Source: a virus (lineage: Duplodnaviria > Caudoviricetes). Taken from it: a stretch of DNA of 51,561 bases. Below are positions 1 to 51,561 of the stretch, piece by piece. The stretch lies in the IMG/VR virus record IMGVR_UViG_3300037245_001095, positions 1 to 51,561 of that record. The stretch is one strand, 5' to 3'. Positions within the stretch are counted from its first letter, which is position 1, and each line of letters opens with the position of its first letter. Under the pieces are notes generated by a model. The model made no database searches, was not told where the DNA came from, and worked only from the letters and a program-made list of their open reading frames with translations. The position numbers and the translations under genes were made by a program.

Positions 1-225
1 CGTGTTTATTGTTCTGTCACAAAGATAGCAGACTTTAAATTTATTGTATATGAGTTTTCTAAGGCAGGTATCTTAATTGATATTCATACAATTGATTATC
101 ATGTTGATGATTTCAAAGTTTTAGAAGATGAAGTCATGACGAAACTTGAGAATGTTATTGCATTTCTGAAGAGTGACGAGAAAATGAAGCAGGCTTACTT
201 ACATAAATTCAACATGTACAATTGA
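1..225 (+). CDS. C-terminal part of a PD-(D/E)XK exonuclease-like protein (partial; N-terminus at the other window end)
   Basis: Frame 1 is open from base 1 (RVYCSVTKIADFKFIVYEF...NMYN*) to TGA at 223-225. It fits the tail of the nuclease starting at 51140. Confidence 0.65.
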   Translation, partial: RVYCSVTKIADFKFIVYEFSKAGILIDIHTIDYHVDDFKVLEDEVMTKLENVIAFLKSDEKMKQAYLHKFNMYN

Positions 226-235
226 GGTAACCACA

Positions 236-1843
236 TTGGCAATATCAGAATTACATCTAAACGATTTTAATAAATTGTTTACAGGCAATACATTAAATTA
301 TGGTAGACATACTTACTCTTTTAACAAAGAAGGCGAAAAAGAAAAAGGTGGTAATAGTCTTATTAAAGATAAACATTTGACTATGACGCCATATAAGAGT
401 CACCTTGAAGGTAAAACAGGGCTCGGTATTATACCAATAACAGAAAAAAATGAATGTAAATTTGCAGTAATTGATGTTGATATTTACAATAAAGATTTCA
501 AGCCATACCTGGATGCTATAGAAAATAATAATTTTCCGTTGGTACCTTTCTATAGTAAGTCAGGTGGCTTGCATATCTATCTCTTTTTCAGACAACATGT
601 CAAAGCTAAAGAGGCTATTAAACGAATAACACAAATGTCAAGAATACTTGGCATTACATTACTCGTTAAACAAGTTAAAAATGAAAAAGTAGAAATATAT
701 CCAAAGCAAACAAAACTGGCACCAGGTCAAAAAGGTAGTTGGATAAATATACCATACTTTAATGCAGAGAAAACAAAACAAGGTCTTGCTAAGAATGGTA
801 GTATGTTAAGCTTGGGAGAAGCAATTGTACATATCAAAAATAAACTTACTACAATCGAAGAATTAGATGATTTATTAAAAGATATGCCATATAATGATGC
901 ACCACCATGTTTACAAACATTAAGTTTATTGAATATGCTTGGTGAAAACAATGGTAGAAATAATTATCTATTTTCATTCGGCGTTTATTTAAAAAAGAAA
1001 GATGAAGATTATTTTGAACAAGAAGTAATGATGATAAATGAGCAATTACCTGTACCATTAGAACAGACTGAAATTGAGAGTACAATATTATCATCACTGA
1101 GAAGAAAAGACTATACATACATGTGTACAACAGCACCTTGTGTAGATTTTTGTGATAAAAAAGTATGTCAAAAAAGAGAATATGGCATAGGCAAATCTGG
1201 TGGTTATTTCACTAATTTAATATTTGGTAAAATGACACAATATAATGCAGCCTCACCATACTATGAATGGCAAGTTAAAGGTCAAGATGTTTCTGATTTT
1301 AAATTATTGCGTTTTAAAAATGAAGATGAAATAATAAAGCAAGATGTATTTTTACGTTTATGTTTTAGAGAACTTCATTTTTTACCATTTAAAATGAAAC
1401 AGGTAGAATGGTTTAAGTTAGTTAATCAAGCATTAACTGAATTAGTAGCAGTCAGTGTTGATCATAGTGATGATACTTCACCACTTATGAGATTTCATAA
1501 TTTATTCCTTGACTTCTTGACAACAAGAGCATTAGCCACTACGCGTGATCAAATATTAGGTAAACAAGTATTATTTGATGTAGAGAATGAAAAGTATTAC
1601 TTTAGAAATAAAGATCTTTTAGAATATCTTTATGACTATAAAAACTTTAGACTATTTAGTTCTGCAGAAATACATGGTCTATTGAGAGATATAGGTGTAC
1701 GTAATAAAGTTATAAGGTCTGAAACAAATAAACAGATTCGTGTGGCTGAAGTATTACAAAAAAATATAATATTAGAGAACATGCAAGAAGATAAGGTTTT
1801 TGATGTTGAATTTAAGTCATATGATGACAATGAACAATTTTAA
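236..1843 (+). CDS. AEP-family primase/primase-polymerase with PriCT-like C-terminal region
   Basis: AVIDVD (motif I) and SKSGGLHIY (motif II); PPCL...GRNNYLF PriCT-like segment; Cys cluster; TTG start after GAGGT RBS. Confidence 0.85.
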   Translation: MAISELHLNDFNKLFTGNTLNYGRHTYSFNKEGEKEKGGNSLIKDKHLTMTPYKSHLEGKTGLGIIPITEKNECKFAVIDVDIYNKDFKPYLDAIENNNFPLVPFYSKSGGLHIYLFFRQHVKAKEAIKRITQMSRILGITLLVKQVKNEKVEIYPKQTKLAPGQKGSWINIPYFNAEKTKQGLAKNGSMLSLGEAIVHIKNKLTTIEELDDLLKDMPYNDAPPCLQTLSLLNMLGENNGRNNYLFSFGVYLKKKDEDYFEQEVMMINEQLPVPLEQTEIESTILSSLRRKDYTYMCTTAPCVDFCDKKVCQKREYGIGKSGGYFTNLIFGKMTQYNAASPYYEWQVKGQDVSDFKLLRFKNEDEIIKQDVFLRLCFRELHFLPFKMKQVEWFKLVNQALTELVAVSVDHSDDTSPLMRFHNLFLDFLTTRALATTRDQILGKQVLFDVENEKYYFRNKDLLEYLYDYKNFRLFSSAEIHGLLRDIGVRNKVIRSETNKQIRVAEVLQKNIILENMQEDKVFDVEFKSYDDNEQF

Positions 1844-1854
1844 GAGGTAAAGAT

Positions 1855-3279
1855 ATGCAGCAAAAAGAAATTATTTTTGGAGCTCCTGGTTGTGGAAAGA
1901 CAACTTATTTGATAAATGTATTGAAAGAAGTATTAAAATCATATGCTCCTGAAAGAATCGCTATTGTTTCTTTCACTAAGAAAGGAGCATATGAATTATT
2001 GAACAGAGCATTAGCAGAATTTGATTTGCCAGAAGATGCTTTTCCATATGCCAGAACATTACATTCAATTTGTTTTAGAGCATTAAATATGTCAATTTAT
2101 GACATGCTATCAAAGAATGATTATCGTGATTTTTCAAAGGCAATGAATATGAACTTTGTTGGTTATTATACAGAAGAGTTTTTCCATAATGATGATCGCT
2201 TTTTACATTTATATTTCTTGAAGCAAAATAATTATGACATGTATATAAAAGTACGTGATGCTATGCAAGAGAATATTATTACTTTGAAACATGTTGCACA
2301 TAATTATAAGCGTTATAAAGAACATGCAAAGAAACATGACTTCACAGATATGCTATTAAATACAATAAAAAAAGATATAAATCTTGATATTGATATTGCA
2401 ATTATAGATGAAGCTCAGGACCTTACAACATTGCAATGGGACACGTGCGACGTGCTATTTAAAAATGCCAAAAGAATATATATTGCTGGTGATGATGATC
2501 AAGCAATATATGAATGGACTGGTGCAGATATAACAAGATTCTTGAGTATTGATGGCACCAAAACAATCCTTAATAAAAGTTGGAGATTAAGAAGTAATCT
2601 ATTAACTTTTGCTAAGAAGATAACAAGTAAAATTGATGTTCGAGTTGATAAAGATTTTAAACCTCTTGAAGAGGGCGGTAATATTCATTACTATAATACA
2701 ATAAAAGATTTTAAATTTAATCCAGAAGAAAGTTATTATTGTTTAGCACGTAATAATTATTATTTAAAACGTTATACTACTGAACTCAAAAGACAGACTT
2801 TGATATTTCAACATAAGCATAAATTATCTGCAGACCCAGATATTATTCATGCCATAAACAGTTTCAATGCTTATAAGAAAGGTGAAGCACTCGACAAAGA
2901 TGCTATTAAAGTGCAGAAATATTTAAAAAAAGATGCTAAGCATATTGATAAATTATCTTGGTTTGAGTGCTTTAATTTAAAACCAGATGATATTTTCTAT
3001 TACAGAAAGTTGATTCAAAATAAGGTTGAAATTACCGAACCAAAGATAACAGTCAATACAATACATGGTGTAAAGGGAGGTGAAGCAGATAATGTAATAC
3101 TATTTATGGATGTCACTAAAGTTGTATATCATAATTTATATACATTGAGTGACAGTGAATTAAGATGTCTATATGTCGCATGTACAAGAGCAAAATTTAA
3201 CTTGCATATTATTCATGCCGAGACCAAGTACAGTTACACAGAAATATTTAAGGAGTTGAATAATGAGTATAATCTTTGA
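1855..3279 (+). CDS. UvrD/Rep-like SF1 DNA helicase
   Basis: GAPGCGKT Walker A, IIDEAQD, AGDDDQAIY, TIHGVKGGEAD and LYVACTRAK motifs. Confidence 0.93.
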   Translation: MQQKEIIFGAPGCGKTTYLINVLKEVLKSYAPERIAIVSFTKKGAYELLNRALAEFDLPEDAFPYARTLHSICFRALNMSIYDMLSKNDYRDFSKAMNMNFVGYYTEEFFHNDDRFLHLYFLKQNNYDMYIKVRDAMQENIITLKHVAHNYKRYKEHAKKHDFTDMLLNTIKKDINLDIDIAIIDEAQDLTTLQWDTCDVLFKNAKRIYIAGDDDQAIYEWTGADITRFLSIDGTKTILNKSWRLRSNLLTFAKKITSKIDVRVDKDFKPLEEGGNIHYYNTIKDFKFNPEESYYCLARNNYYLKRYTTELKRQTLIFQHKHKLSADPDIIHAINSFNAYKKGEALDKDAIKVQKYLKKDAKHIDKLSWFECFNLKPDDIFYYRKLIQNKVEITEPKITVNTIHGVKGGEADNVILFMDVTKVVYHNLYTLSDSELRCLYVACTRAKFNLHIIHAETKYSYTEIFKELNNEYNL

Positions 3280-3730
3280 AGGTGTAGACGGAACAGGAAA
3301 AACAACAAGAGCTAAAGAATTTCCAAGAATATATACAGGTCATTATGATTATATACATAATCATGATAAAACAAGAAAACCTGTTGATATAGAAAGTGAA
3401 GTGACAAAGGAAATGTTACTAATGACATATTGTGATAAGATTTTATTTGATCGCAGTTATATTATATCAGAATATATTTATTCTAAAGTTCTAAGAAGAG
3501 AAACTCCCGTGACACTTGATTATGTCAAAGCTCTTATTGAATTGATAAACTTAAGAAGTCATACAGTTAATTTATTTGTTTTTAAGGACAGAGATAAATT
3601 GATTCTTAAAGATGAAGATAGCAAATTACCGTTCATTGAATTGAATAATGCTTATCTACAATTGTTTGATATTGATGTAAAAGTTGAAAGAATGGCAGTT
3701 GTAATTATTGATGATAGGAGTCCAATATGA
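3263..3730 (+). CDS. thymidylate/dNMP kinase-like P-loop protein
   Basis: IIFEGVDGTGKTT P-loop and LFDRSYIISEYIY; adjacent to thyX. Confidence 0.75.
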   Translation: MSIIFEGVDGTGKTTRAKEFPRIYTGHYDYIHNHDKTRKPVDIESEVTKEMLLMTYCDKILFDRSYIISEYIYSKVLRRETPVTLDYVKALIELINLRSHTVNLFVFKDRDKLILKDEDSKLPFIELNNAYLQLFDIDVKVERMAVVIIDDRSPI

Positions 3731-4326
3731 AAATGATTAAACAATATATTAAAGTAATCACACCAGAAAGTGAATATAAAGTATTCGCCTCGCGTATAGA
3801 GAATATCGCACGGGTCTGTTATCAGTCAGCTGGTAAAGATGTAACATCAAAATTTATTCGTAGCTTAATTAAAAGTGGTCATGAGGCAATGATTGAACAT
3901 AGTAGTTTATCAATTTCATTTATCACTGATCGTGCTACAGCAAATGCTCTTGTAAGACATAGACATTGTTCCTTTGCACAGGAGAGTACACACTATATCA
4001 ATTATGCCAAAAAGTATGGTGATCTTACTTGTATAAGACAAGTAGCAATTGAAGATCAAGAGACTTTTGAATCAATGTTATATGACATTGAAAGTGATTA
4101 TATTAAATTGAGTAACGAAAAGTCAAAAGCTAAAAGAGCTTTATTACCATTAGCCTTTAAGACTGAGTTGGTTATCACAACAAACTTAAGTGAATGGAGA
4201 TCAATCTTGAAACGAAGAACTTCAAAGAAAGCTCATCCTCAAATGCAAGATATTATGCTTAAGGTACTTGATTGGTTTAAACAAGAATTACCAATATTTG
4301 TGGAGGATATAGATGCAGAAAGATAA
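3727..4326 (+). CDS. thyX: FAD-dependent thymidylate synthase
   Basis: ThyX signature RHRHCSFAQES, plus GHEAMIEH and TNLSEWR...AHPQM. Confidence 0.93.
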   Translation: MKMIKQYIKVITPESEYKVFASRIENIARVCYQSAGKDVTSKFIRSLIKSGHEAMIEHSSLSISFITDRATANALVRHRHCSFAQESTHYINYAKKYGDLTCIRQVAIEDQETFESMLYDIESDYIKLSNEKSKAKRALLPLAFKTELVITTNLSEWRSILKRRTSKKAHPQMQDIMLKVLDWFKQELPIFVEDIDAER

Positions 4327-4648
4327 CCGCGATGATATTTATGAGCGACTTGAAAAACAGAATGGTCGTAATAATCAAGTCATAAAAGCAATTGAAGAGT
4401 TTGCCGAGTTAATAAAAGAATTAACAAAACAACTTGGCAAAGATACATATACGAGTACTAAAAATATCTGTGAAGAAATAGCTGATGCTCGTGTTTGTCT
4501 TGAACAACTTGAGAGATTCTTTGACCCAAATGGTATTGCAGTTGAAATAGTTATAGACTATAAACTTCGTAGACTTGAGATGTTTTATCTTAAGGCTGAT
4601 GATACTATTGATGATGATGACTTAATTTTCAAGTCGATAGATAAATGA
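4313..4648 (+). CDS. MazG-like nucleotide pyrophosphohydrolase
   Basis: KAIEEFAELIKE...ICEEIADARVCLEQL (EExxE...EExxD pattern). Confidence 0.75.
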   Translation: MQKDNRDDIYERLEKQNGRNNQVIKAIEEFAELIKELTKQLGKDTYTSTKNICEEIADARVCLEQLERFFDPNGIAVEIVIDYKLRRLEMFYLKADDTIDDDDLIFKSIDK

Positions 4649-4653
4649 TTAAA

Positions 4654-4738
4654 TCGTCAATGACGACCAATGATTAGGTTTTTAGGGGTATATTAGTATA
4701 CCCCATTTATATATACTTTATTCGTCAATGACTATTGA
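4654..4738. repeat. dispersed element copy 1: TCGTCAATGAC x2, 68 bp apart, with internal hairpin
   Basis: Boxes at 4654 and 4722; hairpin GGGGTATA-TTAG-TATACCCC at 4685-4704. Confidence 0.85.
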
Positions 4739-4779
4739 AGTATCTAATAGATCATTTCAAATATTCCGGAGGAGTGTAA

Positions 4780-5148
4780 ATGGGAACTTTAGTTAAGTAC
4801 TGTGAAACTTGTAATAAACAATTTATGCCTTATCGACCATTTCAAAAATATCATAGTGATAAATGTAGACTTATTGCTCATGAAAAAGAATATCGATATG
4901 TAAGAAAACCAGACGTCACGAGACAATGCAGACAATGTGGTACGGAATTTGTAACAAATAATAAGAAGAAGGTATTTCATAATACAAAATGTCAAAAGGA
5001 ATATCAAATTGAAAATCGAAATAATCTGGAACCTGATGAAAGAACTTGTGCATACTGTGGTGATAAGTTCGAGACAACCCATCATGCCAAAAAATATTGT
5101 CACACAGACTGTTATGATGAAGCCAAGAAAGAGAGGGAAAAGAAATGA
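4780..5148 (+). CDS. triple zinc-finger protein (CxxC...C/HxxxC repeats)
   Basis: Three units: CETC..HSDKC, CRQC..HNTKC, CAYC..CHTDC; GGAGG RBS. Confidence 0.7.
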   Translation: MGTLVKYCETCNKQFMPYRPFQKYHSDKCRLIAHEKEYRYVRKPDVTRQCRQCGTEFVTNNKKKVFHNTKCQKEYQIENRNNLEPDERTCAYCGDKFETTHHAKKYCHTDCYDEAKKEREKK

Positions 5149-5339
5149 GTGACTACGATATATCTTGGTATAAGTCAATGACAAACATACGTACTGATTT
5201 TGAAAAGAGTCTTTTTGAATATTATCCTGATGCACATTTTAAATTATTATCATGTGGTTTATATGCTAGTGGTATGATAGAAATTGCATGGGAAATGTAC
5301 AAAACAGGTATAAGACATGCAGTAAAGGGAGTGGACTAA
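5145..5339 (+). CDS. hypothetical protein
   Basis: Coupled ORF (ATGA overlap) within the operon. Confidence 0.6.
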   Translation: MSDYDISWYKSMTNIRTDFEKSLFEYYPDAHFKLLSCGLYASGMIEIAWEMYKTGIRHAVKGVD

Positions 5340-5536
5340 TGGCAATTAGTAAAGAGACAATAGATAAATGGAATCGTTATGTTAATGCTTGTGATGAAGA
5401 TGAATTTCGACATAAAATGAATGACTGGGAAAATGAATTTATTGATTCAATACTTGAAGACTTACATTATGACAAAATATTAACTCTGAAACAAGCACAA
5501 AAGTTAGGTCAAATATATCATAAGGTGGTAGAATAA
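5339..5536 (+). CDS. hypothetical protein
   Basis: Start moved to ATG 5339 (TAATG overlap, GGAG RBS); NDWENEFIDSI...LTLKQ motif. Confidence 0.65.
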   Translation: MAISKETIDKWNRYVNACDEDEFRHKMNDWENEFIDSILEDLHYDKILTLKQAQKLGQIYHKVVE

Positions 5537-5757
5537 TGGAAGATATAAAAGAAGTAATGAAGGCTGGTGTATCTATTTTAATGGATACTATATTAAATCT
5601 TTTACAAAAAGATCCACATGGGTGGAGTGAAAGAGGTTGTTCTACTTGTCAAGCCATATCAAGTATTTCTGGAAGACCTTTTGGTTGTAGTTTATACAGA
5701 TTACAACGAGAAACTCAAAGAAAAAGAGAAGCAGAGAAGGACAAAAACAATGTATGA
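5536..5757 (+). CDS. hypothetical protein (small, Cys-containing)
   Basis: TAATG-coupled ORF; H..CSTC..C. Confidence 0.6.
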   Translation: MEDIKEVMKAGVSILMDTILNLLQKDPHGWSERGCSTCQAISSISGRPFGCSLYRLQRETQRKREAEKDKNNV

Positions 5758-7702
5758 GAAAATGGGTAATATAATATCTCTTGATACAGAGACAAAAGAC
5801 CCGCTATTGACAAATAAGAAGAAGTCATTGCCAAGTGGCCCGGGAGTCTTTAGAAGTACTCCACATGACTATCGTAATGAACATGGTTATCTTCTTGGTG
5901 TATCAATGGGTGATGAACATGGCAATAAATGCTATCTCAATTTAGGACATTACGAAGCAACAAAAGAATTAAGGGATGTCAATGTCAAATATTTAAAAGA
6001 AACCTTGGCACAGGCTGACACGATCATTGGCCAGAATCTGCTATATGATCTTGATTGGTTAGAGAATTGGTTAGGCATTAAGGTCAATGGTACCTTGATT
6101 GATGTTGGTGTTGCTGAAGCTCTGCTTGATGAAAATCAAGGTAAATACAACCTTGACTTCATGGGCATCAAGTATTTTGGTGAAGGCGAAGGCAAAGCAA
6201 AAGATAAAATACAGCAATTTTGTGACGATAATAATCTTAAAGGCGATGTTCGTAAATGGTTATGGAAAATGCCACATTATCTTGTTGAAGAATATGCTAT
6301 AAGAGATATTGAGCTTCCTATGAATATCTGGAAGATACAGGAACCTCTTCTTGAGGCAGAAGATCTAATGCCATTGATGAATCTTGAATGTGATCTATTA
6401 AGAGTACTACTTGTAATGCGAAAGAATGGTGTCAGAATTGATGAAGCCTTACGTAAATCAGCAGCTGATGAACTATATAGTTTAGTTAAAGAGAAACAAA
6501 CTTGGATAGACAAAGAAGTTGGTTTTCCAGTTAAATTCAGAAGTTCTAAACATCTTGCTTTTATATTTGACGAAAATAATATGCCTTATCCGATGACAGA
6601 CCCATCTAAAACTTATCCTTATGGTCAACCATCAGTACCACGTGACCATTTATTAAGATTAGCAAAAGGTCAATTAACTGGTTTTGATGCTGAAAAGATT
6701 ACTGACCCAAGACTATTAGAGATTGGACAATGTTTAGCAGACTTAAAAAGAGCTGATAAAGTTGTGAGTTCATTTGTTGATGGTAGTCTATTAAGATTTC
6801 AAACAGAAGGTAACTTAATTCATTGTAGTTTCTATCCAATGCGAACAGATGAATATGGCACGAGGTCTGGAAGATTTTCAAGTGCGAATCCAAACCTACA
6901 GCAAATACCATCAACTACTGTTGATATGTACTATGGCACATTAACACGTCGGCCATTTGTACCACTTGAAGATCATCTATGGCTTAAACTTGATTATTCA
7001 CAAATTGAATATCGATTCATGGCCCACTTTGCACGTGGCCAGGGAGCAGATGCTGTTAGAGAACAATATAATTTTAATCCAAGAACTGACTATCATAAAA
7101 TGATTGAAGATTTAACAGGATTGAAAAGAAGGTATGCAAAGAATTTAAATTTTGGTGTGGCATATGGGATGGGAGCAAAACATATGGCTGAGTTCTTTCA
7201 ATGGGATTTAGATTATTGTTATGATATACTTCGTATATATCATGCTAATGCACCATTTATTAAGAGTACAATTAAGGCGGTTGAACGAAGAGTGAAAGAT
7301 AAAGGTTATATCAGAACCTTCTTAAAAAGACGGTCACGTCTGATTGATAAGAATAAGGCTTATACAATGTTTTGTCGTTTGACACAAGGTTCAGCCGCAG
7401 ACCTTATGAAGAAAGGTATGTATGAAGTTTACAAAGCTGGAATATTTAATACACTCATACCAAGTTTAACTGTACATGATGAAATTGATTGTTCAATGCC
7501 AATCACAAAAGAAGGTATGGAAGCTGCACGTGAGGCTAAACATATCATGGAAACATGTATTGAATTAAAAGTACCAATCATTGCAGATATGGAGATTGGC
7601 AAAAATTGGGCCAAGTTAACTGCAGTTGATAAAGAATGGATTGGCTTAACAAAAGCCGAAGAAATGGCAGACTTTGAAAAGAAAGTAAAGGAGATTGCAT
7701 AA
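5750..7702 (+). CDS. polA: DNA polymerase family A with 3'-5' exonuclease domain
   Basis: ExoI LDTET, ExoII NLLYDL, ExoIII YAIRD; GTRSGRFSSANPNLQQIP; motif A DYSQIEYR; motif B RYAKNLNFGVAYG; motif C TVHDE. Start moved to ATG 5750. Confidence 0.96.
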   Translation: MYEKMGNIISLDTETKDPLLTNKKKSLPSGPGVFRSTPHDYRNEHGYLLGVSMGDEHGNKCYLNLGHYEATKELRDVNVKYLKETLAQADTIIGQNLLYDLDWLENWLGIKVNGTLIDVGVAEALLDENQGKYNLDFMGIKYFGEGEGKAKDKIQQFCDDNNLKGDVRKWLWKMPHYLVEEYAIRDIELPMNIWKIQEPLLEAEDLMPLMNLECDLLRVLLVMRKNGVRIDEALRKSAADELYSLVKEKQTWIDKEVGFPVKFRSSKHLAFIFDENNMPYPMTDPSKTYPYGQPSVPRDHLLRLAKGQLTGFDAEKITDPRLLEIGQCLADLKRADKVVSSFVDGSLLRFQTEGNLIHCSFYPMRTDEYGTRSGRFSSANPNLQQIPSTTVDMYYGTLTRRPFVPLEDHLWLKLDYSQIEYRFMAHFARGQGADAVREQYNFNPRTDYHKMIEDLTGLKRRYAKNLNFGVAYGMGAKHMAEFFQWDLDYCYDILRIYHANAPFIKSTIKAVERRVKDKGYIRTFLKRRSRLIDKNKAYTMFCRLTQGSAADLMKKGMYEVYKAGIFNTLIPSLTVHDEIDCSMPITKEGMEAAREAKHIMETCIELKVPIIADMEIGKNWAKLTAVDKEWIGLTKAEEMADFEKKVKEIA

Positions 7703-8094
7703 TGGCAAGAGATATGAATAGTTTTGCAGCAATAGGTAGATTGACAAGAGATATTGAAGTTAAAATAGCCGGTGGATATACCATTGGTAACTTTTCACTT
7801 GCAAATAATTATATTAAAAAAGGTGAAACAGATGTTAATTTTATCAACTGTGTAATGTTTGGTAAACTCGTAGACAGTATTGGTAAATATATGACAAAAG
7901 GAAAACAACTTGCTATCACTGGTGAACTCCGTCAGAATCGTTATCAAGTTGATGGACAATCAAGAAGTAAATGGGAGATTATTGTGAATACAGTACAGCT
8001 TCTTGGTAACAGTGGTTCTGGTAATGCAACACGTTCAACTGAGCAAGCATTCGAAGCCAATGATGAACAATTTGAGGATGATATACCATTTTGA
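7702..8094 (+). CDS. ssb: single-stranded DNA-binding protein
   Basis: GRLTRD...FINCV.FG...KGKQLAITGEL OB-fold; C-terminal EDDIPF tip. Confidence 0.95.
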   Translation: MARDMNSFAAIGRLTRDIEVKIAGGYTIGNFSLANNYIKKGETDVNFINCVMFGKLVDSIGKYMTKGKQLAITGELRQNRYQVDGQSRSKWEIIVNTVQLLGNSGSGNATRSTEQAFEANDEQFEDDIPF

Positions 8095-8522
8095 TTGAAT
8101 CAAAAATGCTTGATAAGATCAAAGGTTTATTACCTTATGTTTTCTTTCAGGGTATTGAGAATATGATTGATGTTGCAACACCAGATGTTTTCTTTACATT
8201 TGCTGAGGCCATTGGATGGTTTGAAATTAAACAACTTGATCGTGTACCGAAGTACAAGTTCAAAATGCCATGGCGTTCGGGGCAAATGGAATGGTATCTA
8301 AATTATAAACATCAGTATCAAAGTATTGGTGATTACTTTATCTTATTGACATTAAAAGACAGTTGGTATATCATTCGTGATATAAAAGAAATATATACTA
8401 TGAAAGAGATTGAAGGTTGTTATATGTGTCAAACTAAAGATATGAAAAGATTTACTAATAAGTTTGAAATGTTTATGCTTTCAAATTGTAAGAATCATCA
8501 AATCGTCAATGACATACAATAA
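8091..8522 (+). CDS. PD-(D/E)XK nuclease, Holliday junction resolvase/VRR-NUC-like
   Basis: MIES N-terminus, ENMIDVATPDVFF...WFEIK, Q..W motif. Confidence 0.7.
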   Translation: MIESKMLDKIKGLLPYVFFQGIENMIDVATPDVFFTFAEAIGWFEIKQLDRVPKYKFKMPWRSGQMEWYLNYKHQYQSIGDYFILLTLKDSWYIIRDIKEIYTMKEIEGCYMCQTKDMKRFTNKFEMFMLSNCKNHQIVNDIQ

Positions 8523-8587
8523 TTAGATTTAGGGGGATATTCATATATCCCCCATTCTTATACACTCCATTCGTCAATGACTATTGA
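8503..8587. repeat. dispersed element copy 2, at the convergence of early and late transcription
   Basis: Boxes at 8503 and 8571; hairpin GGGGGATAT-TCAT-ATATCCCCC at 8532-8553. Confidence 0.85.
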
Positions 8588-8618
8588 AGTTCTCAATAGA
8601 TCAGATTATCAATATCAC

Positions 8619-9722
8619 TTAGTCAAGAACAAGATGCCCCATAATCTTAATACGATATCTACCTAATAGTTGAAGATCATCCTGAGTATATTTAACAAAT
8701 GAATCTAATGTTGAGCCATCTAATTCTATAACAACACCAAGTTTATCTTCACCACCTGAAGTCTTTCTTACAGCTAATGAGAAATCTCCACCACCACCTG
8801 AACGAGTTATATATTCAACGTCGTATGCAGAAGCTCTCCAACCACCATTGTCAAATACAGCTAAAGCATAATATGCAAAAACAGGATTTTCAAAACCAAA
8901 ATATTCACCATTTGTTAAAGCTGTTAAATTACCAAATTTACCATCGTCACCGCCAGAAGTCATAATCATATCAATAATCATTCTTGTTAAATGCCACTTT
9001 TGACCATTAGGTGGATATGTTATAAATTTAATTGGTGAAGCAAAGGTACCTAAAATAGCCATATTAACATTGACACGTTTTGAAAACTCAACTTTAGCAG
9101 AGTCTAAGTCATGGGCAATTGGTGGTGTTATTGATATATCATTACCATCAACATCTACAACAGCATGCTGACTAAATCTTGTACCAAGAACTCCAGGTAA
9201 TGAGGTATCAACATAATGTATATTTAGATATTCTTTATTTGGTGCAGCGAGTACACTGAACCCGTGTCCAGCTTCAAGAGTTAATATATTTGTACCTCTT
9301 GTTGGTGTTCCAGTAATAACAATATCATTTAATTCTTGATACATAAAATGTTCAACTGAAGGTGTTGATTGATCTTGTCTATTAGTATCAACATTATTAT
9401 GAACAGTACCAATAATAATCTTACCAGTATCAGCTGAATCTCTATCACTATTTGCACACATAATATAAATATCAATAGGTTCTGACGATTTAAATTCTTC
9501 ACTCTGACTTAAGTCAAACATTCGTACTGCTTCATCAGGTATGACACCTGCATCAGTATCAGTTGGCTTTGTTGGAATATCAGGAGCATCTTCACCAGAT
9601 AAGCGATATGTATAATAATAGTATACAGTACTGATTGCTGAACTTAATTTTATACCTTTAATCCCTGATGCAATCTTTACCCATTGCCATTCAGGTATGT
9701 TTGTTACTACTGGATTTGCCAT
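8619..9722 (-). CDS. hypothetical beta-rich protein, last gene of the late operon (possible virion protein)
   Basis: 367-aa ORF with AAGGAG RBS; no motif recognised. Confidence 0.7.
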   Translation of the reverse strand: MANPVVTNIPEWQWVKIASGIKGIKLSSAISTVYYYYTYRLSGEDAPDIPTKPTDTDAGVIPDEAVRMFDLSQSEEFKSSEPIDIYIMCANSDRDSADTGKIIIGTVHNNVDTNRQDQSTPSVEHFMYQELNDIVITGTPTRGTNILTLEAGHGFSVLAAPNKEYLNIHYVDTSLPGVLGTRFSQHAVVDVDGNDISITPPIAHDLDSAKVEFSKRVNVNMAILGTFASPIKFITYPPNGQKWHLTRMIIDMIMTSGGDDGKFGNLTALTNGEYFGFENPVFAYYALAVFDNGGWRASAYDVEYITRSGGGGDFSLAVRKTSGGEDKLGVVIELDGSTLDSFVKYTQDDLQLLGRYRIKIMGHLVLD

Positions 9723-9743
9723 AACTTACTCCTTAATTTTTTA

Positions 9744-10229
9744 TTAAAAAACCTTAAACGCAATTATAGTAAGACCAATTGCTGATATAATGCTAATCAC
9801 TAATCCAATATTATTCTTCAGTTCTGCTTTCTTTATTTCTCTGTCTATATCCAAAAGCGACGTCCTCAAGTCTGATACTGAGCCTAATAATCTGTCGCCC
9901 GTATTCTTCAAGCTGACGTACTCCTCCAGTAATTTGCTCGAGACTGTTGCTAAGCCATTCGCTTTCTGCTCTAACGAACTCAGCAGTCGATTTACTTTCT
10001 GTTGAAATGTCGCTAGCCGAGCTTCCAACTGTGGCAACTTTATCAATAAATCTATTAACGTCAGTTGTGTATTGGTTGATAAGACGTTCAACTCCAGTGA
10101 AATCTCCCCAAGCTCCATTGTAAGTTCCGCGTATGTTGGCAACATTGGGTCTGCCGATAGCATACCAACAAATACCAAGGACAAAAGTAGTAAGCAGAAT
10201 AGTAATAAGATATTTCTTAAACATTTCAT
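9744..10229 (-). CDS. spanin-like protein: signal peptide, coiled coil, C-terminal TM helix
   Basis: Hydrophobic N-terminus ending LSA-DP, Leu heptads, C-terminal IGLVISIISAIGLTIIAF; follows the holin. Confidence 0.65.
   Translation of the reverse strand: MKCLRNILLLFCLLLLSLVFVGMLSADPMLPTYAELTMELGEISLELNVLSTNTQLTLIDLLIKLPQLEARLATFQQKVNRLLSSLEQKANGLATVSSKLLEEYVSLKNTGDRLLGSVSDLRTSLLDIDREIKKAELKNNIGLVISIISAIGLTIIAFKVF
9811..10224 (-). CDS. nested i-spanin-like protein: N-terminal TM anchor and coiled coil
   Basis: 137-codon frame fully inside 9744..10229; MFKKYLITILLTTFVLGICWYAIG anchor; shares the GGAG RBS. Confidence 0.6.
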   Translation of the reverse strand: MFKKYLITILLTTFVLGICWYAIGRPNVANIRGTYNGAWGDFTGVERLINQYTTDVNRFIDKVATVGSSASDISTESKSTAEFVRAESEWLSNSLEQITGGVRQLEEYGRQIIRLSIRLEDVAFGYRQRNKESRTEE

Positions 10230-10426
10230 TTCTTCTCCGACGATTTTCTCATATCATTTATAAGTGTAATCACACCTTTGACAACATTCACACCAAGATA
10301 AACCCAAGCTATTGTAACCCATTGATCACCTGTTATTAATTTTAAAAACAAACCAACTGTTGCTATTGTAAATACAATAAACTTTTTAGGCAACACTTTG
10401 TTAAAAAAGAAGTCTATATTTTTCAT
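10226..10426 (-). CDS. holin (2 TM, basic C-tail)
   Basis: 66 aa, two hydrophobic segments, charged C-terminus, in the lysis cassette. Confidence 0.7.
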   Translation of the reverse strand: MKNIDFFFNKVLPKKFIVFTIATVGLFLKLITGDQWVTIAWVYLGVNVVKGVITLINDMRKSSEKK

Positions 10427-10429
10427 AAT

Positions 10430-10873
10430 TTAATCCTCAATAAATATATATCTGTAATCAATAATACGACCAATTCGAGCTGTTTTTGAACCGTATTGTG
10501 AATAAGAATCAAAGGTCACATTGTCATTAAGAGCAACAATAACAAAATGTTCAACTACTTTATTACGTTCTGTGACACGTCTGAATCTTGCAATACGGTA
10601 CATCCATTTATCATCTTTTTTAACACGTTTGCCATAGACTTTTTTACCCATCTGACCACTTGTGATATGTAGAACCCCGGCCACGGCACCTTTAATCATT
10701 GTAACTTCTTCACCAACAAGTCCAACATTTCGACATAAGGTATAGACATTATTAACATCAGAAACTGACAAGCTAAGTCCAGATTTAAGTTCATATAATC
10801 TTGTGACGTCTAAAAAATAACATCCCCATTCTGCTAAATCAGGATGTATACCATCTGTTTTTTGATAAATCAT
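10430..10873 (-). CDS. DUF261-like / papain-fold cysteine peptidase, candidate endolysin
   Basis: Q...WGCYF...EHFVIV...FDS pattern (putative Cys-His-Asp triad); lies between two holin-like genes. Confidence 0.55.
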   Translation of the reverse strand: MIYQKTDGIHPDLAEWGCYFLDVTRLYELKSGLSLSVSDVNNVYTLCRNVGLVGEEVTMIKGAVAGVLHITSGQMGKKVYGKRVKKDDKWMYRIARFRRVTERNKVVEHFVIVALNDNVTFDSYSQYGSKTARIGRIIDYRYIFIED

Positions 10874-11163
10874 TTTTTCATACCTCTCTCAACAAAATAG
10901 TTAATCATACGAGTTGACATTGCTTCAACATTCTCAACAGAGGCCCTAAGACTGATGACATTTAATTCAATCTCATGATCTTTTTCTTTAAGTAATTCAA
11001 CATCTTCTCGTAGTTTAGTTAGTGTGCTAATCTCTACTGTTATTTGTACAAGCTTTTCATCCACTTTTTTAGACCGCCTTGAACTCGATATTGTAAACCA
11101 TATTACAATAATCAAAGCAAGTGCCCCGGGTCCATAGTTGTATAATACTGCAATAAAGTCCAT
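10870..11163 (-). CDS. holin-like membrane protein (N-terminal TM and coiled coil)
   Basis: GPGALALIIVIWFTI TM segment followed by heptad repeats; first gene of the lysis cassette. Confidence 0.55.
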   Translation of the reverse strand: MDFIAVLYNYGPGALALIIVIWFTISSSRRSKKVDEKLVQITVEISTLTKLREDVELLKEKDHEIELNVISLRASVENVEAMSTRMINYFVERGMKK

Positions 11164-11173
11164 TTATATTCTC

Positions 11174-11380
11174 CTATTTTTTCACTAACATTTCATCTTC
11201 ATAAATGTATCCACCATTGTCAATATCTTCTGGTAATTCTTTACCCCAGGGATACCATTTTAAACCAGTTGCGTCTTTTGGCTTTTCAAGTGCTCTTGAC
11301 CATCCCATGTAAGAATTATCTTCTGTTTTAATCAGTATAAAATTATATTCAATCGGTTCTATTACATCGTATCCGTCCAT
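11174..11380 (-). CDS. small protein following the tail fibre (possible fibre chaperone)
   Basis: AGGAG RBS; position. Confidence 0.55.
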   Translation of the reverse strand: MDGYDVIEPIEYNFILIKTEDNSYMGWSRALEKPKDATGLKWYPWGKELPEDIDNGGYIYEDEMLVKK

Positions 11381-11392
11381 TTTATTTCTCCT

Positions 11393-12613
11393 TTAAGTTA
11401 TTGTAATTACAGCTTCACTCGCAATAAGACTCATAGCAGGTGTTGTATTTGTCATGCCTGTAGAAATCCCTGTTTGATTTATTATACAGGTAATCTCTTT
11501 TCCAAAAATTACCACATTACTTATAGTGAATGAACCTATAACAGCAGATAATACACCATCTAAACCACGAAATCTAAAAGTATTTCCGGGGATGATTGTT
11601 ATTCCAGTTCCTCGTTTTGGTATTTCAGGCCATATAAAAGATAATCGTAATTGATCGTCATTACTTTCTTTGTACGCCTGAATTGTTGCAAGACTAAAAG
11701 CCCCTCCCTGACCTCCCATTCTCATCTCTTCTCCTGCTTCAAGGAATGTTCCTGCTGTTATTCCATCGGGGAGTGTAGGAGTATCATCAAGGTATGGCGT
11801 TACAAGAAAAAATCCTTTTTGTCCACTGCCTCCAATATTTCCTCTAATCTGAGTCAATAATGTTAATGTTGTAGATACATCAACATTTACCTGAATCTTA
11901 AATCCTGCATTTGAGACACTATCTGATTTCGCAAGTCTTACTCCAATAATTCCTATCAAACTAAATGACGATCCATTGGCAGATCTATCAACAATTTCAA
12001 TAGATGTATTATTTTTTGTTCTTGCAATTCCTCCACCTGTTACAGCTACACGAAAAGAAAAAGTACCTTGTCTTGCACTTCCAAGTATATGAGTGGAAAA
12101 TTCTGCTTGACATGGTTCACCAGTATTACCGGTAGTCTCCGCAATGGTATACCATCCATCAACACTCAAAGTTCCTGATATCAATTCCTGTGAATCGATT
12201 CGTCCTGAAGTGAAAGAACGAGGATTGATAAGACCTATTACTATTGTTTCCCAAGAAGCAGCAATACGTCTGAAACGACCAGTTTGACCAGATGTTACAA
12301 TCACAGAACTAGCATCAGTTGTGATAGTAATATTATCAGTCACATGCGTATTTGTAATCTCAACTTCATTACCATTAACTGCAAGAAAGATTTGTGTTAA
12401 ATCATAATTAGTATTTGTTTCTATTTGAAGAGTATCAATAAAAGGTAATGCTGTATATACACTACCACCATCGCCTCTTTTACGAGGGTCTCGAATGGCA
12501 TCAGTTATACCAGTAGCAATTACTTCTTGTCCAATACCAAGAATAGGATTATTACTTGTTAAAGTTGCTTGAGTTTCTTTAAGTTTTAATAGTACAATAT
12601 CTTCACTAGCCAT
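11393..12613 (-). CDS. tail fibre / receptor-binding protein
   Basis: N-terminal NPILGIGQ...KRGDG..YTALPF motif (Mtd-N/hyaluronidase-like anchor); Gly/Thr/Ser-rich beta body. Confidence 0.75.
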   Translation of the reverse strand: MASEDIVLLKLKETQATLTSNNPILGIGQEVIATGITDAIRDPRKRGDGGSVYTALPFIDTLQIETNTNYDLTQIFLAVNGNEVEITNTHVTDNITITTDASSVIVTSGQTGRFRRIAASWETIVIGLINPRSFTSGRIDSQELISGTLSVDGWYTIAETTGNTGEPCQAEFSTHILGSARQGTFSFRVAVTGGGIARTKNNTSIEIVDRSANGSSFSLIGIIGVRLAKSDSVSNAGFKIQVNVDVSTTLTLLTQIRGNIGGSGQKGFFLVTPYLDDTPTLPDGITAGTFLEAGEEMRMGGQGGAFSLATIQAYKESNDDQLRLSFIWPEIPKRGTGITIIPGNTFRFRGLDGVLSAVIGSFTISNVVIFGKEITCIINQTGISTGMTNTTPAMSLIASEAVITIT

Positions 12614-14513
12614 ATATACCCTCCCACACGGTGCTGTATGGTCTCTCTCTTAATTTAATTCTATTTACTTTTAATGCATAATCTGGTTGTTTACTTACTA
12701 CTTGTCCACGTACTAATCCAAAATATATATCGCCAATTTCTTCAATAGTTACTGGCGAAATTACCTCTTGATACTTCTGTACTGCAGTTATTACTTCTTG
12801 CTTTGTTGGAGCACTTGCAATAACCTCAAAGAATACAAGATTATTAGTAAACTTCTTTTTTAATAATATTAAATTGACATTTATTACATCATATAGTTTC
12901 AAGTCTAAATACTGCTGGCCCATTAATTCCAATTGAAAGACTTTACGAATCTTAAAATAATCTTCAGCTTGAATTACTGCGCGATCAGTTGCCTCTGCTT
13001 CTGTCTCCAGGCCACTATCTTTATTATAGACTGTCTCTATTTTATACTCAGCAAAAGATTCATCAAAATAAGTTAAATCTTCAACACGTGGTGCTGTATC
13101 ATTTAATATTGATTTATTATAACCAATATATATTTTATTAAAAACATCTTCTCTGTTTGACTCAGCTTCAACTTTTGCAGGATCTTTTATATGAATCGTA
13201 GGTACAGTTAATTCAACATCACGATTTGGATTATCAACTCTTATTGTTCTTTTATTATCTGCTGTATTTGTATATCTAAAACCAACAGAAGATAACGCTT
13301 GTACCTCTCTTATCCACTCATAAATATCTTTAGTTATATCCATATATAATGAAACAGGCGCCAAGAACACTTCTTCAAGTTCCCATTCAGTTGTATCATA
13401 TCCTGAACTATCATATGGTAATCCTAACCATCGCGCATTCATATCTTTTATAGGATCACTACCATATGTGGTCACAATACCTTTTATATGAGCTTTAACA
13501 GGCAATGAGTTATAAGTACTACCACTAACTGCTTTCGCATCAGGTACTGTCACAATTCCAGTAGCCCAGTTGACACTTATACCAGTATCTTCAATCCAAA
13601 CATCATTTGAATCCTTAACATATACTGTAATATCTGCTAAGGTAGAACCTATCAGGACTTCAAGAAATTTAAAGTCTGCATCAGTACCTGCATCTATTGC
13701 ATTTTCATTGATACATAACCCGGGCACATCACGAAGTGGCCCATAACCAAAAGGTAAAGTCTTACCAATATTTGTATCACCAAGATCAGGATAATCATCA
13801 ACATTCAAAATTATAGAAGGCACTTGAGCAGTTAGTGTCTTTCTCACATCTTGAATGTCAACTTTAAATTCAAATGCAGAGAAGTTATAATCTTCCACAA
13901 AATACGTGGCCCGTTCTATAAGATCACCATATTCATCGCCATCTTCACCAGTTTTAATAGCAACTTTATTTCCATATATTGGTGTATCTTTAAATTGATT
14001 AAAGAACCTACTATTATTATCAAAAACTAAAGTCTCAATTATAAAAGATAATTGGTCATAGTTAAACTTATCAACACTTGTCAGAATACTTGGAAAAGAA
14101 ACTAATAATGGTCTAAATGTTCTACCTTCAAAATATCGCACACGATCATTTGTTAAACCTATAGATACGCCATAATCAAAATTAGCATCAATATAATCAA
14201 GATTATGTAAGGGATTAAGATGAATATATAGTATTTGATTTGTAGCATCCCAATAAAAACTTTGGTTATCACTTTGCATATCTGTAATAGAATCTTTTGT
14301 AGTATAATTTATATTATTTTGATATACAACACCAGTAACAATTGTTCTTGATGTTAGTGGTTCTATAACACCAAATGTTGTAGTCCAGAAGTCAGCTATT
14401 TCTTCATTAGCTGCACCATAATAGAATTTAAATGCTATAACTCCTGGCCATTCTGACGGTGCATAAAAATCTGAGATTTCTGCCAGTCTTGTAATTTCTG
14501 CTGTTGTAAACAC
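12606..14513 (-). CDS. tail tip / baseplate hub protein
   Basis: 635 aa; GKTLPFGYG motif; position after the distal tail genes. Confidence 0.7.
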   Translation of the reverse strand: MFTTAEITRLAEISDFYAPSEWPGVIAFKFYYGAANEEIADFWTTTFGVIEPLTSRTIVTGVVYQNNINYTTKDSITDMQSDNQSFYWDATNQILYIHLNPLHNLDYIDANFDYGVSIGLTNDRVRYFEGRTFRPLLVSFPSILTSVDKFNYDQLSFIIETLVFDNNSRFFNQFKDTPIYGNKVAIKTGEDGDEYGDLIERATYFVEDYNFSAFEFKVDIQDVRKTLTAQVPSIILNVDDYPDLGDTNIGKTLPFGYGPLRDVPGLCINENAIDAGTDADFKFLEVLIGSTLADITVYVKDSNDVWIEDTGISVNWATGIVTVPDAKAVSGSTYNSLPVKAHIKGIVTTYGSDPIKDMNARWLGLPYDSSGYDTTEWELEEVFLAPVSLYMDITKDIYEWIREVQALSSVGFRYTNTADNKRTIRVDNPNRDVELTVPTIHIKDPAKVEAESNREDVFNKIYIGYNKSILNDTAPRVEDLTYFDESFAEYKIETVYNKDSGLETEAEATDRAVIQAEDYFKIRKVFQLELMGQQYLDLKLYDVINVNLILLKKKFTNNLVFFEVIASAPTKQEVITAVQKYQEVISPVTIEEIGDIYFGLVRGQVVSKQPDYALKVNRIKLRERPYSTVWEGIYG

Positions 14514-14516
14514 TTA

Positions 14517-15077
14517 TCACTCCATTATTGCAATCGACTTTACATTACTACCATCATATATCAACAATGGTGTTTCTCCAGCTTCCATTAAAGGTATTGC
14601 TCTTATAGCTGTTCCATTATAGTATCTTAATTTTTGATTTGTTAAATCTGCCTGATCAGCAATAATTACTGTACCATCTGCTAATTTCATTTGTAATTTA
14701 CCAGATGAGTCATAGCCCATTGCAATCATACTATATGTTTGAGTAAAACCATTATGTGACGCATCTACTTGAATCACGTGACAAACAACTCGTATTCCTT
14801 GTATTTTTTTACCAAGAGGATAAGTATAAGTTTTCTTGCCAGATTGGTCTGTAGAACCTAAGTATATCCAATTGTCTTCATATTTATAATAAAAATCCTG
14901 TGAAGCATCATTAGCTTCAAGACCACTCTGGGCTGCAATAAATGAAACATAATCTACATTGTGTGCAATTGCAAATGTTATAGTCCCTGTAGCAATATCG
15001 TCATAAGGGTTAGGAGCAGTTGGTCCAACATATGCATATGAATTATCATCACCATCATTTCCATAGGTTGGACCCAT
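14517..15077 (-). CDS. minor tail protein (5' end uncertain; possible frameshift from ATG 15112)
   Basis: 186-aa ORF with C-terminal LRYYNG..IPL...PLLIYDG repeats; weak RBS at 15077. Confidence 0.6.
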   Translation of the reverse strand: MGPTYGNDGDDNSYAYVGPTAPNPYDDIATGTITFAIAHNVDYVSFIAAQSGLEANDASQDFYYKYEDNWIYLGSTDQSGKKTYTYPLGKKIQGIRVVCHVIQVDASHNGFTQTYSMIAMGYDSSGKLQMKLADGTVIIADQADLTNQKLRYYNGTAIRAIPLMEAGETPLLIYDGSNVKSIAIME

Positions 15078-15235
15078 ACTATAACTGGTGCTCGGGCATA
15101 ATCTGTCGCCATATCTATATCCTCTTCATCTTCAACCTTAATTTCATTATATATAAAAGTATTTATATCTACTCTATTATTACAAGATACAATTAACATA
15201 CTTAATATAAATAAAAACCTAAACTTCTTAAGCAT
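14978..15235 (-). CDS. lipoprotein-signal ORF overlapping the downstream tail gene
   Basis: MLKKFRFLFILSMLIVS-C lipobox; the C-terminal half looks like off-frame read-through. Confidence 0.4.
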   Translation of the reverse strand: MLKKFRFLFILSMLIVSCNNRVDINTFIYNEIKVEDEEDIDMATDYARAPVIVWVQPMEMMVMIIHMHMLDQLLLTLMTILLQGL

Positions 15236-15737
15236 TTGATCTAAACCAAATTTGACCTGCTACTGGTGAACCTGGATCAGAAGTTAAATCAGCTAACTGA
15301 ATTGTATTAAATGTTGGATTATCTGTTATGTATGAATATCTGCTATTTGCAATTGATAAGTCACCAACTAATATTGCTTTTGTTTCATCAAAAATATACA
15401 AATTATCAGAACTATCATAATAACCATTATATATTTTATTCCACGTCACACCACTTAAATTAGCAACAAATGCAAAATCTGCTGTTGCTCCACTATCACC
15501 ACTATTAGGTATTAATTTTACATAATCACTTGGTGTTCCAGTAATTGCAGTATCACTATCTGTATGATATACAACTCCCTCAACTTGAAATGTTGCGCCT
15601 AATGGGATATTACTACCATCAACTTGTAATGGGTCATTTAAACTCAAGAAAGCTTTAGCTACAAGATTTATAATCTTTGCCCAGTCACCTGATACAGGAT
15701 TTGGTGTAGTTGGATAATCTACTCTATTACAAGCCAT
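15228..15737 (-). CDS. minor tail protein
   Basis: Ends LTSDPGSPVAGQIWF, a typical tail-fibre joint motif. Confidence 0.7.
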   Translation of the reverse strand: MACNRVDYPTTPNPVSGDWAKIINLVAKAFLSLNDPLQVDGSNIPLGATFQVEGVVYHTDSDTAITGTPSDYVKLIPNSGDSGATADFAFVANLSGVTWNKIYNGYYDSSDNLYIFDETKAILVGDLSIANSRYSYITDNPTFNTIQLADLTSDPGSPVAGQIWFRSNA

Positions 15738-16445
15738 TTAACGTGCCTCCATTACTGATATAGCAAGATCAGTAAATTCATTTATTTCACTTTCTGATAT
15801 ATCAGAATCAAATATTGCATACATAGGTTTCTTTGTTGTATCTTCATGTCTATCAAGCCAGAACCCTTTACCCTTATGAACATAGTCATAAGTTGCAATA
15901 AAAGCATCAGCTTGAACTTCTGTAAGTTTATTCATTGCAATAGGAAAACCTCTGAGTCTTATACCAGTATTAAATAATACTTGTCCGCCATCTGTTTGTG
16001 CAAATAATGATGTGTCTTTATGCTCAATTTTTATTGGCTTACCAACATTATGAAGTTGTGTATAATTACCACATGAAAAACCACCAAGAAATGCTGCACT
16101 AACTGCACTTACTAAAGATATCTCAACCGATCTTACAGTTGTTAATTCAGTAATATATTGTTTTACTTCAGTACCAGGAAATGCTATTACAGTTGTACTA
16201 AGTACTCCACCACCACTATCTTTAAACACAACAGTTATTGACGAAAGATTATGATAACCTAAAAAGAAACTATCAACTGAAATATCTGCAGCCCATGTGA
16301 CTGTAATTACTGAACTTGCTGCAGATGCTTGTGTGATATCTTCGAGCATATTAGCATAGATATTTGCCACAGGATAATTACCATCAGGATTTGTCATTGC
16401 AATTGAACTATTTTCTTCAATCATATTTCTTGTTAATATTCTCAT
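15738..16445 (-). CDS. distal tail-like protein
   Basis: Immediately follows the tape measure gene; beta-rich. Confidence 0.6.
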   Translation of the reverse strand: MRILTRNMIEENSSIAMTNPDGNYPVANIYANMLEDITQASAASSVITVTWAADISVDSFFLGYHNLSSITVVFKDSGGGVLSTTVIAFPGTEVKQYITELTTVRSVEISLVSAVSAAFLGGFSCGNYTQLHNVGKPIKIEHKDTSLFAQTDGGQVLFNTGIRLRGFPIAMNKLTEVQADAFIATYDYVHKGKGFWLDRHEDTTKKPMYAIFDSDISESEINEFTDLAISVMEAR

Positions 16446-19400
16446 AGTTTGACCTGCCCATTTCTATAGTATTTCGCTGAATTAGTTGCAACTATTTTAC
16501 CATCAAGATATGTATTATTAACAATATGAATGACACCACCATCACTTCCATTTGTGAGTTCATTTGCAACATTTTTCTGGCCTGCCTTATTCAAGATTAT
16601 TTCACCAGCATCTGCAAGAACACTTGTCGCGTCACCTTTATAAGATGAACCTGGAATTACGCCACCGTCTCTAAATTTAGGTGGTTTAGGTTTTGATGCA
16701 CCAATTGCGAAAAGTTGTGCTGCAGCTAAACCAGTCATTACTAAACCACCTATAAAACCACCAGTTGCATAACCTTCTAATATTGCAAGTGCTGACTTAG
16801 TTATTGCTGCCAGACCATCAGCTGCCCATGATACTAAATCTGCTTTATACTGTAATTTAGCAATCTTCTCATTTGCATCATCAGTTGCAGCAATACGTAA
16901 CGCATCATATTGTTCTTGTATTGTTAAACGATCAAGTTCATTTTGAATCAATAATGCTTTCTGCGCGTCACCGGCTCTAAGAGCATCAAGAAATTGACGT
17001 TCAAGTTTTTCACGTTCGGTTTCTTCCGCGACCCCGGCTGCTTCAATTGCAGCATCTTCAAGAGTTTGTATATCTGCAAGTGCTTGAGTTAATTGCTCTT
17101 CTTCAACTGATATTAGATTACCTATAACAGCTTGAATAAGACTATCAAAAGCATCAATAAAATCTAATACAACATCTGTAATTTCTTCAAAGTTATTTTT
17201 AAAAGCTTCTAATCTTGCATTATCAGCAAGTATGTCATAAAGCTCATTTACTTTAACAATAGCTTCTTCATTACCTTCAACACTTTCCAAAGCTCTTTCA
17301 CGTTCAATTTCAATAAGTTCTAATTCAGATAAAGCTAACTTATCAATCTTATCTTGATATAACGCGATTTGTTCAGTACGTTCATCAAGGGCTGTTTGTT
17401 TAATACCTTCTGCTAAAGCATCAAAATAATTATCTATAGCTATTGTAGCTGATTCATTACCTTCAACAAGGATTAATGCTTTCTGTCTTTCAATTTCATT
17501 TAACCCAAGTTCAGTTGCAGCTAAATCTCTGAGTTTATCAATATATTCCTGAGTTGTAGTAGTTGCATCTTCAACTGGTTTAATATAATCACCAAATAAT
17601 TCAATGAACTTTGTAAAACCACCACCAGCAATTGTAAAACCTTCTGCAAGTAATTTATTTGCTGCATTTAATACAGCTGTTGATTGTTCTCTTTCAAGAT
17701 CAAACTTTTGTCCATTTGCTGCATACAAAATTTCTTTCTGTATGAGTTCAGCTAAAATAATGTCTAACTCTTCTTGTATTGCAAGTCGTTTTTCTAAATC
17801 TGTTGGTTCATCATCGTCTCTCACAGCACCAAATTCTACTTGATATTCTTTCCAAAGTCGAATAAGCTCTTGAATCTCTACCTCTTCTGCCTTTAATCCT
17901 TGTTCAACAAGAGCAGTCTGAGCTTTTAGAAAAGCACCTGATAAATCAGCATTACGATCATATTCATCACCAAGTAATTTCTGAAACTCTACAGATCTTT
18001 TAAATGCAGTTTCTAATGTCTTATATACTTCTGCAACATTTGCTTCTGTCTCTAATTCTGTGTTAGCTTCCTCTTTTGCTTTATCAATAAGAAATTGTCT
18101 TAAGGCTGCCTGTTCAGCTAAAGCATCACGTACTGATAAATTTAGGGCCTCTATTCTTTTACCTTCTGCAATTTCTTCTTCAAGTAATCCAAGACGTTCG
18201 CCTGCTTGCTCAACAAATAATTCATTTGTTTTACCAACAGCAATAGCCTGTTCTAATGTTACATCATTTACATCAGCAATATCTTGTAATGCTTTACGTA
18301 ATTTTTGAACAGTATCAAGACCTTCGCCAAAACCAGAACTTATCATACTAAGCTGTTTACTTACATCATTAGCCTTATTTAAAAATTCCTTCATATTATC
18401 TACAGCTATACCAGTATCAACTGCTATAGCACCAAAGTCGTCTTTTAAACGTTCCATACGCGCATTCTTTAATGCACCAATAGCAGCAATAATACCAACA
18501 ACACCAACAATCACACCACCAATTACTGCGGCTACTAAACCAAAACTTACTATAATAGGTGATAATAATATACCTATACCAATTAAGACTTTCTGCATTG
18601 CAAAAAGAGCTACAGTTAAACCAATAGTTACTGCAGCTACAACACCGATTGCAGTACCAACTGCTAAAAGACCAGAAGGTAATTTATTAACAAACTTAAC
18701 AATAGCAGTACCAGTGTCAACAAGACTCCTTAATGTTGGTTCAAACTCTTTAGCTATACTTATCTGTAATGCCTCTTCTGCATTTTTAAATTTATCAAAT
18801 GAACCCTGAAGTGTATCCATCTGAATTGCCATAGCCTCAAAAGCTCTATTAGTTCCAGTAACAGCTTCAGTCATTTCAATAATACCACCTTTGGCGGTAC
18901 TGGCTGATGATACAAGAGCAGCTAATTGAACACCTGATACTTTACCAAAAATGGCTGCAGCATTTGTTGCATCAACACCTTTATCACGTAATGTATCAAA
19001 AATATCAGCTAATGAATTAACTGTTGGATTTACTTCATTAAAAGTTATACCAAGTTTTGATAATTTTCTATTTACAACACTTGTTGAATCAGCAAGATTG
19101 ATTAAGATGGTCCTCAATCCACGACCGGCTTTCTCACCACTAAAACCTTTATTATAGAGTAATTGTAATGCACCAGTTGTTTCTTCAACTGTTAAACCAA
19201 GGCCTGCAGCAATAGGACCTAAGTATTCAAATGACTTAGTAAGTTTATTCATAGTTGCAAGAGAGTTAGTAATTGCGGCAGTGAATACATTTGCAATGCG
19301 TACTGATTCTTCTGATTGTAAATTATATTGTTTCAATACAGTTACAACAGTTTCTGTTGTTCTTGCTAAATCAGAACCAGTTGCTATGGCTAGAGCATTA

Positions 19401-19837
19401 ACACCATCTAAAGCTGCAATTGATTCAGCAGCACTAAGACCTGCAGATGCTAAAAAGTATAATGCATTTGCTGCAGCACTTGCTGTTGATCTCGTAGTTG
19501 CACCAACTCTACGTGCAGCTGCTTCCATGTCATTTAATTCTTCTGTGCTAGCACGGGCTACAGATTGTGTATTTGCTAATGACTGTTGAAACTTTGCAAA
19601 TACACCAATCATGTCAGTGAAGCCTTTAATAACGGCTCGAGAGGCTTTTAAAGCTACAGCAGTAATAATTGCAAAGGCTGCAGTATAAGATAGTTCAACT
19701 GTTTGAGCATTCTTCTTACTTTGAGTCGCAACACTCTTACCAAAATTATTCATTTTGCTTTTAGTGGCGTCGAGTTGTGAATGAAGCTTTTGAAAATCGA
19801 GTTCTATCTCTGCTCTAACTTTACCAACGTCTGGCAT
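16442..19837 (-). CDS. tail tape measure protein (TP901-like core)
   Basis: 1131 aa, Ala-rich helical; LASAGLS, G.SGEKAGRGLR, C-terminal FRDGGVIPG. Confidence 0.93.
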   Translation of the reverse strand: MPDVGKVRAEIELDFQKLHSQLDATKSKMNNFGKSVATQSKKNAQTVELSYTAAFAIITAVALKASRAVIKGFTDMIGVFAKFQQSLANTQSVARASTEELNDMEAAARRVGATTRSTASAAANALYFLASAGLSAAESIAALDGVNALAIATGSDLARTTETVVTVLKQYNLQSEESVRIANVFTAAITNSLATMNKLTKSFEYLGPIAAGLGLTVEETTGALQLLYNKGFSGEKAGRGLRTILINLADSTSVVNRKLSKLGITFNEVNPTVNSLADIFDTLRDKGVDATNAAAIFGKVSGVQLAALVSSASTAKGGIIEMTEAVTGTNRAFEAMAIQMDTLQGSFDKFKNAEEALQISIAKEFEPTLRSLVDTGTAIVKFVNKLPSGLLAVGTAIGVVAAVTIGLTVALFAMQKVLIGIGILLSPIIVSFGLVAAVIGGVIVGVVGIIAAIGALKNARMERLKDDFGAIAVDTGIAVDNMKEFLNKANDVSKQLSMISSGFGEGLDTVQKLRKALQDIADVNDVTLEQAIAVGKTNELFVEQAGERLGLLEEEIAEGKRIEALNLSVRDALAEQAALRQFLIDKAKEEANTELETEANVAEVYKTLETAFKRSVEFQKLLGDEYDRNADLSGAFLKAQTALVEQGLKAEEVEIQELIRLWKEYQVEFGAVRDDDEPTDLEKRLAIQEELDIILAELIQKEILYAANGQKFDLEREQSTAVLNAANKLLAEGFTIAGGGFTKFIELFGDYIKPVEDATTTTQEYIDKLRDLAATELGLNEIERQKALILVEGNESATIAIDNYFDALAEGIKQTALDERTEQIALYQDKIDKLALSELELIEIERERALESVEGNEEAIVKVNELYDILADNARLEAFKNNFEEITDVVLDFIDAFDSLIQAVIGNLISVEEEQLTQALADIQTLEDAAIEAAGVAEETEREKLERQFLDALRAGDAQKALLIQNELDRLTIQEQYDALRIAATDDANEKIAKLQYKADLVSWAADGLAAITKSALAILEGYATGGFIGGLVMTGLAAAQLFAIGASKPKPPKFRDGGVIPGSSYKGDATSVLADAGEIILNKAGQKNVANELTNGSDGGVIHIVNNTYLDGKIVATNSAKYYRNGQVKL

Positions 19838-20547
19838 TATTTCCCCTTACCACGTATCCATTTCATACCATTCTTTTCAGTTTTCTGCATCTCACGATAT
19901 TCACTAACTATAGTTAATGCTGTTACATCAATATCAACATTCTGTTTTTCTGTAAAAGTTCCCTGCAAAAACTCAGAAGGTCTTTTATTATATCGCTCAG
20001 CTAAGAATCCTACTTTTAAAAGTATATCTTTTGTTAATTTATTAATATCAGTTGCCTGCTGTTGTAATAAAATAGCTACAATATAACTTGTAAAATCTTC
20101 TGGTATTAAAAATGCTAATGCTAATTCATACCTTTCAAGTTGTTCTGTATATCTCTGTTTCTCAACCTCACTTACTAATTTTGGAATTAACTCTTTTATA
20201 TGTTCAATTATTTTCTTTGTATCATTATAAAAATCTTTTGCCATTAGCTCTTGTTCAAAAAATTCAAATGTTGGATGTACAAGAGCTAAACGTAAAAGAT
20301 TTTCATGTATGTTCTTTGTTGCCACCATATCTTCTATTGTAATATCTTTAATAGCTTCACCAGCTATAGCTGTGATTTCATTAAAATCACCGCATGATGT
20401 TACTGCAACACTATCTAATATTCTAATTGTTACTGGTATCTCAGCACCATTCCATGGTGCAACAACTACTACCTCTGTATTTACTGCAATAAACTGCTTA
20501 TAATCTTCTTCAGTCAGTAACTCAATTCTTGGTTTTAATTTCATCAT
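19837..20547 (-). CDS. tail assembly chaperone
   Basis: Between tail tube and tape measure; LAERYNKRPSEF motif typical of the chaperone T-part. Confidence 0.65.
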   Translation of the reverse strand: MMKLKPRIELLTEEDYKQFIAVNTEVVVVAPWNGAEIPVTIRILDSVAVTSCGDFNEITAIAGEAIKDITIEDMVATKNIHENLLRLALVHPTFEFFEQELMAKDFYNDTKKIIEHIKELIPKLVSEVEKQRYTEQLERYELALAFLIPEDFTSYIVAILLQQQATDINKLTKDILLKVGFLAERYNKRPSEFLQGTFTEKQNVDIDVTALTIVSEYREMQKTEKNGMKWIRGKGK

Positions 20548-20549
20548 AT

Positions 20550-20580
20550 TTAATAAGCAGGGAGTTATTAGCTCCCTGCT
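20550..20580 (-). terminator. hairpin after the major tail protein gene
   Basis: AGCAGGGAG-N7-CTCCCTGCT followed by an A/T run. Confidence 0.6.
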
Positions 20581-20587
20581 ATTTCCT

Positions 20588-21562
20588 TTAGCCTACAGTA
20601 ATACCAAGTGCATCAAATTGTGGCAATGTTAACGAATCTTCTGTATAACCTGTCACTTTAACTCCACCTTCAGTTATTTCACGAACACGAAGATTATAAA
20701 GATATGTGGCCCATGTCTTAACATCATCTGTTAAGTCACCTTCAATACCATTACAGTTATTAAGATTCAATCTCTTATAACCAGTCATGTTATTTCTCAG
20801 GTTAGAACCCTTACCATATTTTGCTTCATAAATTTCACCAGCGAAACCCGGTAAGTAAACCTGTGAACTATTAGGCGGTGTATAACGATTTTGAATATCA
20901 GTTAATGACTGATCATTTGTACCACCCTGAATAAGTTCTTTCAACTCCCAGAGTTCATCTGTGAGTGCCAATGCAGGATTAAGACCTTTCATTAAAGCTG
21001 CAACTGTCATTGTGATAGTACCACCATCACCTGACTCAACTTCAATTTCTTCAAAATCTTTAATCTCTTTTGGTAGACCAATAGCTCCCTGATTATTAAA
21101 ACAATCAATGAAGTGTGTTCCAAAACCAACGGCGTTTCCTGTGTAAGCACCGAGTTGTATTACTACAACAATATCTTCAACAAGACTCGGACCAAACTCA
21201 AGATAGGTTGCTGTATCTGCTGTTTCAACAATCAAAAGTCTACCAGTCTCTGAATCTTCAGAAGCTGTAAACACAACAGAAAAAGTAGCATCAAGATTAA
21301 GTCCAGTTACAATTTCTGCTACAGTTGCGGCAGCTGGAACTGCAATTGTCATTGCTGTAAAGTCTACAATAATCTCAATAAATACTCCCTGAGCATTAAG
21401 ACGATATGACATTGTTGCTGCAGATGTTAATGCCGATACATCAATTGTGCCAAGAAAACCTATCTGGCGATCTATAGCTGGATAAGTTCCATCAGGATTA
21501 AGTCTTCTCCAACGAGAACCTTCGACTGAAAAAGATGTTTTGCGGTCAAATGTGTAACCCAT
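20588..21562 (-). CDS. major tail tube protein
   Basis: 324 aa, acidic and beta-rich; canonical position; followed by a hairpin. Confidence 0.7.
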   Translation of the reverse strand: MGYTFDRKTSFSVEGSRWRRLNPDGTYPAIDRQIGFLGTIDVSALTSAATMSYRLNAQGVFIEIIVDFTAMTIAVPAAATVAEIVTGLNLDATFSVVFTASEDSETGRLLIVETADTATYLEFGPSLVEDIVVVIQLGAYTGNAVGFGTHFIDCFNNQGAIGLPKEIKDFEEIEVESGDGGTITMTVAALMKGLNPALALTDELWELKELIQGGTNDQSLTDIQNRYTPPNSSQVYLPGFAGEIYEAKYGKGSNLRNNMTGYKRLNLNNCNGIEGDLTDDVKTWATYLYNLRVREITEGGVKVTGYTEDSLTLPQFDALGITVG

Positions 21563-21744
21563 TATTTTTCCCCCTCATTATTTTCGTCCAGCTGATCTAC
21601 CTTAGGTTTTGCTTTACGCTTGCCATCTTTTTCAATCACTGGCTCTATATCTCCAAATGCTGGAAATAATTTTGTATTAAACTTAATTGACGAATCAGAT
21701 TCTGCCAATAAGTTACCATTTTTCATATAATATTTATACTTCAT
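21562..21744 (-). CDS. hypothetical protein
   Basis: TAATG-coupled ORF in the late operon. Confidence 0.6.
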   Translation of the reverse strand: MKYKYYMKNGNLLAESDSSIKFNTKLFPAFGDIEPVIEKDGKRKAKPKVDQLDENNEGEK

Positions 21745-22175
21745 TATAGGCCCCTCCTTGGCACAAAGATTCTTCTATATTTACTAATGCTACCATCATC
21801 ATTACCACCAGTGATACTTCTATCATCATTAGGTTCTGACATGATACTTAAATATGCAGTCACAAAGGTTTGAAAAGTGTAACCTTCATTGTCAGTAAGC
21901 CGTTTTCGATTTAACAATAATGGCAACTCATTTTCAATATAAGTATTCAATTCATTGATATATCCTGTTGGCCAATGAGCCTCAACTACAAAAGGCATTA
22001 CTGTATTATCTGTTAAATAATATGCGTCTACTGCATAATCATCATAGACAACAATATATGGCTCAAGATTATCATCAGTATTTCTACCATTTAAATATGT
22101 CTGATAATTTCCACGAGTATATATAGTAACTATTGAACCTGTTTTTAATTGGTCCATAATTGCTTTTAATATCAT
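21744..22175 (-). CDS. tail terminator-like protein
   Basis: Size, synteny and PYIVV motif. Confidence 0.6.
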   Translation of the reverse strand: MILKAIMDQLKTGSIVTIYTRGNYQTYLNGRNTDDNLEPYIVVYDDYAVDAYYLTDNTVMPFVVEAHWPTGYINELNTYIENELPLLLNRKRLTDNEGYTFQTFVTAYLSIMSEPNDDRSITGGNDDGSISKYRRIFVPRRGL

Positions 22176-22555
22176 GTAGTATCTCCATATAGACGTTTCA
22201 AGTCAGCTTCAATCATTGGTAAAAATCTATCAACCATTGCTGGGAAAGATGCGAACCTTCCGCCATAATCTTCTTCTAAATTTTTAGCATACCAAGTATC
22301 ATTTGCAAATGTGATACCCATTCTTGCTCCTGGTACTTGCCAAGCCTTTGCAAAAAAGCCTCGTACAGCTTCAAATGTATGATTCGTCCAAAACATACCT
22401 TTTGTTTCAGCAGAAGCACTTCCCTGTACTTGTATAAACCATTTCATAGCTTCTGCGGCATAATGTGCAAAAATATTATATGACTCTCGTTCATATTCAT
22501 CAAATGTTTTTGAAATACGTGTTACGACTGCAGCCATGCCTACTAACTTAAACAT
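22172..22555 (-). CDS. tail completion protein (HK97 gp10-like)
   Basis: WTNHT...YAKNLE motif; synteny. Confidence 0.6.
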   Translation of the reverse strand: MFKLVGMAAVVTRISKTFDEYERESYNIFAHYAAEAMKWFIQVQGSASAETKGMFWTNHTFEAVRGFFAKAWQVPGARMGITFANDTWYAKNLEEDYGGRFASFPAMVDRFLPMIEADLKRLYGDTT

Positions 22556-22743
22556 TATCCACCTAACTCTAATTGAATAAGAATATTTGAAGCAATACCT
22601 AATGCTTCTCTTTTTGGTATAAATAATGTATGTGCATGCATTGAACAGTCATTAGATAATACAACAGCAATCTTATCATTATCTTTGCCATCTTCAATAA
22701 CAACAGGTTCATCATCATCAATCATAATCAGTTCTTCAGCCAT
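22555..22743 (-). CDS. hypothetical protein
   Basis: Coupled small ORF in the neck module. Confidence 0.55.
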   Translation of the reverse strand: MAEELIMIDDDEPVVIEDGKDNDKIAVVLSNDCSMHAHTLFIPKREALGIASNILIQLELGG

Positions 22744-23143
22744 TGTAGTCTCCTATGTCTCTACTAGTAATTTGTTCAAGATCACATAATCTATATGTTA
22801 TTTCACCAAATATTCTTCTTTTTTCTGGTAATTTGGTTTTCCATTTTTCATCATTATATTGAAAAGTAATACCTTTCTTTAACCAGGTGGCATCCCATTG
22901 AACTAATAAATAATATACATCTTGATAATCATAAGGTGTTCTTGAACCAGTTACAATTGGGTCTGGTAACCTTCTACGACATACGCGACCTATACCCAAT
23001 ATTGTAGGAACTGCAGTCTGATCAATGTCAGGTACTTGAATACCATAACCATTATCTTTAGTTGGTCTTACTGGCGATGTTATAGTGATTTGATTCTCAC
23101 TAATATATTGTATCATAGTCTCGCGTATGATCAAATAACTCAT
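22736..23143 (-). CDS. head closure / stopper protein
   Basis: KDNGYG motif; size and synteny. Confidence 0.6.
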   Translation of the reverse strand: MSYLIIRETMIQYISENQITITSPVRPTKDNGYGIQVPDIDQTAVPTILGIGRVCRRRLPDPIVTGSRTPYDYQDVYYLLVQWDATWLKKGITFQYNDEKWKTKLPEKRRIFGEITYRLCDLEQITSRDIGDYNG

Positions 23144-23496
23144 CTTCCAAAAGCCTCTTCTACACCACCTACTGTAGCTTTACTTACTCTTATGGCACAG
23201 GAACCTTGACCTTTAATGTCATCACATCTTTGTGTATAAAGATTGGCAGCTCTCTGACAAGCTAATTGCATAGTTCCTGGTTCACTATATACAAACTTCT
23301 CTGCACCAGTATCAATCTTCAAAGTGCCCTTCATTGCTAAACCAGCTTTACCTAATAGCTCGTTCCATAATGCAGCTGCAGCACACTCAGCATATTGATA
23401 CTCGTCTAAATAATCTTGGAGCAATGTTTGATCACCAGCAGCCTGATAATATGGCTCCATAAATCTGGTTAATTGTTCTAATGAGTCAAATGCCAT
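23140..23496 (-). CDS. head-tail adaptor protein
   Basis: First gene after the capsid gene; helical, 118 aa. Confidence 0.6.
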   Translation of the reverse strand: MAFDSLEQLTRFMEPYYQAAGDQTLLQDYLDEYQYAECAAAALWNELLGKAGLAMKGTLKIDTGAEKFVYSEPGTMQLACQRAANLYTQRCDDIKGQGSCAIRVSKATVGGVEEAFGR

Positions 23497-23514
23497 GCTA
23501 CTTGCTCCTATTCT

Positions 23515-23550
23515 AAGAAGGTGATGCCCGTGGAATATTCAGGCACCACC
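23515..23550 (-). terminator. hairpin terminator after the major capsid gene
   Basis: On the - strand GGTGGTGCCTG-N9-CGGGCATCACC (11 bp with G:U pairs), then TTCTT. Confidence 0.6.
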
Positions 23551-23575
23551 AAAAATGACAATGGTTAAGCTAATC

Positions 23576-24790
23576 TTACCATGCGGAAAGTGTAGCTTTC
23601 TGGACGAAATTGGCAAGGCCAATATCATTATACATAGCTTCTGAAAAATACCATGCACGTTCTTCACGAGCCAGAGTTTTGACATCTGGAGTTTTATCAA
23701 TTTCCATAACAAGATTTCGCTTGATAGGAATTTTGAAATACCGGTTCGGTTTAATCAGATGGATAAAACCATTGGTTGCACCACCATAAGTGATGGTTTC
23801 GTTTGGCATATCAATAACTTCACCATCATATGCAATCAACCGAGTAATCTGACTCAGCGGACTGTATTTTTCAGGTGTTGAATTACCAAGACCACTCATC
23901 ACGTGTGCAATATGTCGGATATCTTGTGACGTACCAACACATACAAGGCCCTCAGCAACAATCTTTCGTTTGGTGATAGGATCAATTCTTTCACCTAAAC
24001 CATCAATTGTATCCATCAGAGTATTCATCAGTTTTTCCTGACGAAGTGTACCAACAGAAGAAGCTGCAGTCCATTTTGCAGTACCAACAGTACCATAATT
24101 AGCTGCAAAGATCGGAGCCATAGCAAGATCATCTTTCTTTGCTGAAAAACCAAGAGCAACACCCTCAGTCAATCTTGAAAGATCATAAGTACCATCAAAG
24201 AGAGCTGCAAGAAGAGTCCATACAAACCCAGCTGCGTATATCTTCATTGGTATTGTGTCATACTGACCACCGAGATTCTGGCCTAATCTTACTGACTGAC
24301 CTTCGCCGTTGTTTTCTTCAAACACTACGCCATAAGGAAAGAGTTCAGAAGGTCGAACATCTTTAGTTGCATTCGGCATCTGTAGTTCGCTATAAATGAA
24401 CTGCCGAACGGTTGGATTTGCTGCTTTTCTGATGGTAAGATCAAGTCTTATCGCATCAAATAAATCAGACCAATTATCATTCAGTGTGTTCCCTGTTGAG
24501 AAAACACCCTTTCTAATTCTATCATTGATAGAACCACGTTTGCCAAAAACATAATCAAGACCACTCTCATACTTACCTGAGAGAACAATTGATCGCATCT
24601 TGCCGAGACGTGTTGCACCATTGATTGCACTTACCATGCTATCATCTAATGGTATACCCATCTTTGGAATATTTGCACCAAATGCTGATTCAACAACATC
24701 AACAGGATTTCTGACAACGACTTTTTTACCATCGAGCATTTTCTCTTCAAACTGAAGTTTCAGGATTGCTCTGGATACCATTAAGTCCAT
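23576..24790 (-). CDS. major capsid protein (HK97-fold, inferred)
   Basis: 404 aa, AGGAGG RBS, raised GC, downstream terminator, synteny after protease and cement genes. Confidence 0.85.
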   Translation of the reverse strand: MDLMVSRAILKLQFEEKMLDGKKVVVRNPVDVVESAFGANIPKMGIPLDDSMVSAINGATRLGKMRSIVLSGKYESGLDYVFGKRGSINDRIRKGVFSTGNTLNDNWSDLFDAIRLDLTIRKAANPTVRQFIYSELQMPNATKDVRPSELFPYGVVFEENNGEGQSVRLGQNLGGQYDTIPMKIYAAGFVWTLLAALFDGTYDLSRLTEGVALGFSAKKDDLAMAPIFAANYGTVGTAKWTAASSVGTLRQEKLMNTLMDTIDGLGERIDPITKRKIVAEGLVCVGTSQDIRHIAHVMSGLGNSTPEKYSPLSQITRLIAYDGEVIDMPNETITYGGATNGFIHLIKPNRYFKIPIKRNLVMEIDKTPDVKTLAREERAWYFSEAMYNDIGLANFVQKATLSAW

Positions 24791-24804
24791 CTAATACCCT
24801 CCTA

Positions 24805-25206
24805 TTAGGTTACTACTAAGCCAGTAGCGTTTAGATTCTGTTTATAAGGTCGAAACCCTACAGACACACCATTGTTGACAACAGTACAAGTGCCAACTGC
24901 AACATTACCAGAAGCACCTGTTACTTCCAGTACTTTATTTACTGTATGGAAATATACAGGGTCACCAAGAACAAAGGTATCACCAGTATCAATCTGATTG
25001 GTGTTTATTTCCCTCTCAGAATCGAGATTGATGAGGCCTACTGCACCATTTGCGATGCCATCGAAAGTTCGTACTTCACCAAACATTGCTGCGATCAGGA
25101 CGAGCTCAAGATGTTCTACATCATAACCGAGATCATTAGTTACCTCGATCTGCTTTAAACTCATATAACTTTCTTCAAAGTTATAATTAGGTTTAGCTTC
25201 AGTCAT
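24805..25206 (-). CDS. capsid cement/decoration protein (DUF2190-like)
   Basis: IANGAVGLI...FVLGDPVYF...GNVAVG motif; directly upstream of the capsid gene. Confidence 0.65.
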   Translation of the reverse strand: MTEAKPNYNFEESYMSLKQIEVTNDLGYDVEHLELVLIAAMFGEVRTFDGIANGAVGLINLDSEREINTNQIDTGDTFVLGDPVYFHTVNKVLEVTGASGNVAVGTCTVVNNGVSVGFRPYKQNLNATGLVVT

Positions 25207-25209
25207 CTG

Positions 25210-26343
25210 TTAACCCTCCATTGTAGTTGATTCAGTTTCGGAATTAATTTCCTGTTCAGAACCACTTGGCACGAAATTCATCGCACCGGCAACTTTGCCC
25301 TGAATTGACTTGAACACTTTCATGCCAGCAACTCTTTCGACTTCAGCATCAATAGCTTCAGTATTACCTTCTTTTAATACGAAAAGAGGTGTTGCAATTT
25401 CAATAAGCACGTCTGTTTCAAACTTGCCTTTAATTGCACTTTCTTTTAATACAATAAATGCATCCTCTTTATCCTTGACAGTTCCGGCAACAAATTCTGT
25501 TATGTTACCAACTGTACTTTCTGCGTCATTAAGCCGCTTGAGTGCAACTTTCTGCTTTGAAGTCATCACGTCGATACCCAGTCCGCTGGCTACTTCTGAA
25601 AGCGCCAAACGCCCGGAATCAATCAGATTTTTCAAAGTAAGCATTTGTTCTGCACTTGTGGCTACTAATGTTTTTTCACCCATCTGCTCTTCTCCCTTTT
25701 TGTCGTTTTCACCAGCATCAGCTTTAAACGACGTTAATATTATTGCTGCATCAGAACCTACCTGATCGGCTTCAACAAGCGCGTTGCTTTGGGCCTTCAA
25801 AGATTCAAATGCAAAATATGTTACTTCACCAGTATCCTGATCTACTTCAGTTTTATACTTCATATAATCAGAAGTGGATGTGCTCAACATTCCAGCTTTT
25901 ATTTCTTTAGCAGTCTGCTCTGCGAGTGCTTTCTGAGATTCAGTTATACCTTGTAACATTGTATTACGCAAGTAGAGCACATCGTTTTGTACTAAACCGC
26001 CTACAATGTATCCATCAGGTAAAGCTCGCATCTTATAACCAACACCTTGATCAGCATGACCAGGAATAAACATTGGCTTTGGCACTGCTTTAACTGCCTT
26101 AACAAATGATTTCGCCCACTCTTCTGTGAGTACTACTTTTGTCCAAGGATCTGGCATTGCGGGATGATCTTCACCAAGTTCAACTATGTTTACAAACTCA
26201 TAACCATTCGCTTCACCTACAAGATTCTTATAAGCAGCATTATTGCCAATAGGCACATCTTCAACTTTGGTGAGTACTGAGTCTTTAAAGTTTGAAACTA
26301 TACGTGATTTTAAAATCATTTGTGTTTCTTTTAACTCACCCAT
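25210..26343 (-). CDS. prohead protease-scaffold protein
   Basis: FIPGH...LSTS...SNALVE protease-like N-half, helical C-half; synteny. Confidence 0.65.
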   Translation of the reverse strand: MGELKETQMILKSRIVSNFKDSVLTKVEDVPIGNNAAYKNLVGEANGYEFVNIVELGEDHPAMPDPWTKVVLTEEWAKSFVKAVKAVPKPMFIPGHADQGVGYKMRALPDGYIVGGLVQNDVLYLRNTMLQGITESQKALAEQTAKEIKAGMLSTSTSDYMKYKTEVDQDTGEVTYFAFESLKAQSNALVEADQVGSDAAIILTSFKADAGENDKKGEEQMGEKTLVATSAEQMLTLKNLIDSGRLALSEVASGLGIDVMTSKQKVALKRLNDAESTVGNITEFVAGTVKDKEDAFIVLKESAIKGKFETDVLIEIATPLFVLKEGNTEAIDAEVERVAGMKVFKSIQGKVAGAMNFVPSGSEQEINSETESTTMEG

Positions 26344-26686
26344 TAACCATCCTCCTTATCAATTCGTTCTGTGCATTTATAATAGTTGTCTGAACTATTC
26401 TAAACCATACAATTATATTAAAGAACCATCTTGGCTCATATAGTATCAAGATATTCTCAGGTACCGTTTTACGGGCCACTGGTCCTAATTGATTAACACC
26501 AAACTTTCTTATATATTTTCTTAACTTTATACGATAAGCATCACGCTCGCGCCAGAAAGTCAGAACTTTCTTAAGCTCACTCTTCAGTATCGTCCGGTTC
26601 AGCTTCAGACCCGCTATCTGCTCCTTCGTTATTGGCTTCTTGTTTACGAGAATTATTTTCCTTAGTCTCTTGCTTCTTAATCTCAC
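26336..26686 (-). CDS. highly basic hypothetical protein overlapping the portal 3' end
   Basis: GTG start 9 nt after AGGAGG; fills the gap between portal and protease genes. Confidence 0.6.
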   Translation of the reverse strand: MRLRSKRLRKIILVNKKPITKEQIAGLKLNRTILKSELKKVLTFWRERDAYRIKLRKYIRKFGVNQLGPVARKTVPENILILYEPRWFFNIIVWFRIVQTTIINAQNELIRRMVNG

Positions 26687-28022
26687 TATCTTTTACCTCC
26701 TGATGTTTTATAAATGTCTCAGCCATTTCAAAAACATCCAATTCAACTAATGTATTATATATTTCTTCATTTGTTACATACTTACCCATTTTCTCAAATG
26801 CCTTAGCAAATGCTTCAACTATCTCAGACTGTTCCTTGACACTGGCAAAGTTTGGTTTTGGCCATTGCATTGTAATATCTGCTTTTAAATTTTTAAGATT
26901 AACAAAGTTATATATCATGATTATAATATCATATACATCAAGCCATGGTTGTGTTCTTTCTTGCTGTTTAGCTTCAATCTTCTTAATCCAAACAGGTCTG
27001 TATTCTTTAACTGATGCTAATGAAGTTCCAATATTAGCACCAAAGTTAATCTCAGGGGTCTCTGAACCCTCAACAATATTTGTGAAAGCTGTTTCTGATA
27101 TACTATTAAAATCACCAGTGGTCTTGTTCAAGTACAGATAAGCAACATCATCATCCAGACCGTTAATAAACAAATCACGATCAGCCATTGATATTGAGCC
27201 CTTGCCTGCTGTTATATTGGCATATGTCCCGGAACCAAAGTTATTATCAACCCATTGTGCAGGTTTTGCAGTTGTAACCTTTAATTTAGGATGCCCATCA
27301 CGACTCTGTGCAGCTCCTGCTTCATATGTTAATTCATGATAGAACTTTAATTGAGGCTCAATACTTTCAATGTCAGAATGCCCATACAGATCGCCAATAT
27401 CACGATCATTACTAAAATGTACGATAGGCAAAATACCAAAGGGGTTACGCATCTTTTTAATTTCACTTTTACTACCTTCTATGGTCATAATCATTATATC
27501 TTTAGTAATGATATACGTAATTGTTATAGTCTGATTTGCTTCTGTTGGTGTATCATAGTTCACTGTTTCAACAAGCTTATAACCAAGTATTTTCTTAGTT
27601 ATAGGATCAATGAATATCTGATTTACAACATCAATAGGAATATGTACAAGTTTAATAACTTGATCTTCATCATCCCACTGAGGCCAAACAAAAATATCAC
27701 CTTCAATGTCCATTGACTTGTGAACTTTTCTATAGTCTATTTTTACATCATCAATTACACTAATCACTTTTTTATTATCAAACAATGTTGGCATACCAAT
27801 AAAGTTTGCATTATTATTTATAATTGGTTTAACAAGATGAGCTGCCAATGTATAATACTTATTTGTATTATGATACAATTGTCTTGCTAAAGTTCGATCT
27901 GTTTTTATTGGATTGCTATAATCCTTCTCACCTTGTGTTTCACCTTGTACAACTAACGTGACATTCTGTTGCTGTGCATTTGAACCAAATAATTTACCAA
28001 GCCATTCTGTTACACTCGCCAT
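26577..28022 (-). CDS. portal protein (SPP1 gp6-like)
   Basis: NPFGILPIVHFSN...YGHSDIE motif; follows the terminase. Confidence 0.9.
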   Translation of the reverse strand: MASVTEWLGKLFGSNAQQQNVTLVVQGETQGEKDYSNPIKTDRTLARQLYHNTNKYYTLAAHLVKPIINNNANFIGMPTLFDNKKVISVIDDVKIDYRKVHKSMDIEGDIFVWPQWDDEDQVIKLVHIPIDVVNQIFIDPITKKILGYKLVETVNYDTPTEANQTITITYIITKDIMIMTIEGSKSEIKKMRNPFGILPIVHFSNDRDIGDLYGHSDIESIEPQLKFYHELTYEAGAAQSRDGHPKLKVTTAKPAQWVDNNFGSGTYANITAGKGSISMADRDLFINGLDDDVAYLYLNKTTGDFNSISETAFTNIVEGSETPEINFGANIGTSLASVKEYRPVWIKKIEAKQQERTQPWLDVYDIIIMIYNFVNLKNLKADITMQWPKPNFASVKEQSEIVEAFAKAFEKMGKYVTNEEIYNTLVELDVFEMAETFIKHQEVKDSEIKKQETKENNSRKQEANNEGADSGSEAEPDDTEE

Positions 28023-29314
28023 TATCTACCACCATATGCTGACATGCCCTGTGCTAAACCTGGTACTGAAATTGTACCCTCTGGTTCATAATAACACAGA
28101 ACTAATCCATCAGCTCTATCAGGAGACTTATGTAATGCATGTGTGTGTAATGCAAATTCTTTTTTAGGTTCCAATTTCATTACTTCATAGCCTCGTTTTC
28201 CATTTATATAGCCATACTTTCTTGTATAAAGTTGTATAGCTAATTCTTCATCTATTGGTATATCTGCAAATTCAAGCTTTTCTTTCATCTCGAAGTACAT
28301 TTCAGTTACAACATCTTCATAATGCTTTTTATCTTTTGGAGTCCCACCAAAATTAATTCTGAATACATTATAACCATCATCTTCTGCAAGGTCAGCTACT
28401 GCTGAACCAAGATGCCCATTATCAATATTTATAAGACTATTCTTAGTTGCGAATGTCTTCAAATCTCTTAATGTTTCAACTGCACCCTGATACCGTGCTG
28501 TGTAATAATCAACAGTCTTCATATCAATACGCTTGTAGAAAGTTATTTCATCTCCACCTTGATGCGCAATATCTGCACCAATTATCGGTACACTTGGCCT
28601 GGGCCGCTTGATGATTCTTTGCTGTGCACCTTCAACAAGTTCTGCAGGACAAACAAATGTTTCATTGGCGTCTGCAAGTACACCTTCCCAGATATGATCG
28701 GCACGGTTCACATCCCTTTTATAGTCAGCGTCTTTCTCTTGCATCAATGACTTTGGAAACCAAGGATTATCCTCCCAGTTTAAAAATAAGACTTCTGCAC
28801 CATCATCTGTGTTTCTGATATAGTCCACGTATACCGGGTCACTGGAATAGCGAGGATTAAAATCCCACCAGAATACTGCAGTCTCCTTTCTAATCGTTGG
28901 TCTCAATATATCAATTGACTGTCTAGATATTGACTGTGCCTCAGCCACCCAACATCTATCTGCACCTTCAAGTGACTTAATACTGTCACTGTTATGCTCA
29001 TGCAAACCGGCGAATACAAATTTCGTGCCATTAAGGCCACGAATCTCAGTCTTCGTAACCTTATAAAAATAACCCCAGCCAAACAATTTAATTGTGTCGA
29101 CAAGCAATTTCTGTACTGAGTACTGAATTGACTTCTGGACTTCACGGACACAAACAATAAAAAGTTCTTCTGACATTCCTTCTAATAATAATATTCTTGC
29201 GATGGACCAAGAGGCTCCTTTACCACGACCACCATAAACAATACGATGTCGTTTATCGCAACCAATAACAAGACGTGTATGTATCTTCTGAATAATTTTT
29301 ACTGTTTGTTTCAC
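28022..29314 (-). CDS. terL: terminase large subunit (PBSX-like)
   Basis: YGGRGKGAS Walker A, CVREVQKSI, SIKSLEG, WVAEAQ, FNP; nuclease GADIAHQGGD and SPDRADG. Confidence 0.95.
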   Translation of the reverse strand: MKQTVKIIQKIHTRLVIGCDKRHRIVYGGRGKGASWSIARILLLEGMSEELFIVCVREVQKSIQYSVQKLLVDTIKLFGWGYFYKVTKTEIRGLNGTKFVFAGLHEHNSDSIKSLEGADRCWVAEAQSISRQSIDILRPTIRKETAVFWWDFNPRYSSDPVYVDYIRNTDDGAEVLFLNWEDNPWFPKSLMQEKDADYKRDVNRADHIWEGVLADANETFVCPAELVEGAQQRIIKRPRPSVPIIGADIAHQGGDEITFYKRIDMKTVDYYTARYQGAVETLRDLKTFATKNSLINIDNGHLGSAVADLAEDDGYNVFRINFGGTPKDKKHYEDVVTEMYFEMKEKLEFADIPIDEELAIQLYTRKYGYINGKRGYEVMKLEPKKEFALHTHALHKSPDRADGLVLCYYEPEGTISVPGLAQGMSAYGGR

Positions 29315-29676
29315 TTCTCGTCCTTGTCAAAATCACGACCTTCACCTTCTAAGTTAATAGTATCAGGCACGGGTGATTTCTCACCTTTGTCTGTATTCTT
29401 GAACTTCTCTGGCCATAACAAAGCACCAAGATCCATTGCTCCTTTATGAGCTATTCGTTGGTCGTTATCTCCCATACTTGTTACTACAGTTGATATGATA
29501 TCTTCTCTTATTTCAGCATCTTCATAATTGACCCGGAACATGAATGACGTGTCACGTAATAATAGAGCTTTTTCATCAGAAGTTAAGTCAGCTTTCATCA
29601 TAGCAATATCAAGATCATATGATCTCTTATAATGCATAATGACTTCTTCTTTCTTTTCGTCTAAAGGCTTCTGCAC
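29311..29676 (-). CDS. terminase small subunit (by position)
   Basis: GTG start after AGGGG; helical; WPEKF motif; overlaps the terL start. Confidence 0.65.
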   Translation of the reverse strand: MQKPLDEKKEEVIMHYKRSYDLDIAMMKADLTSDEKALLLRDTSFMFRVNYEDAEIREDIISTVVTSMGDNDQRIAHKGAMDLGALLWPEKFKNTDKGEKSPVPDTINLEGEGRDFDKDEK

Positions 29677-29732
29677 GTCACGTCCCCTATTTAAAGCTAT
29701 CTGAATCTATAAAAATAGACTCCTCCATAATC

Positions 29733-29761
29733 ATTATAATTCAGCATAAGTCATATGTCAA
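29733..29761 (-). promoter_or_regulatory. consensus sigma70 promoter for the late operon
   Basis: On the - strand TTGACA (29761-29756), 17-bp spacer, TATAAT (29738-29733). Confidence 0.85.
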
Positions 29762-29871
29762 GAGAATATATCATTTTTTCTATATATTAGGTTTAATAGA
29801 TTATTATATATAGCATATCTGAATGGCAGATGTCTAAAATGTCTAAAATGGATTAAAAATCAATCTTCATA

Positions 29872-29956
29872 TCGTCAATGACTGTCAATGATTCGATTTT
29901 CAGTGGTGTATCTATATCCCTGATATAGGGATACTTTAGTCGTCAATGACGATTGA
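29872..29956. repeat. dispersed element copy 3, upstream of the late promoter
   Basis: Boxes at 29872 and 29940; hairpin TATCCCT-GATAT-AGGGATA at 29915-29933. Confidence 0.85.
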
Positions 29957-30266
29957 TCTTTTAGATGAATAAATCTGGGATTTATCTGGTAAATGTGAGA
30001 AATATTGAGGTTTAAGTGGTTTTTAACTAGTTTTAAGGGATATTTGAAACATTATATATGATACAGATTGCATGACCCTGGTCACTTGCCCGACACCATC
30101 ATGGGATATTTTTAGGACATGCGACGTATCTGAATCATAAAACTCAAAATGCACCATAGAGATAGAAGGCTATATAAGGCCCGGGCTATATAGACTTTTC
30201 CGAATATACCTGATGATATATATTTCTTTACTTGAATATATAAATAATTATATATATAAATTATTC

Positions 30267-30406
30267 CATACTCCTGGCCATTAGATTATTATCTAATGAT
30301 ATGATTATCTATTATGAATTGAATCATCATATATGATTTATTATATATATGATCTTTGCTATATATGAAATATCACATGCTCCAGGTTATTAGATTATTA
30401 TCTAAT
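30267..30406. repeat. two 31-bp direct repeats, each CCWGG plus an 18-bp inverted repeat
   Basis: CATnCTCCWGGYYATTAGATTATTATCTAAT at 30267-30297 and 30376-30406. Confidence 0.8.
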
Positions 30407-30783
30407 ATTATAATGCTCTATTCTAATTATGAATATAAAATTATTTATACATTGATGATATGATATATTATATTATTTGAATATAAAAATAATTCTATAT
30501 TGATGATAGATTATTTTATATATGAAATTATCTCTATATATTAAAAATTATAAATTATTCTATATTCTTTATATATATGAATTATTATATATTATAAATA
30601 AATTATTATTGATAGTCATTATCATTTATCATTATCAATATATCATTATCCCTATATTGAAAATAGAAATTATTATTGATAATCATTATCAATAATCATT
30701 ATATATCTATCTATATATGATTATTGCTATATAAGAAATCGTTTTTTTATTTTCAATAATTGATGATTATTTTCTTAAATCAA

Positions 30784-30812
30784 TTGATTTTTTTAGATAT
30801 ATGATGTATATT
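30784..30812 (+). promoter_or_regulatory. sigma70-like early promoter
   Basis: TTGATT-17-TATATT; spacer resembles that of the 33375 promoter. Confidence 0.6.
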
Positions 30813-30845
30813 GATAATAGATTAAATGATTAAAAGAGGTTAATT

Positions 30846-31094
30846 ATGAATGAAAATGAAAAGAAAATGAATAATTTGATTATTGAAAAGAAAAGATTGA
30901 TAATCAGAATTGACCGATTATTGAATGATATTAAGATTATCAATAATTCAGATCAATATTTAAGAATTAGAAATTATTCTATAATGAAGAATAGAATATC
31001 ATTATTGAAAGAATTATCATTCTATAAGATTGATCTTGATAATAGAATCTATTATCTTGATTTTCAGATTGATAATGAAAAGAGAGGTTTTTAA
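30846..31094 (+). CDS. early hypothetical protein (composition-restricted)
   Basis: AAGAGGT RBS; 82 aa. Confidence 0.7.
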   Translation: MNENEKKMNNLIIEKKRLIIRIDRLLNDIKIINNSDQYLRIRNYSIMKNRISLLKELSFYKIDLDNRIYYLDFQIDNEKRGF

Positions 31095-31328
31095 ATGAAA
31101 ATGAATAATCAAGAAGTTGATTTTATTGAAAATTATTTTGAGATTGATAAAAAGGTTTTAGTTAGAGAGATAATTCAAAATCATATTTTTGAATTAAGAA
31201 AATCGGTTGATGATATTTTAAAAAGTTATATTCAGAATATCGTGAAAATATCAAATATTGATTTTGATAATTTTAGTGAATCAAAAATTATTGATATAAT
31301 GAAAAAAAGGTTATATCATAATTCTTGA
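31095..31328 (+). CDS. early hypothetical protein (composition-restricted)
   Basis: GAGAGGT RBS; 77 aa. Confidence 0.7.
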   Translation: MKMNNQEVDFIENYFEIDKKVLVREIIQNHIFELRKSVDDILKSYIQNIVKISNIDFDNFSESKIIDIMKKRLYHNS

Positions 31329-31337
31329 TAATCAAAA

Positions 31338-31417
31338 TATAATCTGAGATTGATTTCTCAGATTATAATCAAATATTCAATTTCTTGAATATTTGATTAT
31401 AATCTTATGATTATAAT
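31338..31417. repeat. overlapping perfect inverted repeats
   Basis: 12-bp arms at 31338-31349/31356-31367 and 21-bp arms at 31360-31380/31385-31405. Confidence 0.9.
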
Positions 31418-31441
31418 ATTAAATTGAAAAGAGGTTTTTAG

Positions 31442-31738
31442 ATGAAATTATCAGAGCAAAGAATCAATCAAATATCAGAAAAGATTATTGACGAAATGAA
31501 TGAAATAGTTATAAATGAATTTGATTATCTTAATTTCAATCATCATTCAGAATATCTTGATTTTATAAATCCAATTTTTGATAAGGTTTTAGAAAAATTG
31601 AAAATCAATAATGATGATGAATCAAAATTAAAAGAATTAAAAATCAGATATGATAATTTATCTAATGACGAAAATAATGATAATTCAAATGAATTAGATT
31701 TTATTCATTATCAGATATTAAAATTAGAAAATCATTAG
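31442..31738 (+). CDS. early acidic hypothetical protein (composition-restricted)
   Basis: AAGAGGT RBS; 98 aa. Confidence 0.7.
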   Translation: MKLSEQRINQISEKIIDEMNEIVINEFDYLNFNHHSEYLDFINPIFDKVLEKLKINNDDESKLKELKIRYDNLSNDENNDNSNELDFIHYQILKLENH

Positions 31739-31811
31739 AAATTATGAGAGATTAAGAAATCTCTCTTGAAAGATTATTTTTAATTAAATGATCTTTTTAG
31801 AAAGATTTTTC

Positions 31812-31841
31812 TTGACAAGATTCAGATATCTATGATATAAT
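31812..31841 (+). promoter_or_regulatory. strong sigma70 promoter
   Basis: TTGACA-18-TATAAT with extended -10 TG. Confidence 0.8.
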
Positions 31842-31989
31842 GAATTAGAATCAAGAGATTGAAATGGATCTTTGACAATTTAGAGAAGGGAAATTGAATA
31901 TTTGAATATAGATAAAATCATATATTCGATTGACTCAAAATCATCATGAGAATAAACAGATGATAAAATCCAAAACAAGAGGTAGAGAA

Positions 31990-32442
31990 ATGAACGAATT
32001 GACAAAGGATATGACAATGGAAGACAAAGCGAAATTTGATGAAGGCAAGAAAGTCGCAGCCGAAGCCTACAAAGCCAGAAAGGCAGAAGCCAGAGAGACA
32101 ATCACAAAATGGATTGCAGACGAACCGAAAGTTGATACGAAAGTTCTTGAAGCGATTAAGTATCTTGCAGGTACAGGTGTAAGGTCAGTAAGAACCGGTG
32201 TAAGTTTGGAATTGAGAAACTTACTCGAAGCCGGTCCCGTTTCAACCGTAGATATATTCAATAAGTTTGAATATGGCCGACCAACCATGCAACAGAAAAT
32301 CAATGATTTTATCAAGAAAGGCGAACCGAAAGATAGAATCTGGGTTGCACTTGCAGATGGGAAATATTCCATAGTTGGCAGAGGACCTAATCCGCCTAAA
32401 GGTTGGATTGGTTACTTGCCCGTAGTAAAAGAAGAACTCTAA
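31990..32442 (+). CDS. monocistronic early protein with winged-HTH-like domain
   Basis: Start moved to ATG 31990 (AGAGGTAGAGAA); GPVSTVDIFNKFEYGRPTMQQKINDFIKKG resembles a wHTH. Confidence 0.7.
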   Translation: MNELTKDMTMEDKAKFDEGKKVAAEAYKARKAEARETITKWIADEPKVDTKVLEAIKYLAGTGVRSVRTGVSLELRNLLEAGPVSTVDIFNKFEYGRPTMQQKINDFIKKGEPKDRIWVALADGKYSIVGRGPNPPKGWIGYLPVVKEEL

Positions 32443-32463
32443 GAGAGTGAGAAGCAGACATGT

Positions 32464-32490
32464 GGCCCGGAGAAATCCGGGCTTTTTTAT
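32464..32490 (+). terminator. intrinsic terminator
   Basis: GGCCCGGA-GAAA-TCCGGGCT followed by a T run. Confidence 0.9.
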
Positions 32491-32519
32491 TTGTCCCATG
32501 TCACAGGCCATAGAGTGTC

Positions 32520-33020
32520 ATCGGCTTGAAGCTTAAAAAGATAGTCAGGTGTACATGTCCCGGCTTGAAGCTTAAAAAGCCAATTATACCTTAAAAAGCA
32601 TATAATACCCATAAAATAGCTAAAATAACGCAGGCCACGGGCCACAGAGCGTGATTCAGATACACAATATATTATCATTAGTCTAGTTTCAAAAATGTTT
32701 GTATACATTGTATACGGATTAAAAAGATTTGTAACAATATAATTCCTTATTATATATAGAGATATACAAAATATATACAATATATACAAAGATACAGACA
32801 AATATGAAAACGGCGATATGCCCCTTTTTAGACATTGTTAAAAAAGCTAGTGTAACGTGTATACTTTGTATATATTGCTCCATAAGTCCTTACCCTGTAT
32901 AGAATTAAAAATATTTCCAATATATACAATATATACAAACTTTTTTGAAACTTGACTAATGATTATATATGATATATCCAAAAAGATACATAAGTCCTTA
33001 CAACATAAGGAATTATCCTT
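32520..33020. other. non-coding repeat-rich region, candidate replication origin
   Basis: 19-bp direct repeat at 32522/32561; ATATATACAA iterons; CATAAGTCCTTAC-N8-GAATTA at 32881 and 32989. Confidence 0.5.
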
Positions 33021-33374
33021 TTATATGATTTCGTATGATTTCAGAGGTGGTCCTTTATATGAGTGTATATATTTCGTCAATGGAAATATGATGATTAGCC
33101 CGGGCCACGTGGCCTGTATCATATATCCAATAACTAGTATCATATGACAAAGAGCAAGAGACATACACACTATAATACACAACAGAGATAGAGACAGCCA
33201 GTGACACGTATCAAGTATCCCGCAACCTGTGACACACAGAGAGAGTAGCCTGTCACATAGAGTTGAATCAATTAGATGAATATCTAATTCATCAATAAAT
33301 CTTCATCTATGAAGATTTTTCTATATATAATTTTCGCTATATAAGAAAGGACCTCATTTATTTTTTTATTTCTC

Positions 33375-33403
33375 TTGATTCTTTTAGATATATAGATTAT
33401 AAT
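33375..33403 (+). promoter_or_regulatory. sigma70-like promoter for the long early operon
   Basis: TTGATT-17-TATAAT with an upstream T-tract. Confidence 0.7.
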
Positions 33404-33515
33404 GATTATAGAGATTTTTTCATTATATAGAAAGGAGAAGATCATGTAAAGAATGAGCAAGAGAGTACAAAATAAATCAAAGGTGACTCACTGCGAGTCA
33501 CCAAAGGAGCAGATA

Positions 33516-33809
33516 ATGAGTGTAACACTAACAAGAGAACAACTAATTGATCGCCATTCTAATATTGACGGAATAGAATATTATACCATTGAGACAATGG
33601 CAGATATAACATATAGATCAGAACAGGCAATTAGACTATTATGTAATAAAGGTAATAGAATTGATAAACTCAGATATATCAAATTTGGTGTAGCCGTATT
33701 GATACCAATAAGCGAACTAATAAGATTTCCTTTTGCATCAGCCGGGCGATCTAAATTGGTTATGCGATATAATGCAGATGGTTCTGAGTATTCGGAAATG
33801 ATAGCCTAA
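33516..33809 (+). CDS. excisionase-like helix-turn-helix DNA-binding protein
   Basis: YYTIETMADITYRSEQAIRLLC...IKFGVAVLIP pattern; AAGGAG RBS at 33516 (alternative start 33453). Confidence 0.7.
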   Translation: MSVTLTREQLIDRHSNIDGIEYYTIETMADITYRSEQAIRLLCNKGNRIDKLRYIKFGVAVLIPISELIRFPFASAGRSKLVMRYNADGSEYSEMIA

Positions 33810-33828
33810 ATTATAAAGAGGTAGAGAG

Positions 33829-34326
33829 ATGAAAAGTAAAATAGCAATGCAAACCGTTATTGAAATGATGAATAATGGTTCACTTGATTTTATCAGAGAT
33901 GAAGCAAGTAATGCTTTTGATAATATGTTAAAAGAAGAAATTTATCGTGCTTTAAAAGAAGATGCTTCAGCTAATTATACAACTGAAGATACCAATCTGA
34001 TAACAAATATTATTCAGGCATCAATGAAGTTTGATGCTGAATACTGCTCTGAAATGCAGATGATTATGAATTGTTTTATTGAAGAGCACGGGGCAAGTAT
34101 CATAGATACTTTGTTAATTTTCACTGAGACTCAATTTAACAATATAGATATATTGGCTAGAGATGAAAGAGAAGTATTTACAAGAAGATTGATAGAGAGT
34201 AAAGTATTGAGCAAATTGTTTAATTGGTATATTGAAGCTAATAATGAAGATATAGCAGAGATACTTGTTGATAAGATACTTGATAAAATATCATATGAAG
34301 TTAGTAAAGCATTAGATGAGGTATAG
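33829..34326 (+). CDS. acidic hypothetical protein, paralog family A
   Basis: NCFIEEH...DTLLIFTE and LFNWYIE shared with the next gene. Confidence 0.75.
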   Translation: MKSKIAMQTVIEMMNNGSLDFIRDEASNAFDNMLKEEIYRALKEDASANYTTEDTNLITNIIQASMKFDAEYCSEMQMIMNCFIEEHGASIIDTLLIFTETQFNNIDILARDEREVFTRRLIESKVLSKLFNWYIEANNEDIAEILVDKILDKISYEVSKALDEV

Positions 34327-34328
34327 AA

Positions 34329-34856
34329 GTGGACAAAGTCAAAAATATGCAAATAGCCATTGAACTAATGAAGAGTAATGATTTTAATTATATGCTCGAC
34401 AATGCAAGACATGAAGCATCAAGAAAATTGAGTAATAGCATTGACATTTATCTTGAACAAAATAATTATTATGCAGATGATGATTTTGGTGTAGATAATA
34501 GTGATAATATTGAGCATGTCCAAAGTATCATAGCTGAATCACTCAAAATAATAGTTGAGCCCATAGCCAGTGGCATGTCACAAACAATTATAAATTGTTT
34601 CGTCAAGGAACATGCAACATATATAAATGATACTTTGAAAATATTCACAGAACAATTGAAAGAAGCTAAGTTTATTGATAGTGATAATGCTATATATCAA
34701 CAATGTGATTTATTTGCAAATAGATTGATCGCAGCAAGACTTGACGAAACATTATTTTATTGGTATATTGAAACATTAGATGGAGAAGAACAGAAAGAGC
34801 TCAATAATGCAATATACAATCAAATATTATTAGTTAGTGAAAAGGAGTCAAAATGA
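34329..34856 (+). CDS. acidic hypothetical protein, paralog family A
   Basis: NCFVKEH...DTLKIFTE and LFYWYIE. Confidence 0.75.
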   Translation: MDKVKNMQIAIELMKSNDFNYMLDNARHEASRKLSNSIDIYLEQNNYYADDDFGVDNSDNIEHVQSIIAESLKIIVEPIASGMSQTIINCFVKEHATYINDTLKIFTEQLKEAKFIDSDNAIYQQCDLFANRLIAARLDETLFYWYIETLDGEEQKELNNAIYNQILLVSEKESK

Positions 34857-35110
34857 ACTCAATAATAGTTAAAGATGCGAATGATATGATTGCATTAAGT
34901 AACCTGCGGCCTGGGGAATGCTTCATGTTTCCAGAGGCTGATGAAACCATGGTCATGATGGTACTTGAACCAGATACTAGTTGTATCAATGTTGATAAGA
35001 GTTCTGAGAATATACCTATAGTTAATTTGGCAGATGGTCATACATTTGTATGCGACGAAATACAAAAGGTATTACGCTACAGAATTGAAATAGAAGCTGT
35101 TAAATATTAA
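34853..35110 (+). CDS. small beta protein, paralog family B
   Basis: LRPGECF...VNLADG motif. Confidence 0.7.
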   Translation: MNSIIVKDANDMIALSNLRPGECFMFPEADETMVMMVLEPDTSCINVDKSSENIPIVNLADGHTFVCDEIQKVLRYRIEIEAVKY

Positions 35111-35132
35111 ATTGATATAAAGAGGTAGAGAG

Positions 35133-35303
35133 ATGATTGCAACAATTAAGTTTGATGTATTAAAGAATAATTGTTTACATAATGGTGATCAACCTGGAGG
35201 TTTAACAGGGCAATGTCAGCATTACTTACAAAGTAACAAAACAAGAGACAATTCAAGATGTTGTTTAACTAATTGTCCAACTATACTAAATATAAAGAGG
35301 TAG
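35133..35303 (+). CDS. small Cys-rich protein (56 aa, not in the ORF track)
   Basis: Conserved AGAGGTAGAGAG-ATG start; MIATIKFDVLKNNC...CCLTNCP. Confidence 0.65.
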   Translation: MIATIKFDVLKNNCLHNGDQPGGLTGQCQHYLQSNKTRDNSRCCLTNCPTILNIKR

Positions 35304-35307
35304 AGAA

Positions 35308-35646
35308 ATGAGTAAAGAAATCAAAGCATTTTATCAGAAGAAAGATAAACCTACAGGCCGTCCTAAGTTTGTTTATGTGAGACTGGCCCCGGAGCAAGCG
35401 AAACAGTTCATTGGTAAAGACAGCCATGGACATGTGCAATCATTACTTGGTGATGATATCAAATGCAAGAATAGTATGCATGATGATGAAGTACTTAATA
35501 CTTGCTCTGATGAAGTACACTTGACAACAGATGGTGCTTGGGATAGATATATTGAAAAGAGACTTTGCATACCAAAGTTTGTCTTCATTGCAAATACTCA
35601 GACTGTTCTGTCTATGCTTCTTGAAAAGTATGGTTTCATATTATGA
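35308..35646 (+). CDS. hypothetical protein
   Basis: Conserved start motif. Confidence 0.7.
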   Translation: MSKEIKAFYQKKDKPTGRPKFVYVRLAPEQAKQFIGKDSHGHVQSLLGDDIKCKNSMHDDEVLNTCSDEVHLTTDGAWDRYIEKRLCIPKFVFIANTQTVLSMLLEKYGFIL

Positions 35647-35870
35647 GTCTAAGTATAAAAGCAACATATATCTTTAGTACTATTGTGCGTGAGGTTATAC
35701 CAAAAGTCTTTGAAGAATGTCGCGAAGACATGATTACAGACTTACAAACTTCTCTCAGAGAAGAGATTGTGAGCTTCTGTGAAGAGAATATTACAGATAT
35801 TGTGGAAGCTAATACAGTAATAAAATTAGCTTGTGATTGTATTAACATTAAATTAGAGGTAGAGAAATGA
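35643..35870 (+). CDS. hypothetical protein, paralog family C
   Basis: IPKVFEECREDMI...CE...CINIKL. Confidence 0.7.
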   Translation: MSLSIKATYIFSTIVREVIPKVFEECREDMITDLQTSLREEIVSFCEENITDIVEANTVIKLACDCINIKLEVEK

Positions 35871-36136
35871 ATATAACATTCAAAGAAAGTATAAATAGAG
35901 TTCAGTTTTCATTATTAGATCATGGCGATACATTCATGTTTGATATGGAAAGTGCTGAAGGTCCATTCATACATATAAAGATAGTCTTAGCTGGTGATTA
36001 TATTTCATTAGATAAAGATATAACTGCAAAGTTATTAGTACCAAACTATATTGTATTAAATAATGGTCAACCAGGTAAAGCATTACCTGATATTTTAGTC
36101 ATACCCGTGACCCTGAACGTGGAGGTCGAAAGATGA
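35867..36136 (+). CDS. small beta protein, paralog family B
   Basis: LDHGDTF...NYIVLNNG. Confidence 0.7.
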   Translation: MNITFKESINRVQFSLLDHGDTFMFDMESAEGPFIHIKIVLAGDYISLDKDITAKLLVPNYIVLNNGQPGKALPDILVIPVTLNVEVER

Positions 36137-36402
36137 ATGAAATAAAACACAGATTACCTTATGAATTAAAAAAGCATAGTGATCTTGAGATTGGTGAATG
36201 TTTTACTTTTAATAATGGACGAATATATGAAGAGCCTATGATGAAGATACAAATAGATACAGATGGTGAGACATTCTATATCAATGGTGATGATTATAAA
36301 TTGCCAAATGCAGTTTGCTTAAAAGATGGACTTGTACTTCGTGTCCATGAAAATGAATGGCTTGTACCACATAAAGCAACTATTGAGGTAGAGCCAAAAT
36401 GA
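36133..36402 (+). CDS. small beta protein, paralog family B
   Basis: LEIGECF...NAVCLKDG. Confidence 0.7.
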   Translation: MNEIKHRLPYELKKHSDLEIGECFTFNNGRIYEEPMMKIQIDTDGETFYINGDDYKLPNAVCLKDGLVLRVHENEWLVPHKATIEVEPK

Positions 36403-36656
36403 ATGAAATAAACATACATCTTCCAACAGAGAAGAATAAGTCAATCTTAGATTTTGCATATGGTGAATGTTTCACATATGATACACCTGATGCTGATGAA
36501 ATATTCATGAAATTACATATGCATCGCAACCTTATATTTGATAGTCCTGATTATGTGCCAAATACAATAAGTCTTATAAATGGAGTAACAAGAACAATAC
36601 CAAATGATATTTCGTTAATACCTTATAAAATAATAATGGAGGCTTATCCAGAATGA
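36399..36656 (+). CDS. small beta protein, paralog family B
   Basis: FAYGECF...NTISLING. Confidence 0.7.
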   Translation: MNEINIHLPTEKNKSILDFAYGECFTYDTPDADEIFMKLHMHRNLIFDSPDYVPNTISLINGVTRTIPNDISLIPYKIIMEAYPE

Positions 36657-36937
36657 CTGAGAAAGCCAAGATACTCTTAAATAAAACATTAAAAGAAGTT
36701 GACTTGGCCCGTAACATAGCAAATGCAACATGGCAAATATTGCCACAAATTGTAAGTCAATTGATGATAGTTCATTTTGGTAAAGAATATATGACAAATA
36801 ACATCAATGAGTTTCAAGAAGTTATGGATGCATTACAACGTAGAATTGATTTTAAGTTTACAATTGATGATCGTAGAATTGAAACTATAGCAGATAAAAT
36901 TATAGAAATAGCTTTCAAAAATAATAGAAAGAGGTAG
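36653..36937 (+). CDS. hypothetical protein
   Basis: ATGA-coupled, GGAGG RBS. Confidence 0.7.
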   Translation: MTEKAKILLNKTLKEVDLARNIANATWQILPQIVSQLMIVHFGKEYMTNNINEFQEVMDALQRRIDFKFTIDDRRIETIADKIIEIAFKNNRKR

Positions 36938-36941
36938 AGAG

Positions 36942-37163
36942 ATGGAATTAAGTAATTTTGGTAAAGATTTATTGGAAGGTATTATAAAGACTAAAGTACC
37001 AGAAGCCTTTGAGCATTGTAAAGAAGACCTTATTGATGATATAGAGGCTGAACTTCGTGATAAGATAACATTGATGTGTGAAGCTGCATTACCACCAATA
37101 GAAGCTCATATGATTATAACAAAAGCAGTAGGTTGTATTGATATACGGTTAATAACAAAGTAA
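36942..37163 (+). CDS. hypothetical protein, paralog family C
   Basis: VPEAFEHCKEDLI...CE...CIDIRL. Confidence 0.7.
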   Translation: MELSNFGKDLLEGIIKTKVPEAFEHCKEDLIDDIEAELRDKITLMCEAALPPIEAHMIITKAVGCIDIRLITK

Positions 37164-37175
37164 AGAGGTAAAGAA

Positions 37176-37694
37176 ATGGAATTAGTTAAATTGTTAACTG
37201 CCAAAGAAATGGCAGACAAAATAGAAGCAATCGTGGTCGGGGGCCAGGGGCAAACACTTGGATTGATGTTAAAACCGAGAGAGCTTGAGCTTACTTACAG
37301 AATGTGTGACGCTCATAAAACAATCATAGGCACAGATGGGTTCTTCTTTAAGTGTTACGCATATAGTGAGTCATACCAGCGAGCCTTTGCAGGTGCTAAG
37401 TTTGATATAAAGCTTGAAGATGGAACTATCATACATGCCACGGGCCAATGGTGGAATAGCGGATATGAGTTCATCGAAGACCTCTATGGCATTGATATTG
37501 CAGGTTCTATTGGTGTATCAACCATGGCTGAATTTGAGAAGACAACAACCTTTCAGACTATTGGTTATGATAGACAAATGATGGCTGCTGTTGAAAAAGA
37601 ATTAAAAGACCGCTCAACCAAGAAAATTGACTATGTCAGTCTTATAGCTGATATATGGGAGAAACGAATGACTAAGAACCCGGTGACTGAATGA
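37176..37694 (+). CDS. hypothetical phage protein
   Basis: Conserved start motif; AFAGAKFDIKLEDGTII..GQWW. Confidence 0.7.
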   Translation: MELVKLLTAKEMADKIEAIVVGGQGQTLGLMLKPRELELTYRMCDAHKTIIGTDGFFFKCYAYSESYQRAFAGAKFDIKLEDGTIIHATGQWWNSGYEFIEDLYGIDIAGSIGVSTMAEFEKTTTFQTIGYDRQMMAAVEKELKDRSTKKIDYVSLIADIWEKRMTKNPVTE

Positions 37695-38125
37695 TGACTC
37701 TTACTGCAATAAAGATAAATCATTGTACAATAGCCTGTCATGATTGTGGTGGTAAATGTTGTAAACAAGCACCTGGATTATTTCATCCTGATCAGTTTAA
37801 GAATGATGAAGAGATAAAAGCCTTATTACGAACAGGTGATTATGAAATTGATTCTTGGTATATTGAAGATGGTATTGATATATGGTTTTTAAGACCAGCT
37901 AAAGATAGTGAACTCATCTGGAGTGGTACATGTCGATTTTTAACTGATGATGGTTGTGACTTGCCACGTGACAAACGACCAATTGAATGTTTGGCATTAA
38001 AACCAATGACAGATGGTGAGTGTAAATCATCTATTGATGGGCATCCAAAAGAAGAATTGGTTTATGAATGGGATAATTCAAAGTTTGATCTATATATATT
38101 GAACGAGGAGGTTAATAATGACTGA
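37691..38125 (+). CDS. YkgJ-family (CxxCxxCC) cysteine-cluster protein
   Basis: CHDCGGKCC...CRFL...C...RPIEC. Confidence 0.8.
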   Translation: MMTLTAIKINHCTIACHDCGGKCCKQAPGLFHPDQFKNDEEIKALLRTGDYEIDSWYIEDGIDIWFLRPAKDSELIWSGTCRFLTDDGCDLPRDKRPIECLALKPMTDGECKSSIDGHPKEELVYEWDNSKFDLYILNEEVNND

Positions 38126-38303
38126 TAAGTTTGAAGAAAGATTAGATAAACTATTCAAACTTGGCCTTAAATATGATGGCTCTTCAATGATCTATCATGA
38201 TATTAACTTTCATACAACTGATATTACATGTATGACTGATGAACAATTTGAGAAGGCTTTGAAAGGAGCCACTGAAAGAAAGAAGGCTATAGATGAAAAC
38301 TAA
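38118..38303 (+). CDS. hypothetical protein
   Basis: GAGGAGG RBS. Confidence 0.65.
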   Translation: MTDKFEERLDKLFKLGLKYDGSSMIYHDINFHTTDITCMTDEQFEKALKGATERKKAIDEN

Positions 38304-38520
38304 ATTAGTCAGATTCTTTATTGTTATAAATGCTTTATGGCTTATACCATGCGCTCCATATGGTATTGGTAAGTTAACAATATATACTAATGGAAATACT
38401 TTCACTATTGGTGAAACATGGTTTCTTGGTGCAATATCAATTATAGGTGTACTCATAGTTACAGCTATAATTACAGTAATTGTAGTATTAACTATATTAT
38501 GGATAAAGGATGGTGAATGA
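38293..38520 (+). CDS. small two-TM membrane protein
   Basis: Two hydrophobic segments. Confidence 0.65.
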   Translation: MKTKLVRFFIVINALWLIPCAPYGIGKLTIYTNGNTFTIGETWFLGAISIIGVLIVTAIITVIVVLTILWIKDGE

Positions 38521-38825
38521 TGCAAACTAAAACAATAATACCCATAGAACAAGACCTGTGGCAAGTGACCAGTGAACCGGGAGATGCAACACAGTATACT
38601 TATTATGTACATTTAGGCTATAACAATGTATATCATTTTATGCCAAGAAATGTGCAAATAAGATATCCAGCACATCTTACATTAGAAACATTGTGTGTAC
38701 TTGATAAAAATTATATTGAAGATGATGATCATATTGTAAGTCAACTCGCCAAAGATTTTAATTGTAATCCTTGGACTATTCTTGAATGTATACGAACCGT
38801 GAAGGAGCTCAATGATGTACATTGA
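38517..38825 (+). CDS. hypothetical phage protein
   Basis: EPGDATQY and CNPWT motifs; coupled ORF. Confidence 0.65.
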   Translation: MMQTKTIIPIEQDLWQVTSEPGDATQYTYYVHLGYNNVYHFMPRNVQIRYPAHLTLETLCVLDKNYIEDDDHIVSQLAKDFNCNPWTILECIRTVKELNDVH

Positions 38826-39309
38826 TATAAGGGTATTAAAACCGGAAATATTTGCTGTACCTTCATTCAGTACTGAAATAGCAGTACTTAAACCTTATAA
38901 TCCTGGTGAATTTATGGATATTGATGATGAACCAATAGCAAGATCAGATATTAATGCAGAACATTATCAGATATATAAAATCGTGAATATGATTGATGAT
39001 CTTGAAGCAGAAGAGATATTCTTTGTTATTGTAGACAAAGATATTGAAACATATATTGATAGTCAATTTGAGGCTTTAGAAAGACGAAATATTATAATAC
39101 AAAAGTTGGAGCATGAACTTAGTTGTAGAAAAATTGACTTATCTTTGGCGCAAAAGATAATTGAACTTTATAATGCCTATGGCTTCTGGAAGAATATCAA
39201 GATATGGTTCCATAGAAGAAGAGTCGAGCTTGATCTAAATAAAGTTATTGGAAAACCAACTACTTCACATACTAATTATATGAAACTCATAAATAAGGAA
39301 TTAAAATAA
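38812..39309 (+). CDS. hypothetical protein
   Basis: AAGGAG RBS; coiled-coil segment. Confidence 0.65.
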   Translation: MMYIDIRVLKPEIFAVPSFSTEIAVLKPYNPGEFMDIDDEPIARSDINAEHYQIYKIVNMIDDLEAEEIFFVIVDKDIETYIDSQFEALERRNIIIQKLEHELSCRKIDLSLAQKIIELYNAYGFWKNIKIWFHRRRVELDLNKVIGKPTTSHTNYMKLINKELK

Positions 39310-39839
39310 TGGCTAAAGAAATAACAAGAGAAGAGTTGAAACCAACTCTAAGACATTACTGGAGAATGAGAAAGGCTGCTTATAAATGCTTAGTTAATGG
39401 TGATAGTCTTAGTCCAATGAATATGTCTACACTTATTGGTGAGGATTGGTTTGGTAACTATTGCAGCTTATGTATTAAATATTGTAAAGAATCTAAAGCT
39501 CATATATTAAATATACATCAATGTACAGGTTGTCCAATAAAAGAGAATGGCTTTTGTTGCTTAGGCTATGGGTCATTGTGGGGTGCTATGAATCGCTCAG
39601 CTGATTGTCAAGAGTTCATTGGAAGATTAACAATTATGGCCAAAATGATCATGAAGTTACCAAGAGAGAAAATGATATGCCCTGAATGTGACGACATGTT
39701 ACAAGAAGATTGTGAAGTTGATTGTGACTATGATTATGAGTCACCAGAATGTCAAGAACATATGGATAGTGCAGAATGTGAAGATTTAAATGCAACTTGC
39801 GAAACATGTGATGGTGAAGGCGAAATCAATGCAAGATAA
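39309..39839 (+). CDS. Cys-rich protein with DnaJ-type zinc-finger ends, paralog family D
   Basis: CSLC, CTGCP, CPEC, CETCDGEG. Confidence 0.75.
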   Translation: MAKEITREELKPTLRHYWRMRKAAYKCLVNGDSLSPMNMSTLIGEDWFGNYCSLCIKYCKESKAHILNIHQCTGCPIKENGFCCLGYGSLWGAMNRSADCQEFIGRLTIMAKMIMKLPREKMICPECDDMLQEDCEVDCDYDYESPECQEHMDSAECEDLNATCETCDGEGEINAR

Positions 39840-39851
39840 AGAGGTAAAGAG

Positions 39852-40376
39852 ATGGCTAAAGAAATAACAAGAGAAGAGTTGAAACCAACTCTAAGACATT
39901 ACTGGAGAATGAGAAAGGCAGCCTTCAACTTTATAGATAAATATGATGAAGTTGACCCAGTGCTAATGGCCAATACTATTGGTGAGAGTTGGTATGGAAA
40001 AGATTGCTTCTTATGTCAGAAACATTATAGTAGAGATCTTGAATTACAAGGTGTTAATGATAAGCAATGTTGTAGACATTGCCCATTAAAAGAAAATAGT
40101 TTTTGTTGTCTATATGAATTTTCAATATGGAACATTATGAATGATTCAGATAGTTGGACTGAGCTCATTAGTAGTTTAACAACTATGGCTCGGATCATAA
40201 TGAAGCTACCAAGGGCCCGGGTCACGTGTCCCGACTGCAATGGTCATGGTACTGAACAATGTGGACATCAGTCACATCATATTGAGACAATGTCGAATTG
40301 TGATATATCTGATTGTGAGAATGGTTGGATAACATGTAAGACCTGTAATGGTGAAGGAGCAATCAATGCCAGATAA
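39852..40376 (+). CDS. Cys-rich protein with DnaJ-type zinc finger, paralog family D
   Basis: CFLC, CRHCP, CPDCNGHG, CKTCNGEG; first 68 nt identical to the upstream gene. Confidence 0.75.
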   Translation: MAKEITREELKPTLRHYWRMRKAAFNFIDKYDEVDPVLMANTIGESWYGKDCFLCQKHYSRDLELQGVNDKQCCRHCPLKENSFCCLYEFSIWNIMNDSDSWTELISSLTTMARIIMKLPRARVTCPDCNGHGTEQCGHQSHHIETMSNCDISDCENGWITCKTCNGEGAINAR

Positions 40377-40527
40377 ATTAATAGGTAAAGAAGAGTTTGA
40401 TTGGGCATTAAAAACTATAGATGGTACTTGTCCCTTCACAGATGCCGGAGAAATAGGTGGTGATTGTTTAAGTAGTATAGAACATTGTAATAATTGTATT
40501 ACAGAGCAAAATAATAAAGAGAGGTAA
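40366..40527 (+). CDS. small Cys-containing protein (53 aa, not in the ORF track)
   Basis: AAGGAG RBS; MPDKLIGKEEFDW...CPF...C...HCNNC. Confidence 0.6.
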   Translation: MPDKLIGKEEFDWALKTIDGTCPFTDAGEIGGDCLSSIEHCNNCITEQNNKER

Positions 40528-40531
40528 ATAA

Positions 40532-40855
40532 ATGCCAGATAAAAACGATATTATTAAAAAATTAGTGAGCAGTAATTTGCCATATACAATTACAAACTTT
40601 AATGTACAATCCCTATCTGATGATATGGTGTCTTTTTCAGTTGTTGGTCCGGCTGTACGTGAAGCGATTAGACAGCCAGAATGGAGAGATTTACAAAAAG
40701 AAGATATGCAAAAAGGTGAAGAGATAATCTTTACTCTTAATGAAAAAGGTGTAATTATCTCTCATAATCTTACAGAATTATACGACAAACATGATGGAAT
40801 AAGAATTATACATAGCTCTAAAACAGGCTCATTTTCTATTCAGATTTTAGATTGA
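40532..40855 (+). CDS. hypothetical protein
   Basis: GAGAGGT RBS. Confidence 0.65.
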   Translation: MPDKNDIIKKLVSSNLPYTITNFNVQSLSDDMVSFSVVGPAVREAIRQPEWRDLQKEDMQKGEEIIFTLNEKGVIISHNLTELYDKHDGIRIIHSSKTGSFSIQILD

Positions 40856-40882
40856 TTTAAATAAAACAAGAGAGGTAAAGAA

Positions 40883-41143
40883 ATGGACAAAGAATTATGG
40901 TTGAAAGGTGATCTATTGCAAATGAGTAGTCAAGACACACACTTGATCTTTCAAGGTATTCCAACCAGACGTGTTGATGTATATCCTGTTGTGAATGCAG
41001 AAAATCGAAATAGAGCTCTATATATTCTATGGACTGATTCTGTAGATGGTTGGTGGCTCTATGAAGAAGAGTTCATTGAGCTTGGTTTATGTACACATGA
41101 AGAATATGTAATTAAATTAAGGAGGCAATGTTATGGCAGATAA
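40883..41143 (+). CDS. hypothetical protein
   Basis: Conserved start motif. Confidence 0.65.
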   Translation: MDKELWLKGDLLQMSSQDTHLIFQGIPTRRVDVYPVVNAENRNRALYILWTDSVDGWWLYEEEFIELGLCTHEEYVIKLRRQCYGR

Positions 41144-41417
41144 ACAAACACAAGAAGAAGTAGCTAATTTAAAGGTGCTTGCAGACGAAGAGTTGACCAA
41201 TTTACAATATAAGTTTGAAAGAACACTATGCCCAATATTCAAGACCAATTGTAATGGTAAGGTTTGTCATTCATATTATGAAGGTAAAGTACATCGTCAT
41301 ACTCTTGTTAAAGCCGATAGAAATGTTATTAATTTTCAAGTATATGCACCAAGATGTGAGTCACCATTAGTAACTGGTAGAATTGAGCATGATGGTACAC
41401 TAGACGTCAGTATATAA
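41133..41417 (+). CDS. hypothetical Cys-containing protein
   Basis: AGGAGG RBS; CP...C...C...C. Confidence 0.65.
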   Translation: MADKQTQEEVANLKVLADEELTNLQYKFERTLCPIFKTNCNGKVCHSYYEGKVHRHTLVKADRNVINFQVYAPRCESPLVTGRIEHDGTLDVSI

Positions 41418-41429
41418 AGGAGGTAATCA

Positions 41430-41588
41430 ATGGACTGTAGATTTGGTATTGAACGTGAGCCAACATATTGTAGTCATATACATAATGGTACTTCAAAATG
41501 TGCAATGGAGTTTTGCCCACTAAGTTTTACTGAGCTTCAAGAAGAACTTAAATATAAACAAAAGAAATCAAAAAAGGAGAGTGATTAA
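41430..41588 (+). CDS. small Cys-containing protein (52 aa, not in the ORF track)
   Basis: AAGGAGGT RBS; MDCRFG...CSH...CAMEFCP. Confidence 0.6.
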   Translation: MDCRFGIEREPTYCSHIHNGTSKCAMEFCPLSFTELQEELKYKQKKSKKESD

Positions 41589-42227
41589 GTGAGAAGGAAA
41601 GTGAAGTCTGAGACCTTGATTACATTTTATGCAATACTGTTAATAATCATTATAATATTATTAAGTATGCTATGGGGTAATAAGATAGCATTAACAAATG
41701 TATTTGAACAACTTGATAATACGAAACAATTAGCCTATGACTTAACAAATAAGATTAGAATTATGGAACTTGATGAACAATTTGATTATCTTAATCCAAT
41801 TCATATTGATGATTTTGTCAGGCCAACATCACCTTTTGGTATACGAACCGTGCCAGATGAAATATATACAGGTGGTGCTACTGAACGAATGCACGGTGGT
41901 GTTGATCTGGTTGGCACGTGGCATGCTAGAGTGGTTGCTTCAGCTAATGGAAGAGTAATTGATAAATGGTTTGTTCCTGATGGAAAATATAGAAATGGTC
42001 ATGCAACGTTTGGTGGTTATATTCGTATCTTACATATTGATGGAAGTATAACAGGTTATGCACATCTAAGTGCTATATATGTACGAGAGGGTGATATAGT
42101 GAGCCAGGGAGATGTGATTGGACGAACCGGTAATACAGGTTTATCAACCGGTGACCATTTACATTTCAGTCTGGAATTAACTAAAGATGACTTTGTTAAT
42201 CCATTAAGCCATATTAAATTGAGGTAA
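41589..42227 (+). CDS. M23-family metallopeptidase with N-terminal TM anchor
   Basis: TSPFGIR, HGGVD, YAHLS, GDVIG..GNTGLSTGDHLHF. Confidence 0.92.
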   Translation: MRRKVKSETLITFYAILLIIIIILLSMLWGNKIALTNVFEQLDNTKQLAYDLTNKIRIMELDEQFDYLNPIHIDDFVRPTSPFGIRTVPDEIYTGGATERMHGGVDLVGTWHARVVASANGRVIDKWFVPDGKYRNGHATFGGYIRILHIDGSITGYAHLSAIYVREGDIVSQGDVIGRTGNTGLSTGDHLHFSLELTKDDFVNPLSHIKLR

Positions 42228-42231
42228 AGAG

Positions 42232-42447
42232 ATGAAAGAAGTAGCAATATTAGAGACTGATCAATGGCCAATCTACAAAATAGGTATTGTTAATAATGAA
42301 ACTGATCGAGAGATTTATATACGTTGTGATGCTCCAATTGTCAAGATTGCTGATGATGTATATAAGGAGTATATGGCTTTAAAGATTAAGATGCTTGCTA
42401 TGCAGACATTCTTAAAATTAAGATATAAACAAGAGGTAGAGAAATGA
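42232..42447 (+). CDS. hypothetical protein
   Basis: Conserved start motif. Confidence 0.65.
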   Translation: MKEVAILETDQWPIYKIGIVNNETDREIYIRCDAPIVKIADDVYKEYMALKIKMLAMQTFLKLRYKQEVEK

Positions 42448-43202
42448 TTAGCTATATAGGTTGTAAATATTGGCTTAACATTGCAAATGACAATGGCAAA
42501 CCATGTATTTATTGTGATGATTATTCAGAATTCATACCCAAAAAGGAAAGAGGTAAAGAAATGAGAAAATTGAAAAGAGGCACAATGGTTTGGAGTAAAG
42601 AAGATGGCCGAGGTATTGTAATGGGTCCTATGAGAATATCTGAAGTTGTACCAGTAATGTTTGAAGGTCATAGTGAATCTATGGTAATGGAACGTAAGTA
42701 TCTATTTGCCAAGGGTGACAAAGTATACACTACGACTTATAAAGGTAATCAAATAGATAACTATAACAAAGCCAAGTTCTATGAACCACTTACACATACA
42801 ACCGATCTTAAGTCAAGATATACTGTAACTGATAGTAGTGGCACAAGAGAACATACTTATGTATATGATGTTAAGCATTGTGAGGTACATGATGCAAGAC
42901 AGAATGAACTTCGAGAAGCAAAGATTGCTCAAGCTAAAGCTCGTGTACATCATGGTCAAGCTCAACGTATTGGACAACTCGAATTGAGCATTGAATCATT
43001 ACCATGCAAGAATATATGGTATCAGAATGATACCGGCAAATATGCAAGTACATCACCAAATTATCAAGAGATATCTAAGTCAGAAATGATACACAGATTG
43101 AATAGCATGACAAAGGATGCTGTACTTGACGAAATGGCCAATATCGCAAGACATTATCATATTGGCTCAGGAGATTTAAGAAGTATACTTAGAAGAAAAT
43201 AA
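42444..43202 (+). CDS. hypothetical protein with a second in-frame start at 42561
   Basis: Both 42444 and 42561 are preceded by the AGAGGTARAGAA motif. Confidence 0.7.
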   Translation: MISYIGCKYWLNIANDNGKPCIYCDDYSEFIPKKERGKEMRKLKRGTMVWSKEDGRGIVMGPMRISEVVPVMFEGHSESMVMERKYLFAKGDKVYTTTYKGNQIDNYNKAKFYEPLTHTTDLKSRYTVTDSSGTREHTYVYDVKHCEVHDARQNELREAKIAQAKARVHHGQAQRIGQLELSIESLPCKNIWYQNDTGKYASTSPNYQEISKSEMIHRLNSMTKDAVLDEMANIARHYHIGSGDLRSILRRK

Positions 43203-43252
43203 CCCCTCCCAAGAGGTTATAATTGTTCTGGAGCAGTTGGCCTAACCAACTA

Positions 43253-43323
43253 TGGTGTGTAGCTCAGGCTGGTACGAGCGCTGTTGATCACGGAGGTCAG
43301 AGGTTCAAATCCTCTCACATCAT
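43253..43323 (+). tRNA. atypical tRNA-like gene with shortened anticodon arm (GAT at arm centre)
   Basis: Acceptor TGGTGTG/CACATCA; D arm GCTC..GAGC; T arm AGAGG-TTCAAAT-CCTCT; anticodon arm only 13 nt; no CCA. Confidence 0.7.
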
Positions 43324-43351
43324 GAGCCTTATATGGCTAAGGAGATAAGAA

Positions 43352-43744
43352 ATGAAAAAGATTTTAAGTTTGGCATTATTGGTATTAGTAATTATGTTGT
43401 TTGCTAGCTGTAGTTTGATAGAAACTACTGATGCAGATGTCGCATCCTACAATTTATCTAAAGATGCTGACATGTTCAGGATCAATCGAAGAGTTGTATT
43501 CTATAATGGGATTACTGATGCATATATCTTGTCTATAGAGGGAAGAAGTTCTGTAGAGTTCTTTCCTGATAAGTTTGTTGTTACTGTTAAAACAGGCCCT
43601 AATGAATACAAGAAGCATTACCTTGGTAGAGCTGATAATGTTTTCCCTTTTGTTGAACAGCTTGATGCCGTACCTGTTGATGTATATCATTATAAAGTAA
43701 TCTTTAAGCCTTCAGTAATTATACCAGATATAGAAATTAAATGA
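43352..43744 (+). CDS. phage lipoprotein
   Basis: Signal peptide with LFAS-C lipobox; ADVASYNLSKDAD...RRVVFYNGITD motif, which I recall from other phage lipoproteins. Confidence 0.8.
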   Translation: MKKILSLALLVLVIMLFASCSLIETTDADVASYNLSKDADMFRINRRVVFYNGITDAYILSIEGRSSVEFFPDKFVVTVKTGPNEYKKHYLGRADNVFPFVEQLDAVPVDVYHYKVIFKPSVIIPDIEIK

Positions 43745-43762
43745 TTTTAAGGAGGCATAGCT

Positions 43763-44089
43763 ATGAAAAGAGCTCGCTTACTAATGCTGTTGCTGATAGC
43801 ATTGCTGGTAGCTCTACCAGTGGCAGCAGGCACATTAAATGTGTCTAACAACCTATTGATGGTTGAACCAATTGAAACCAAGATTGCACTTGAGGAGGTA
43901 TCTATCAATTATAATGTAGCTAATGAAGCATTAGTTACTTCAGTTGCTGATATTACATTGTGGCCAGCAATAGTAATTATAATGATGATAACAATGGTAT
44001 TATTTACCGGTTTTATCAATATGATAAAAGATCGGAACAAATACAAAAACATGGGAGGAGTCCCGATGTATTCGTCGGGGCATACTTGA
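43763..44089 (+). CDS. membrane protein (signal peptide and one TM helix)
   Basis: AAGGAGG RBS; PVAA-G cleavage site; WPAIVIIMMITMVLFTGFI TM segment. Confidence 0.65.
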   Translation: MKRARLLMLLLIALLVALPVAAGTLNVSNNLLMVEPIETKIALEEVSINYNVANEALVTSVADITLWPAIVIIMMITMVLFTGFINMIKDRNKYKNMGGVPMYSSGHT

Positions 44090-44164
44090 GTACCTAATCC
44101 CATGATAAATGAAAATCGGACATAATAAGATCGGCGGATTGATCATCTGCCGATCATTTAACAA

Positions 44165-44313
44165 GTGACAGTGGCGTAATTGGTAAACGCACTCAGACGT
44201 GAGGTTAAGTAATGCGGAAAGTAATAAACTGCTTTCAGAAATGGGATAATAGTAAACCATCGCCGAAAGGTTAGTAGCATTGTTCTATGCAGGTTCGAGT
44301 CCTGTCTGTCGCA
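44165..44313 (+). ncRNA. tRNA-like RNA with a 98-nt structured insert replacing the anticodon/variable arms
   Basis: Acceptor GTGACAG/CTGTCGC; D arm GCGT-AATTGGTAA-ACGC; T arm GCAGG-TTCGAGT-CCTGT. Confidence 0.75.
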
Positions 44314-44440
44314 TATTAAGGGTATGCGTATGCATTACTACTTAATAAAAATCTGGTATCCCTGAATCAGATCAATAGCAACCAACTTGAGTGGCTTAGA
44401 CCGGTACTGCAGGGAGTACCAATTTTATGGAGGTAGAGAA

Positions 44441-44917
44441 ATGGAAGAAGAAAGGAAATCAGGATTTGATCAGTTAGGAACAATAGATGATGAACCTGTT
44501 GCACTTGAGATTAAAACCGCAGTTACAGAAGACATTGGAAATGTTATTCATGATGCTATTGATGACAAGCTTAAAGATATGGAAGTTGGCAAACCTTTAG
44601 GCAAGAAACCTGAGAAGAGAAAACCAATCAAATTAAACCATGAGTTATCAACTGAATTACGATGCAAAAGATGTAACACTTACTTTGATTCAATGATAAA
44701 CATTAAATGGGATAGTGGTTATAAAGGCCGATCATATTGTCCTAAATGTGGTTTTGGTATGAAGGTTGTAAGAACAATGCCAACACGAGAATTGAAAAGA
44801 CGACCTAATGGTACTGTCATATCTGATAAGAAGCCAAAGCGAAAAGGCTTAACAAAGAAAGAACGTTGTGCTATTCGTAAGCGGGAGGCTAAGAATGAAT
44901 ATAGTAACGAATCCTGA
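44441..44917 (+). CDS. zinc-ribbon protein with basic C-terminus
   Basis: Start moved to 44441 (conserved motif); CKRC...CPKC. Confidence 0.7.
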   Translation: MEEERKSGFDQLGTIDDEPVALEIKTAVTEDIGNVIHDAIDDKLKDMEVGKPLGKKPEKRKPIKLNHELSTELRCKRCNTYFDSMINIKWDSGYKGRSYCPKCGFGMKVVRTMPTRELKRRPNGTVISDKKPKRKGLTKKERCAIRKREAKNEYSNES

Positions 44918-45128
44918 TAATGATTTTGTATGCCTTATCTGTGGAACCGATAATAAAGAACCCGTAACATTGATTCCAATAAAGGGCACAGAAAAAGGAA
45001 ATATTATGGAAGCTGAAGTAATACATATTAAGTGTATTGACTTAACTTTATTCAAAGGTGATGATAGGTTCATGGGTCTACAACAGACCTTTTATACAAA
45101 GGAGTCAGAAGATGAAGTTTCTAAGTGA
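44895..45128 (+). CDS. hypothetical zinc-binding protein
   Basis: GGGAGG RBS; CLIC...HIKC. Confidence 0.65.
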   Translation: MNIVTNPDNDFVCLICGTDNKEPVTLIPIKGTEKGNIMEAEVIHIKCIDLTLFKGDDRFMGLQQTFYTKESEDEVSK

Positions 45129-45321
45129 TGAAGAATATTATCAGCCAGCAACTGAAGATATGTTAATGGCAGAAGAAGACTTCTATGATTATCTTGATGA
45201 TGACGATGAATCATATGATGATGACTTTGACGATGTTCAACTTGAAAATGAAGATGATGAAGACGTCTATCAATATGAAGGTGACTTTGATCTTGAGGAG
45301 TTTTTCGATGACGATGATTAA
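45112..45321 (+). CDS. extremely acidic 69-aa protein
   Basis: AAGGAG RBS; 34 of 69 residues are D/E. Confidence 0.7.
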   Translation: MKFLSDEEYYQPATEDMLMAEEDFYDYLDDDDESYDDDFDDVQLENEDDEDVYQYEGDFDLEEFFDDDD

Positions 45322-45520
45322 ATATGCCCAGAAGGTTGCGTTATATGGCAAACAACTCGCTGAACAAATGGAACCTGATATTCAAAGAACAATACTTGAG
45401 ATAAAGATTACTGCTGTGTATAAAGCAATTAAAGACGACAATTTTAAAGCAATACACAAACAAACAACAGAATTACGAGCAATCATTGGTGTATCTAAAA
45501 GAAGAATGGAAGGAAAATGA
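45308..45520 (+). CDS. hypothetical protein
   Basis: GAGGAG RBS upstream of ATG 45308. Confidence 0.6.
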   Translation: MTMIKYAQKVALYGKQLAEQMEPDIQRTILEIKITAVYKAIKDDNFKAIHKQTTELRAIIGVSKRRMEGK

Positions 45521-45521
45521 A

Positions 45522-46292
45522 ATGACTCCAGCTGAAAAGTTCTTTAACGATAATAAATTGACACCAGAACAGAGACAAGTTATGAAGACATTTGAATTGC
45601 ATAAGAAGTATGGAATGGAAGCCCAGAGAATGGACGAAATATTTGGCTCAGTGAGCGGAAGGTTTAATAGTCAGAAACCAAACTTTACTGTTGAACCAAA
45701 GAGTGCATTTGAGCCTAATGATGAAACTTTTAGAGAGCGTTACTCAGGTAAGTTTGATCTTGCTGACATGGAAGCCAGAATCTTTGCACAAATGTCTGCT
45801 ACAGAAAAAGATAGACTTGGTACTTTAAAAGATGAATACTTCAATGATACAGTTCATAGTGCATCTGCACAGACTTGTGCAGAAAATGATGATCATATGA
45901 AGCATAAAGACATAAGAGACTTTTTACATCATTATAGTAACGGACCAAGTACATTTGGTGAAGTTATATACGGACATAAACAGCCATCACCAAAGTTTGC
46001 AGAAGGTGGCAAATTACATATGTCAATGAGTGGCAGAATACACACTAATGAGCCTATTATAAGACCAATAAGAGTAGTCAACCCATTAGGATTAACTCAT
46101 GGTTGCCCATTCTGTGGCACGTGGGATGAAGAGGAGGAACAAGCAATATTAGAAACATTAAATGATGCTAAGACAGCTATAGTAAATTGGAATGTAGTCT
46201 GTAGTTGTGGGGCAATGGGACCTGATGCTGATTCAAGAGAAGAAGCTATCAGTCGATGGAACAATATAGAAGAGGTACGAGATGGAAAGTAA
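45522..46292 (+). CDS. PolA-motif mosaic fused to a Lar-family (restriction alleviation) zinc finger
   Basis: C-terminal CPFCG...VVCSCGAMGP...EEAISRWN; N-terminal PolA-like motifs (see findings). Confidence 0.75.
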   Translation: MTPAEKFFNDNKLTPEQRQVMKTFELHKKYGMEAQRMDEIFGSVSGRFNSQKPNFTVEPKSAFEPNDETFRERYSGKFDLADMEARIFAQMSATEKDRLGTLKDEYFNDTVHSASAQTCAENDDHMKHKDIRDFLHHYSNGPSTFGEVIYGHKQPSPKFAEGGKLHMSMSGRIHTNEPIIRPIRVVNPLGLTHGCPFCGTWDEEEEQAILETLNDAKTAIVNWNVVCSCGAMGPDADSREEAISRWNNIEEVRDGK

Positions 46293-47439
46293 AGAAGAGA
46301 AAATTGTATTAACAATTAGTAGTGAGTATCTGGGGCACTGGACAGTTTATGATGCTTTAAGAGAGCTGTATCAGAATGCTTTTGATAGGGCTAATGAAGA
46401 TAAAGATGCAAAATGGTATCATCAATTTGATAGAGAATCATCAAGGTCTAAAAAGATGTCGTGGACTATTGGAAATGTAGAAACGACACTTGAACGCAGG
46501 ACACTGGTTCTGGGTGAAACATCAAAGAGAGATGTATCATCTGCAATTGGTAAGTTTGGTGAAGGTTACAAGTTGGCAATACTTGTACTGGTAAGAAATA
46601 ATATTGATGTGCATATTGTAACACAAAAAGAAGTATGGGCATTTAGTCTTGAGTATAATGAACAATTCAAAACTAAAATGTTGACTGTAATAATCACACC
46701 AAATGAATTCAGCAGGGCAAATGATATTGAGTTCAGATTAACAAATGTACCAGTTGGTATCTATAATGGCTATACACAACGTAATTTAAAGTTGCAGAAA
46801 AGTTTAAAATATCAAGAGACTGAGCAATGTCAAGTATTACTTGATAAAAGAAACTGTGGTAAGATATTTGTTGGTAGCTTATTTGTTTGTGATTATCCTG
46901 GTACAGCAACTTATGGCTATAATTTTAGACCTAATGTTTTCCAACTTGGTAGAGATCGTAATATTGTTGATGGCTTTCATGCAAATTATGCAGCATCAGC
47001 TGCAGTTATAAATGCAGCAGTTGATAATGTTGAGATACAGACTAAGATACTTGATAATCTTGATAAAGATGATACTAAATATATTGCGAATTATTCTGCA
47101 GCAGTTGATGCACTTGGTAAAGTATTATGGGAACAGTTCATTGGAACCAATCCTAATAGTATTCCATACTATTACAATCATAAACAAGATGAACTCAAAA
47201 GAAAGTATGTTGGTATACGTACTGTATATATTGAAGAAAGAGTATATGACATTTTGATAAAAACTAAAATGTACAAAGAAGCATTGGCTACTCATGAGCA
47301 AAAAGATCCTCCACCAAGACCTGAGACTGTGGTTAATGAATTTTATGATACTCATTATAAAGAGATGCCTGATAAAGTAAGAGAGGCATACACAAAAGAT
47401 ATCATGCTACCTGCAATGAATTGGCAATTGGAGGATTGA
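46282..47439 (+). CDS. GHKL-type ATPase domain protein (MPN635-N-like)
   Basis: ALRELYQNAFD, LGETSK and IGKFGEGYK boxes. Confidence 0.8.
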   Translation: MESKEEKIVLTISSEYLGHWTVYDALRELYQNAFDRANEDKDAKWYHQFDRESSRSKKMSWTIGNVETTLERRTLVLGETSKRDVSSAIGKFGEGYKLAILVLVRNNIDVHIVTQKEVWAFSLEYNEQFKTKMLTVIITPNEFSRANDIEFRLTNVPVGIYNGYTQRNLKLQKSLKYQETEQCQVLLDKRNCGKIFVGSLFVCDYPGTATYGYNFRPNVFQLGRDRNIVDGFHANYAASAAVINAAVDNVEIQTKILDNLDKDDTKYIANYSAAVDALGKVLWEQFIGTNPNSIPYYYNHKQDELKRKYVGIRTVYIEERVYDILIKTKMYKEALATHEQKDPPPRPETVVNEFYDTHYKEMPDKVREAYTKDIMLPAMNWQLED

Positions 47440-47525
47440 TGTTTATATTTTGGTTCGTATTAATTGGTCTTGGCCTATCATTATTGATAGGCATAAGAGC
47501 ACATAATAAAGATAAAGAGGAGTGA
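47439..47525 (+). CDS. 28-aa membrane peptide (not in the ORF track)
   Basis: GGAGG RBS, TGATG overlap; MFIFWFVLIGLGLSLLIGIRAHNKDKEE. Confidence 0.5.
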   Translation: MFIFWFVLIGLGLSLLIGIRAHNKDKEE

Positions 47526-49183
47526 AGATGGATTTTAAAACAAAACCATATGCACATCAATTAGAGGCTTTTGAGAAGTTCAAAGATAAAGAGTTCTTTG
47601 CTCTGTTCATGGATATGGGCACGGGGAAAACAAAAGTTGCTATTGATATTGCAGCACATAAGTATGAGAAAGGTGAGATAGATGCAATGTTAATAATTGC
47701 ACCTAATCATGTGCATACACAATGGATTACTGAACAGTTCATTCTACATTGTCCCGTGCCATACAAGGCTTTTATATGGAAATCAAGTAAACGTGGCACA
47801 CATGGTTATCAATATCAGATGGATAACTTTCTCACGCCAAAGATAGATAAATTAAAAGTCTTTACAGTGAATGTAGAAGCCTTTCAATCAGATACTATAA
47901 TACCAACTATAAGAACTTATGTTAAGCATAATAAAGTATTTACAGTAGTTGATGAATCAACAAGGATTAAGAATCCAAAAGCAAAGAGAACCAAAACGAT
48001 TCATAAACTTGAGAAGTATGGCCAACGTTGTATATTAACAGGGACACCAGCAACAAAATCTCCATTTGGTTTGTGGTCAATGTTTGAGTTCTTAAAAAAA
48101 GGATTTTTTGAATGTAATTATTTCATCTTTCAGGCCCGTCATGGTGTCATGATGAACGGTATCAATCAAAGGACCGGAGGACGATACAGAACCCTTATAG
48201 ATGAAAAGACATGGCATATTGTATTATCACAATTGAAAGAGATACAAGAAATAAGAAATGGTCCTTTAATGTCTGATGACTACTTGGCAGTTGCAGAAGG
48301 AATGGGAGTCTCTGAAAAGAATGTGAGGTTTATTGAGTATCAAAAAGAATTTAAAAAATATAAACGTCTTGATGAAATAAAAGAGAAGATCAGTGCAGTC
48401 ACATTCTATGCTCGTAAAGAAGATTGTCTTGATTTACCAGATAAAGTCTATCAACCAACTTTTGTTGAAATGCATAAAGATCATAGAAAGATTTATAATA
48501 ATTTAAAGAAAACTATGCTCGCTGAATATGCTGGTGAAGAATTGACTGTAACAAACAAGGCTGCATTAACTACAAGACTAATGCAAGTTTGTGGTGGATA
48601 CTTTCCATATACTGAAGAAGTTGATGTAAGTATTGGCGATCAAGTTCGGACCGTAGTAAAGGTCAAGGCAAAGCAGATTGGTTTAAAGAATCAGAAAATT
48701 GAGCGTATAAAAGAAGAGCTTGAAGAATTGAGCTCATTTCCAGTAATTATATGGGCAAGATTTGTTGTTGAATTACAAGCAATATATGCTGCATTGAAGA
48801 AGGATTATAAATGCTGTTTATATTATGGTAAGACTCCAGCACATGAAAGAGCTGATATCATTGAAGATTTTAAAGCTGGTGATTATGATATCTTTATTGG
48901 TAATCCTGCAGTAGCCGGTTTTGGTTTGAATCTACAAAATGCAACAACTCAATTATTTTATTCTAATAGTTATGATGTTGAAGCAAGATTACAAGCTGAA
49001 GATCGATCACATAGACTTGGTGTAAAAGATACTTGTTTATATAAGGATTTTGCATATAAGAATACAATTGATGAAAGAATAGCACGAGCTATTCTGAGTG
49101 GTAAAGCAATGAATGACTTCTTTAGACAGCCATTAGAAGCATTGCTTGATGATGAAGAAAAGGAGGTTAAAGATAATGGATAA
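47522..49183 (+). CDS. SNF2-family (SF2) helicase
   Basis: MDMGTGKT, VDEST.IKN, LTGTP, GLNLQ, QAEDRSHRLG. Confidence 0.93.
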   Translation: MKMDFKTKPYAHQLEAFEKFKDKEFFALFMDMGTGKTKVAIDIAAHKYEKGEIDAMLIIAPNHVHTQWITEQFILHCPVPYKAFIWKSSKRGTHGYQYQMDNFLTPKIDKLKVFTVNVEAFQSDTIIPTIRTYVKHNKVFTVVDESTRIKNPKAKRTKTIHKLEKYGQRCILTGTPATKSPFGLWSMFEFLKKGFFECNYFIFQARHGVMMNGINQRTGGRYRTLIDEKTWHIVLSQLKEIQEIRNGPLMSDDYLAVAEGMGVSEKNVRFIEYQKEFKKYKRLDEIKEKISAVTFYARKEDCLDLPDKVYQPTFVEMHKDHRKIYNNLKKTMLAEYAGEELTVTNKAALTTRLMQVCGGYFPYTEEVDVSIGDQVRTVVKVKAKQIGLKNQKIERIKEELEELSSFPVIIWARFVVELQAIYAALKKDYKCCLYYGKTPAHERADIIEDFKAGDYDIFIGNPAVAGFGLNLQNATTQLFYSNSYDVEARLQAEDRSHRLGVKDTCLYKDFAYKNTIDERIARAILSGKAMNDFFRQPLEALLDDEEKEVKDNG

Positions 49184-49460
49184 GTTAATTGTGACAAGAC
49201 ATACTGCACTTGTGGCTTATTTAATTGAAAAAGGTTATGTAGATAAAGACACTCCACATATTGCACATGCAGATGTTGAGGATGTAAAAGGTAAGCATGT
49301 CTATGGAATCTTACCAAATTGGTTGGCATGTCATGCTGACAAATTTACAGAGGTACAATTAAGATTGCCAGTTGATAAAAGGGGTGCTGAACTATCATTA
49401 AAAGATGTAAAATTTTATATTGTAGAACCAAAAACATATACCATAAGGAGAGTAATATGA
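49176..49460 (+). CDS. csx16: Csx16-like protein (candidate cyclic oligoadenylate ring nuclease)
   Basis: VTRHxAL...H...HVYGILPxWLA...LPxxxRGxELS matches the Csx16 pattern (SRHxGA...VxGxLPxxLA...LPxxxRGxELS); AAGGAGG RBS. Confidence 0.8.
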   Translation: MDKLIVTRHTALVAYLIEKGYVDKDTPHIAHADVEDVKGKHVYGILPNWLACHADKFTEVQLRLPVDKRGAELSLKDVKFYIVEPKTYTIRRVI

Positions 49461-50017
49461 GTATAGAAAAAGTAGAAGTTCCTGCATTTCTGTTAGACAC
49501 AAATGATGCTGGTGTTGATGAAAATGATATGCAGAATCTTGATGATCTGATTCGTCAATATGATTCAGCAGCTGAAAAAGTTGAGAAGGCTGAACAGATA
49601 TTGAAACTTTATAAAAAAGATTTCAATGAATTGTCTTTGACCCTGATACCACAGTTCTTATTATCGCATGGCATAAGCAAAATGTCATTAGTTGATGGTC
49701 GAGAAGTCACAATTAAAGAAGATATTTCTGCAACTGTGTCTGATGAACCAGCTTTTAGAAAATGGTTAAGAGACCGAAAAGAAGAGGCTATCATCAAAGT
49801 TAAATATATCTTTGGCCAAATGAAAGATAATGAAATGACAAAATTGACTGATTTCTTATTTACTGGTGATTATGAATTTGAAATTGATGAAAGTATCCAT
49901 GCACAAACCAAAAAGAAATATTTCAAAGGTCTGATCGCAGAAATTGGCCGAGATAATTTACCAGAGTTTGTGGGTATTTATGATATTCGCAAAACTATTA
50001 TCAAAATTAAAAAATAA
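49457..50017 (+). CDS. conserved phage replication-module protein
   Basis: Coiled coil, then IPQFL..GI...WLR...IIK...IHAQT pattern. Confidence 0.7.
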   Translation: MSIEKVEVPAFLLDTNDAGVDENDMQNLDDLIRQYDSAAEKVEKAEQILKLYKKDFNELSLTLIPQFLLSHGISKMSLVDGREVTIKEDISATVSDEPAFRKWLRDRKEEAIIKVKYIFGQMKDNEMTKLTDFLFTGDYEFEIDESIHAQTKKKYFKGLIAEIGRDNLPEFVGIYDIRKTIIKIKK

Positions 50018-50079
50018 AATCAGTTGTTAACTGATTCATAATTTTATAAAGCGAGCAAGATTCGCAAAGGAGCCGCAAG

Positions 50080-50814
50080 ATGGCTGAAGCAAAAAAAGAG
50101 CAGATGGATTTTATTGAGGAGGGCATAGATAAGCTTGAAGGATTTGAAGATGTAAATGCCAAAACAATGGCAATTCCATTTATTAAATTGGCACAAGACC
50201 TTACCAATGAAACAAAGAAACAAAAAGATGTATATATTGAAGGTCTTGAAACAGGAATGTTTTTCAATGCAGGTACTCAGGAAATACTTGGTGATAATTT
50301 TGATATGATTATCCTTAAGTTTGAAAGAGTATATATTGAATGGAAGCCAGACCGGGGTGGTTTTGTATCTTATCATACACCAGAGAATGCAGAAAGACTC
50401 GCAACAAATAAATTAAAATTTGGTCACTGGAAAAATGATGTTGGTAATGAGTTTAATGAATATTACACTTATTATGGCCTAATGGCTGGCAGAGAGGAAG
50501 AAGGTTTAATTATTTTTTCAATGGCCTCAACAAATATTAAGACTGCAAAAGTCTTAAACAAAGTTATGACAACACACAAAATGCCTAATGGTAAAATTGC
50601 ATTACCATATTATCTGATATGGAATGTCAAAACTGCGAATGCCGAAAAGAATGGTCAAGATTGGTTTGCCCCAAAGTTTAGGTTCAAGGACTATATCAAT
50701 GAGCAGCAGTATAACATTATTATCGGTGAACGCAAAGCATTACCAGATAAGCGTGTAGATTATGCTCTTCTTGAAGATCGCACTGAATCACAATATAGTG
50801 ATGATGATCTTTAA
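50080..50814 (+). CDS. putative phage-type ssDNA-binding/annealing protein
   Basis: GFED...MAIPFIKLAQ...YIEWKP..GGFV motif, acidic C-tip; lies between helicase and nuclease genes. Confidence 0.6.
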   Translation: MAEAKKEQMDFIEEGIDKLEGFEDVNAKTMAIPFIKLAQDLTNETKKQKDVYIEGLETGMFFNAGTQEILGDNFDMIILKFERVYIEWKPDRGGFVSYHTPENAERLATNKLKFGHWKNDVGNEFNEYYTYYGLMAGREEEGLIIFSMASTNIKTAKVLNKVMTTHKMPNGKIALPYYLIWNVKTANAEKNGQDWFAPKFRFKDYINEQQYNIIIGERKALPDKRVDYALLEDRTESQYSDDDL

Positions 50815-50824
50815 TTAACAAACC

Positions 50825-50848
50825 TTCCGGTGTATAGGTAAACCGGAA
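50825..50848 (+). terminator. hairpin after the ssDNA-binding-like gene
   Basis: TTCCGGT-N10-ACCGGAA; weak U tract. Confidence 0.4.
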
Positions 50849-50869
50849 ATCTTATACATGGAGAAAATA

Positions 50870-51136
50870 ATGGCAAGAAGACATGGCAAAGATGATGAAG
50901 ACATAGGTAACACACCACAGGAACCTAAGTCTGTAGAAGAACGAGTATATCATGTATACTGTAAAGATGCTAAAGGTTGCTATGGAAGTGTTAAAGCAAA
51001 AAGCTTTCCATTAGCATGTAAAAAATTATTCACTGTCAATCCTGCTTTTAATGCTTCAGTTTTAACCTTAAGTGGTAATATATTGTACGATGGTGAATCA
51101 CCAAAATTAAAAAAGATGAACAAGAAAAAGGAGTAA
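50870..51136 (+). CDS. hypothetical protein
   Basis: GGAG RBS before ATG 50870 (track start 50858). Confidence 0.6.
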   Translation: MARRHGKDDEDIGNTPQEPKSVEERVYHVYCKDAKGCYGSVKAKSFPLACKKLFTVNPAFNASVLTLSGNILYDGESPKLKKMNKKKE

Positions 51137-51139
51137 TAT

Positions 51140-51561
51140 ATGGCATTGTTAATGACACCAACACTATGGCAGTCAATTGATTGGTTACAGAACTGTCCTC
51201 CGAATTGGAAGACAGATGCCAAGAAATCTTTAATGAACACTCTCTTGAGAAAGTGGGACCCGACCCCTGCCATTGAGCGTGGGATAAAGTTCGAGAAGCA
51301 ATTATGTCATGGCAAGAATCCACTTGACGAAATTGCACCTGACTTGCAGGATAAGTTCAAGACTGCTTATACCTTGATCCATGGCCCGGGTCATAGTTTC
51401 CAAGAGAAAGCAAAGAAATTTGTAATGGCTAAATCTGGTAAGCAGATGAAAGAGTTTCTTTTATACGGCAAGATGGACGTTGCATTTATTGATGTTCCTG
51501 ATGTTAAAGACCTTATCATTGATATTAAAACTACTGGCAATTATAGAGGTATGGATTCATA
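51140..51561 (+). CDS. PD-(D/E)XK exonuclease-like protein, N-terminal part (runs off the window)
   Basis: AAGGAG RBS; AIERGIKFE...LYGKMDVA...IIDIKTTG; no stop before the end. Confidence 0.8.
   Translation, partial: MALLMTPTLWQSIDWLQNCPPNWKTDAKKSLMNTLLRKWDPTPAIERGIKFEKQLCHGKNPLDEIAPDLQDKFKTAYTLIHGPGHSFQEKAKKFVMAKSGKQMKEFLLYGKMDVAFIDVPDVKDLIIDIKTTGNYRGMDS

Follow-up and report, generated by a model that had tools for sequence, protein, structure and literature searches.

A probable dual-coding pair of coiled-coil membrane proteins in a putative phage lysis cassette

Can one stretch of phage DNA encode two long membrane proteins in different frames, and could such a pair act as a spanin in host lysis? 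To our knowledge, every described case of nested lysis genes combines an inner-membrane protein with a short lipoprotein. The question is raised by two overlapping ORFs, A and B, found in the ORF listing of a 51,561-nt stretch of viral DNA (the whole of which is called the window below), on the minus strand between positions 9744 and 10229. Gene A (9744..10229, minus strand) encodes 161 amino acids. Gene B (9811..10224, minus strand) encodes 137 amino acids, lies entirely within A and is the frame on record for the contig; it is the +2 frame of A, so that A is the +1 frame of B.

The two ORFs share a translation-start region (10222..10238, minus strand) composed, in minus-strand order, of GGAG (10238-10235), AAGAA, the ATG of A (10229-10227), AA and the ATG of B (10224-10222). 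The spacing from GGAG is 5 nt to A's ATG and 10 nt to B's ATG, the two ATGs being 5 nt apart, and the TGA of the upstream gene overlaps the ATG of A (ATGA). The initial annotation of this DNA had described a nested pair with starts 5 nt apart behind a single ribosome-binding site, and the ORFs and the GGAG were seen as claimed. Its remark that the overlap is richer in G+C and CpG also holds: the GC content is 0.406 and the CpG observed/expected ratio 0.96, against 0.336 and 0.51 for the whole window, and among 1023 window segments of 414 nt only 4.3% reach the GC content and 1.3% the CpG count of the overlap.

Conservation of the two reading frames

The comparison set of 10 loci comprised the window and nine related loci, which lie on viral, metagenome or genome contigs. 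Seven loci were fetched by B-family patterns and two further new ones by A-family patterns; these scans used the narrower alignments, the broader A1, A2 (genome contigs) and A4 being too divergent. Frame A was open in all 7 loci fetched through B and, reciprocally, frame B was open in both new loci fetched through A. Across B, the frame of A contains 0 stops in 10/10 loci and the third frame 14 to 20 (18 in the window). In a shuffle test, one protein was held fixed while its codons were redrawn from the codon usage of the window, 1000 times per locus. The other frame was open in 0/1000 of these synonymous redraws, in either direction and at all 10 loci, for an expected 9.0-16.5 stops. The +1 frame of 53 control genes of the window (13,180 codons) contained 0.079 stops per codon; none of its 6399 windows of 133 codons was stop-free and its longest stop-free run was 92 codons.

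Identity between loci was calculated in each frame and compared with a null in which that frame is a by-product of the other. It reached 0.481 in the A frame against a null of 0.274 (sd 0.008), and 0.377 in the B frame against 0.210 (sd 0.007), the z-scores being somewhat inflated because the null assumes independent sequences whereas A identities within pairs go up to 72%. Between the window and its 8 most distant relatives, the values were 0.349 against 0.204 for A and 0.281 against 0.157 for B. As judged by these comparisons, each product is conserved beyond the constraint exerted by the other frame. Protein identity among the 10 loci is about 41-47% and the mean pairwise identity of gene A is 0.472. 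The three codon positions of A vary at 0.352/0.335/0.502, the third being the highest, as in a control gene (0.430/0.355/0.593). In the tail of A past the stop of B, the mismatches at codon positions 1/2/3 are 0.478/0.398/0.635 (831 codon pairs), again of coding type.

The start region is preserved as well. The ATGAAATG start arrangement is retained in 7 of the 9 complete loci, and the remaining 2 have a 17-nt offset together with a second Shine-Dalgarno-like run preceding the ATG of B. The ATGA overlap with the upstream gene occurs in 8/9 loci. One mRNA region of about 410 nt would then be translated in two frames, A through ATGA coupling to the stop of the upstream gene and B by initiation 5 nt downstream, using the Shine-Dalgarno sequence of A. 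In phage λ, S105 and S107 are produced from two same-frame starts behind one ribosome-binding site and differ by two residues. The present arrangement resembles that of S105/S107 in having starts a few bases apart, a single ribosome-binding site and two membrane proteins as products, but the starts of A and B are in different frames and their products have no sequence in common.

Could a single gene be real, the other frame being a long open frame of compositional or chance origin that yields no product? Gene callers do record one frame per locus (B for the window, A in 2/9 loci), and a codon-usage model prefers B alone by 12.7-37.2 nats in 10/10 loci, seeing B as genome-typical and A as off-frame; permuting the own codons of B also leaves A open in 790, 488 and 383 of 1000 trials at loci L005, L003 and L006, respectively. 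This reading is nevertheless very improbable in view of the conservation of both frames at many standard deviations over the by-product null, the wobble at the third position of A, the membrane-helix tail of A outside B, the ATGA coupling at the start of A, the Shine-Dalgarno run proper to B in two loci and the 16 homologues of B. The initial annotation had taken the two ORFs for real genes, and no interruption of frame B was found in homologues, both frames being open in 10/10 loci. On sequence grounds, the locus is almost certainly a real dual-coding pair in which both frames are conserved genes.

Predicted organisation of proteins A and B

Protein A has two hydrophobic segments according to Kyte-Doolittle profiles in 19-residue windows, 7-25 (score 2.9) and 143-161 (score 2.4). 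The first lies within the putative signal peptide (residues 1-26; 10152..10229, minus strand) delimited from the alignments. G22 is invariant in these alignments, and 10/10 sequences have A or G at position -1 followed by E or D at +1; this conserved G-x-[LA]-x-[AG] / [ED] motif agrees with the proposed signal peptide, which would be cleaved after ...G-M-L-S-A and before D-P. The second segment belongs to the C-terminal membrane helix and basic tail (residues 141-161; 9747..9809, minus strand). This helix is present in 10/10 loci, 67-91 nt beyond the stop of B, and, since it lies almost wholly downstream of that stop, the stretch is not dual-coded. The heptad test counted 32 qualifying 28-residue windows in A for a shuffle mean of 3.8 (2/200 shuffles reach 32), and the AF2 model is all-helical with a pLDDT of 63.2. 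We thus predict for A a Sec signal peptide, a helical coiled coil of about 113 residues facing the periplasm, a C-terminal anchor and a short basic tail, a layout that is unchanged in the 9 related loci.

Protein B has a single N-terminal hydrophobic segment (6-24, score 2.07, same method and window), included in a predicted transmembrane helix (residues 5-24; 10153..10212, minus strand) encoded by the same bases as the signal peptide of A. The 23/23 complete members of the B family have an N-terminal hydrophobic window scoring 1.4-2.63 and no second segment, and residues W20, G24 and R25 are invariant or nearly so. The TGG codon of Trp20 in B forces the GGN codon of Gly22 in A, so that these invariant residues are coupled. 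B yields 18 heptad windows for a shuffle mean of 0.4 in the window (0/200 shuffles reach 18) and 10-41 for shuffle means of 0.2-0.6 in nine loci, where at most 2/200 shuffles match the observed value; its Atlas model is helical with a pLDDT of 0.71. B is therefore predicted to be a type II protein of Rz-like layout, with an N-terminal anchor, a helical coiled coil of about 110 residues and an acidic C-terminus, probably oriented N-in. In both proteins, the hydrophobic segments and the heptad periodicity above shuffles bear out the initial description of two coiled-coil membrane proteins.

The same description mentioned a Cys at both N-termini and no clear lipobox, and in the window Cys indeed occurs at A3, A12 and B19. 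In A, neither of two lipobox patterns was found in any of 9 complete N-termini, and there is no Cys at all in locus L002 and in the partial locus L003; the frequent Cys3 (or Trp3) of A results from the ATG of B falling in the third codon of A (TGN). In the B family, 3/24 members match a lipobox and 6/24 have no Cys.

Homology searches gave little for A: its family searches returned generic coiled coils only, a word-based protein search found nothing, and its "recognition" value in the Atlas was low (1745, for a mark of 2300). For B, phmmer detected 16 full-length distant homologues of 126-153 residues. Among 24 members of the B family, 4 match phrog_739, "Rz-like spanin", weakly (best E-value 2.1e-5), and 1 matches phrog_214, also Rz-like spanin; these matches could stem from the transmembrane and coiled-coil composition, and the window's own B matched no PHROG or Pfam family. 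The word-based search with B returned only B itself. An alignment of a second B subfamily matched nothing in viral contigs, and the frame-A check excludes that subfamily.

A and B appear not to be paralogues of each other (hhalign probability 46%). Structure prediction of a complex between residues 27-140 of A and 25-137 of B scored 0.09, for a mark of 0.32, which is evidence neither for nor against an interaction. ESM Atlas neighbours of both proteins were all at or below 0.80 and had no family, and profile searches of the PDB with the A and B families found only chemoreceptors, tropomyosin, designed bundles and the heptad repeats of fusion proteins. No match was found by blastn of the region against GenBank phages or by tblastn of the A and B proteins of locus L007 against 50,697 GenBank phage records, and single-protein scans of viral contigs with A, B, the neighbouring 147-residue protein and a 367-residue protein recovered no relatives. 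Among sequencing runs, a single DNA run was listed as containing the sequence, perhaps that of the source sample, and no RNA run. A literature search found no account of such a pair, the supplementary tables of PMC6139136, which could list odd cases, being outside that search.

The neighbouring genes and the host

A and B are preceded on the minus strand by three small genes. The first gene of this cassette (10870..11163, minus strand) encodes a 97-residue protein in which an N-terminal membrane helix and a coiled coil are predicted; its family matches are weak only. Analogous ORFs with a transmembrane segment and a coiled coil are found upstream in loci L012, L010 and L005. The second (10430..10873, minus strand) encodes a 147-residue protein with four residues, Q4, C18, H109 and D122, that do not vary among 6 homologues. 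Its AF2 model (pLDDT 83.8) was compared with known structures in a wide VIA-align search, in which about 43 of 50 rows were cysteine peptidases by title; the best matches were the C39 domain of PCAT1 (Z-score 7.5, rmsd 4.1, 120 aligned residues) and staphopain C (Z-score 7.4), a resemblance at the level of the fold, since Z-scores below 8 are middling and may reflect a common arrangement. Foldseek detected nothing in the PDB at an E-value of 0.001 or below, and the word-based search returned the protein itself only. Its score against DUF261 (PF03196), 23.4 bits, is under the gathering cut-off of 26.1, and 2 of the 6 homologues match this family at an E-value of 0.01 or below. From the model and these residues, we regard the protein as a papain-fold (C39-like) cysteine peptidase with Gln, Cys, His and Asp in order, and probably as the endolysin. 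Another candidate lysin is encoded elsewhere in the window, an M23 peptidase at 41589..42227. The third gene (10226..10426, minus strand), whose stop overlaps the start of A, encodes a holin-like 66-residue protein with two predicted membrane helices, which matched no holin or other family in Pfam and PHROG.

This gene order, with a transmembrane/coiled-coil protein, the papain-fold peptidase, a small two-helix membrane protein and A/B last, is conserved. A small transmembrane protein immediately precedes A/B in 8/9 loci and stands one ORF further up in locus L012. In locus L011 the cassette adjoins head genes and is not downstream of tail fibres. The linkage of A/B to the peptidase and to small transmembrane proteins is kept while the flanking genes differ, as fits a lysis cassette moving as a unit, and A/B are likely to belong to such a cassette.

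An adaptation of the pair to a spirochaete envelope had been suggested initially. The only hints in this direction are the sub-threshold DUF261 match and a low-scoring Atlas neighbour, and the suggestion is not supported. The sole locus from a named genome comes from a 3.6-kb contig, in a bin that carries the label Desulfobacterales. Among 201 genomes of the order of that bin, we found the bin's own locus and five weak, partial coiled-coil matches (E-values 1.5e-6 to 8.6e-4), and a search for the papain-like gene in the same bin did not detect it. The best phage matches of TerL are at or below 33% identity and have mixed hosts. Annotation of the remaining genome with Pfam and PHROG gave no host-specific marker, and the literature on DUF261 and on cp32 lysis genes provided nothing usable.

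A candidate spanin-type function

In our view the whole is best explained, with a probability of roughly 0.5, by a lysis module of spanin type that has an unusual partner and is expressed from a dual-coding locus. The cassette would provide holin(s), an endolysin and, as its last element, A/B as the spanin-type module of envelope disruption. A cleavable Sec signal peptide and a C-terminal anchor would make A a type I protein (N-out, C-in). With A of type I and B of type II, two equally long helical domains would extend in the periplasm, attached by opposite ends to the cytoplasmic membrane, where A and B may cooperate. Lysis and spanin function are only inferred, an outer-membrane anchor having been looked for and not found, and for a spanin-equivalent function of A/B the chances fall just short of even.

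B possesses the N-terminal TMD and the helical/coiled-coil periplasmic domain of an i-spanin. No cognate o-spanin was found within, overlapping or next to B: A is the one ORF that overlaps it, and 4.7 kb separate the pair from the closest lipobox ORF of this strand. A has the C-terminal TMD of a u-spanin in 10/10 loci and a lipoprotein signal in 0/9; the lack of a lipobox sets it apart from both o-spanins and u-spanins. The initial annotation was thus right that neither product is a normal lipoprotein o-spanin (lipobox in 0/9 A sequences and 3/24 B sequences). Its proposal of a spanin system stands in part: the pair stands where a spanin would in a probable lysis cassette and 4/24 members of the B family match an Rz-like spanin PHROG, but the proposed membrane fusion is not sustained, both proteins being predicted in the cytoplasmic membrane and an outer-membrane anchor not having been found.

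Like Rz/Rz1 of λ as presented in PMC6139136, A and B are two membrane proteins specified by the same DNA in a +1 frame at the end of the cassette, and B shares with Rz an N-terminal TMD followed by a periplasmic coiled coil. The nesting is inverted, however: the Rz-like gene B lies inside its partner gene A, the overlap comprises all 137 codons of B compared with a short gene of about 60 codons in λ, and A is not a short proline-rich outer-membrane lipoprotein like Rz1. The P2 cassette is similar in layout, combining accessory membrane proteins with an endolysin and closing on a frame-shifted pair, LysB/LysC. There the lysC gene encodes a lipoprotein and has only a partial overlap with lysB (PMC6139136), whereas B is overlapped completely and its partner A is not a lipoprotein. 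The u-spanin gp11 of T1 is, like A, encoded at the cassette end; according to the same source it carries a lipoprotein signal, and its periplasmic domain is mostly beta by prediction, in contrast to A, which has no lipobox, is predicted to be all-helical and is always accompanied by the nested B.

With no lipobox or other outer-membrane anchor visible in either A or B, both are predicted in one membrane, and this anchoring by itself does not explain how two membranes would be spanned or fused. A tentative and rather unlikely answer is that A/B form a lipoprotein-independent spanin, in which type I and type II inner-membrane coiled coils encoded by the same DNA would disrupt the outer membrane by their distal tip. 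That tip would be composed of the mature N-terminus of A and the acidic C-terminus of B, and would reach or destabilise the outer membrane. As far as the text of Kongari et al. 2018 used here extends, a type I inner-membrane protein acting as i-spanin is a conjecture given no example, and the criteria applied there did not consider it. A conforms to this conjecture by its predicted N-out, C-in orientation and its C-terminal TMD; it differs from the conjectured case in that it occurs together with a conventional type II partner and does not take its place; an o-spanin was not identified.

The alternatives retain less weight. A and B might regulate lysis without attacking the outer membrane, for example as an antiholin- or holin-modulating pair that would set its timing by binding, with their periplasmic coiled coils and their membrane helices, the upstream proteins with two or one TM segments. 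Such a role would suit two proteins that are predicted in the cytoplasmic membrane and show no anchor to the outer one, in a cassette containing two other small membrane proteins; Gly, Ala and Thr are abundant in the helix of B, whose G-x-x-x-G-like spacing may mediate helix-helix contacts. We hold it to be unlikely: long heptad-repeat periplasmic domains, a position at the cassette end and a nested +1 frame are marks of spanins and not of known antiholins in the part of PMC6139136 used here, and some relatives of B match Rz-like PHROGs.

A still less probable reading has A and B as real proteins acting outside lysis, in superinfection exclusion, in DNA entry or envelope remodelling, or in virion assembly at the membrane. 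The functions of the cassette genes are known by prediction only, neither A nor the window's B could be assigned to a family, and the cassette of locus L011 stands beside head genes and not after tail fibres, all of which would accord with it; it fits poorly with the persistent linkage of A/B to the papain-fold peptidase and small TM proteins across loci with differing flanks.

Slightly less probable again, an inner-membrane A/B stalk could dock onto a separately encoded outer-membrane lipoprotein to form a three-part spanin. The lipobox scan offered a candidate for the third part, an 85-residue ORF at 14978..15235 on the A/B strand, in the late operon, with a clean lipoprotein signal (…LIVSC). 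Locus L010 has a similar small acidic lipoprotein ORF (412..600) 5' of a tail-fibre gene. Distances of up to about 1 kb between i- and o-spanin genes are reported in the passages of Kongari et al. drawn on here. Small lipoproteins beside receptor-binding genes are, however, known as superinfection-exclusion factors, such as Llp of T5. The 85-residue ORF is also 4.7 kb distant and inside the tail module. In its 3' third it runs into the following gene and resembles off-frame sequence, and the sequence examined of loci L011 and L012 contained no lipoprotein ORF.

Returning to the dual-coding module of spanin type, a complete Rz-like gene inside a longer, differently anchored coiled-coil gene, both selected across divergent phages, widens the range of spanin-type arrangements and offers a definite candidate where phages have been classed as "spanin-less" for want of a lipoprotein. 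The locus also makes a clean test case for dual-coding evolution: the two genes share 133-137 codons, both frames have heptad repeats, and invariant residues of the two proteins are coupled. It is a warning for annotation as well, as public gene calls retain one frame per locus. If the lipoprotein-independent spanin is true, A/B would provide a first instance of the "other topology" spanin conjectured by Kongari et al. Automated annotation would then systematically overlook one gene of the two, and the pair would represent a third route for breaching the outer membrane beside lipoprotein spanins and cationic disruptins.

Layout of the locus and chance of a double open frame

The 51,561 bp record has a GC content of 33.6% and, according to the family annotation of the window, the replication genes are carried by the + strand and the late operon, from terminase to tail fibre, by the - strand. 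A primase (236..1843, +) matching the AEP-TOTE domain (E 1.1e-14) and a ThyX-type thymidylate synthase (3727..4326, +; E 2.1e-31) are encoded on the former. The A/B start region, GGAG-AAGAA-ATG-AA-ATG, lies on the - strand at the end of the late operon. It opens ORF A (161 aa, 9744..10229, -) and ORF B (137 aa, 9811..10224, -), which is entirely comprised within A, A being the +1 frame of B. The overlap has a GC content of 0.406 against 0.336 for the genome and a CpG observed/expected ratio of 0.96 against 0.51, placing it within the top 4.3% and 1.3%, respectively, of 1023 windows of equal size. All the elements listed in the initial annotation (two starts, nested frames, hydrophobic segments, coiled coils and a GC- and CpG-rich overlap) were recovered.

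The stop rate in the +1 frames of 53 control genes of the window was 0.079 per codon; no stop-free stretch was found among 6399 windows of 133 codons, the longest open run being 92 codons. When the B protein was kept fixed and its codons redrawn from genome usage, none of 1000 trials left A open (10.8 stops expected), and the reverse calculation with A fixed left B open in 0 of 1000 (12.9 stops expected). Synonymous redraws gave the same 0/1000 in both directions for each of the 10 loci (the window and nine relatives). As a milder control, only the gene's own codons were permuted: B remained open in 0 to 8 of 1000 permutations and A in 2 up to 790 depending on the locus, the frequent opening of A being expected since codon choice is itself the signal.

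Conservation of both frames among relatives

A word-based protein search returned no match with A and only the self-hit with B, so that B is the public gene call of the window's contig. An exhaustive phmmer search with B yielded 20 proteins at E <= 0.001: the self-hit, 16 homologs matching end to end, with lengths of 126-153 aa and identities of 23-35%, and 3 long proteins, P0004 (1561 aa), P0013 (307 aa) and P0019 (648 aa). The latter were set aside, the central region of B matching them 14, 5 and 5 times, respectively; their Pfam matches contained no qualifying stretch, and they are probably repetitive coiled-coil proteins unrelated to B. The nine related loci were obtained by pattern scans derived from the B-family and A-family alignments. 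B-family patterns retrieved L002/L012, L003 (cut at its 5' end) and L004/L010 from viral contigs and L005 to L008 from metagenome contigs, while A-family patterns retrieved L009 (genome bin) and L011 (viral contigs).

Loci fetched through B carry no prior information on A, and the A frame was open in 7/7 of them; conversely, B was open in both new loci fetched through A. Interruption of B in homologs, which would have spoken against the nested pair, was thus never encountered, both frames being open in 10/10 loci. Across the span of B, the A frame contains 0 stops and the third frame 14 to 20. In the 10 loci, A extends 67-91 nt beyond the stop of B and the overlap GC exceeds that of its own locus.

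A, with a mean pairwise identity of 0.472, is better conserved than B (0.408), and this holds in 33 of 36 pairs. A-frame identity on B-guided columns reached 0.481, the by-product null being 0.274 (sd 0.008), and B-frame identity on A-guided columns 0.377, for a null of 0.210 (sd 0.007). These nulls treat the sequences as independent and a few pairs are close, so that the z-scores are generous, but the gaps are wide. Between the window and its eight complete relatives, which are the most divergent pairs, the values were 0.349 against 0.204 for A and 0.281 against 0.157 for B. Mismatches at A codon positions 1/2/3 were 0.352/0.335/0.502, the third being the most variable as in the neighbouring control gene (0.430/0.355/0.593), and at B codon positions 0.478/0.329/0.331, the first being the most variable. 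The A tail past the stop of B, on which B imposes no constraint, encodes in 10/10 loci a hydrophobic helix whose end is basic, and retains coding-type wobble (0.478/0.398/0.635). Near-invariant Trp20 of B (TGG) shares bases with invariant Gly22 of A (GGN; 10163..10170, - in the window), which means that part of the conservation in one frame is imposed by the other. These comparisons indicate that both proteins are under selection, and we estimate at about 95% the probability that dual coding is real and conserved at this locus. A codon-usage model counts against this: in 10/10 loci it prefers a single frame, B, by 12.7-37.2 nats. This accounts for gene callers mostly retaining B; a recorded gene call for A exists in only 2 of the 9 loci. 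On the reasoning commonly applied to codon usage, B may also have arisen first, with A overprinted on it.

The sequence ATGAAATG is present in 7 of the 9 complete loci. L005 and L009 differ in that A starts 17 nt ahead of B; there, the first codons of A include a second Shine-Dalgarno-like run, rich in purines, just ahead of the B ATG. In 8/9 loci, the A ATG and the stop codon of the upstream gene overlap as ATGA, so that the A start fits translational coupling; the B start fits a ribosome-binding site of its own or the shared one. L012 carries an extra 65-aa ORF (4807..5004, +) with two CxxC pairs, zinc-ribbon-like, between the gene for a small protein with two membrane helices and A/B, and it is the stop of this ORF that overlaps the A ATG. 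Because the B ATG falls in the third codon of A (TGN), residue 3 of A is only Cys or Trp, which accounts for the N-terminal Cys remarked on initially.

Predicted topology of A and B

The window's A has hydrophobic segments at residues 7-25 and 143-161, and B a single one at residues 6-24; heptad periodicity in the central part of both is far above composition shuffles. The N-terminus of A is basic, followed by 17-20 hydrophobic residues and an invariant Gly22, then x-[LA]-x-[AG] and E or D in 10/10 sequences. The signal peptide first proposed for A would fit this motif, from which we infer a site for signal peptidase I. The next stretch, about 113 residues long, is helical and contains a conserved N-S-x-L-T-L-x-D-L...P motif, and the C-terminus is a helix with a Lys/Arg tail. 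The AF2 model of A is all-helical with low confidence (pLDDT 63.2). In B, the N-terminal helix ends in a nearly invariant W20...G24-R25 and precedes a helical stretch of about 110 residues; R127 is invariant and the C-terminal end acidic. A and B are predicted to be bitopic cytoplasmic-membrane proteins, with outward coiled coils equally long and anchored by opposite ends.

No lipobox was found in the A N-termini (0/9), in agreement with the initial annotation. A lipobox-like L-x-G-C at residues 12-15 is a strict match in 3/24 B members and 6/24 have no Cys at all, so that B is not a lipoprotein family; the Cys of this motif is not conserved across it. L-x-G-C at this position, resembling a very short lipoprotein signal, was noted in P0006, P0009, P0010 (= L006), P0012 (= L008), P0003 and L002. 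Neither product is thus a normal lipoprotein o-spanin.

Lipoproteins encoded elsewhere were also considered. A clean lipoprotein signal (…LIVSC|N) is carried by an 85-aa ORF inside the tail module (14978..15235, -) that overlaps the next gene over its 3' third, and L010 has a 62-aa acidic lipoprotein ORF (412..600, +) at a comparable position before the tail-fibre gene. No outer-membrane anchor was found in A or B themselves, and the former ORF is a weak candidate for one; either ORF might encode a lipoprotein that blocks a receptor, or be a remote candidate for an o-spanin. Another lipoprotein signal (…LFASC|S) occurs in a 130-aa protein (43352..43744, +). This protein matches Pfam Phage_VG64 (E 5.3e-46) and phrog_478 'recombination directionality factor' (E 1.9e-45), a label at odds with an exported lipoprotein, and has a homolog in L010 (5730..6110, -).

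Gene neighbourhood and comparison with known spanins

The gene immediately upstream of A/B encodes a small protein with predicted membrane helices in 8/9 loci; in L012, one ORF separates the two. Wherever the upstream sequence extends far enough (6 loci), the small-protein gene follows one for a protein of about 150 aa, homologous between loci, which in 4 loci is itself preceded by a TM and coiled-coil protein. Residues Q4, C18, H109 and D122 of the ~150-aa protein are invariant. The best structural matches of its model, a confident one (pLDDT 83.8), were C39 peptidase domains, staphopains, viral deubiquitinases, cathepsins and pseudomurein endoisopeptidase, with a middling top Z of 7.5 and about 43 of 50 entries being cysteine peptidases by title; Foldseek returned nothing significant with this model. 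Far from this block, among + strand genes, an M23 peptidase (41589..42227, +; Pfam E 1.3e-22) is possibly a second cell-wall hydrolase of the phage. Downstream genes vary between loci. The window encodes directly after A/B a 367-aa acidic protein (8619..9722, -) with no family match and no relatives found in viral contigs, and the gene at its position differs in each related locus.

A regulatory role of A/B, or a role unrelated to lysis, is possible. We read the block as a putative lysis cassette in which A/B occupies the place of the spanins, a reading supported by the matches of B-family members to the Rz-like spanins phrog_739 (4/24) and phrog_214 (1/24); the window's own B matched no PHROG family. 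As outlined by Kongari et al. 2018 (PMC6139136), two-component spanins combine a type II inner-membrane protein and an outer-membrane lipoprotein, and their gene architecture is embedded, overlapped or separated; a lipid box was also required for o- and u-spanins in a later survey (PMC12596118). B has the structural features of an i-spanin, whereas A lacks the lipobox that defines both o- and u-spanins. No description of such a pair was found in full-text searches of the literature. A has instead the predicted type I layout conjectured by Kongari et al. 2018 (PMC6139136), and compared with lambda the nesting is inverted, the Rz-like gene (B) being here the inner one. A spanin-type function, unproven and in our judgement a little short of even odds, is the best available reading of the A/B pair.

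What the first reader, a model, noticed from the sequence alone, without database searches (positions are those of the whole stretch)
30200..31930. Restricted-alphabet island: C almost only as TC, G almost only as GA; three genes with no Ala, Thr, Cys or Trp
Seen: over ~1.7 kb the dinucleotides AC, GC, CC, GG and CG nearly vanish and GT is rare; 30961-31080 has only GA and TC contexts. Many exceptions are functional: GAGGT RBSs, TTGACA boxes and the two CCWGG repeats. The three RBS-bearing ORFs (257 residues) contain no Ala, Thr, Cys or Trp, one Gly and one Pro. Low GC alone cannot explain this, because Thr (ACW) costs no more GC than the abundant Ser, Asp and Glu codons. A second patch covers the promoter at 33265-33450. 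Known: T5 and T7 first-entering DNA is depleted of restriction sites and expresses counter-defence genes. Inference: this is the leading end of the genome, purged of nearly all possible recognition sites at the cost of amino-acid choice, and its proteins are first-wave anti-defence factors.
Basis: partly seen in the sequence, partly recalled or inferred. Interest (0 to 1): 0.8.

Follow-up and report, generated by a model that had tools for sequence, protein, structure and literature searches.

The report
Reduced-alphabet early gene cassette in phage
A 1.7-kb block of early promoters and three tiny genes in a marine-sediment phage is written almost only with A, T, "GA" and "TC", a rule kept at the same spot in three related phages, most likely so that the first-expressed DNA offers host restriction enzymes almost nothing to recognise.

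Summary
Between about 30,300 and 31,985 the base 5' of C (both strands) is T in 255 of 311 cases, while the 3' neighbour is unconstrained. AC/GT and GC fall to 0.24x and 0.30x of the genome's own odds. The rule crosses codon boundaries and distorts synonymous choice. It nearly removes Ala, Thr, Gly, Pro, Cys and Trp from three SD-led ORFs. Beyond dinucleotide content, G/C-containing 6-bp palindromes number 3 against 17 expected, the extreme of 30 genome windows. The same TC/GA island sits at the same locus, between the terS-side noncoding region and a conserved 150-aa gene, in three further phage lineages. Two other relatives lack it, and one of these carries an ORF1 homologue in ordinary DNA. 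Best reading, confidence 0.4: an immediate-early, probably anti-defence cassette under DNA-level selection for minimal recognisable sequence. This is an extreme form of the site avoidance known for T5 and T7 leading DNA. The physical end is not shown. The terminase resembles a headful type and contigs bridge the junction. Rivals include a context-specific cytosine-directed enzyme footprint.

The parts
28022..29314 (-). large terminase subunit
   Evidence: Pfam Terminase_3, E 1.3e-25. Nearest solved chain 4IDH/4IFE 'Gene 2 protein', E 5.8e-41 over residues 22-231.
29311..29676 (-). small ORF in the terS position (121 aa)
   Evidence: Position upstream of and overlapping TerL. Conserved in L122, L124, L125, L126 and L137. 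No family hit.
29677..30199 (.). ordinary-composition noncoding region with conserved short repeats, a candidate pac/regulatory region that ends in a hairpin plus T-run at about 30165-30200
   Evidence: GC 32%, AC/GT odds 0.67. GTCAATGA appears three times and TATCTGAAT three times; both are also present in L006 and L124. A 12/12 sigma-70 consensus promoter on the minus strand at 29761-29733 faces terS.
30200..30845 (+). AT-rich leader of the island: repeats, two CCWGG elements (30273, 30382), two 15-bp palindromes (30610-30624, 30677-30691), and a promoter-like site at 30784-30812
   Evidence: GC 14.8%, AC/GT 0.20, GA/TC 1.77. Repeat families D1-D6. Palindrome matches with 1 and 0 mismatches. 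Promoter scan.
30846..31094 (+). ORF1, 82 aa, basic (+5), helical hairpin
   Evidence: AAAGAGGT lies 7 nt upstream. Homologues in L122 (z 6.9) and L125 (z 7.0), with 0 of 300 shuffles reaching the score. AF2 model with a 5-sequence alignment, pLDDT 95.1. Only itself found among 1.84 billion representatives.
31095..31328 (+). ORF2, 77 aa
   Evidence: GAGAGGT lies upstream. Weak homologue in L122 (z 3.5-3.9, P 0.003-0.007). No other relative found.
31338..31404 (+). two hairpins between ORF2 and ORF3 (terminator-like)
   Evidence: Inverted repeat I19 has 21-nt arms that are 100% complementary.
31442..31738 (+). ORF3, 98 aa, acidic (22 D/E against 11 K/R), predicted four helices
   Evidence: AAAGAGGT lies upstream. 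Charge. AF2 model pLDDT 74.5. No fold match with E below 4. No sequence relative found.
31739..31989 (+). hairpin (31746-31765), 12/12 consensus promoter with TG (31812-31841) and 5' leader of the next gene, still in the reduced alphabet
   Evidence: GC 24%, AC/GT 0.26, GC dinucleotide count 0.
31990..32442 (+). conserved 150-aa gene ('gene4') of ordinary composition; marks the right border of the island
   Evidence: 13 homologues at 48-62% identity. GC 40%, AC/GT 0.84. NAC 19 of 72, pooled over the four island-bearing phages. Terminator at 32464-32483.
33265..33450 (+). second, weaker patch: a paralogous promoter segment in front of the next early operon
   Evidence: 78-85% identical to 30705-30821. 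AC/GT 0.13, GA/TC 2.08. Promoter-like site at 33375-33403.

Best explanation
The island is a discrete immediate-early cassette: tandem host-type promoters, three small genes, terminators, and the leader of the next gene. Its double-stranded DNA is under selection to carry as little recognisable sequence as possible. G and C are kept only where needed: GA for Asp, Glu and Arg(AGA) codons and for TTGA -35 boxes, and its complement TC. Every other G/C context is removed, even at the cost of dropping Ala, Thr, Gly, Pro, Cys, Trp and most Val. Palindromes that remain writable are avoided as well. The cassette can therefore be transcribed before sequence-specific host nucleases (Type II, and probably Type I/III/BREX-like systems of unpredictable specificity) find a site in it. 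Its small proteins then act on the host, probably against defences.

Shown: the composition rule, that it acts at the DNA level, the palindrome deficit, conservation of the locus, and the promoters and Shine-Dalgarno sites.

Inferred: that restriction is the selective agent, that this DNA is exposed first, and what the proteins do.
For: 1. The rule acts on DNA, not on protein or codons.
- The 5' neighbour of C is T 255, A 28, C 18, G 10, while the 3' neighbour follows base composition.
- AC and GT on the coding strand are equally depleted: 0.23 and 0.23 over 12 island ORFs of four phages.
- Third-position G is followed by A in 78 of 95 cases, against 44% of codons starting with A.
- NTC is 27 of 147 against NAC 8 of 281, P 8e-8.

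2. Site poverty goes beyond composition.
- G/C 6-bp palindromes number 3, against 17.3 (order-1 Markov) or 16.5 (order-2), with 0 of 1000 simulations as low.
- Mirror 6-mers (8 against 9.0) and non-palindromic G+C 6-mers (212 against 220) are normal.
- Codon shuffles of the three ORFs give 0 against 5.4 (P 0.0015) and 2 against 8.6 for 4-mers (P 0.0035).
- The island window has the lowest ratio of 30 windows: 0.17, others 0.49-1.25.
- The island holds 395 distinct 6-mers, against 790-980 elsewhere.

3. The phage is under restriction pressure. ATTAAT occurs 11 times against 60 expected genome-wide, and 0, 3, 2 and 0 times in the four islands, against about 8 expected in each of the three islands for which searches give an expectation (none was printed for L137).

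4. The feature belongs to the locus, not to particular genes.
- The same TC/GA island lies between the terS side and gene4 in L122 (=L123), L124 and L137, with 2-4 partly unrelated small ORFs.
- The ORF1 homologue in L125 is written in ordinary DNA: GC 27%, TC/GA share 0.38.
- The purge stops at the gene4 start codon even at synonymous sites (NAC 19 of 72).

5. Expression signals are present: strong Shine-Dalgarno sites, promoter-like sites including a 12/12 consensus, and hairpins.

6. There is precedent. Restriction motifs matter only in the first-injected region of Murciavirus and of T5 (PMC12455610, abstract and discussion read). The T5 FST region shows 7-13 G/C palindromic 6-mers against 18-25 expected in my own count.
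Against: - No physical end or stepwise DNA entry is shown. A Logan contig bridges the junction, and the three contigs of 48-52 kb break elsewhere.
- TerL is nearest to a terminase that I recall as headful. PMC12455610 notes that avoidance in the leading region is not expected for headful phages.
- The palindrome deficit is not distinctive in two of the four islands. In L124 it is 9 against 15.7 (P 0.048) and 17 against 21 for 4-mers. In L122 it is 4 against 10.4, but other windows of that locus are as low.
- The 4-mer deficit in the window is shared by mirror words (5 against 16.9), so it is not specific to palindromes.
- Site avoidance does not by itself predict a one-sided purine exclusion 5' of C.
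- AT-only palindromes are not depleted as a class.
- The proteins match no known anti-defence family.
Confidence: 0.4

Rival explanations
1. The island is the footprint of an enzyme that reads cytosine together with its 5' base. One version is recurrent dsDNA cytosine deamination at non-TC (mainly purine-C) contexts on the exposed early DNA. Another is selection against purine-(modified)C half-sites of a McrBC-like modification-dependent nuclease. Either would leave C only as TC and G only as GA.
For: - The constraint is strictly on position -1 of C. Purines are 4-5x depleted, CC is about normal, and the 3' side is free.
- It is strand-symmetric: AC 0.23 and GT 0.23.
- AT, the product of deaminating AC or GT, is enriched 1.24x.
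- TC/GA density is close to the genome's own: 15.1% against 11.4% of positions, from the counts.
- This -1 rule, and not palindrome avoidance, is the feature shared by all four islands.
- That McrBC recognises purine-mC, and that deaminases have -1 preferences, is recalled knowledge and was not tested here.
Against: - It does not predict the palindrome deficit beyond dinucleotide content and codon order.
- It stops exactly at the gene4 start codon, even at synonymous sites, and terS/terL are untouched.
- 38 purine-C sites remain in 1.7 kb (both strands). That is too many to escape an enzyme needing only two half-sites.
- No cytosine methyltransferase or hydroxymethylase was found among the ORFs scanned.
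- A full-text search found no report of deaminase footprints in phage genomes (listing only).
Confidence: 0.2
2. The island is a mosaic module that moves between related phages by recombination at the conserved flanks. Its composition is inherited from the pool it comes from, not maintained by anything acting at this locus.
For: - The borders are sharp and sit at conserved elements: the hairpin at about 30200 and the gene4 start.
- TerL identities among the eight lineages are star-like at 70-83%. Island carriers do not group together.
- ORF content differs between islands.
Against: - This only moves the question elsewhere. No genome or locus with this signature was seen among 17,879 control windows.
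- No DNA match was found in 50,697 phage records.
- ATTAAT avoidance inside the islands matches that of the host genome backbone.
- The ORF1 family exists in both restricted and unrestricted DNA.
Confidence: 0.12
3. The alphabet is a by-product of densely packed protein-binding or promoter motifs, such as GATWAT hexamers (the Fur-box alphabet) or -35/-10-like words. The island would then be a regulator or RNA-polymerase binding array.
For: - GATAAT occurs 23 times and GATTAT 22 times, against 8.4 and 8.5 expected.
- There are 47 GATWAT hexamers in the island, about 24 per kb against about 3 per kb elsewhere, in all three frames and in both orientations.
- An exact TGATAATCATTATCA and a one-mismatch copy lie 67 nt apart, upstream of the early promoter.
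- The Fur consensus, as I recall it, contains G only as GA and C only as TC.
Against: - The hexamers hold only 47 of the 311 G/C in the island.
- The excess is specific to the window. GATAAT is at expectation in L122, L124 and L137: 8 against 6.3, 7 against 7.7 and 7 against 4.5.
- Promoter-like density is only 45 against 36.2 +/- 4.9.
- The FNR-type pattern is not enriched in the island.
Confidence: 0.1
4. Selection acts on the RNA. The immediate-early transcripts avoid AC- and GC-containing cleavage sites of sequence-specific toxin endoribonucleases (MazF-, ChpBK- or MqsR-like; specificities recalled), or they minimise structure for fast translation.
For: - Island ORFs contain 18 AC and 7 GC in 2910 nt.
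- The whole island may be transcribed from tandem upstream promoter-like sites.
- Leading regions of plasmids are adapted for translation (PMC13478746, abstract only).
Against: - GT is depleted exactly as much as AC on the coding strand (0.23 each). This points to a double-strand constraint.
- Palindrome avoidance is a DNA property.
- The amino-acid loss is not explained by codon adaptation.
Confidence: 0.08

Closest known systems
First-step-transfer (FST) region of phage T5 and the class I early region of T7 with gene 0.3 (Ocr)
   Same: Both have strong host-RNAP promoters followed by small early genes at the start of the early direction. Both are depleted of G/C palindromic hexamers. In my own count the T5 FST windows hold 7-13 against 18-25 expected, and T7 1-1686 holds 6 against 19.8. 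The concept is the same: early DNA must survive until counter-defence proteins are made.
   Different: T5 and T7 early DNA has ordinary GC (35-51%), no bias 5' of C (T share 0.21-0.31) and normal word diversity (900-1113 distinct hexamers, against 395 here). Their proteins use all amino acids. Their ends and stepwise entry are established; here they are not.
Leading-region restriction-motif avoidance in Murciavirus (PMC12455610) and leading regions of conjugative plasmids (PMC13478746, PMC11541004)
   Same: Selection by R-M is concentrated on the DNA that enters or is expressed first, and that DNA also carries variable small anti-defence genes (abstract and discussion of PMC12455610 read).
   Different: In those cases one specific motif is lost. 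Plasmid leading regions are GC-rich and not consistently palindrome-depleted (abstract of PMC13478746). Here a whole class of dinucleotides is removed and the amino-acid repertoire shrinks.
Genome-wide palindrome or restriction-site avoidance in phages (PMC6286503, listing only)
   Same: There is a deficit of short palindromes relative to Markov expectation. ATTAAT occurs 11 times against 60 expected genome-wide.
   Different: Here the avoidance is local: one 1.7-kb window is the outlier among 30. It is also achieved mainly by restricting the alphabet.
APOBEC/AID-type hypermutation footprints in animal viruses, and DddA-type bacterial dsDNA deaminases (recalled; listing)
   Same: The cytosine context is defined by the 5' base, with loss of C and G and gain of AT.
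   Different: Here TC is the spared context, not the targeted one. The effect is confined to a gene cassette with intact, conserved ORFs, and palindromes are additionally avoided. No enzyme was identified.

Membership tests
Leading (first-entering) anti-defence region of a phage, T5 FST / T7 class I type | Lies at the physical end of virion DNA that enters first | not testable with these tools
   Only assembled contigs of one run were available, and one 11,945-nt contig bridges 26500-34500. TerL is Terminase_3, nearest to 4IDH, which I recall as a headful enzyme.
Leading (first-entering) anti-defence region of a phage, T5 FST / T7 class I type | Local depletion of restriction-type sites relative to the rest of the genome | tested here: met
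   G/C 6-bp palindromes are 3 against 17.3 expected. This is the lowest of 30 windows, and control word classes are normal. L137 also meets it: 3 against 8.7, the lowest of 10 windows. L122 and L124 are not distinctive.
Leading (first-entering) anti-defence region of a phage, T5 FST / T7 class I type | Host-RNA-polymerase promoters driving small genes inward from the end | tested here: met
   Consensus scan: sites at 30784-30812, 31812-31841 (12/12) and 33375-33403. Shine-Dalgarno sites precede all ORFs. This is sequence evidence only.
Leading (first-entering) anti-defence region of a phage, T5 FST / T7 class I type | Encodes a demonstrated counter-defence protein | tested here: inconclusive
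   No Pfam or PHROG hit below E 0.01. No homologues found outside this phage group. No fold match with E <= 0.001.
DNA-mimic anti-restriction proteins (Ocr, ArdA, Arn) | Small, strongly acidic protein with sequence or fold similarity to a known mimic | tested here: not met
   ORF3 is acidic (22 D/E, 11 K/R). Its model (pLDDT 74.5) has no PDB match with E below 4, and there is no family hit.
Fur box (7-1-7 motif, consensus recalled) | 15-bp inverted repeat TGATAATnATTATCA near a promoter | tested here: met
   Exact match at 30677-30691 and a one-mismatch copy at 30610-30624. No other site in the window has 1 mismatch or fewer. Binding cannot be tested with these tools.
Deaminase hypermutation footprint | Context-specific loss of C with transitions only, relative to an unedited homologue | tested here: inconclusive
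   The context rule is met. The noncoding regions of relatives are not alignable, and the ORF1 homologues are only 29-41% identical, so no substitution spectrum could be read.

The most novel reading that the evidence does not exclude
The strict 'no purine 5' of C, on either strand' rule is kept in four phage lineages, confined to the first early cassette, and stops at a start codon. It could be the evolutionary footprint of a bacterial enzyme that attacks cytosines by their 5' context on newly entered phage DNA. Such an enzyme could be a dsDNA deaminase or a purine-(m)C-directed nuclease. This would be a prokaryotic counterpart of APOBEC-shaped viral genomes, and the cassette would survive by keeping only the one context the enzyme spares.
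Probability: 0.15. Interest if true: 0.9.

Novelty: new variant of a known kind. Interest (0 to 1): 0.72.

Why it matters
If selection on early-exposed DNA can strip a gene cassette down to A, T, GA and TC, and force its proteins into a repertoire that nearly lacks Ala, Thr, Gly, Pro, Cys, Trp and Val, then host sequence-specific immunity shapes protein alphabets as well as site counts. The simple index used here, the share of C preceded by T in low-GC windows, could locate immediate-early counter-defence cassettes in uncultured phages without any homology. Twelve small ORFan proteins from four lineages are concrete candidates for new host-takeover or anti-defence functions. The one-sided cytosine rule also makes it directly testable whether bacteria use context-specific cytosine-directed enzymes against phage DNA.

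Tried and rejected
- Low GC alone: rejected by mononucleotide shuffles, low-GC control windows, low-GC control ORFs and the NTC-against-NAC test.
- A general property of this phage's promoters or intergenic DNA: rejected. The other 15 intergenic stretches have AC/GT odds of 0.56-1.23.
- Paralogy of ORF1-3 with normal-composition genes of the window: none found.
- FNR-type boxes: not enriched in the island.
- DNA similarity to 50,697 phage records: none.
- The promoter-word scan of viral contigs gave 37 chance loci. I used them only as compositional controls.
- Single-protein locus searches with gene4 and with the 33453 ORF found nothing. The alignment-based searches worked.
- The alignment of the noncoding leader with L006 was not reliable enough for a substitution spectrum.
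- Reads: only Logan contigs of one run were available, and that run may be the window's own source. Depth is per contig and no starts or ends were listed, so nothing can be said about termini.
- The ESM Atlas gave no usable feature hit for ORF3.
- Fold searches of ORF3 and ORF1 gave only generic helical bundles or hairpins. The best PDB hit for ORF1 was a DksA2 coiled coil at E 0.21, which is not significant.
- Base hypermodification: the cluster of a dNMP-kinase-like gene, ThyX and a MazG-like gene is compatible with ordinary dTMP supply. Genome-wide site avoidance argues against blanket protection by modification.
- Supplements of the papers were not consulted.
Full report
**What the window is.** The window is a 51,561-nt IMG/VR virus record, rated complete and labelled 'linear'. 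The same sequence is held in one marine-sediment run. It is a tailed phage with 33.7% GC.
- The minus strand from 8.6 to 29.7 kb carries a structural and packaging block: a tape-measure-like protein, TerL of Pfam Terminase_3, and a terS-position ORF.
- Rightward genes run from 30.8 kb onward. After the contig break they continue with replication genes: an AEP primase, a UvrD-like helicase, ThyX, PolA, SSB and an SNF2 helicase.
- The finding lies at the divergence point between terS and the first rightward genes.

**The observation.** It holds.
- Over the stated coordinates AC and GT are at 0.20 and 0.22 of expectation, and GA and TC at 1.96 and 1.95.
- The six avoided dinucleotides number 56, against 181 +/- 8.5 in 2000 shuffles.
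- The island is the only such place in the window.
- It lies beyond the maximum of 17,879 control windows from 116 other loci, 748 of them below 25% GC.
- The three ORFs carry 2 of 257 residues from the set Ala, Thr, Cys, Trp, Gly, Pro. Nine comparably AT-rich control ORFs carry 5-14%.
- The ORFs are real genes. Each has an AAAGAGGT-type Shine-Dalgarno site. ORF1 and ORF2 have homologues in related phages that survive composition-preserving shuffles: z 6.9 and 7.0 for ORF1, and 3.5-3.9 for ORF2.

**What the rule really is.** It is one-sided and strand-symmetric.
- Counting both strands, the base 5' of C is T 255, A 28, C 18, G 10. The 3' base simply follows composition: A 161, T 119, C 18, G 14.
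- Relative to the genome's own odds, AC/GT drop to 0.24x and GC to 0.30x. CG (0.98x), CA/TG (1.0x) and AG/CT (0.92x) are unchanged, and CC/GG is 0.66x.
- This is not general AT pressure. TC-ending codons are used as in the rest of the genome, whereas AC-ending codons nearly vanish. Pooled over 12 island ORFs of four phages, NTC is 27 of 147 and NAC 8 of 281, P 8e-8.
- The rule crosses codon boundaries. Third-position G is followed by A in 78 of 95 cases.
- AC and GT are equally depleted on the coding strand, at 0.23 each. This points to a constraint on the duplex and not on the mRNA.

**Site poverty.**
- In this alphabet only 480 of 4032 G/C-containing hexamers and 10 of 56 G/C-containing palindromic hexamers can be written. 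The island holds 395 distinct hexamers, against 790-980 in every other equal-sized window.
- The palindromes that can still be written are avoided as well. There are 3 against 17.3 (order-1 Markov) or 16.5 (order-2), with 0 of 1000 simulations as low.
- Mirror hexamers (8 against 9.0) and non-palindromic hexamers containing both G and C (212 against 220) are normal.
- Shuffling codons within the ORFs gives 0 against 5.4, P 0.0015.
- Among 30 windows of the genome, the island is the outlier at 0.17; the others range from 0.49 to 1.25.
- Two caveats. The 4-mer deficit (8 against 24.6) is shared by mirror 4-mers (5 against 16.9), so it is not specific. AT-only palindromes as a class are not depleted.
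- ATTAAT is a clear exception among AT-only words. It occurs 0 times in the island against 8.3 expected and 11 times against 60 expected genome-wide. This is a plain sign that the phage lives under Type II restriction.

**Relatives.**
- TerL-based and gene4-based searches recovered eight lineages with 70-83% TerL identity to one another.
- Six of them have enough sequence beyond terS to judge. Four of those six carry a TC/GA island at the same place, between the terS-side noncoding region and the conserved 150-aa gene4. The four are the window, L122 (=L123, 0 mismatches in 1812 nt), L124 and L137.
- In those islands GC is 16.5-18.7% and T is the 5' neighbour of C in 69-80% of cases. GC dinucleotides number 0 in the 1705 nt of L124.
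- Their 2-4 small ORFs are equally poor in Ala, Thr, Cys, Trp, Gly, Pro and Val.
- The first ORF is basic. It belongs to the ORF1 family in the window, L122 and L125 by the shuffle test. The L137 and L124 first ORFs align with it at 29% identity, but L124_1 did not pass the shuffle test and L137 was not put to it. The last ORF is acidic and about 100 aa. Otherwise the ORFs are unrelated.
- L125 and L126 (=L127) lack the island.
- L125 keeps an ORF1 homologue in ordinary DNA: GC 27%, TC/GA share 0.38, 7 of 64 residues from the avoided set.
- In L126 the noncoding leader shows the opposite bias, with A 5' of C up to 0.67.
- Word diversity is at its locus minimum in this leader in six of seven lineages.
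- Island carriers do not cluster by TerL identity.
- More distant relatives (TerL 53-66%) show no TC-type island in the 12 loci examined.
- The extra palindrome deficit is clear in the window and in L137 (3 against 8.7, the lowest of 10 windows). It is not distinctive in L122 and L124.
- The excess of GATWAT hexamers is specific to the window.

**Borders.**
- The left border is a conserved hairpin plus T-run at about 30,165-30,200.
- The right border is the start codon of gene4. Gene4 uses NAC in 19 of 72 NAY codons, pooled over the four island carriers.
- terS and terL are unaffected.
- The island is therefore a discrete unit. It is not the centre of a gradient.

**Interpretation.** My preferred reading, at confidence 0.4, is DNA-level selection for minimal recognisable sequence in an immediate-early cassette whose products probably act on host defences.
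- It accounts for the DNA-level nature of the rule and for the palindrome deficit beyond composition and codon order.
- It fits the genome-wide signs of restriction pressure and the fact that the feature belongs to the locus while the genes turn over.
- The choice of GA/TC is plausibly forced. GA is needed for Asp, Glu and AGA-Arg codons and for TTGA -35 boxes, and TC is its complement. That step is inference.
- The idea has documented relatives. Restriction motifs matter only in the first-injected DNA of Murciavirus and T5 (PMC12455610, abstract and discussion read).
- In my own count the T5 FST region is palindrome-poor but otherwise ordinary in GC, cytosine context and word diversity. The present case is therefore an extreme variant and not a member of a described class.
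- Plasmid leading regions are reported as GC-rich and not consistently palindrome-depleted (PMC13478746, abstract only).

**What is not shown.**
- The physical leading end is not shown. TerL is nearest to the 'Gene 2 protein' of 4IDH/4IFE, which I recall as the headful terminase of Sf6.
- Contigs from five assemblies run through the junction, and a Logan contig bridges it.
- If packaging starts at a pac site near terS and proceeds through terS and terL, as I recall for P22, the last-packaged and first-ejected DNA would end a few kb left of the island. The island would then be the first inward-reading transcription unit. That is inference only.
- The function of the proteins is unknown. ORF1 models as a helical hairpin (pLDDT 95.1 with five sequences) and ORF3 as four helices (pLDDT 74.5). 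Neither has a significant structural neighbour.

**Rivals.**
- The most interesting rival (confidence 0.2) starts from the fact that the conserved feature is a purine exclusion 5' of C, the kind of context read by cytosine deaminases or by purine-mC-dependent nucleases. It explains the one-sidedness better than site avoidance does. It does not explain the palindrome deficit, the stop at a start codon, or the 38 remaining purine-C sites. I found no cytosine-modifying enzyme in the phage and no report of such footprints in phages (listing only).
- Mosaic origin (0.12), motif arrays (0.10) and RNA-level selection (0.08) are each contradicted by at least one test described above.

**Verdict.** The compositional island is real, highly non-random and evolutionarily maintained. 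It is best seen as a new, extreme variant of restriction avoidance in early or leading-region DNA. The mechanism and the leading-end claim remain unproven.

Noticed in passing
window 30610-30624 and 30677-30691: There are two 15-bp palindromes, TGATAGTCATTATCA and TGATAATCATTATCA. The second is identical to the Fur-box 7-1-7 consensus as I recall it. They lie 67 nt apart, about 100-170 nt upstream of the early promoter. No other site in the window has 1 mismatch or fewer. They could be an operator for Fur or for a phage regulator.
   Followed up: partly
window, whole: ATTAAT is strongly avoided genome-wide: 11 observed against 60 expected. CTAG (13 against 64), GAATTC (2 against 9.5) and AGATCT (5 against 15) are also low. 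ATTAAT is also low in all four islands. This suggests hosts with an ATTAAT-specific R-M system.
   Followed up: partly
L126 5290-5900 (=L127); also L138, L140, L142, L146: In relatives without the TC/GA island, the noncoding leader after terS has the opposite bias. A is the 5' neighbour of C in up to 0.67 of cases and T in only 0.11, at GC 25-31%. Different lineages thus use different two-dinucleotide alphabets at the same locus.
   Followed up: partly
window 29698-30140; L006, L124: Short conserved words sit in the ordinary-composition region next to terS. TATCTGAAT occurs three times and (C)GTCAATGA(C) three times. Both recur in L006 and L124. They are candidate pac or terS-binding or regulatory sites.
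   Followed up: no
window 29761-29733 (-) and 31812-31841 (+): Two perfect 12/12 sigma-70 consensus promoters are present. One faces terS/terL and the other drives gene4, with an extended -10 TG. A consensus host promoter in front of the packaging genes is unexpected for a late operon.
   Followed up: no
window 32450-33250: This is a large noncoding region of ordinary composition. It holds a 56-nt inverted repeat (32659-32714 / 32923-32978, 88% complementary) and TATATACAATATATACAAA repeats. It may be an origin or a structured RNA.
   Followed up: no
window 3263-4648: Three adjacent genes encode a thymidylate-kinase-like P-loop protein (phrog_761), ThyX (Pfam Thy1, E 2e-31) and a MazG-like NTP pyrophosphohydrolase (phrog_2245). 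The trio is compatible with plain dTMP supply or with a non-canonical pyrimidine pathway.
   Followed up: no
window 22001-23000: This is the only other 1-kb bin with a raised GATWAT count: 13, against about 3 per kb elsewhere.
   Followed up: no
window 30273-30277, 30382-30386; L006; L124: CCWGG sits at the head of repeated elements in the leader. There are two copies in the window, four in L006 and at least two in L124. These are among the few G/C-rich words tolerated there.
   Followed up: no
L125 6612-6947; L126 6799-7137: Relatives without the island carry a Kyanoviridae Gp96-family gene (Pfam PF23790, E 3e-31 and 1e-28) between the first early ORFs and gene4. The window also has Pam3 gp33- and gp34-like genes at 49457-50814. 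Both are links to cyanophage gene pools.
   Followed up: no

Follow-up and report, generated by a model that had tools for sequence, protein, structure and literature searches.

The prototype of the Lar family is Lar of the Escherichia coli Rac prophage, which is, to our knowledge, the only member for which restriction alleviation has been tested. In family A DNA polymerases (PolA), the conserved motifs B, 2 and A line a buried active site. Phages quickly delete DNA that is useless to them. Phages and conjugative elements also encode polyvalent anti-defence proteins, multidomain products in which several conflict-related modules are carried on one polypeptide (PMC5512222). Here, we describe a 256-aa open reading frame (ORF) of a tailed phage in which a Lar-type zinc ribbon is preceded by a short stretch that resembles the PolA of the same phage, with its motifs in permuted order. 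An initial annotation, made from the letters alone, had read the N-terminal part as a mosaic of six shuffled and duplicated polymerase motifs. Comparison with shuffled sequences, with the other reading frames of the phage and its relatives and with large protein collections reduces this mosaic to a single rearrangement, and allows the possible origins and roles of the fusion to be weighed.

Genome setting and layout of the ORF

The window, that is, the whole stretch of DNA analysed, is a virus record of 51,561 bp that is complete (CheckV completeness 100%) and has a GC content of 33.6%. The record occurs in a single sequencing run, a marine sediment metagenome (DNA) that is probably the source sample; no RNA run is listed as carrying the stretch, and within the sole DNA run carrying it, which is kept as contigs, there are no variants in the ORF stretch. 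A 4,248-bp contig assembled independently from the same run matches positions 44000–47316 with 0 differences, which counts against an assembly chimera, though the same reads underlie both. PHROG scans identify the window as that of a tailed phage, in which the structural genes (terminase, tape measure) lie on the minus strand as one block. The early/replication block is on the plus strand and wraps round the record ends, with genes for SNF2 helicase (47522–49183), primase (236–1843), helicase, ThyX, MazG, HNH, PolA and SSB. A 130-aa protein encoded at 43352–43744 (+) matches Pfam Phage_VG64 (E = 5.3e-46) and phrog_478 (recombination directionality factor), and the PHROG scans of the window ORFs of at least 100 aa, together with two shorter ones, revealed no integrase.

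The ORF is real, intact and tightly packed among the early/replication genes (Table 1). The TGA of the upstream ORF (45518–45520) stops 1 nt ahead of its ATG, and the start of the downstream gene, at 46282, overlaps its end by 11 nt, the SNF2 helicase gene coming next. Among 20,000 mononucleotide shuffles of the ORF none was free of stops, indicating that the reading frame has been maintained. The initial annotation had the coordinates and the intact frame right, and every string that it quoted is found, both in the ORF (CPFCG at residues 195–199, CSCGAMGP at 227–234 and EAISRWN at 241–247) and in the PolA of the phage. An in-frame ATG (M167) could serve as an internal start, giving a 90-aa, Lar-only product. 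A full-length AF2 model built from the single sequence was unusable (pLDDT 34.6). The third-position GC content (GC3) is 0.348 for codons 1–92 (45522–45797), compared with 0.190 for codons 93–192, 0.262 for the Lar part and 0.252 for polA; set against the 0.19–0.26 of the remaining ORF and its neighbours, the value of 0.35 for codons 1–92 is a weak hint of a separate history, resting as it does on 92 codons.

Table 1 Features of the ORF and its comparison partner in the window
Feature	Position	Strand	Details
Shine–Dalgarno-like box	45508..45515	+	GGAAGGAA; 6 nt before the ATG; read from sequence
Whole ORF, 256 aa	45522..46292	+	ATG at 45522, TAA at 46290–46292; stop included
Motif B (O helix)-like segment, residues 14–38	45561..45635	+	R18-x3-K22-x7-Y30-G31-M32; matches own PolA 499–524
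Motif 2 then motif A, residues 39–92	45636..45797	+	SGRFNSQKPN, then KFDLADMEARIFA; colinear with own PolA 411–472
Orphan linker, residues 93–192	45798..46097	+	Without detectable relative or significant PolA similarity
In-frame ATG (M167)	46020..46022	+	GAAGGTGG box at 46002–46009, 10 nt upstream; read from sequence
Lar-family zinc ribbon, residues 194–248	46101..46265	+	C195/C198, C227/C229, G233, A242, W246
Own complete family A DNA polymerase (PolA)	5618..7702	+	PF00476, 163.9 bits; comparison partner, outside the ORF

Several of the surrounding genes have features of their own. Two small upstream ORFs (44387–44917 and 44868–45128, +) contain CxxC pairs (CKRCN...CPKCG and CLICG...HIKC), and their sole domain match is a weak one to Zn_ribbon_8 (E = 0.0072); with these two, the early region is rich in zinc-ribbon-like proteins. 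Two genes upstream of the Lar fusion, an 87-aa ORF (45058–45321, +) is extremely Asp/Glu-rich over its C-terminal two-thirds, has DDDD runs and ends in FFDDDD, a makeup reminiscent of anti-restriction proteins that mimic DNA; searches of Pfam, PHROG and NCBIfam gave no match to it. The overlapping downstream gene (46282–47439, +) encodes a 385-aa protein with a match to phrog_6077 (E = 4.7e-64); its ELYQNAFDR box is of the type that characterizes GHKL ATPases. This protein has no Pfam match, and its homologues in phage records are labelled ‘histidine kinase-like ATPase’ and, in one case, ‘RIIA lysis inhibitor’. Within the replication block, a 104-aa ORF (49146–49460, +) matches Pfam Cas_VVA1548 (‘putative CRISPR-associated protein’) above the cut-off (E = 1.6e-15). 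The HNH endonuclease gene (4780–5148, +; phrog_1271, E = 2.6e-10) lies roughly 470 bp upstream of polA and is possibly a homing element; no link between it and the PolA fragment was shown.

Resemblance of the N-terminal region to family A polymerases

A profile of the polymerase clade of this phage (clade HMM), built from 60 of the 120 PolA relatives listed, matched the ORF at 9.2 bits as one domain covering residues 35–89, a score that none of 5,000 shuffles attained (maximum 5.7). Of the 297 stop-to-stop frames that the window contains at a length of at least 50 aa, polA (935 bits) was the only one to outscore the ORF, the next frame reaching 5.9 bits; among the 652 frames of seven related-phage loci, five polA genes scored 879–1029 bits and the other 647 frames at most 4.0. 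BLASTP against the own PolA of the phage aligned residues 36–92 colinearly with PolA 409–472, the stretch from motif 2 to motif A (E = 0.001), and residues 13–41 with PolA 499–527, which holds motif B (E = 0.03). Similarly, hhalign against the PolA alignment placed residues 39–92 on 411–472 (P = 2.3e-4, probability 44%). High-scoring segment pairs (HSPs) were obtained with 120 of 121 PolAs by BLASTP, and 186 of the 192 HSP midpoints fall at ORF residues 20–79, the range of the two supported segments. When eight related loci were searched by tblastn, the motif 2–A part of the polA gene was matched in all five polA-bearing loci (E 0.024–0.34), the remaining rows being four weaker strays (E 1.7–9.3). 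The top Pfam family for residues 1–192 was DNA_pol_A (E = 0.058, in two stretches; E = 0.16 for residues 6–39), at 11.4–12.8 bits compared with a cut-off of 34.3. Searches by phmmer with the ORF recovered no PolA, either from the PDB (E ≤ 10) or from 1.84 billion representatives (E ≤ 0.001), and no DNA-level similarity of the ORF to polA was found.

The order of the matched segments differs from that in the polymerase. In PolA, motif 2 is followed by motif A and then motif B; in the ORF, motif B stands directly before motifs 2 and A. Profiles in which PolA alignment columns 499–524 were joined to columns 411–431 or 411–472 gave 31.6 bits for residues 1–60 as one domain, a score reached by 0 of 3,000 shuffles (maximum 9.5), and aligned residues 14–64 ungapped at 26.6 bits, the best shuffle scoring no higher than 10.2. 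When 949 real frames were scored on the permuted profile, the ORF was surpassed by the six polA genes alone and the next frames reached 5.5–7.6 bits; none of the 943 non-polA frames exceeded 10.2 bits. As the junction was picked after the HSP ends were known, the nominal E of 3.7e-10 is optimistic; the 20-bit excess of the permuted profile survives any plausible correction. A second B-to-2 junction, at residues 120–192, was unsupported (264 of 3,000 shuffles were as good). The data support one rearrangement only, which appears to have set PolA 499–524 directly before PolA 411–472. The earlier reading was sound in that PolA-like motifs stand out of native order and are fused to a Lar domain; the mosaic of six shuffled, duplicated motifs gives way to this single rearrangement.

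The individual motifs were assessed with ungapped position-specific scoring matrices (PSSMs), counting the shuffles whose best match equals or beats that of the ORF. Of the six PolA motifs originally proposed, motif B, motif 2 and motif A held up, and DTVHSASA, FLHHYSNGP and MSGRIHTNEPII did not. Motif 2 (GSVSGRFNSQKPNF, residues 42–55) was equalled by 0 of 5,000 shuffles. Motif A (DLADMEARIFAQMS, residues 79–92; 307 of 5,000) and motif B (RQVMKTFELHKKYGM, residues 18–32; 255 of 5,000) each occupy the best position in the ORF, motif A with the correct spacing; relative to the own PolA, roughly 8 residues are deleted between motif 2 and motif A. With the whole PolA profile, no shuffle out of 3,000 matched the score of residues 39–92. 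Residues 1–38 land on motif B, for which 11 of 3,000 shuffles were as good with the whole profile and 9 of 3,000 with a motif B sub-profile. By PSSM, HMM and shuffle controls, neither the proposed D-x-H helix nor the proposed second copies of motifs B and 2 exceed chance level: DTVHSASA (residues 109–116) and FLHHYSNGP (134–142) lie outside the four best positions for their PolA motifs, MSMSGRIHTNEPII, the supposed second motif 2, was equalled by 1,837 of 5,000 shuffles, and MSGRIHTNEPII (residues 169–180) is likewise no better than chance. Nor did the motifs prove to be duplicated, the likeness between residues 1–92 and 93–192 being equalled by 156 of 2,000 shuffles.

Residues 93–192 as a whole do not rise above chance in comparison with PolA. 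With the whole PolA profile, 507 of 3,000 shuffles were as good; the corresponding counts were 1,555 of 3,000 for residues 93–160 against PolA 473–530 and 1,449 of 3,000 for residues 93–192 against PolA 473–560, and for the mean score of residues 93–192 over 60 PolA segments they were 143 of 400 (local) and 328 of 400 (global). A BLAST alignment to one PolA (P0047) spans ORF residues 41–186 and would extend the colinear match to residue 186; it was rejected, as neither the HMM nor the Smith–Waterman and global controls supported it. Taking DDH, FGEVIYG and HTNEPII from this alignment as equivalents of the D-x-H, motif B and YHxxAP elements was likewise rejected on negative controls. IHTNEPIIR, a post hoc choice, was equalled against the YHxxAP block by 47 of 5,000 shuffles.

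Residues 14–92, and those residues only, are thus homologous to the family A polymerase domain. The motif C region was unmatched in every PolA search (clade HMM, hhalign and BLASTP), and the thumb, the exonuclease domain and the remaining fingers were unmatched in the PolA searches as well. In family A polymerases, motifs A, B and C are colinear within the palm–fingers–thumb; in the ORF, motif B precedes motifs 2 and A. A protein with only about 80 PolA-like residues, in permuted order and with no match to motif C, thumb or exonuclease, cannot be a polymerase, as had been anticipated, and the phage has a complete PolA of its own.

A Lar-type zinc ribbon at the C terminus

The C-terminal part of the ORF matched three models of the Lar family, each with a significant E value. 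The matches to TIGR03655 (anti_R_Lar; E = 2.1e-8, 34.4 bits) and Pfam PF14354 (Lar_restr_allev; E = 3.1e-4, 21.3 bits) fall short of the curated cut-offs of 39.6 and 28.6 bits, respectively, and phrog_599 (‘Lar-like restriction alleviation protein’) was matched at E = 6.8e-7. Because the scores fall below both curated cut-offs, we class this part as a Lar-type ribbon in the broad sense, not as a curated family member. An exhaustive phmmer search of 1.84 billion representatives (E ≤ 0.001) returned 37 proteins, one of which is the gene itself. The 36 others are mostly 60–75 aa long, and the stretch that they match lies solely within residues 176–255. In an alignment of 36 sequences, comprising the ORF piece and 35 relatives, C195, P196, C198, C227, C229, G233 and A242 are invariant and W246 is conserved in at least 90%; PF14354 was matched by 33 of the 36 aligned sequences at E ≤ 0.01. 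The Lar signature (CPFCG...CxCGAxGP...EAIxxWN) and two cysteine pairs over roughly 55 aa are present, and the domain first noticed as CPFCG..CSCGA.GP..EAI.RWN is confirmed by Pfam, PHROG, TIGR03655, the alignment and the phmmer relatives.

An AF2 model of the Lar domain, built with its alignment, had a mean pLDDT of 81.4. Its best matches in BFVD, a collection of predicted viral structures, carry Lar-family names at a probability of around 1.0 and TM scores of 0.5–0.7, with E values of only 0.018 or above, the domain being so short. The PDB held no match to the domain, either by fold at E ≤ 0.001 or by sequence. Alternatively, the ribbon could be a generic DNA- or protein-binding zinc ribbon in a replication or regulatory accessory protein that has no part in anti-restriction and may be co-translated with the GHKL-like ATPase. 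The scores under the curated Lar cut-offs and the overlap with the ATPase gene, next to that of the SNF2 helicase, are compatible with such a role, and no solved structure defines the mechanism of the Lar family. We nevertheless consider this reading unlikely, given that CPFCG...CSCGA.GP...EAI..WN is the signature of the Lar family itself, that PF14354 recognizes most of the aligned relatives and that the top structural matches in BFVD are Lar-family proteins.

Distribution, origin and possible roles

The N-terminal part has no detectable relatives. None was found by tblastn in 50,697 phage records, by a word-indexed search of 5.8 billion proteins (bar the identical self cluster), by exhaustive phmmer of the 1.84 billion representatives (bar self), in the ESM Atlas or in scans of viral and metagenome contigs, and a PHROGs search returned only weak rows of unknown function. 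The nearest phages fetched share 55% identity in the helicase and 49–63% in PolA. Neither the ORF nor any Lar match occurs in the fetched related phages (0 of 2, 0 of 5 and 0 of 4 records), no close viral locus was reached through the phrog_6077 neighbour, and in one related locus (L004) other small ORFs, unrelated to this one, stand before the gene for the GHKL-like ATPase homologue. With no N-terminal relative in the databases and none in the fetched phages, the gene is a lineage-specific singleton.

We favour, at a little better than even confidence, the reading that a captured and rearranged polA relic is fused upstream of a Lar-type anti-restriction module. The gene product would be a two-part, lineage-specific early protein. 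Its C-terminal 55 residues would form the functional module, which, going by the family name, probably acts on a host restriction–modification enzyme, and its N-terminal 190 residues would be an orphan extension. On this reading, residues 14–92 descend from a gene for a family A DNA polymerase belonging to the clade of this phage, a rearrangement having put the motif B segment (PolA 499–524) directly ahead of the motif 2–motif A segment (PolA 411–472). A tandem duplication of PolA 411–524 would yield exactly the 524|411 junction, and we infer that the fragment arose in this manner. The absence of DNA-level similarity to polA implies that the event is old or that the donor had diverged. The polymerase fragment may be a passenger, kept open mainly because ribosomes have to cross it on the way to the Lar domain; it cannot take the native palm/fingers topology, and we regard it as something other than a purpose-built motif display. 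The rapid loss of useless DNA from phages counts against the relic reading, since an open frame persists over the 570 bp that precede the Lar domain.

The pattern of residues kept in the fragment bears on whether it has been under selection. Of the 51 aligned columns, 26 are at least 90% conserved in PolAs; the ORF agrees with 13 of these and with 4 of the 25 others (Fisher P = 0.017). Among the matches at conserved columns are, in the O helix, R18, K22, G31 and M32 and, in motif 2, SGR and PN; Y30 (in the ungapped alignment) and D79, E84 and R86 (in BLASTP) are identical to the own PolA and lie outside the list of conserved columns. From the Klenow and Taq structures, we take the kept O-helix, motif 2 and motif A residues to be nucleotide- and primer-contacting. 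This bias towards conserved columns could reflect selection on the fragment; descent from a diverged PolA donor fits equally, as it is chiefly at such columns that one PolA agrees with another.

A rival reading makes the protein a functional polymerase mimic, with a working surface formed by the O-helix, motif 2 and motif A residues and with the Lar ribbon acting as another anti-defence module. Such a mimic could be a decoy for a host polymerase sensor, or a dominant-negative replisome partner, or it could bind dNTPs, nucleotide signals or primer ends. The preferential retention of conserved PolA columns is in keeping with this, as are the frame that has stayed open and the early, probably host-interaction genes on either side, namely the acidic 87-aa ORF upstream and the overlapping GHKL/rIIA-like ATPase gene downstream. 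However, a supported segment of about 80 residues in permuted order cannot reproduce the native polymerase surface, and in real polymerases the three motifs line the buried active site and not an exposed face. There is also no homologue, no confident structure and no known sensor, and a full-text literature search, which was not exhaustive, turned up neither a polymerase-motif decoy nor a fusion of a PolA fragment to Lar. We therefore hold the mimic to be improbable, and a decoy or dominant-negative function of the ORF is purely conjectural. A longer shot still is that a mini-module has been selected in which R/K/Y of the O helix, SGR/PN of motif 2 and D/E/R of motif A serve to bind a primer end, a nucleotide or an immune signal derived from nucleotides, or else to imitate a polymerase epitope, so that together with Lar they would make a two-headed anti-defence protein.

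The remaining possibility, that the likeness to PolA arose by chance and that an unrelated orphan sequence makes up the N-terminal region, agrees with the failure of phmmer to find PolA, with the marginal Pfam E values and hhalign probability and with the counts for motifs A and B taken alone, but it is largely refuted, and in our judgement very improbable, since the ORF score was reached by no shuffle and no real non-polA frame, two non-overlapping segments match the same family, the permuted profile stands far above both kinds of control and tblastn selects the polA gene in every polA-bearing related locus.

If the relic reading is right, the ORF offers a clean, datable case of the birth of a phage orphan sequence, in which a piece of an enzyme underwent duplication and permutation and became joined to a small anti-restriction module, as well as a warning against reading design into motif-level likeness. 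A functional fragment would instead represent a new route to counter-defence proteins, starting from the catalytic-site motifs of the replication enzyme of the phage itself. Under either reading the immediate impact is modest, the gene being a singleton of an uncultured phage from marine sediment.

Compared with known systems, the ORF shares with the Lar family (PF14354, TIGR03655 and phrog_599) the four-cysteine ribbon and the CPFCG / C-S-CGA-GP / EAI-x-WN signature in its C-terminal 55 residues. In contrast to the members of that family, which mostly stand alone at 60–75 aa, it adds a 190-aa N-terminal extension and scores below the cut-offs, and its Lar activity is putative. With family A polymerases (PF00476) it has in common, within residues 14–92, R-x3-K-x7-YGM, SGRFxSxxPN and KxDxxxxExRxxA, the best fit being to the profile of its own clade; unlike them, it is permuted, retains only about 80 residues and has no similarity to polA in DNA, and it is a derivative of the family, not a member. 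Polyvalent proteins provide the concept of conflict-related modules fused in one polypeptide of a mobile element, whereas the ORF has one recognized anti-defence domain (Lar), and neither Lar nor a PolA-fragment architecture was met among the polyvalent proteins in the available parts of PMC5512222. The combination of Lar with a rearranged PolA fragment is new as a variant of architecture, and we see in it an isolated curiosity and not an established polymerase decoy.

Follow-up and report, generated by a model that had tools for sequence, protein, structure and literature searches.

The window analysed here, a stretch of 51,561 nucleotides from IMG/VR record IMGVR_UViG_3300037245_001095, is a complete 51.6-kb tailed-phage genome in which we find a Csx16-like gene that is probably a mobile anti-type III CRISPR gene, its 94-residue product (P0001) being a candidate ring nuclease for cyclic tetra-adenylate (cA4). 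cA4 is the signal on which type III CRISPR immunity relies, and because bacteria use this protein family to switch the alarm signal off, the phage probably silences the CRISPR alarm of its host.

Hoikkala et al. (2025, PMC12409355) describe Csx16, from type III CRISPR loci, as an extrinsic ring nuclease specific for cA4. The purified protein degraded cA4 fully and did not degrade cA3 or cA6, which bears out what an earlier sequence-only reading of this DNA had stated about cyclic tetra-adenylate; the specificity held at 10-fold more enzyme (10 µM), multiple turnover was seen at a 100-fold substrate excess, and the effectors found with these ring nucleases in type III loci are all cA4-dependent. 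The same source counts Csx16 in 2 of 28,114 phage genomes and Csx20 in 4. A phage Csx16 is therefore of a known kind, since the cA4 activity is published and phage copies have been counted. The proposal in the sequence-only reading that such a gene serves as an anti-CRISPR stands in so far as a family member does occur in a phage without a CRISPR locus, but it is less new than was implied there.

Few viral ring-nuclease or sponge families appear in the literature searched (AcrIII-1/Crn2, a viral SAVED protein and, as a proposal, Crn4b), and the same search returned no biochemical or genetic data on any phage Csx16; for phage copies of Csx16 and Csx20 that literature offers counts alone. To these counts the present analysis adds at least 17 IMG/VR carriers, an alternative genomic slot, an empty helicase junction, at least two lineages in the helicase slot, plasmid and island copies away from cas genes and a predicted homodimer. 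The finding leaves the concept unchanged and fills in a case already expected in the field. Should P0001 prove active, a further family would join the viral signal-erasing enzymes confirmed so far, and this family would be seen to be a movable cassette in wide circulation among uncultured phages and plasmids; the protein would also offer a compact 94-residue tool for degrading cA4 as well as a marker predicting which phages meet cA4-signalling hosts.

Gene organization and genomic context

The gene and the features discussed with it are listed in Table 1. It lies, as had been described from the sequence, between the SNF2 helicase gene and the next gene with overlaps on both sides; these amount to 8 nt between the helicase stop and the Csx16-like ATG (49176-78) and to 4 nt (ATGA) between the Csx16-like TGA (49458-60) and the ATG of the DUF7307 gene (49457). 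An alternative TTG start at 49146 would give a protein of 104 residues and is less likely than the ATG, because homologues start at the M-[DE]-K position. A role of the DUF7307 gene in replication is assumed from its position.

Table 1. Coordinates of the Csx16-like gene and associated features in the window
Feature	Position	Strand	Remarks
DNA polymerase A (PolA) gene	5618..7702	+	Pfam DNA_pol_A
SSB gene	7702..8094	+	Pfam SSB; directly after PolA in the window
SNF2-family helicase gene, 553 aa	47522..49183	+	Pfam SNF2-rel_dom 73.2 bits, Helicase_C 58.1 bits; PHROG 62 DNA helicase, E 3e-111
Shine-Dalgarno-like AAGGAGG	49160..49166	+	Read from the sequence; within the helicase coding sequence, 9 nt 5' of the Csx16-like ATG
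Csx16-like gene, 94 aa (P0001, MDKLIVTRH...)	49176..49460	+	Candidate viral cA4 ring nuclease
DUF7307 (Pam3 gp33-like) gene, 186 aa	49457..50017	+	Pfam PF23984 58.9 bits; downstream of the Csx16-like gene
Pam3 gp34-like gene	50080..50814	+	Pfam PF23977 128.7 bits; next in the conserved replication-module backbone

The absence of cas genes and of an array, also claimed in the sequence-only reading, was confirmed by running PADLOC on 82 window ORFs, which returned no core cas gene and only generic helicase and primase-polymerase look-alikes besides the Csx16 match, and by a repeat scan of the window, which gave no array-like repeat family. Linkage to cas genes, a criterion for Csx16, is thus absent from this complete phage genome. 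The surroundings of 10 further carrier loci (131 ORFs) and L021 showed no cas genes, and Cas10 was not found in G002 and G003, both of them incomplete MAGs holding related contigs. The nearest PolA from a cultured phage is 36% identical to that of the window. The window genome carries a single tRNA-Ile.

Family assignment and conserved residues

P0001 matched Pfam PF09652 (Cas_VVA1548/Csx16) with 57.9 bits (cut-off 25; E 1.2e-15) over profile positions 2-88 of 91, and it matched three PADLOC Csx16 models (E 1.6e-13) as well as the Csx16 end of the PADLOC CARF-HEPN-Csx16 fusion model (E 5.6e-5). With NCBIfam TIGR02620 (Csx16), a narrow equivalog, however, it scored 16.4 bits (E 0.008) against a cut-off of 46.35, and we therefore regard it as a divergent branch of the family; the profile match proposed as a check in the sequence-only reading was obtained from Pfam and PADLOC and not from the equivalog. 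Two copies from Deinococcota plasmids, annotated as Csx16 in RefSeq, reached 42.6 and 44.6 bits on TIGR02620 (ORFs called in this analysis). The PF09652 gathering score was also passed by 11 of the 11 viral relatives tested and by L019 and L020. Copies of the window type form a separate PF09652 branch found on viral contigs, and 28 longer homologues, mostly of 200-250 aa, carry PF09652 as their only domain.

The three motifs picked out from the sequence alone (TRH, GILP..LA and RG.ELS) are all present and are conserved across the family. In P0001 the conserved positions are T7-R8-H9, G44-I-L-P47..L50-A51, T58-E59, R69-G70-A-E72-L73-S74 and T87-Y88. The TRH, GILP..LA and RGxEL motifs are invariant or near-invariant in 19 close homologues, and 18 homologues of 55-68% identity have 21 invariant columns in common. 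Among 160 PF09652 domains taken from the 150 best family representatives, the residues were kept as follows: T7 148, R8 144, H9 151, G44 157, P47 159, T58 147, E59 124, R69 134, G70 140, E72 129, L73 154 and Y88 146. P0001 carries every scored residue, including T7, R8, H9, E59, R69 and E72, each of which is kept in 124-151 of the 160 domains. His, Arg and Asp/Glu were predicted by Makarova to be the functional residues of Csx16, as related in a 2021 review (PMC8284326).

Other searches were uninformative or negative within their scope: PDB sequence searches with a 671-aa fusion and with P0150 gave nothing informative, no PHROGs family matched P0001 at E ≤ 1, and neither P0001 nor the L016 homologue had a tblastn match at E ≤ 1e-3 in INPHARED (50,697 records, a set that may lack near-identical ones).

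AcrIII-1 / Crn2 (DUF1874) was reportedly described by Athukoralage and co-workers in 2020 as a viral anti-CRISPR that acts as a cA4 ring nuclease, and P0001 would be alike in its proposed role, that of a small viral homodimer destroying cA4. The sequence-only reading was right to keep the two families apart, since P0001 has no Pfam match to DUF1874 at E ≤ 1, lies outside that profile family and has other conserved motifs, and the catalytic residues of AcrIII-1 are different ones. Makarova noted that the sequences of Csx16 and DUF1874 are in part similar (via PMC8284326). P0001 gave no Pfam, NCBIfam or PADLOC match to Csx20, Crn1 or Csx15, families of small CARF-like ring nucleases or sponges, and the fold matches were too weak to assign. 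In comparison with the Csx16 of PMC12409355, P0001 is alike in belonging to the Pfam family over its full length, in the Thr-Arg-His, GxLP, Thr-Glu and RGxEL positions, in its size (~90-100 aa) and in its predicted dimer, a dimer having been modelled in that paper; it differs in being phage-encoded without cas genes, in falling below the TIGR02620 cut-off and in its place on a viral-contig branch. As described for Crn4b (PMC12830947) and for the viral SAVED ring nuclease (PMC12751052), those too come from CRISPR off-switch families that also occur on phages or plasmids and are presumed to be anti-CRISPRs.

Predicted structure

The AF2 model of P0001 is an alternating beta/alpha fold predicted with a pLDDT of 94.2 and a pTM of 0.82. 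A homodimer prediction scored 0.74, against 0.00 for the best of 3 controls; among proteins with solved structures, 20 of 30 one-chain pairs and 1 of 23 single chains attain that mark, counts that apply only roughly here because the alignment was made in this analysis. Contacts agreed by 100% between the dimer runs and the partner pLDDT was at least 92. The predicted interface comprises residues 48-49, 52, 56, 59 and 86-94 and includes the conserved E59, T87 and Y88. Tandem two-domain fusions, found in 14 of the 150 PF09652 representatives, are the pattern expected if the dimer is the working unit. The Csx16-like protein is therefore predicted to be a small homodimer.

Foldseek with the P0001 model against PDB and BFVD gave no match at E ≤ 0.001; the top structural matches, weak ones with E > 0.001, include AFV3-109 (2j6c_A) and the Crn2 domain of 8y7g_B. 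Searches of PDB sequences for a solved Csx16 structure with phmmer and a profile returned designed ankyrin repeats only (best E 9e-4). An ankyrin-repeat identity was rejected, as the stretch D-V-x-G-x-x-x-G-I-L-P-x-x-L-A mimics the ankyrin G-x-T-P-L-H-L-A-A; since the confident model has a strand-loop-helix there, within a beta/alpha sandwich, the match is put down to motif mimicry.

Relatives and mobility

Relatives are encoded on at least 17 IMG/VR contigs (17 of the 27 IMG/VR stretches matched by pattern), and the GC content of 10 carrier loci, eight IMG/VR contigs together with L019 and L020, ranges from 0.28 to 0.63. The Csx16-like gene stands directly 3' of the SNF2 helicase gene in L002, L013 and L019, with an extra DUF7352 gene beside it in L019, and directly after PolA in L004-L008 and L020; in L004-L008 it takes the position held by SSB in the window. 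L003 begins at the Csx16-like gene, the helicase being outside the view. A Pam3 gp34-like gene is syntenic in L003, L004-L008 and L013. In related phages (G254-G256 / L037-L039) the site is empty and the DUF7307 gene comes immediately after the helicase gene (helicase 55-56% identical in G254-G256). The AU test rejected a common origin for the copies in the helicase slot (p 4.3e-5); the slot hosts at least two gene lineages and its copies are not monophyletic. The Csx16-like gene is a mobile accessory gene that shifts between genomic slots. In relatives of the window it is always inside the replication module.

Beyond these relatives, members of PF09652 occur in five phages (L009, L014-L017) that have no other gene in common with the window, on a plasmid next to T4SS genes and in an integrase-flanked island, and the plasmid and island copies examined are all away from cas genes. 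Of the genomes searched, 5 of 251 from Deinococcota had the family, as did 1 of 86 and 1 of 399 from the phyla to which two MAGs with related contigs belong, where the matches are those MAGs themselves and 2 further genomes went unscored; none of 14 control genomes carried it, and no cas genes adjoined the PF09652 genes at the 5 loci inspected. More tentatively, Cas_VVA1548 may be as much a mobile-element counter-defence family as a CRISPR accessory. The window gene would then exemplify an unnamed viral class of type III anti-CRISPR ('viral Csx16') that has reached uncultivated phages differing widely in GC, hopping between hot-spot slots in replication modules, and that is also carried on conjugative plasmids and integrative islands, acting in trans on host Cas10; exchange with CRISPR loci could have run from virus to host, as argued for Crn2. 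The captured host off-switch put forward in the sequence-only reading presupposes a transfer from host to phage.

Proposed function and alternatives

As a cA4 ring nuclease, the protein would be expressed by the phage together with the same-strand replication genes, whose start and stop codons overlap its own. When a host type III complex recognises phage RNA, Cas10 would make cA4, which the phage dimer may bind and cleave to linear products, its pocket being made up of the conserved loops Thr-Arg-His, Gly-x-Leu-Pro, Thr-Glu and Arg-Gly-x-Glu, so that the cA4-activated effectors (Csx1, Can1/2, Cam1 and similar) would never be switched on. The gene would in this way act as a ring-nuclease-type anti-CRISPR carried as a mobile accessory gene. 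We infer the binding and cleavage of cA4 by P0001, the timing of its expression and its effect on immunity.

The dimer might instead be a sponge, a tight binder of cA4 (or of another cyclic oligoadenylate) without turnover, and block signalling by sequestration. The orphan PfCsx15, a member of a related family of small CARF-like proteins, is reported to sequester cA4 and leave it uncleaved (PMC13148439), and P0001 is likewise a divergent orphan far under the TIGR02620 cut-off. We nevertheless consider sequestration unlikely: Thr-Arg-His, Glu59 and Arg69/Glu72 are as strictly kept in P0001 as across the family, and the single Csx16 with published assays works with multiple turnover (PMC12409355).

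A cA4 ring nuclease may also be too narrow a description if the same fold and chemistry serve a different or broader ligand, with P0001 degrading cA3, cA6 or the nucleotides of CBASS or Pycsar and countering systems other than, or besides, cA4-based type III immunity. Such breadth has precedents, as Crn4 degrades cA3, cA4 and cA6 and its phage copies have been suggested to counter CRISPR and CBASS alike (PMC12830947), and Csx15 is described as broad-specificity in a 2026 preprint; the phage clade of the window is, moreover, a separate branch of the family. Yet the ligand-facing motifs of P0001 are the family's own and the tested Csx16 stayed specific for cA4 at the higher enzyme concentration (PMC12409355), which leaves this reading improbable.

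The position of the gene would suit an accessory protein of the replication module outside defence signalling, for instance a small Rossmann-like protein that binds nucleotides or DNA and partners the helicase or polymerase: in the window and its relatives the gene follows the SNF2 helicase or PolA directly, the stop and start codons overlapping, and in L004-L008 it stands in the place of SSB. We give this little credence, since the slot is empty in related phages, the helicase-slot copies are not monophyletic and the family also occurs in otherwise unrelated phages, on the T4SS plasmid and in the integrase-flanked island, while cA4 cleavage is its only demonstrated activity (PMC12409355). A chance ORF or decaying remnant, in favour of which nothing was found, has next to no likelihood, a non-functional ORF being refuted by the Pfam match, by the invariant columns held in common with the 18 homologues and by the good ribosome site and confident fold.

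Identity and conservation of the Csx16-like product

P0001, the 94-aa Csx16-like product, is probably a phage-encoded homodimeric Csx16-family ring nuclease of cyclic tetra-adenylate (cA4), acting against type III CRISPR as an anti-CRISPR, its gene travelling as a movable cassette. An AAGGAGG was read in the sequence 9 nt upstream of its ATG. The overlaps described on both sides by the sequence-only reading are present: the ATG lies inside the final codons of the SNF2 helicase gene (8 nt) and the TGA shares 4 nt with the ATG (49457) of the following gene. The three motifs named there were also recovered, namely T7-R8-H9 (TRH), G44-I-L-P47 with L50-A51 (GILP..LA) and R69-G-A-E72-L-S74 (RG.ELS). 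The proposed Csx16 identity held for Pfam Cas_VVA1548 (PF09652; 57.9 bits, gathering score 25, E 1.2e-15, model positions 2-88 of 91) but not for TIGR02620, NCBI's narrower Csx16 model, with which P0001 scored 16.4 bits, below the cut-off of 46.35. Three PADLOC Csx16 models matched as well (best E 1.6e-13), as did the C-terminal Csx16 part of the CARF-HEPN-Csx16 fusion model (E 5.6e-5); PHROGs returned no family for P0001. These sequence profiles show P0001 to be a true Cas_VVA1548/Csx16-family protein, though a divergent one.

When 5.8 billion proteins were searched with P0001, 19 of 21 candidates reached E ≤ 0.001: the window's own product and 18 others, 55-68% identical, several of which come from 35-49-kb contigs. 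When aligned, the 19 share 21 invariant columns, among them T7, R8, H9, G44, L46, P47, A51, T58, E59, L73, T87 and Y88. Profile searching extended the family to 1,364 members at E ≤ 0.001 (750 at E ≤ 1e-10) among 1.84 billion cluster representatives. Among 160 domains cut from the best 150 of these 1,364, the conserved positions were T7 (148), R8 (144), H9 (151), G44 (157), P47 (159), T58 (147), E59 (124), R69 (134), G70 (140), E72 (129), L73 (154) and Y88 (146), and P0001 retains all 12. Two tandem domains occur in 14 of the best 150 representatives.

The window is an entire IMG/VR virus record of 51,561 bases (CheckV completeness estimate 100%; GC about 33%). A long plus-strand block encodes an AEP primase-polymerase, UvrD helicase, ThyX, DNA polymerase A, SSB and the SNF2 helicase, together with Pam3 gp33- and gp34-like genes; PolA is 36% identical to the nearest cultured-phage PolA. 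As had been claimed, neither cas genes nor an array could be found: core cas models had no match among the 82 window ORFs in PADLOC, which returned generic helicase/primase look-alikes and the Csx16 match only, and a repeat scan of the window detected no CRISPR-like array.

Features of the window
Feature	Position	Strand	Remark
~111-nt intergenic element, three copies	4644-4754; 8493-8603; 29862-29972		70-77% identical
Tape-measure protein	16445-19837	-	
Large terminase	28025-29314	-	
AAAGAGGTAGAGAAATG initiation region, examples	33810-33832; 35114-35136; 39833-39855	+	~23 nt
Paralogous gene trio	38812-40376 (38812-39306; 39309-39836; 39852-40376)	+	~165-176 aa each
Direct repeat	39293-39486; 39836-40029		194 nt, 75% identical
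tRNA-Ile(GAT)	43252-43324		genuine tRNA
Rfam tRNA model match	44165-44313	+	spans 149 nt
Lar-like protein gene	45486-46292	+	268 aa; two genes upstream of SNF2 helicase
SNF2 helicase	47522-49183	+	directly upstream of P0001
Csx16-like gene (P0001)	49176-49460	+	open frame, 94 codons

Expected activity

The cA4 degradation that the earlier reading attributed to Csx16 is in print: Hoikkala et al. (PMC12409355) report complete breakdown of cA4 by a purified Csx16, which did not degrade cA3 or cA6 and kept this specificity at ten-fold higher enzyme. The same study counts 68 type III loci with Csx16, states that ring nucleases co-occur solely with cA4-dependent effectors and, among 28,114 phage genomes, lists AcrIII-1 in 36, Csx20 in 4 and Csx16 in 2. 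Given this activity and these phage counts, the anti-CRISPR idea is correct in kind and was already anticipated by the field. A 2021 review (PMC8284326), relaying Makarova's predictions, describes the His, Arg and Asp/Glu of Csx16 as compatible with ring-nuclease function, and mentions a partial resemblance to DUF1874 (AcrIII-1/Crn2) and fusions to Csx1. A full-text literature search found no study testing any phage-encoded Csx16. P0001 might instead be a cA4 sponge, which we consider unlikely beside the published degradation; action on a different or broader cyclic-nucleotide substrate, set beside the reported sparing of cA3 and cA6, is slightly more improbable still.

An AlphaFold2 model of P0001 from a 19-row alignment (pLDDT 94.2, pTM 0.82) has strands alternating with helices. 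Foldseek with this model found nothing at E ≤ 0.001 in PDB and BFVD, and numerous unrelated Rossmann-like folds scored alike. Designed ankyrin repeats, the sole PDB-sequence matches in profile and single-sequence searches (best E 9e-4), were ascribed to short motif resemblance. Complex prediction with two copies gave a score of 0.74, whereas the best of three controls scored 0.00; of proteins with solved structures, 20 of 30 homo-pairs and 1 of 23 single chains reach that mark, a calibration that is only rough because a custom alignment was supplied. Three prediction runs had contact agreement of at least 100% and partner pLDDT of at least 92. The predicted interface comprises the C-terminal strand (86-94) with residues 48-49, 52, 56 and 59, and includes the conserved E59, T87 and Y88. 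The modelling supports P0001 forming the dimeric unit that a cA4 site would require, and its tandem-fused relatives point the same way.

Genomic slots and mobility of viral copies

A pattern-limited scan of IMG/VR gave 27 matches, 17 of which were loci encoding relatives. GC ranged from 0.28 to 0.63 over ten carrier loci (eight IMG/VR contigs, L019 and L020). All 11 viral copies scored passed the PF09652 cut-off; the partial L018, L002, L003 and L006-L008, whose product is that of L005, were outside this set. The Csx16-like gene follows the SNF2 helicase in L002, L013 and L019 as it does in the window; L003 has the window's downstream backbone and starts at the Csx16-like gene, with the helicase outside view. 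In L004-L008 and L020 the gene directly follows DNA polymerase A (slot B), the position of SSB in the window. Five further phages (L009, L014-L017) have no other detectable gene in common with the window, and L010-L012 show other arrangements; in these loci the gene lies mostly amid small ORFs that match nothing in Pfam.

The three slot-B genomes G254-G256 have an empty site where the window carries its insertion: their helicase, 55-56% identical to that of the window, is directly followed by the DUF7307 gene. A 43-row tree was built from the window, 17 copies from the loci and 25 of the 150 representatives, each single-domain and no longer than 115 aa; the partial L018 and both L006 and L008 (same product as L005) were omitted. 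It grouped the window with L002/L003 and L019 (support 89/73) and the slot-B copies separately (94/92), and placed L013, which occupies the helicase slot of a similar backbone, elsewhere. Holding the five helicase-slot copies together was rejected by the AU test (log-likelihood 67 lower, p 4.3e-5), the group having been set by synteny before the tree and the test run after the tree was seen. Taken together, the slots, the empty site and the tree with its AU test indicate a mobile accessory gene that landed repeatedly in a few replication-module hot spots, which is probably how counter-defence genes usually behave. That P0001 is a replication-module protein without a link to defence would accord with its neighbours in the window and, beside this mobility, is about as improbable as the substrate alternative. 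That 49176-49460 is not a gene is a negligible prospect beside its 18 relatives.

The closest relative, L019, has a DUF7352 gene (87 aa, 6983-7243) separating the SNF2 helicase from the Csx16-like gene, which suggests a hot spot at this junction for small accessory genes. L009 carries a SocA/Panacea-domain (antitoxin-like) gene (4398-5012, minus strand) about 3 kb from its Csx16-like gene.

Copies in cellular and plasmid records

Three of 11 pattern matches in cellular genome contigs were relatives. Two come from MAGs (a Mycoplasmatota bacterium and Candidatus Oleincola secundus, placed in Atribacterota), where they occupy short contigs that resemble phage; the third, in a Deinococcota MAG, is flanked by integrases, an HTH regulator and a type ISP restriction enzyme. 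PF09652 was present in 5 of 251 sampled Deinococcota genomes. Four Deinococcota loci (83 ORFs) had no cas family besides Csx16 at E ≤ 1e-6 with NCBIfam; their neighbours include VirD4/TraG coupling proteins, a serine recombinase, IS transposases and ParB. Two of these replicons, Allomeiothermus silvanus pMESIL02 and a plasmid of Deinococcus proteolyticus, came up again in a tblastn search of PLSDB, where each copy bears the annotation 'CRISPR-associated protein Csx16'. On pMESIL02 the copy adjoins type IV secretion genes and has no annotated cas genes within 12 kb. The 'Csx16' proteins of L036 (pMESIL02 72302-73087) and L033 (9563-10462), plasmid- or island-borne and 261-300 aa long, contain two tandem Cas_VVA1548 domains and adjoin T4SS coupling-protein or recombinase genes, not cas genes.

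The A. silvanus genome with pMESIL02 encodes Cas10 as Csm1 on the chromosome and Cmr2 on a second replicon, and the Csx16-carrying Deinococcota MAG has Csm1 on another contig; the search found no Cas10 in the D. proteolyticus genome or in the other two Csx16-carrying MAGs, which are incomplete. With Cas10 elsewhere in the cell, mobile-element copies can coexist with type III systems, which fits their acting on such systems in trans. Capture of a host off-switch, as the sequence-only reading proposed, is one conceivable direction of transfer; none of the five Deinococcota loci inspected had the gene next to cas genes. The activity of the family and its occasional occurrence in phages are already published; new here are how large and widespread the viral branch is, its movement between slots, and the copies on plasmids and islands away from cas genes.

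Other features of the window

Over its C-terminal ~55 residues the Lar-like protein shows a weak likeness to the zinc ribbon of Lar, a restriction-alleviation protein (Pfam 21.2 bits, under the cut-off of 28.6; PHROG 599, E 7.9e-7); its gene may be a second anti-defence gene. Every copy of the ~111-nt element has a GC-rich hairpin (AGGGGTATAT...ATATACCCC) with an invariant TCGTCAATGAC box on either side; located at gene-block boundaries, the elements are probably terminator-plus-operator modules. The Rfam tRNA match, close to the tRNA-Ile(GAT), scored 35 bits against a gathering score of 29, and ARAGORN called no tRNA there; it could be an intron-containing or degenerate tRNA. The paralogous trio, which contains the direct repeat, had no PHROG match at E ≤ 1e-8. 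At least 10 plus-strand gene starts in the window share the stereotyped translation-initiation region AAAGAGGTAGAGAAATG.
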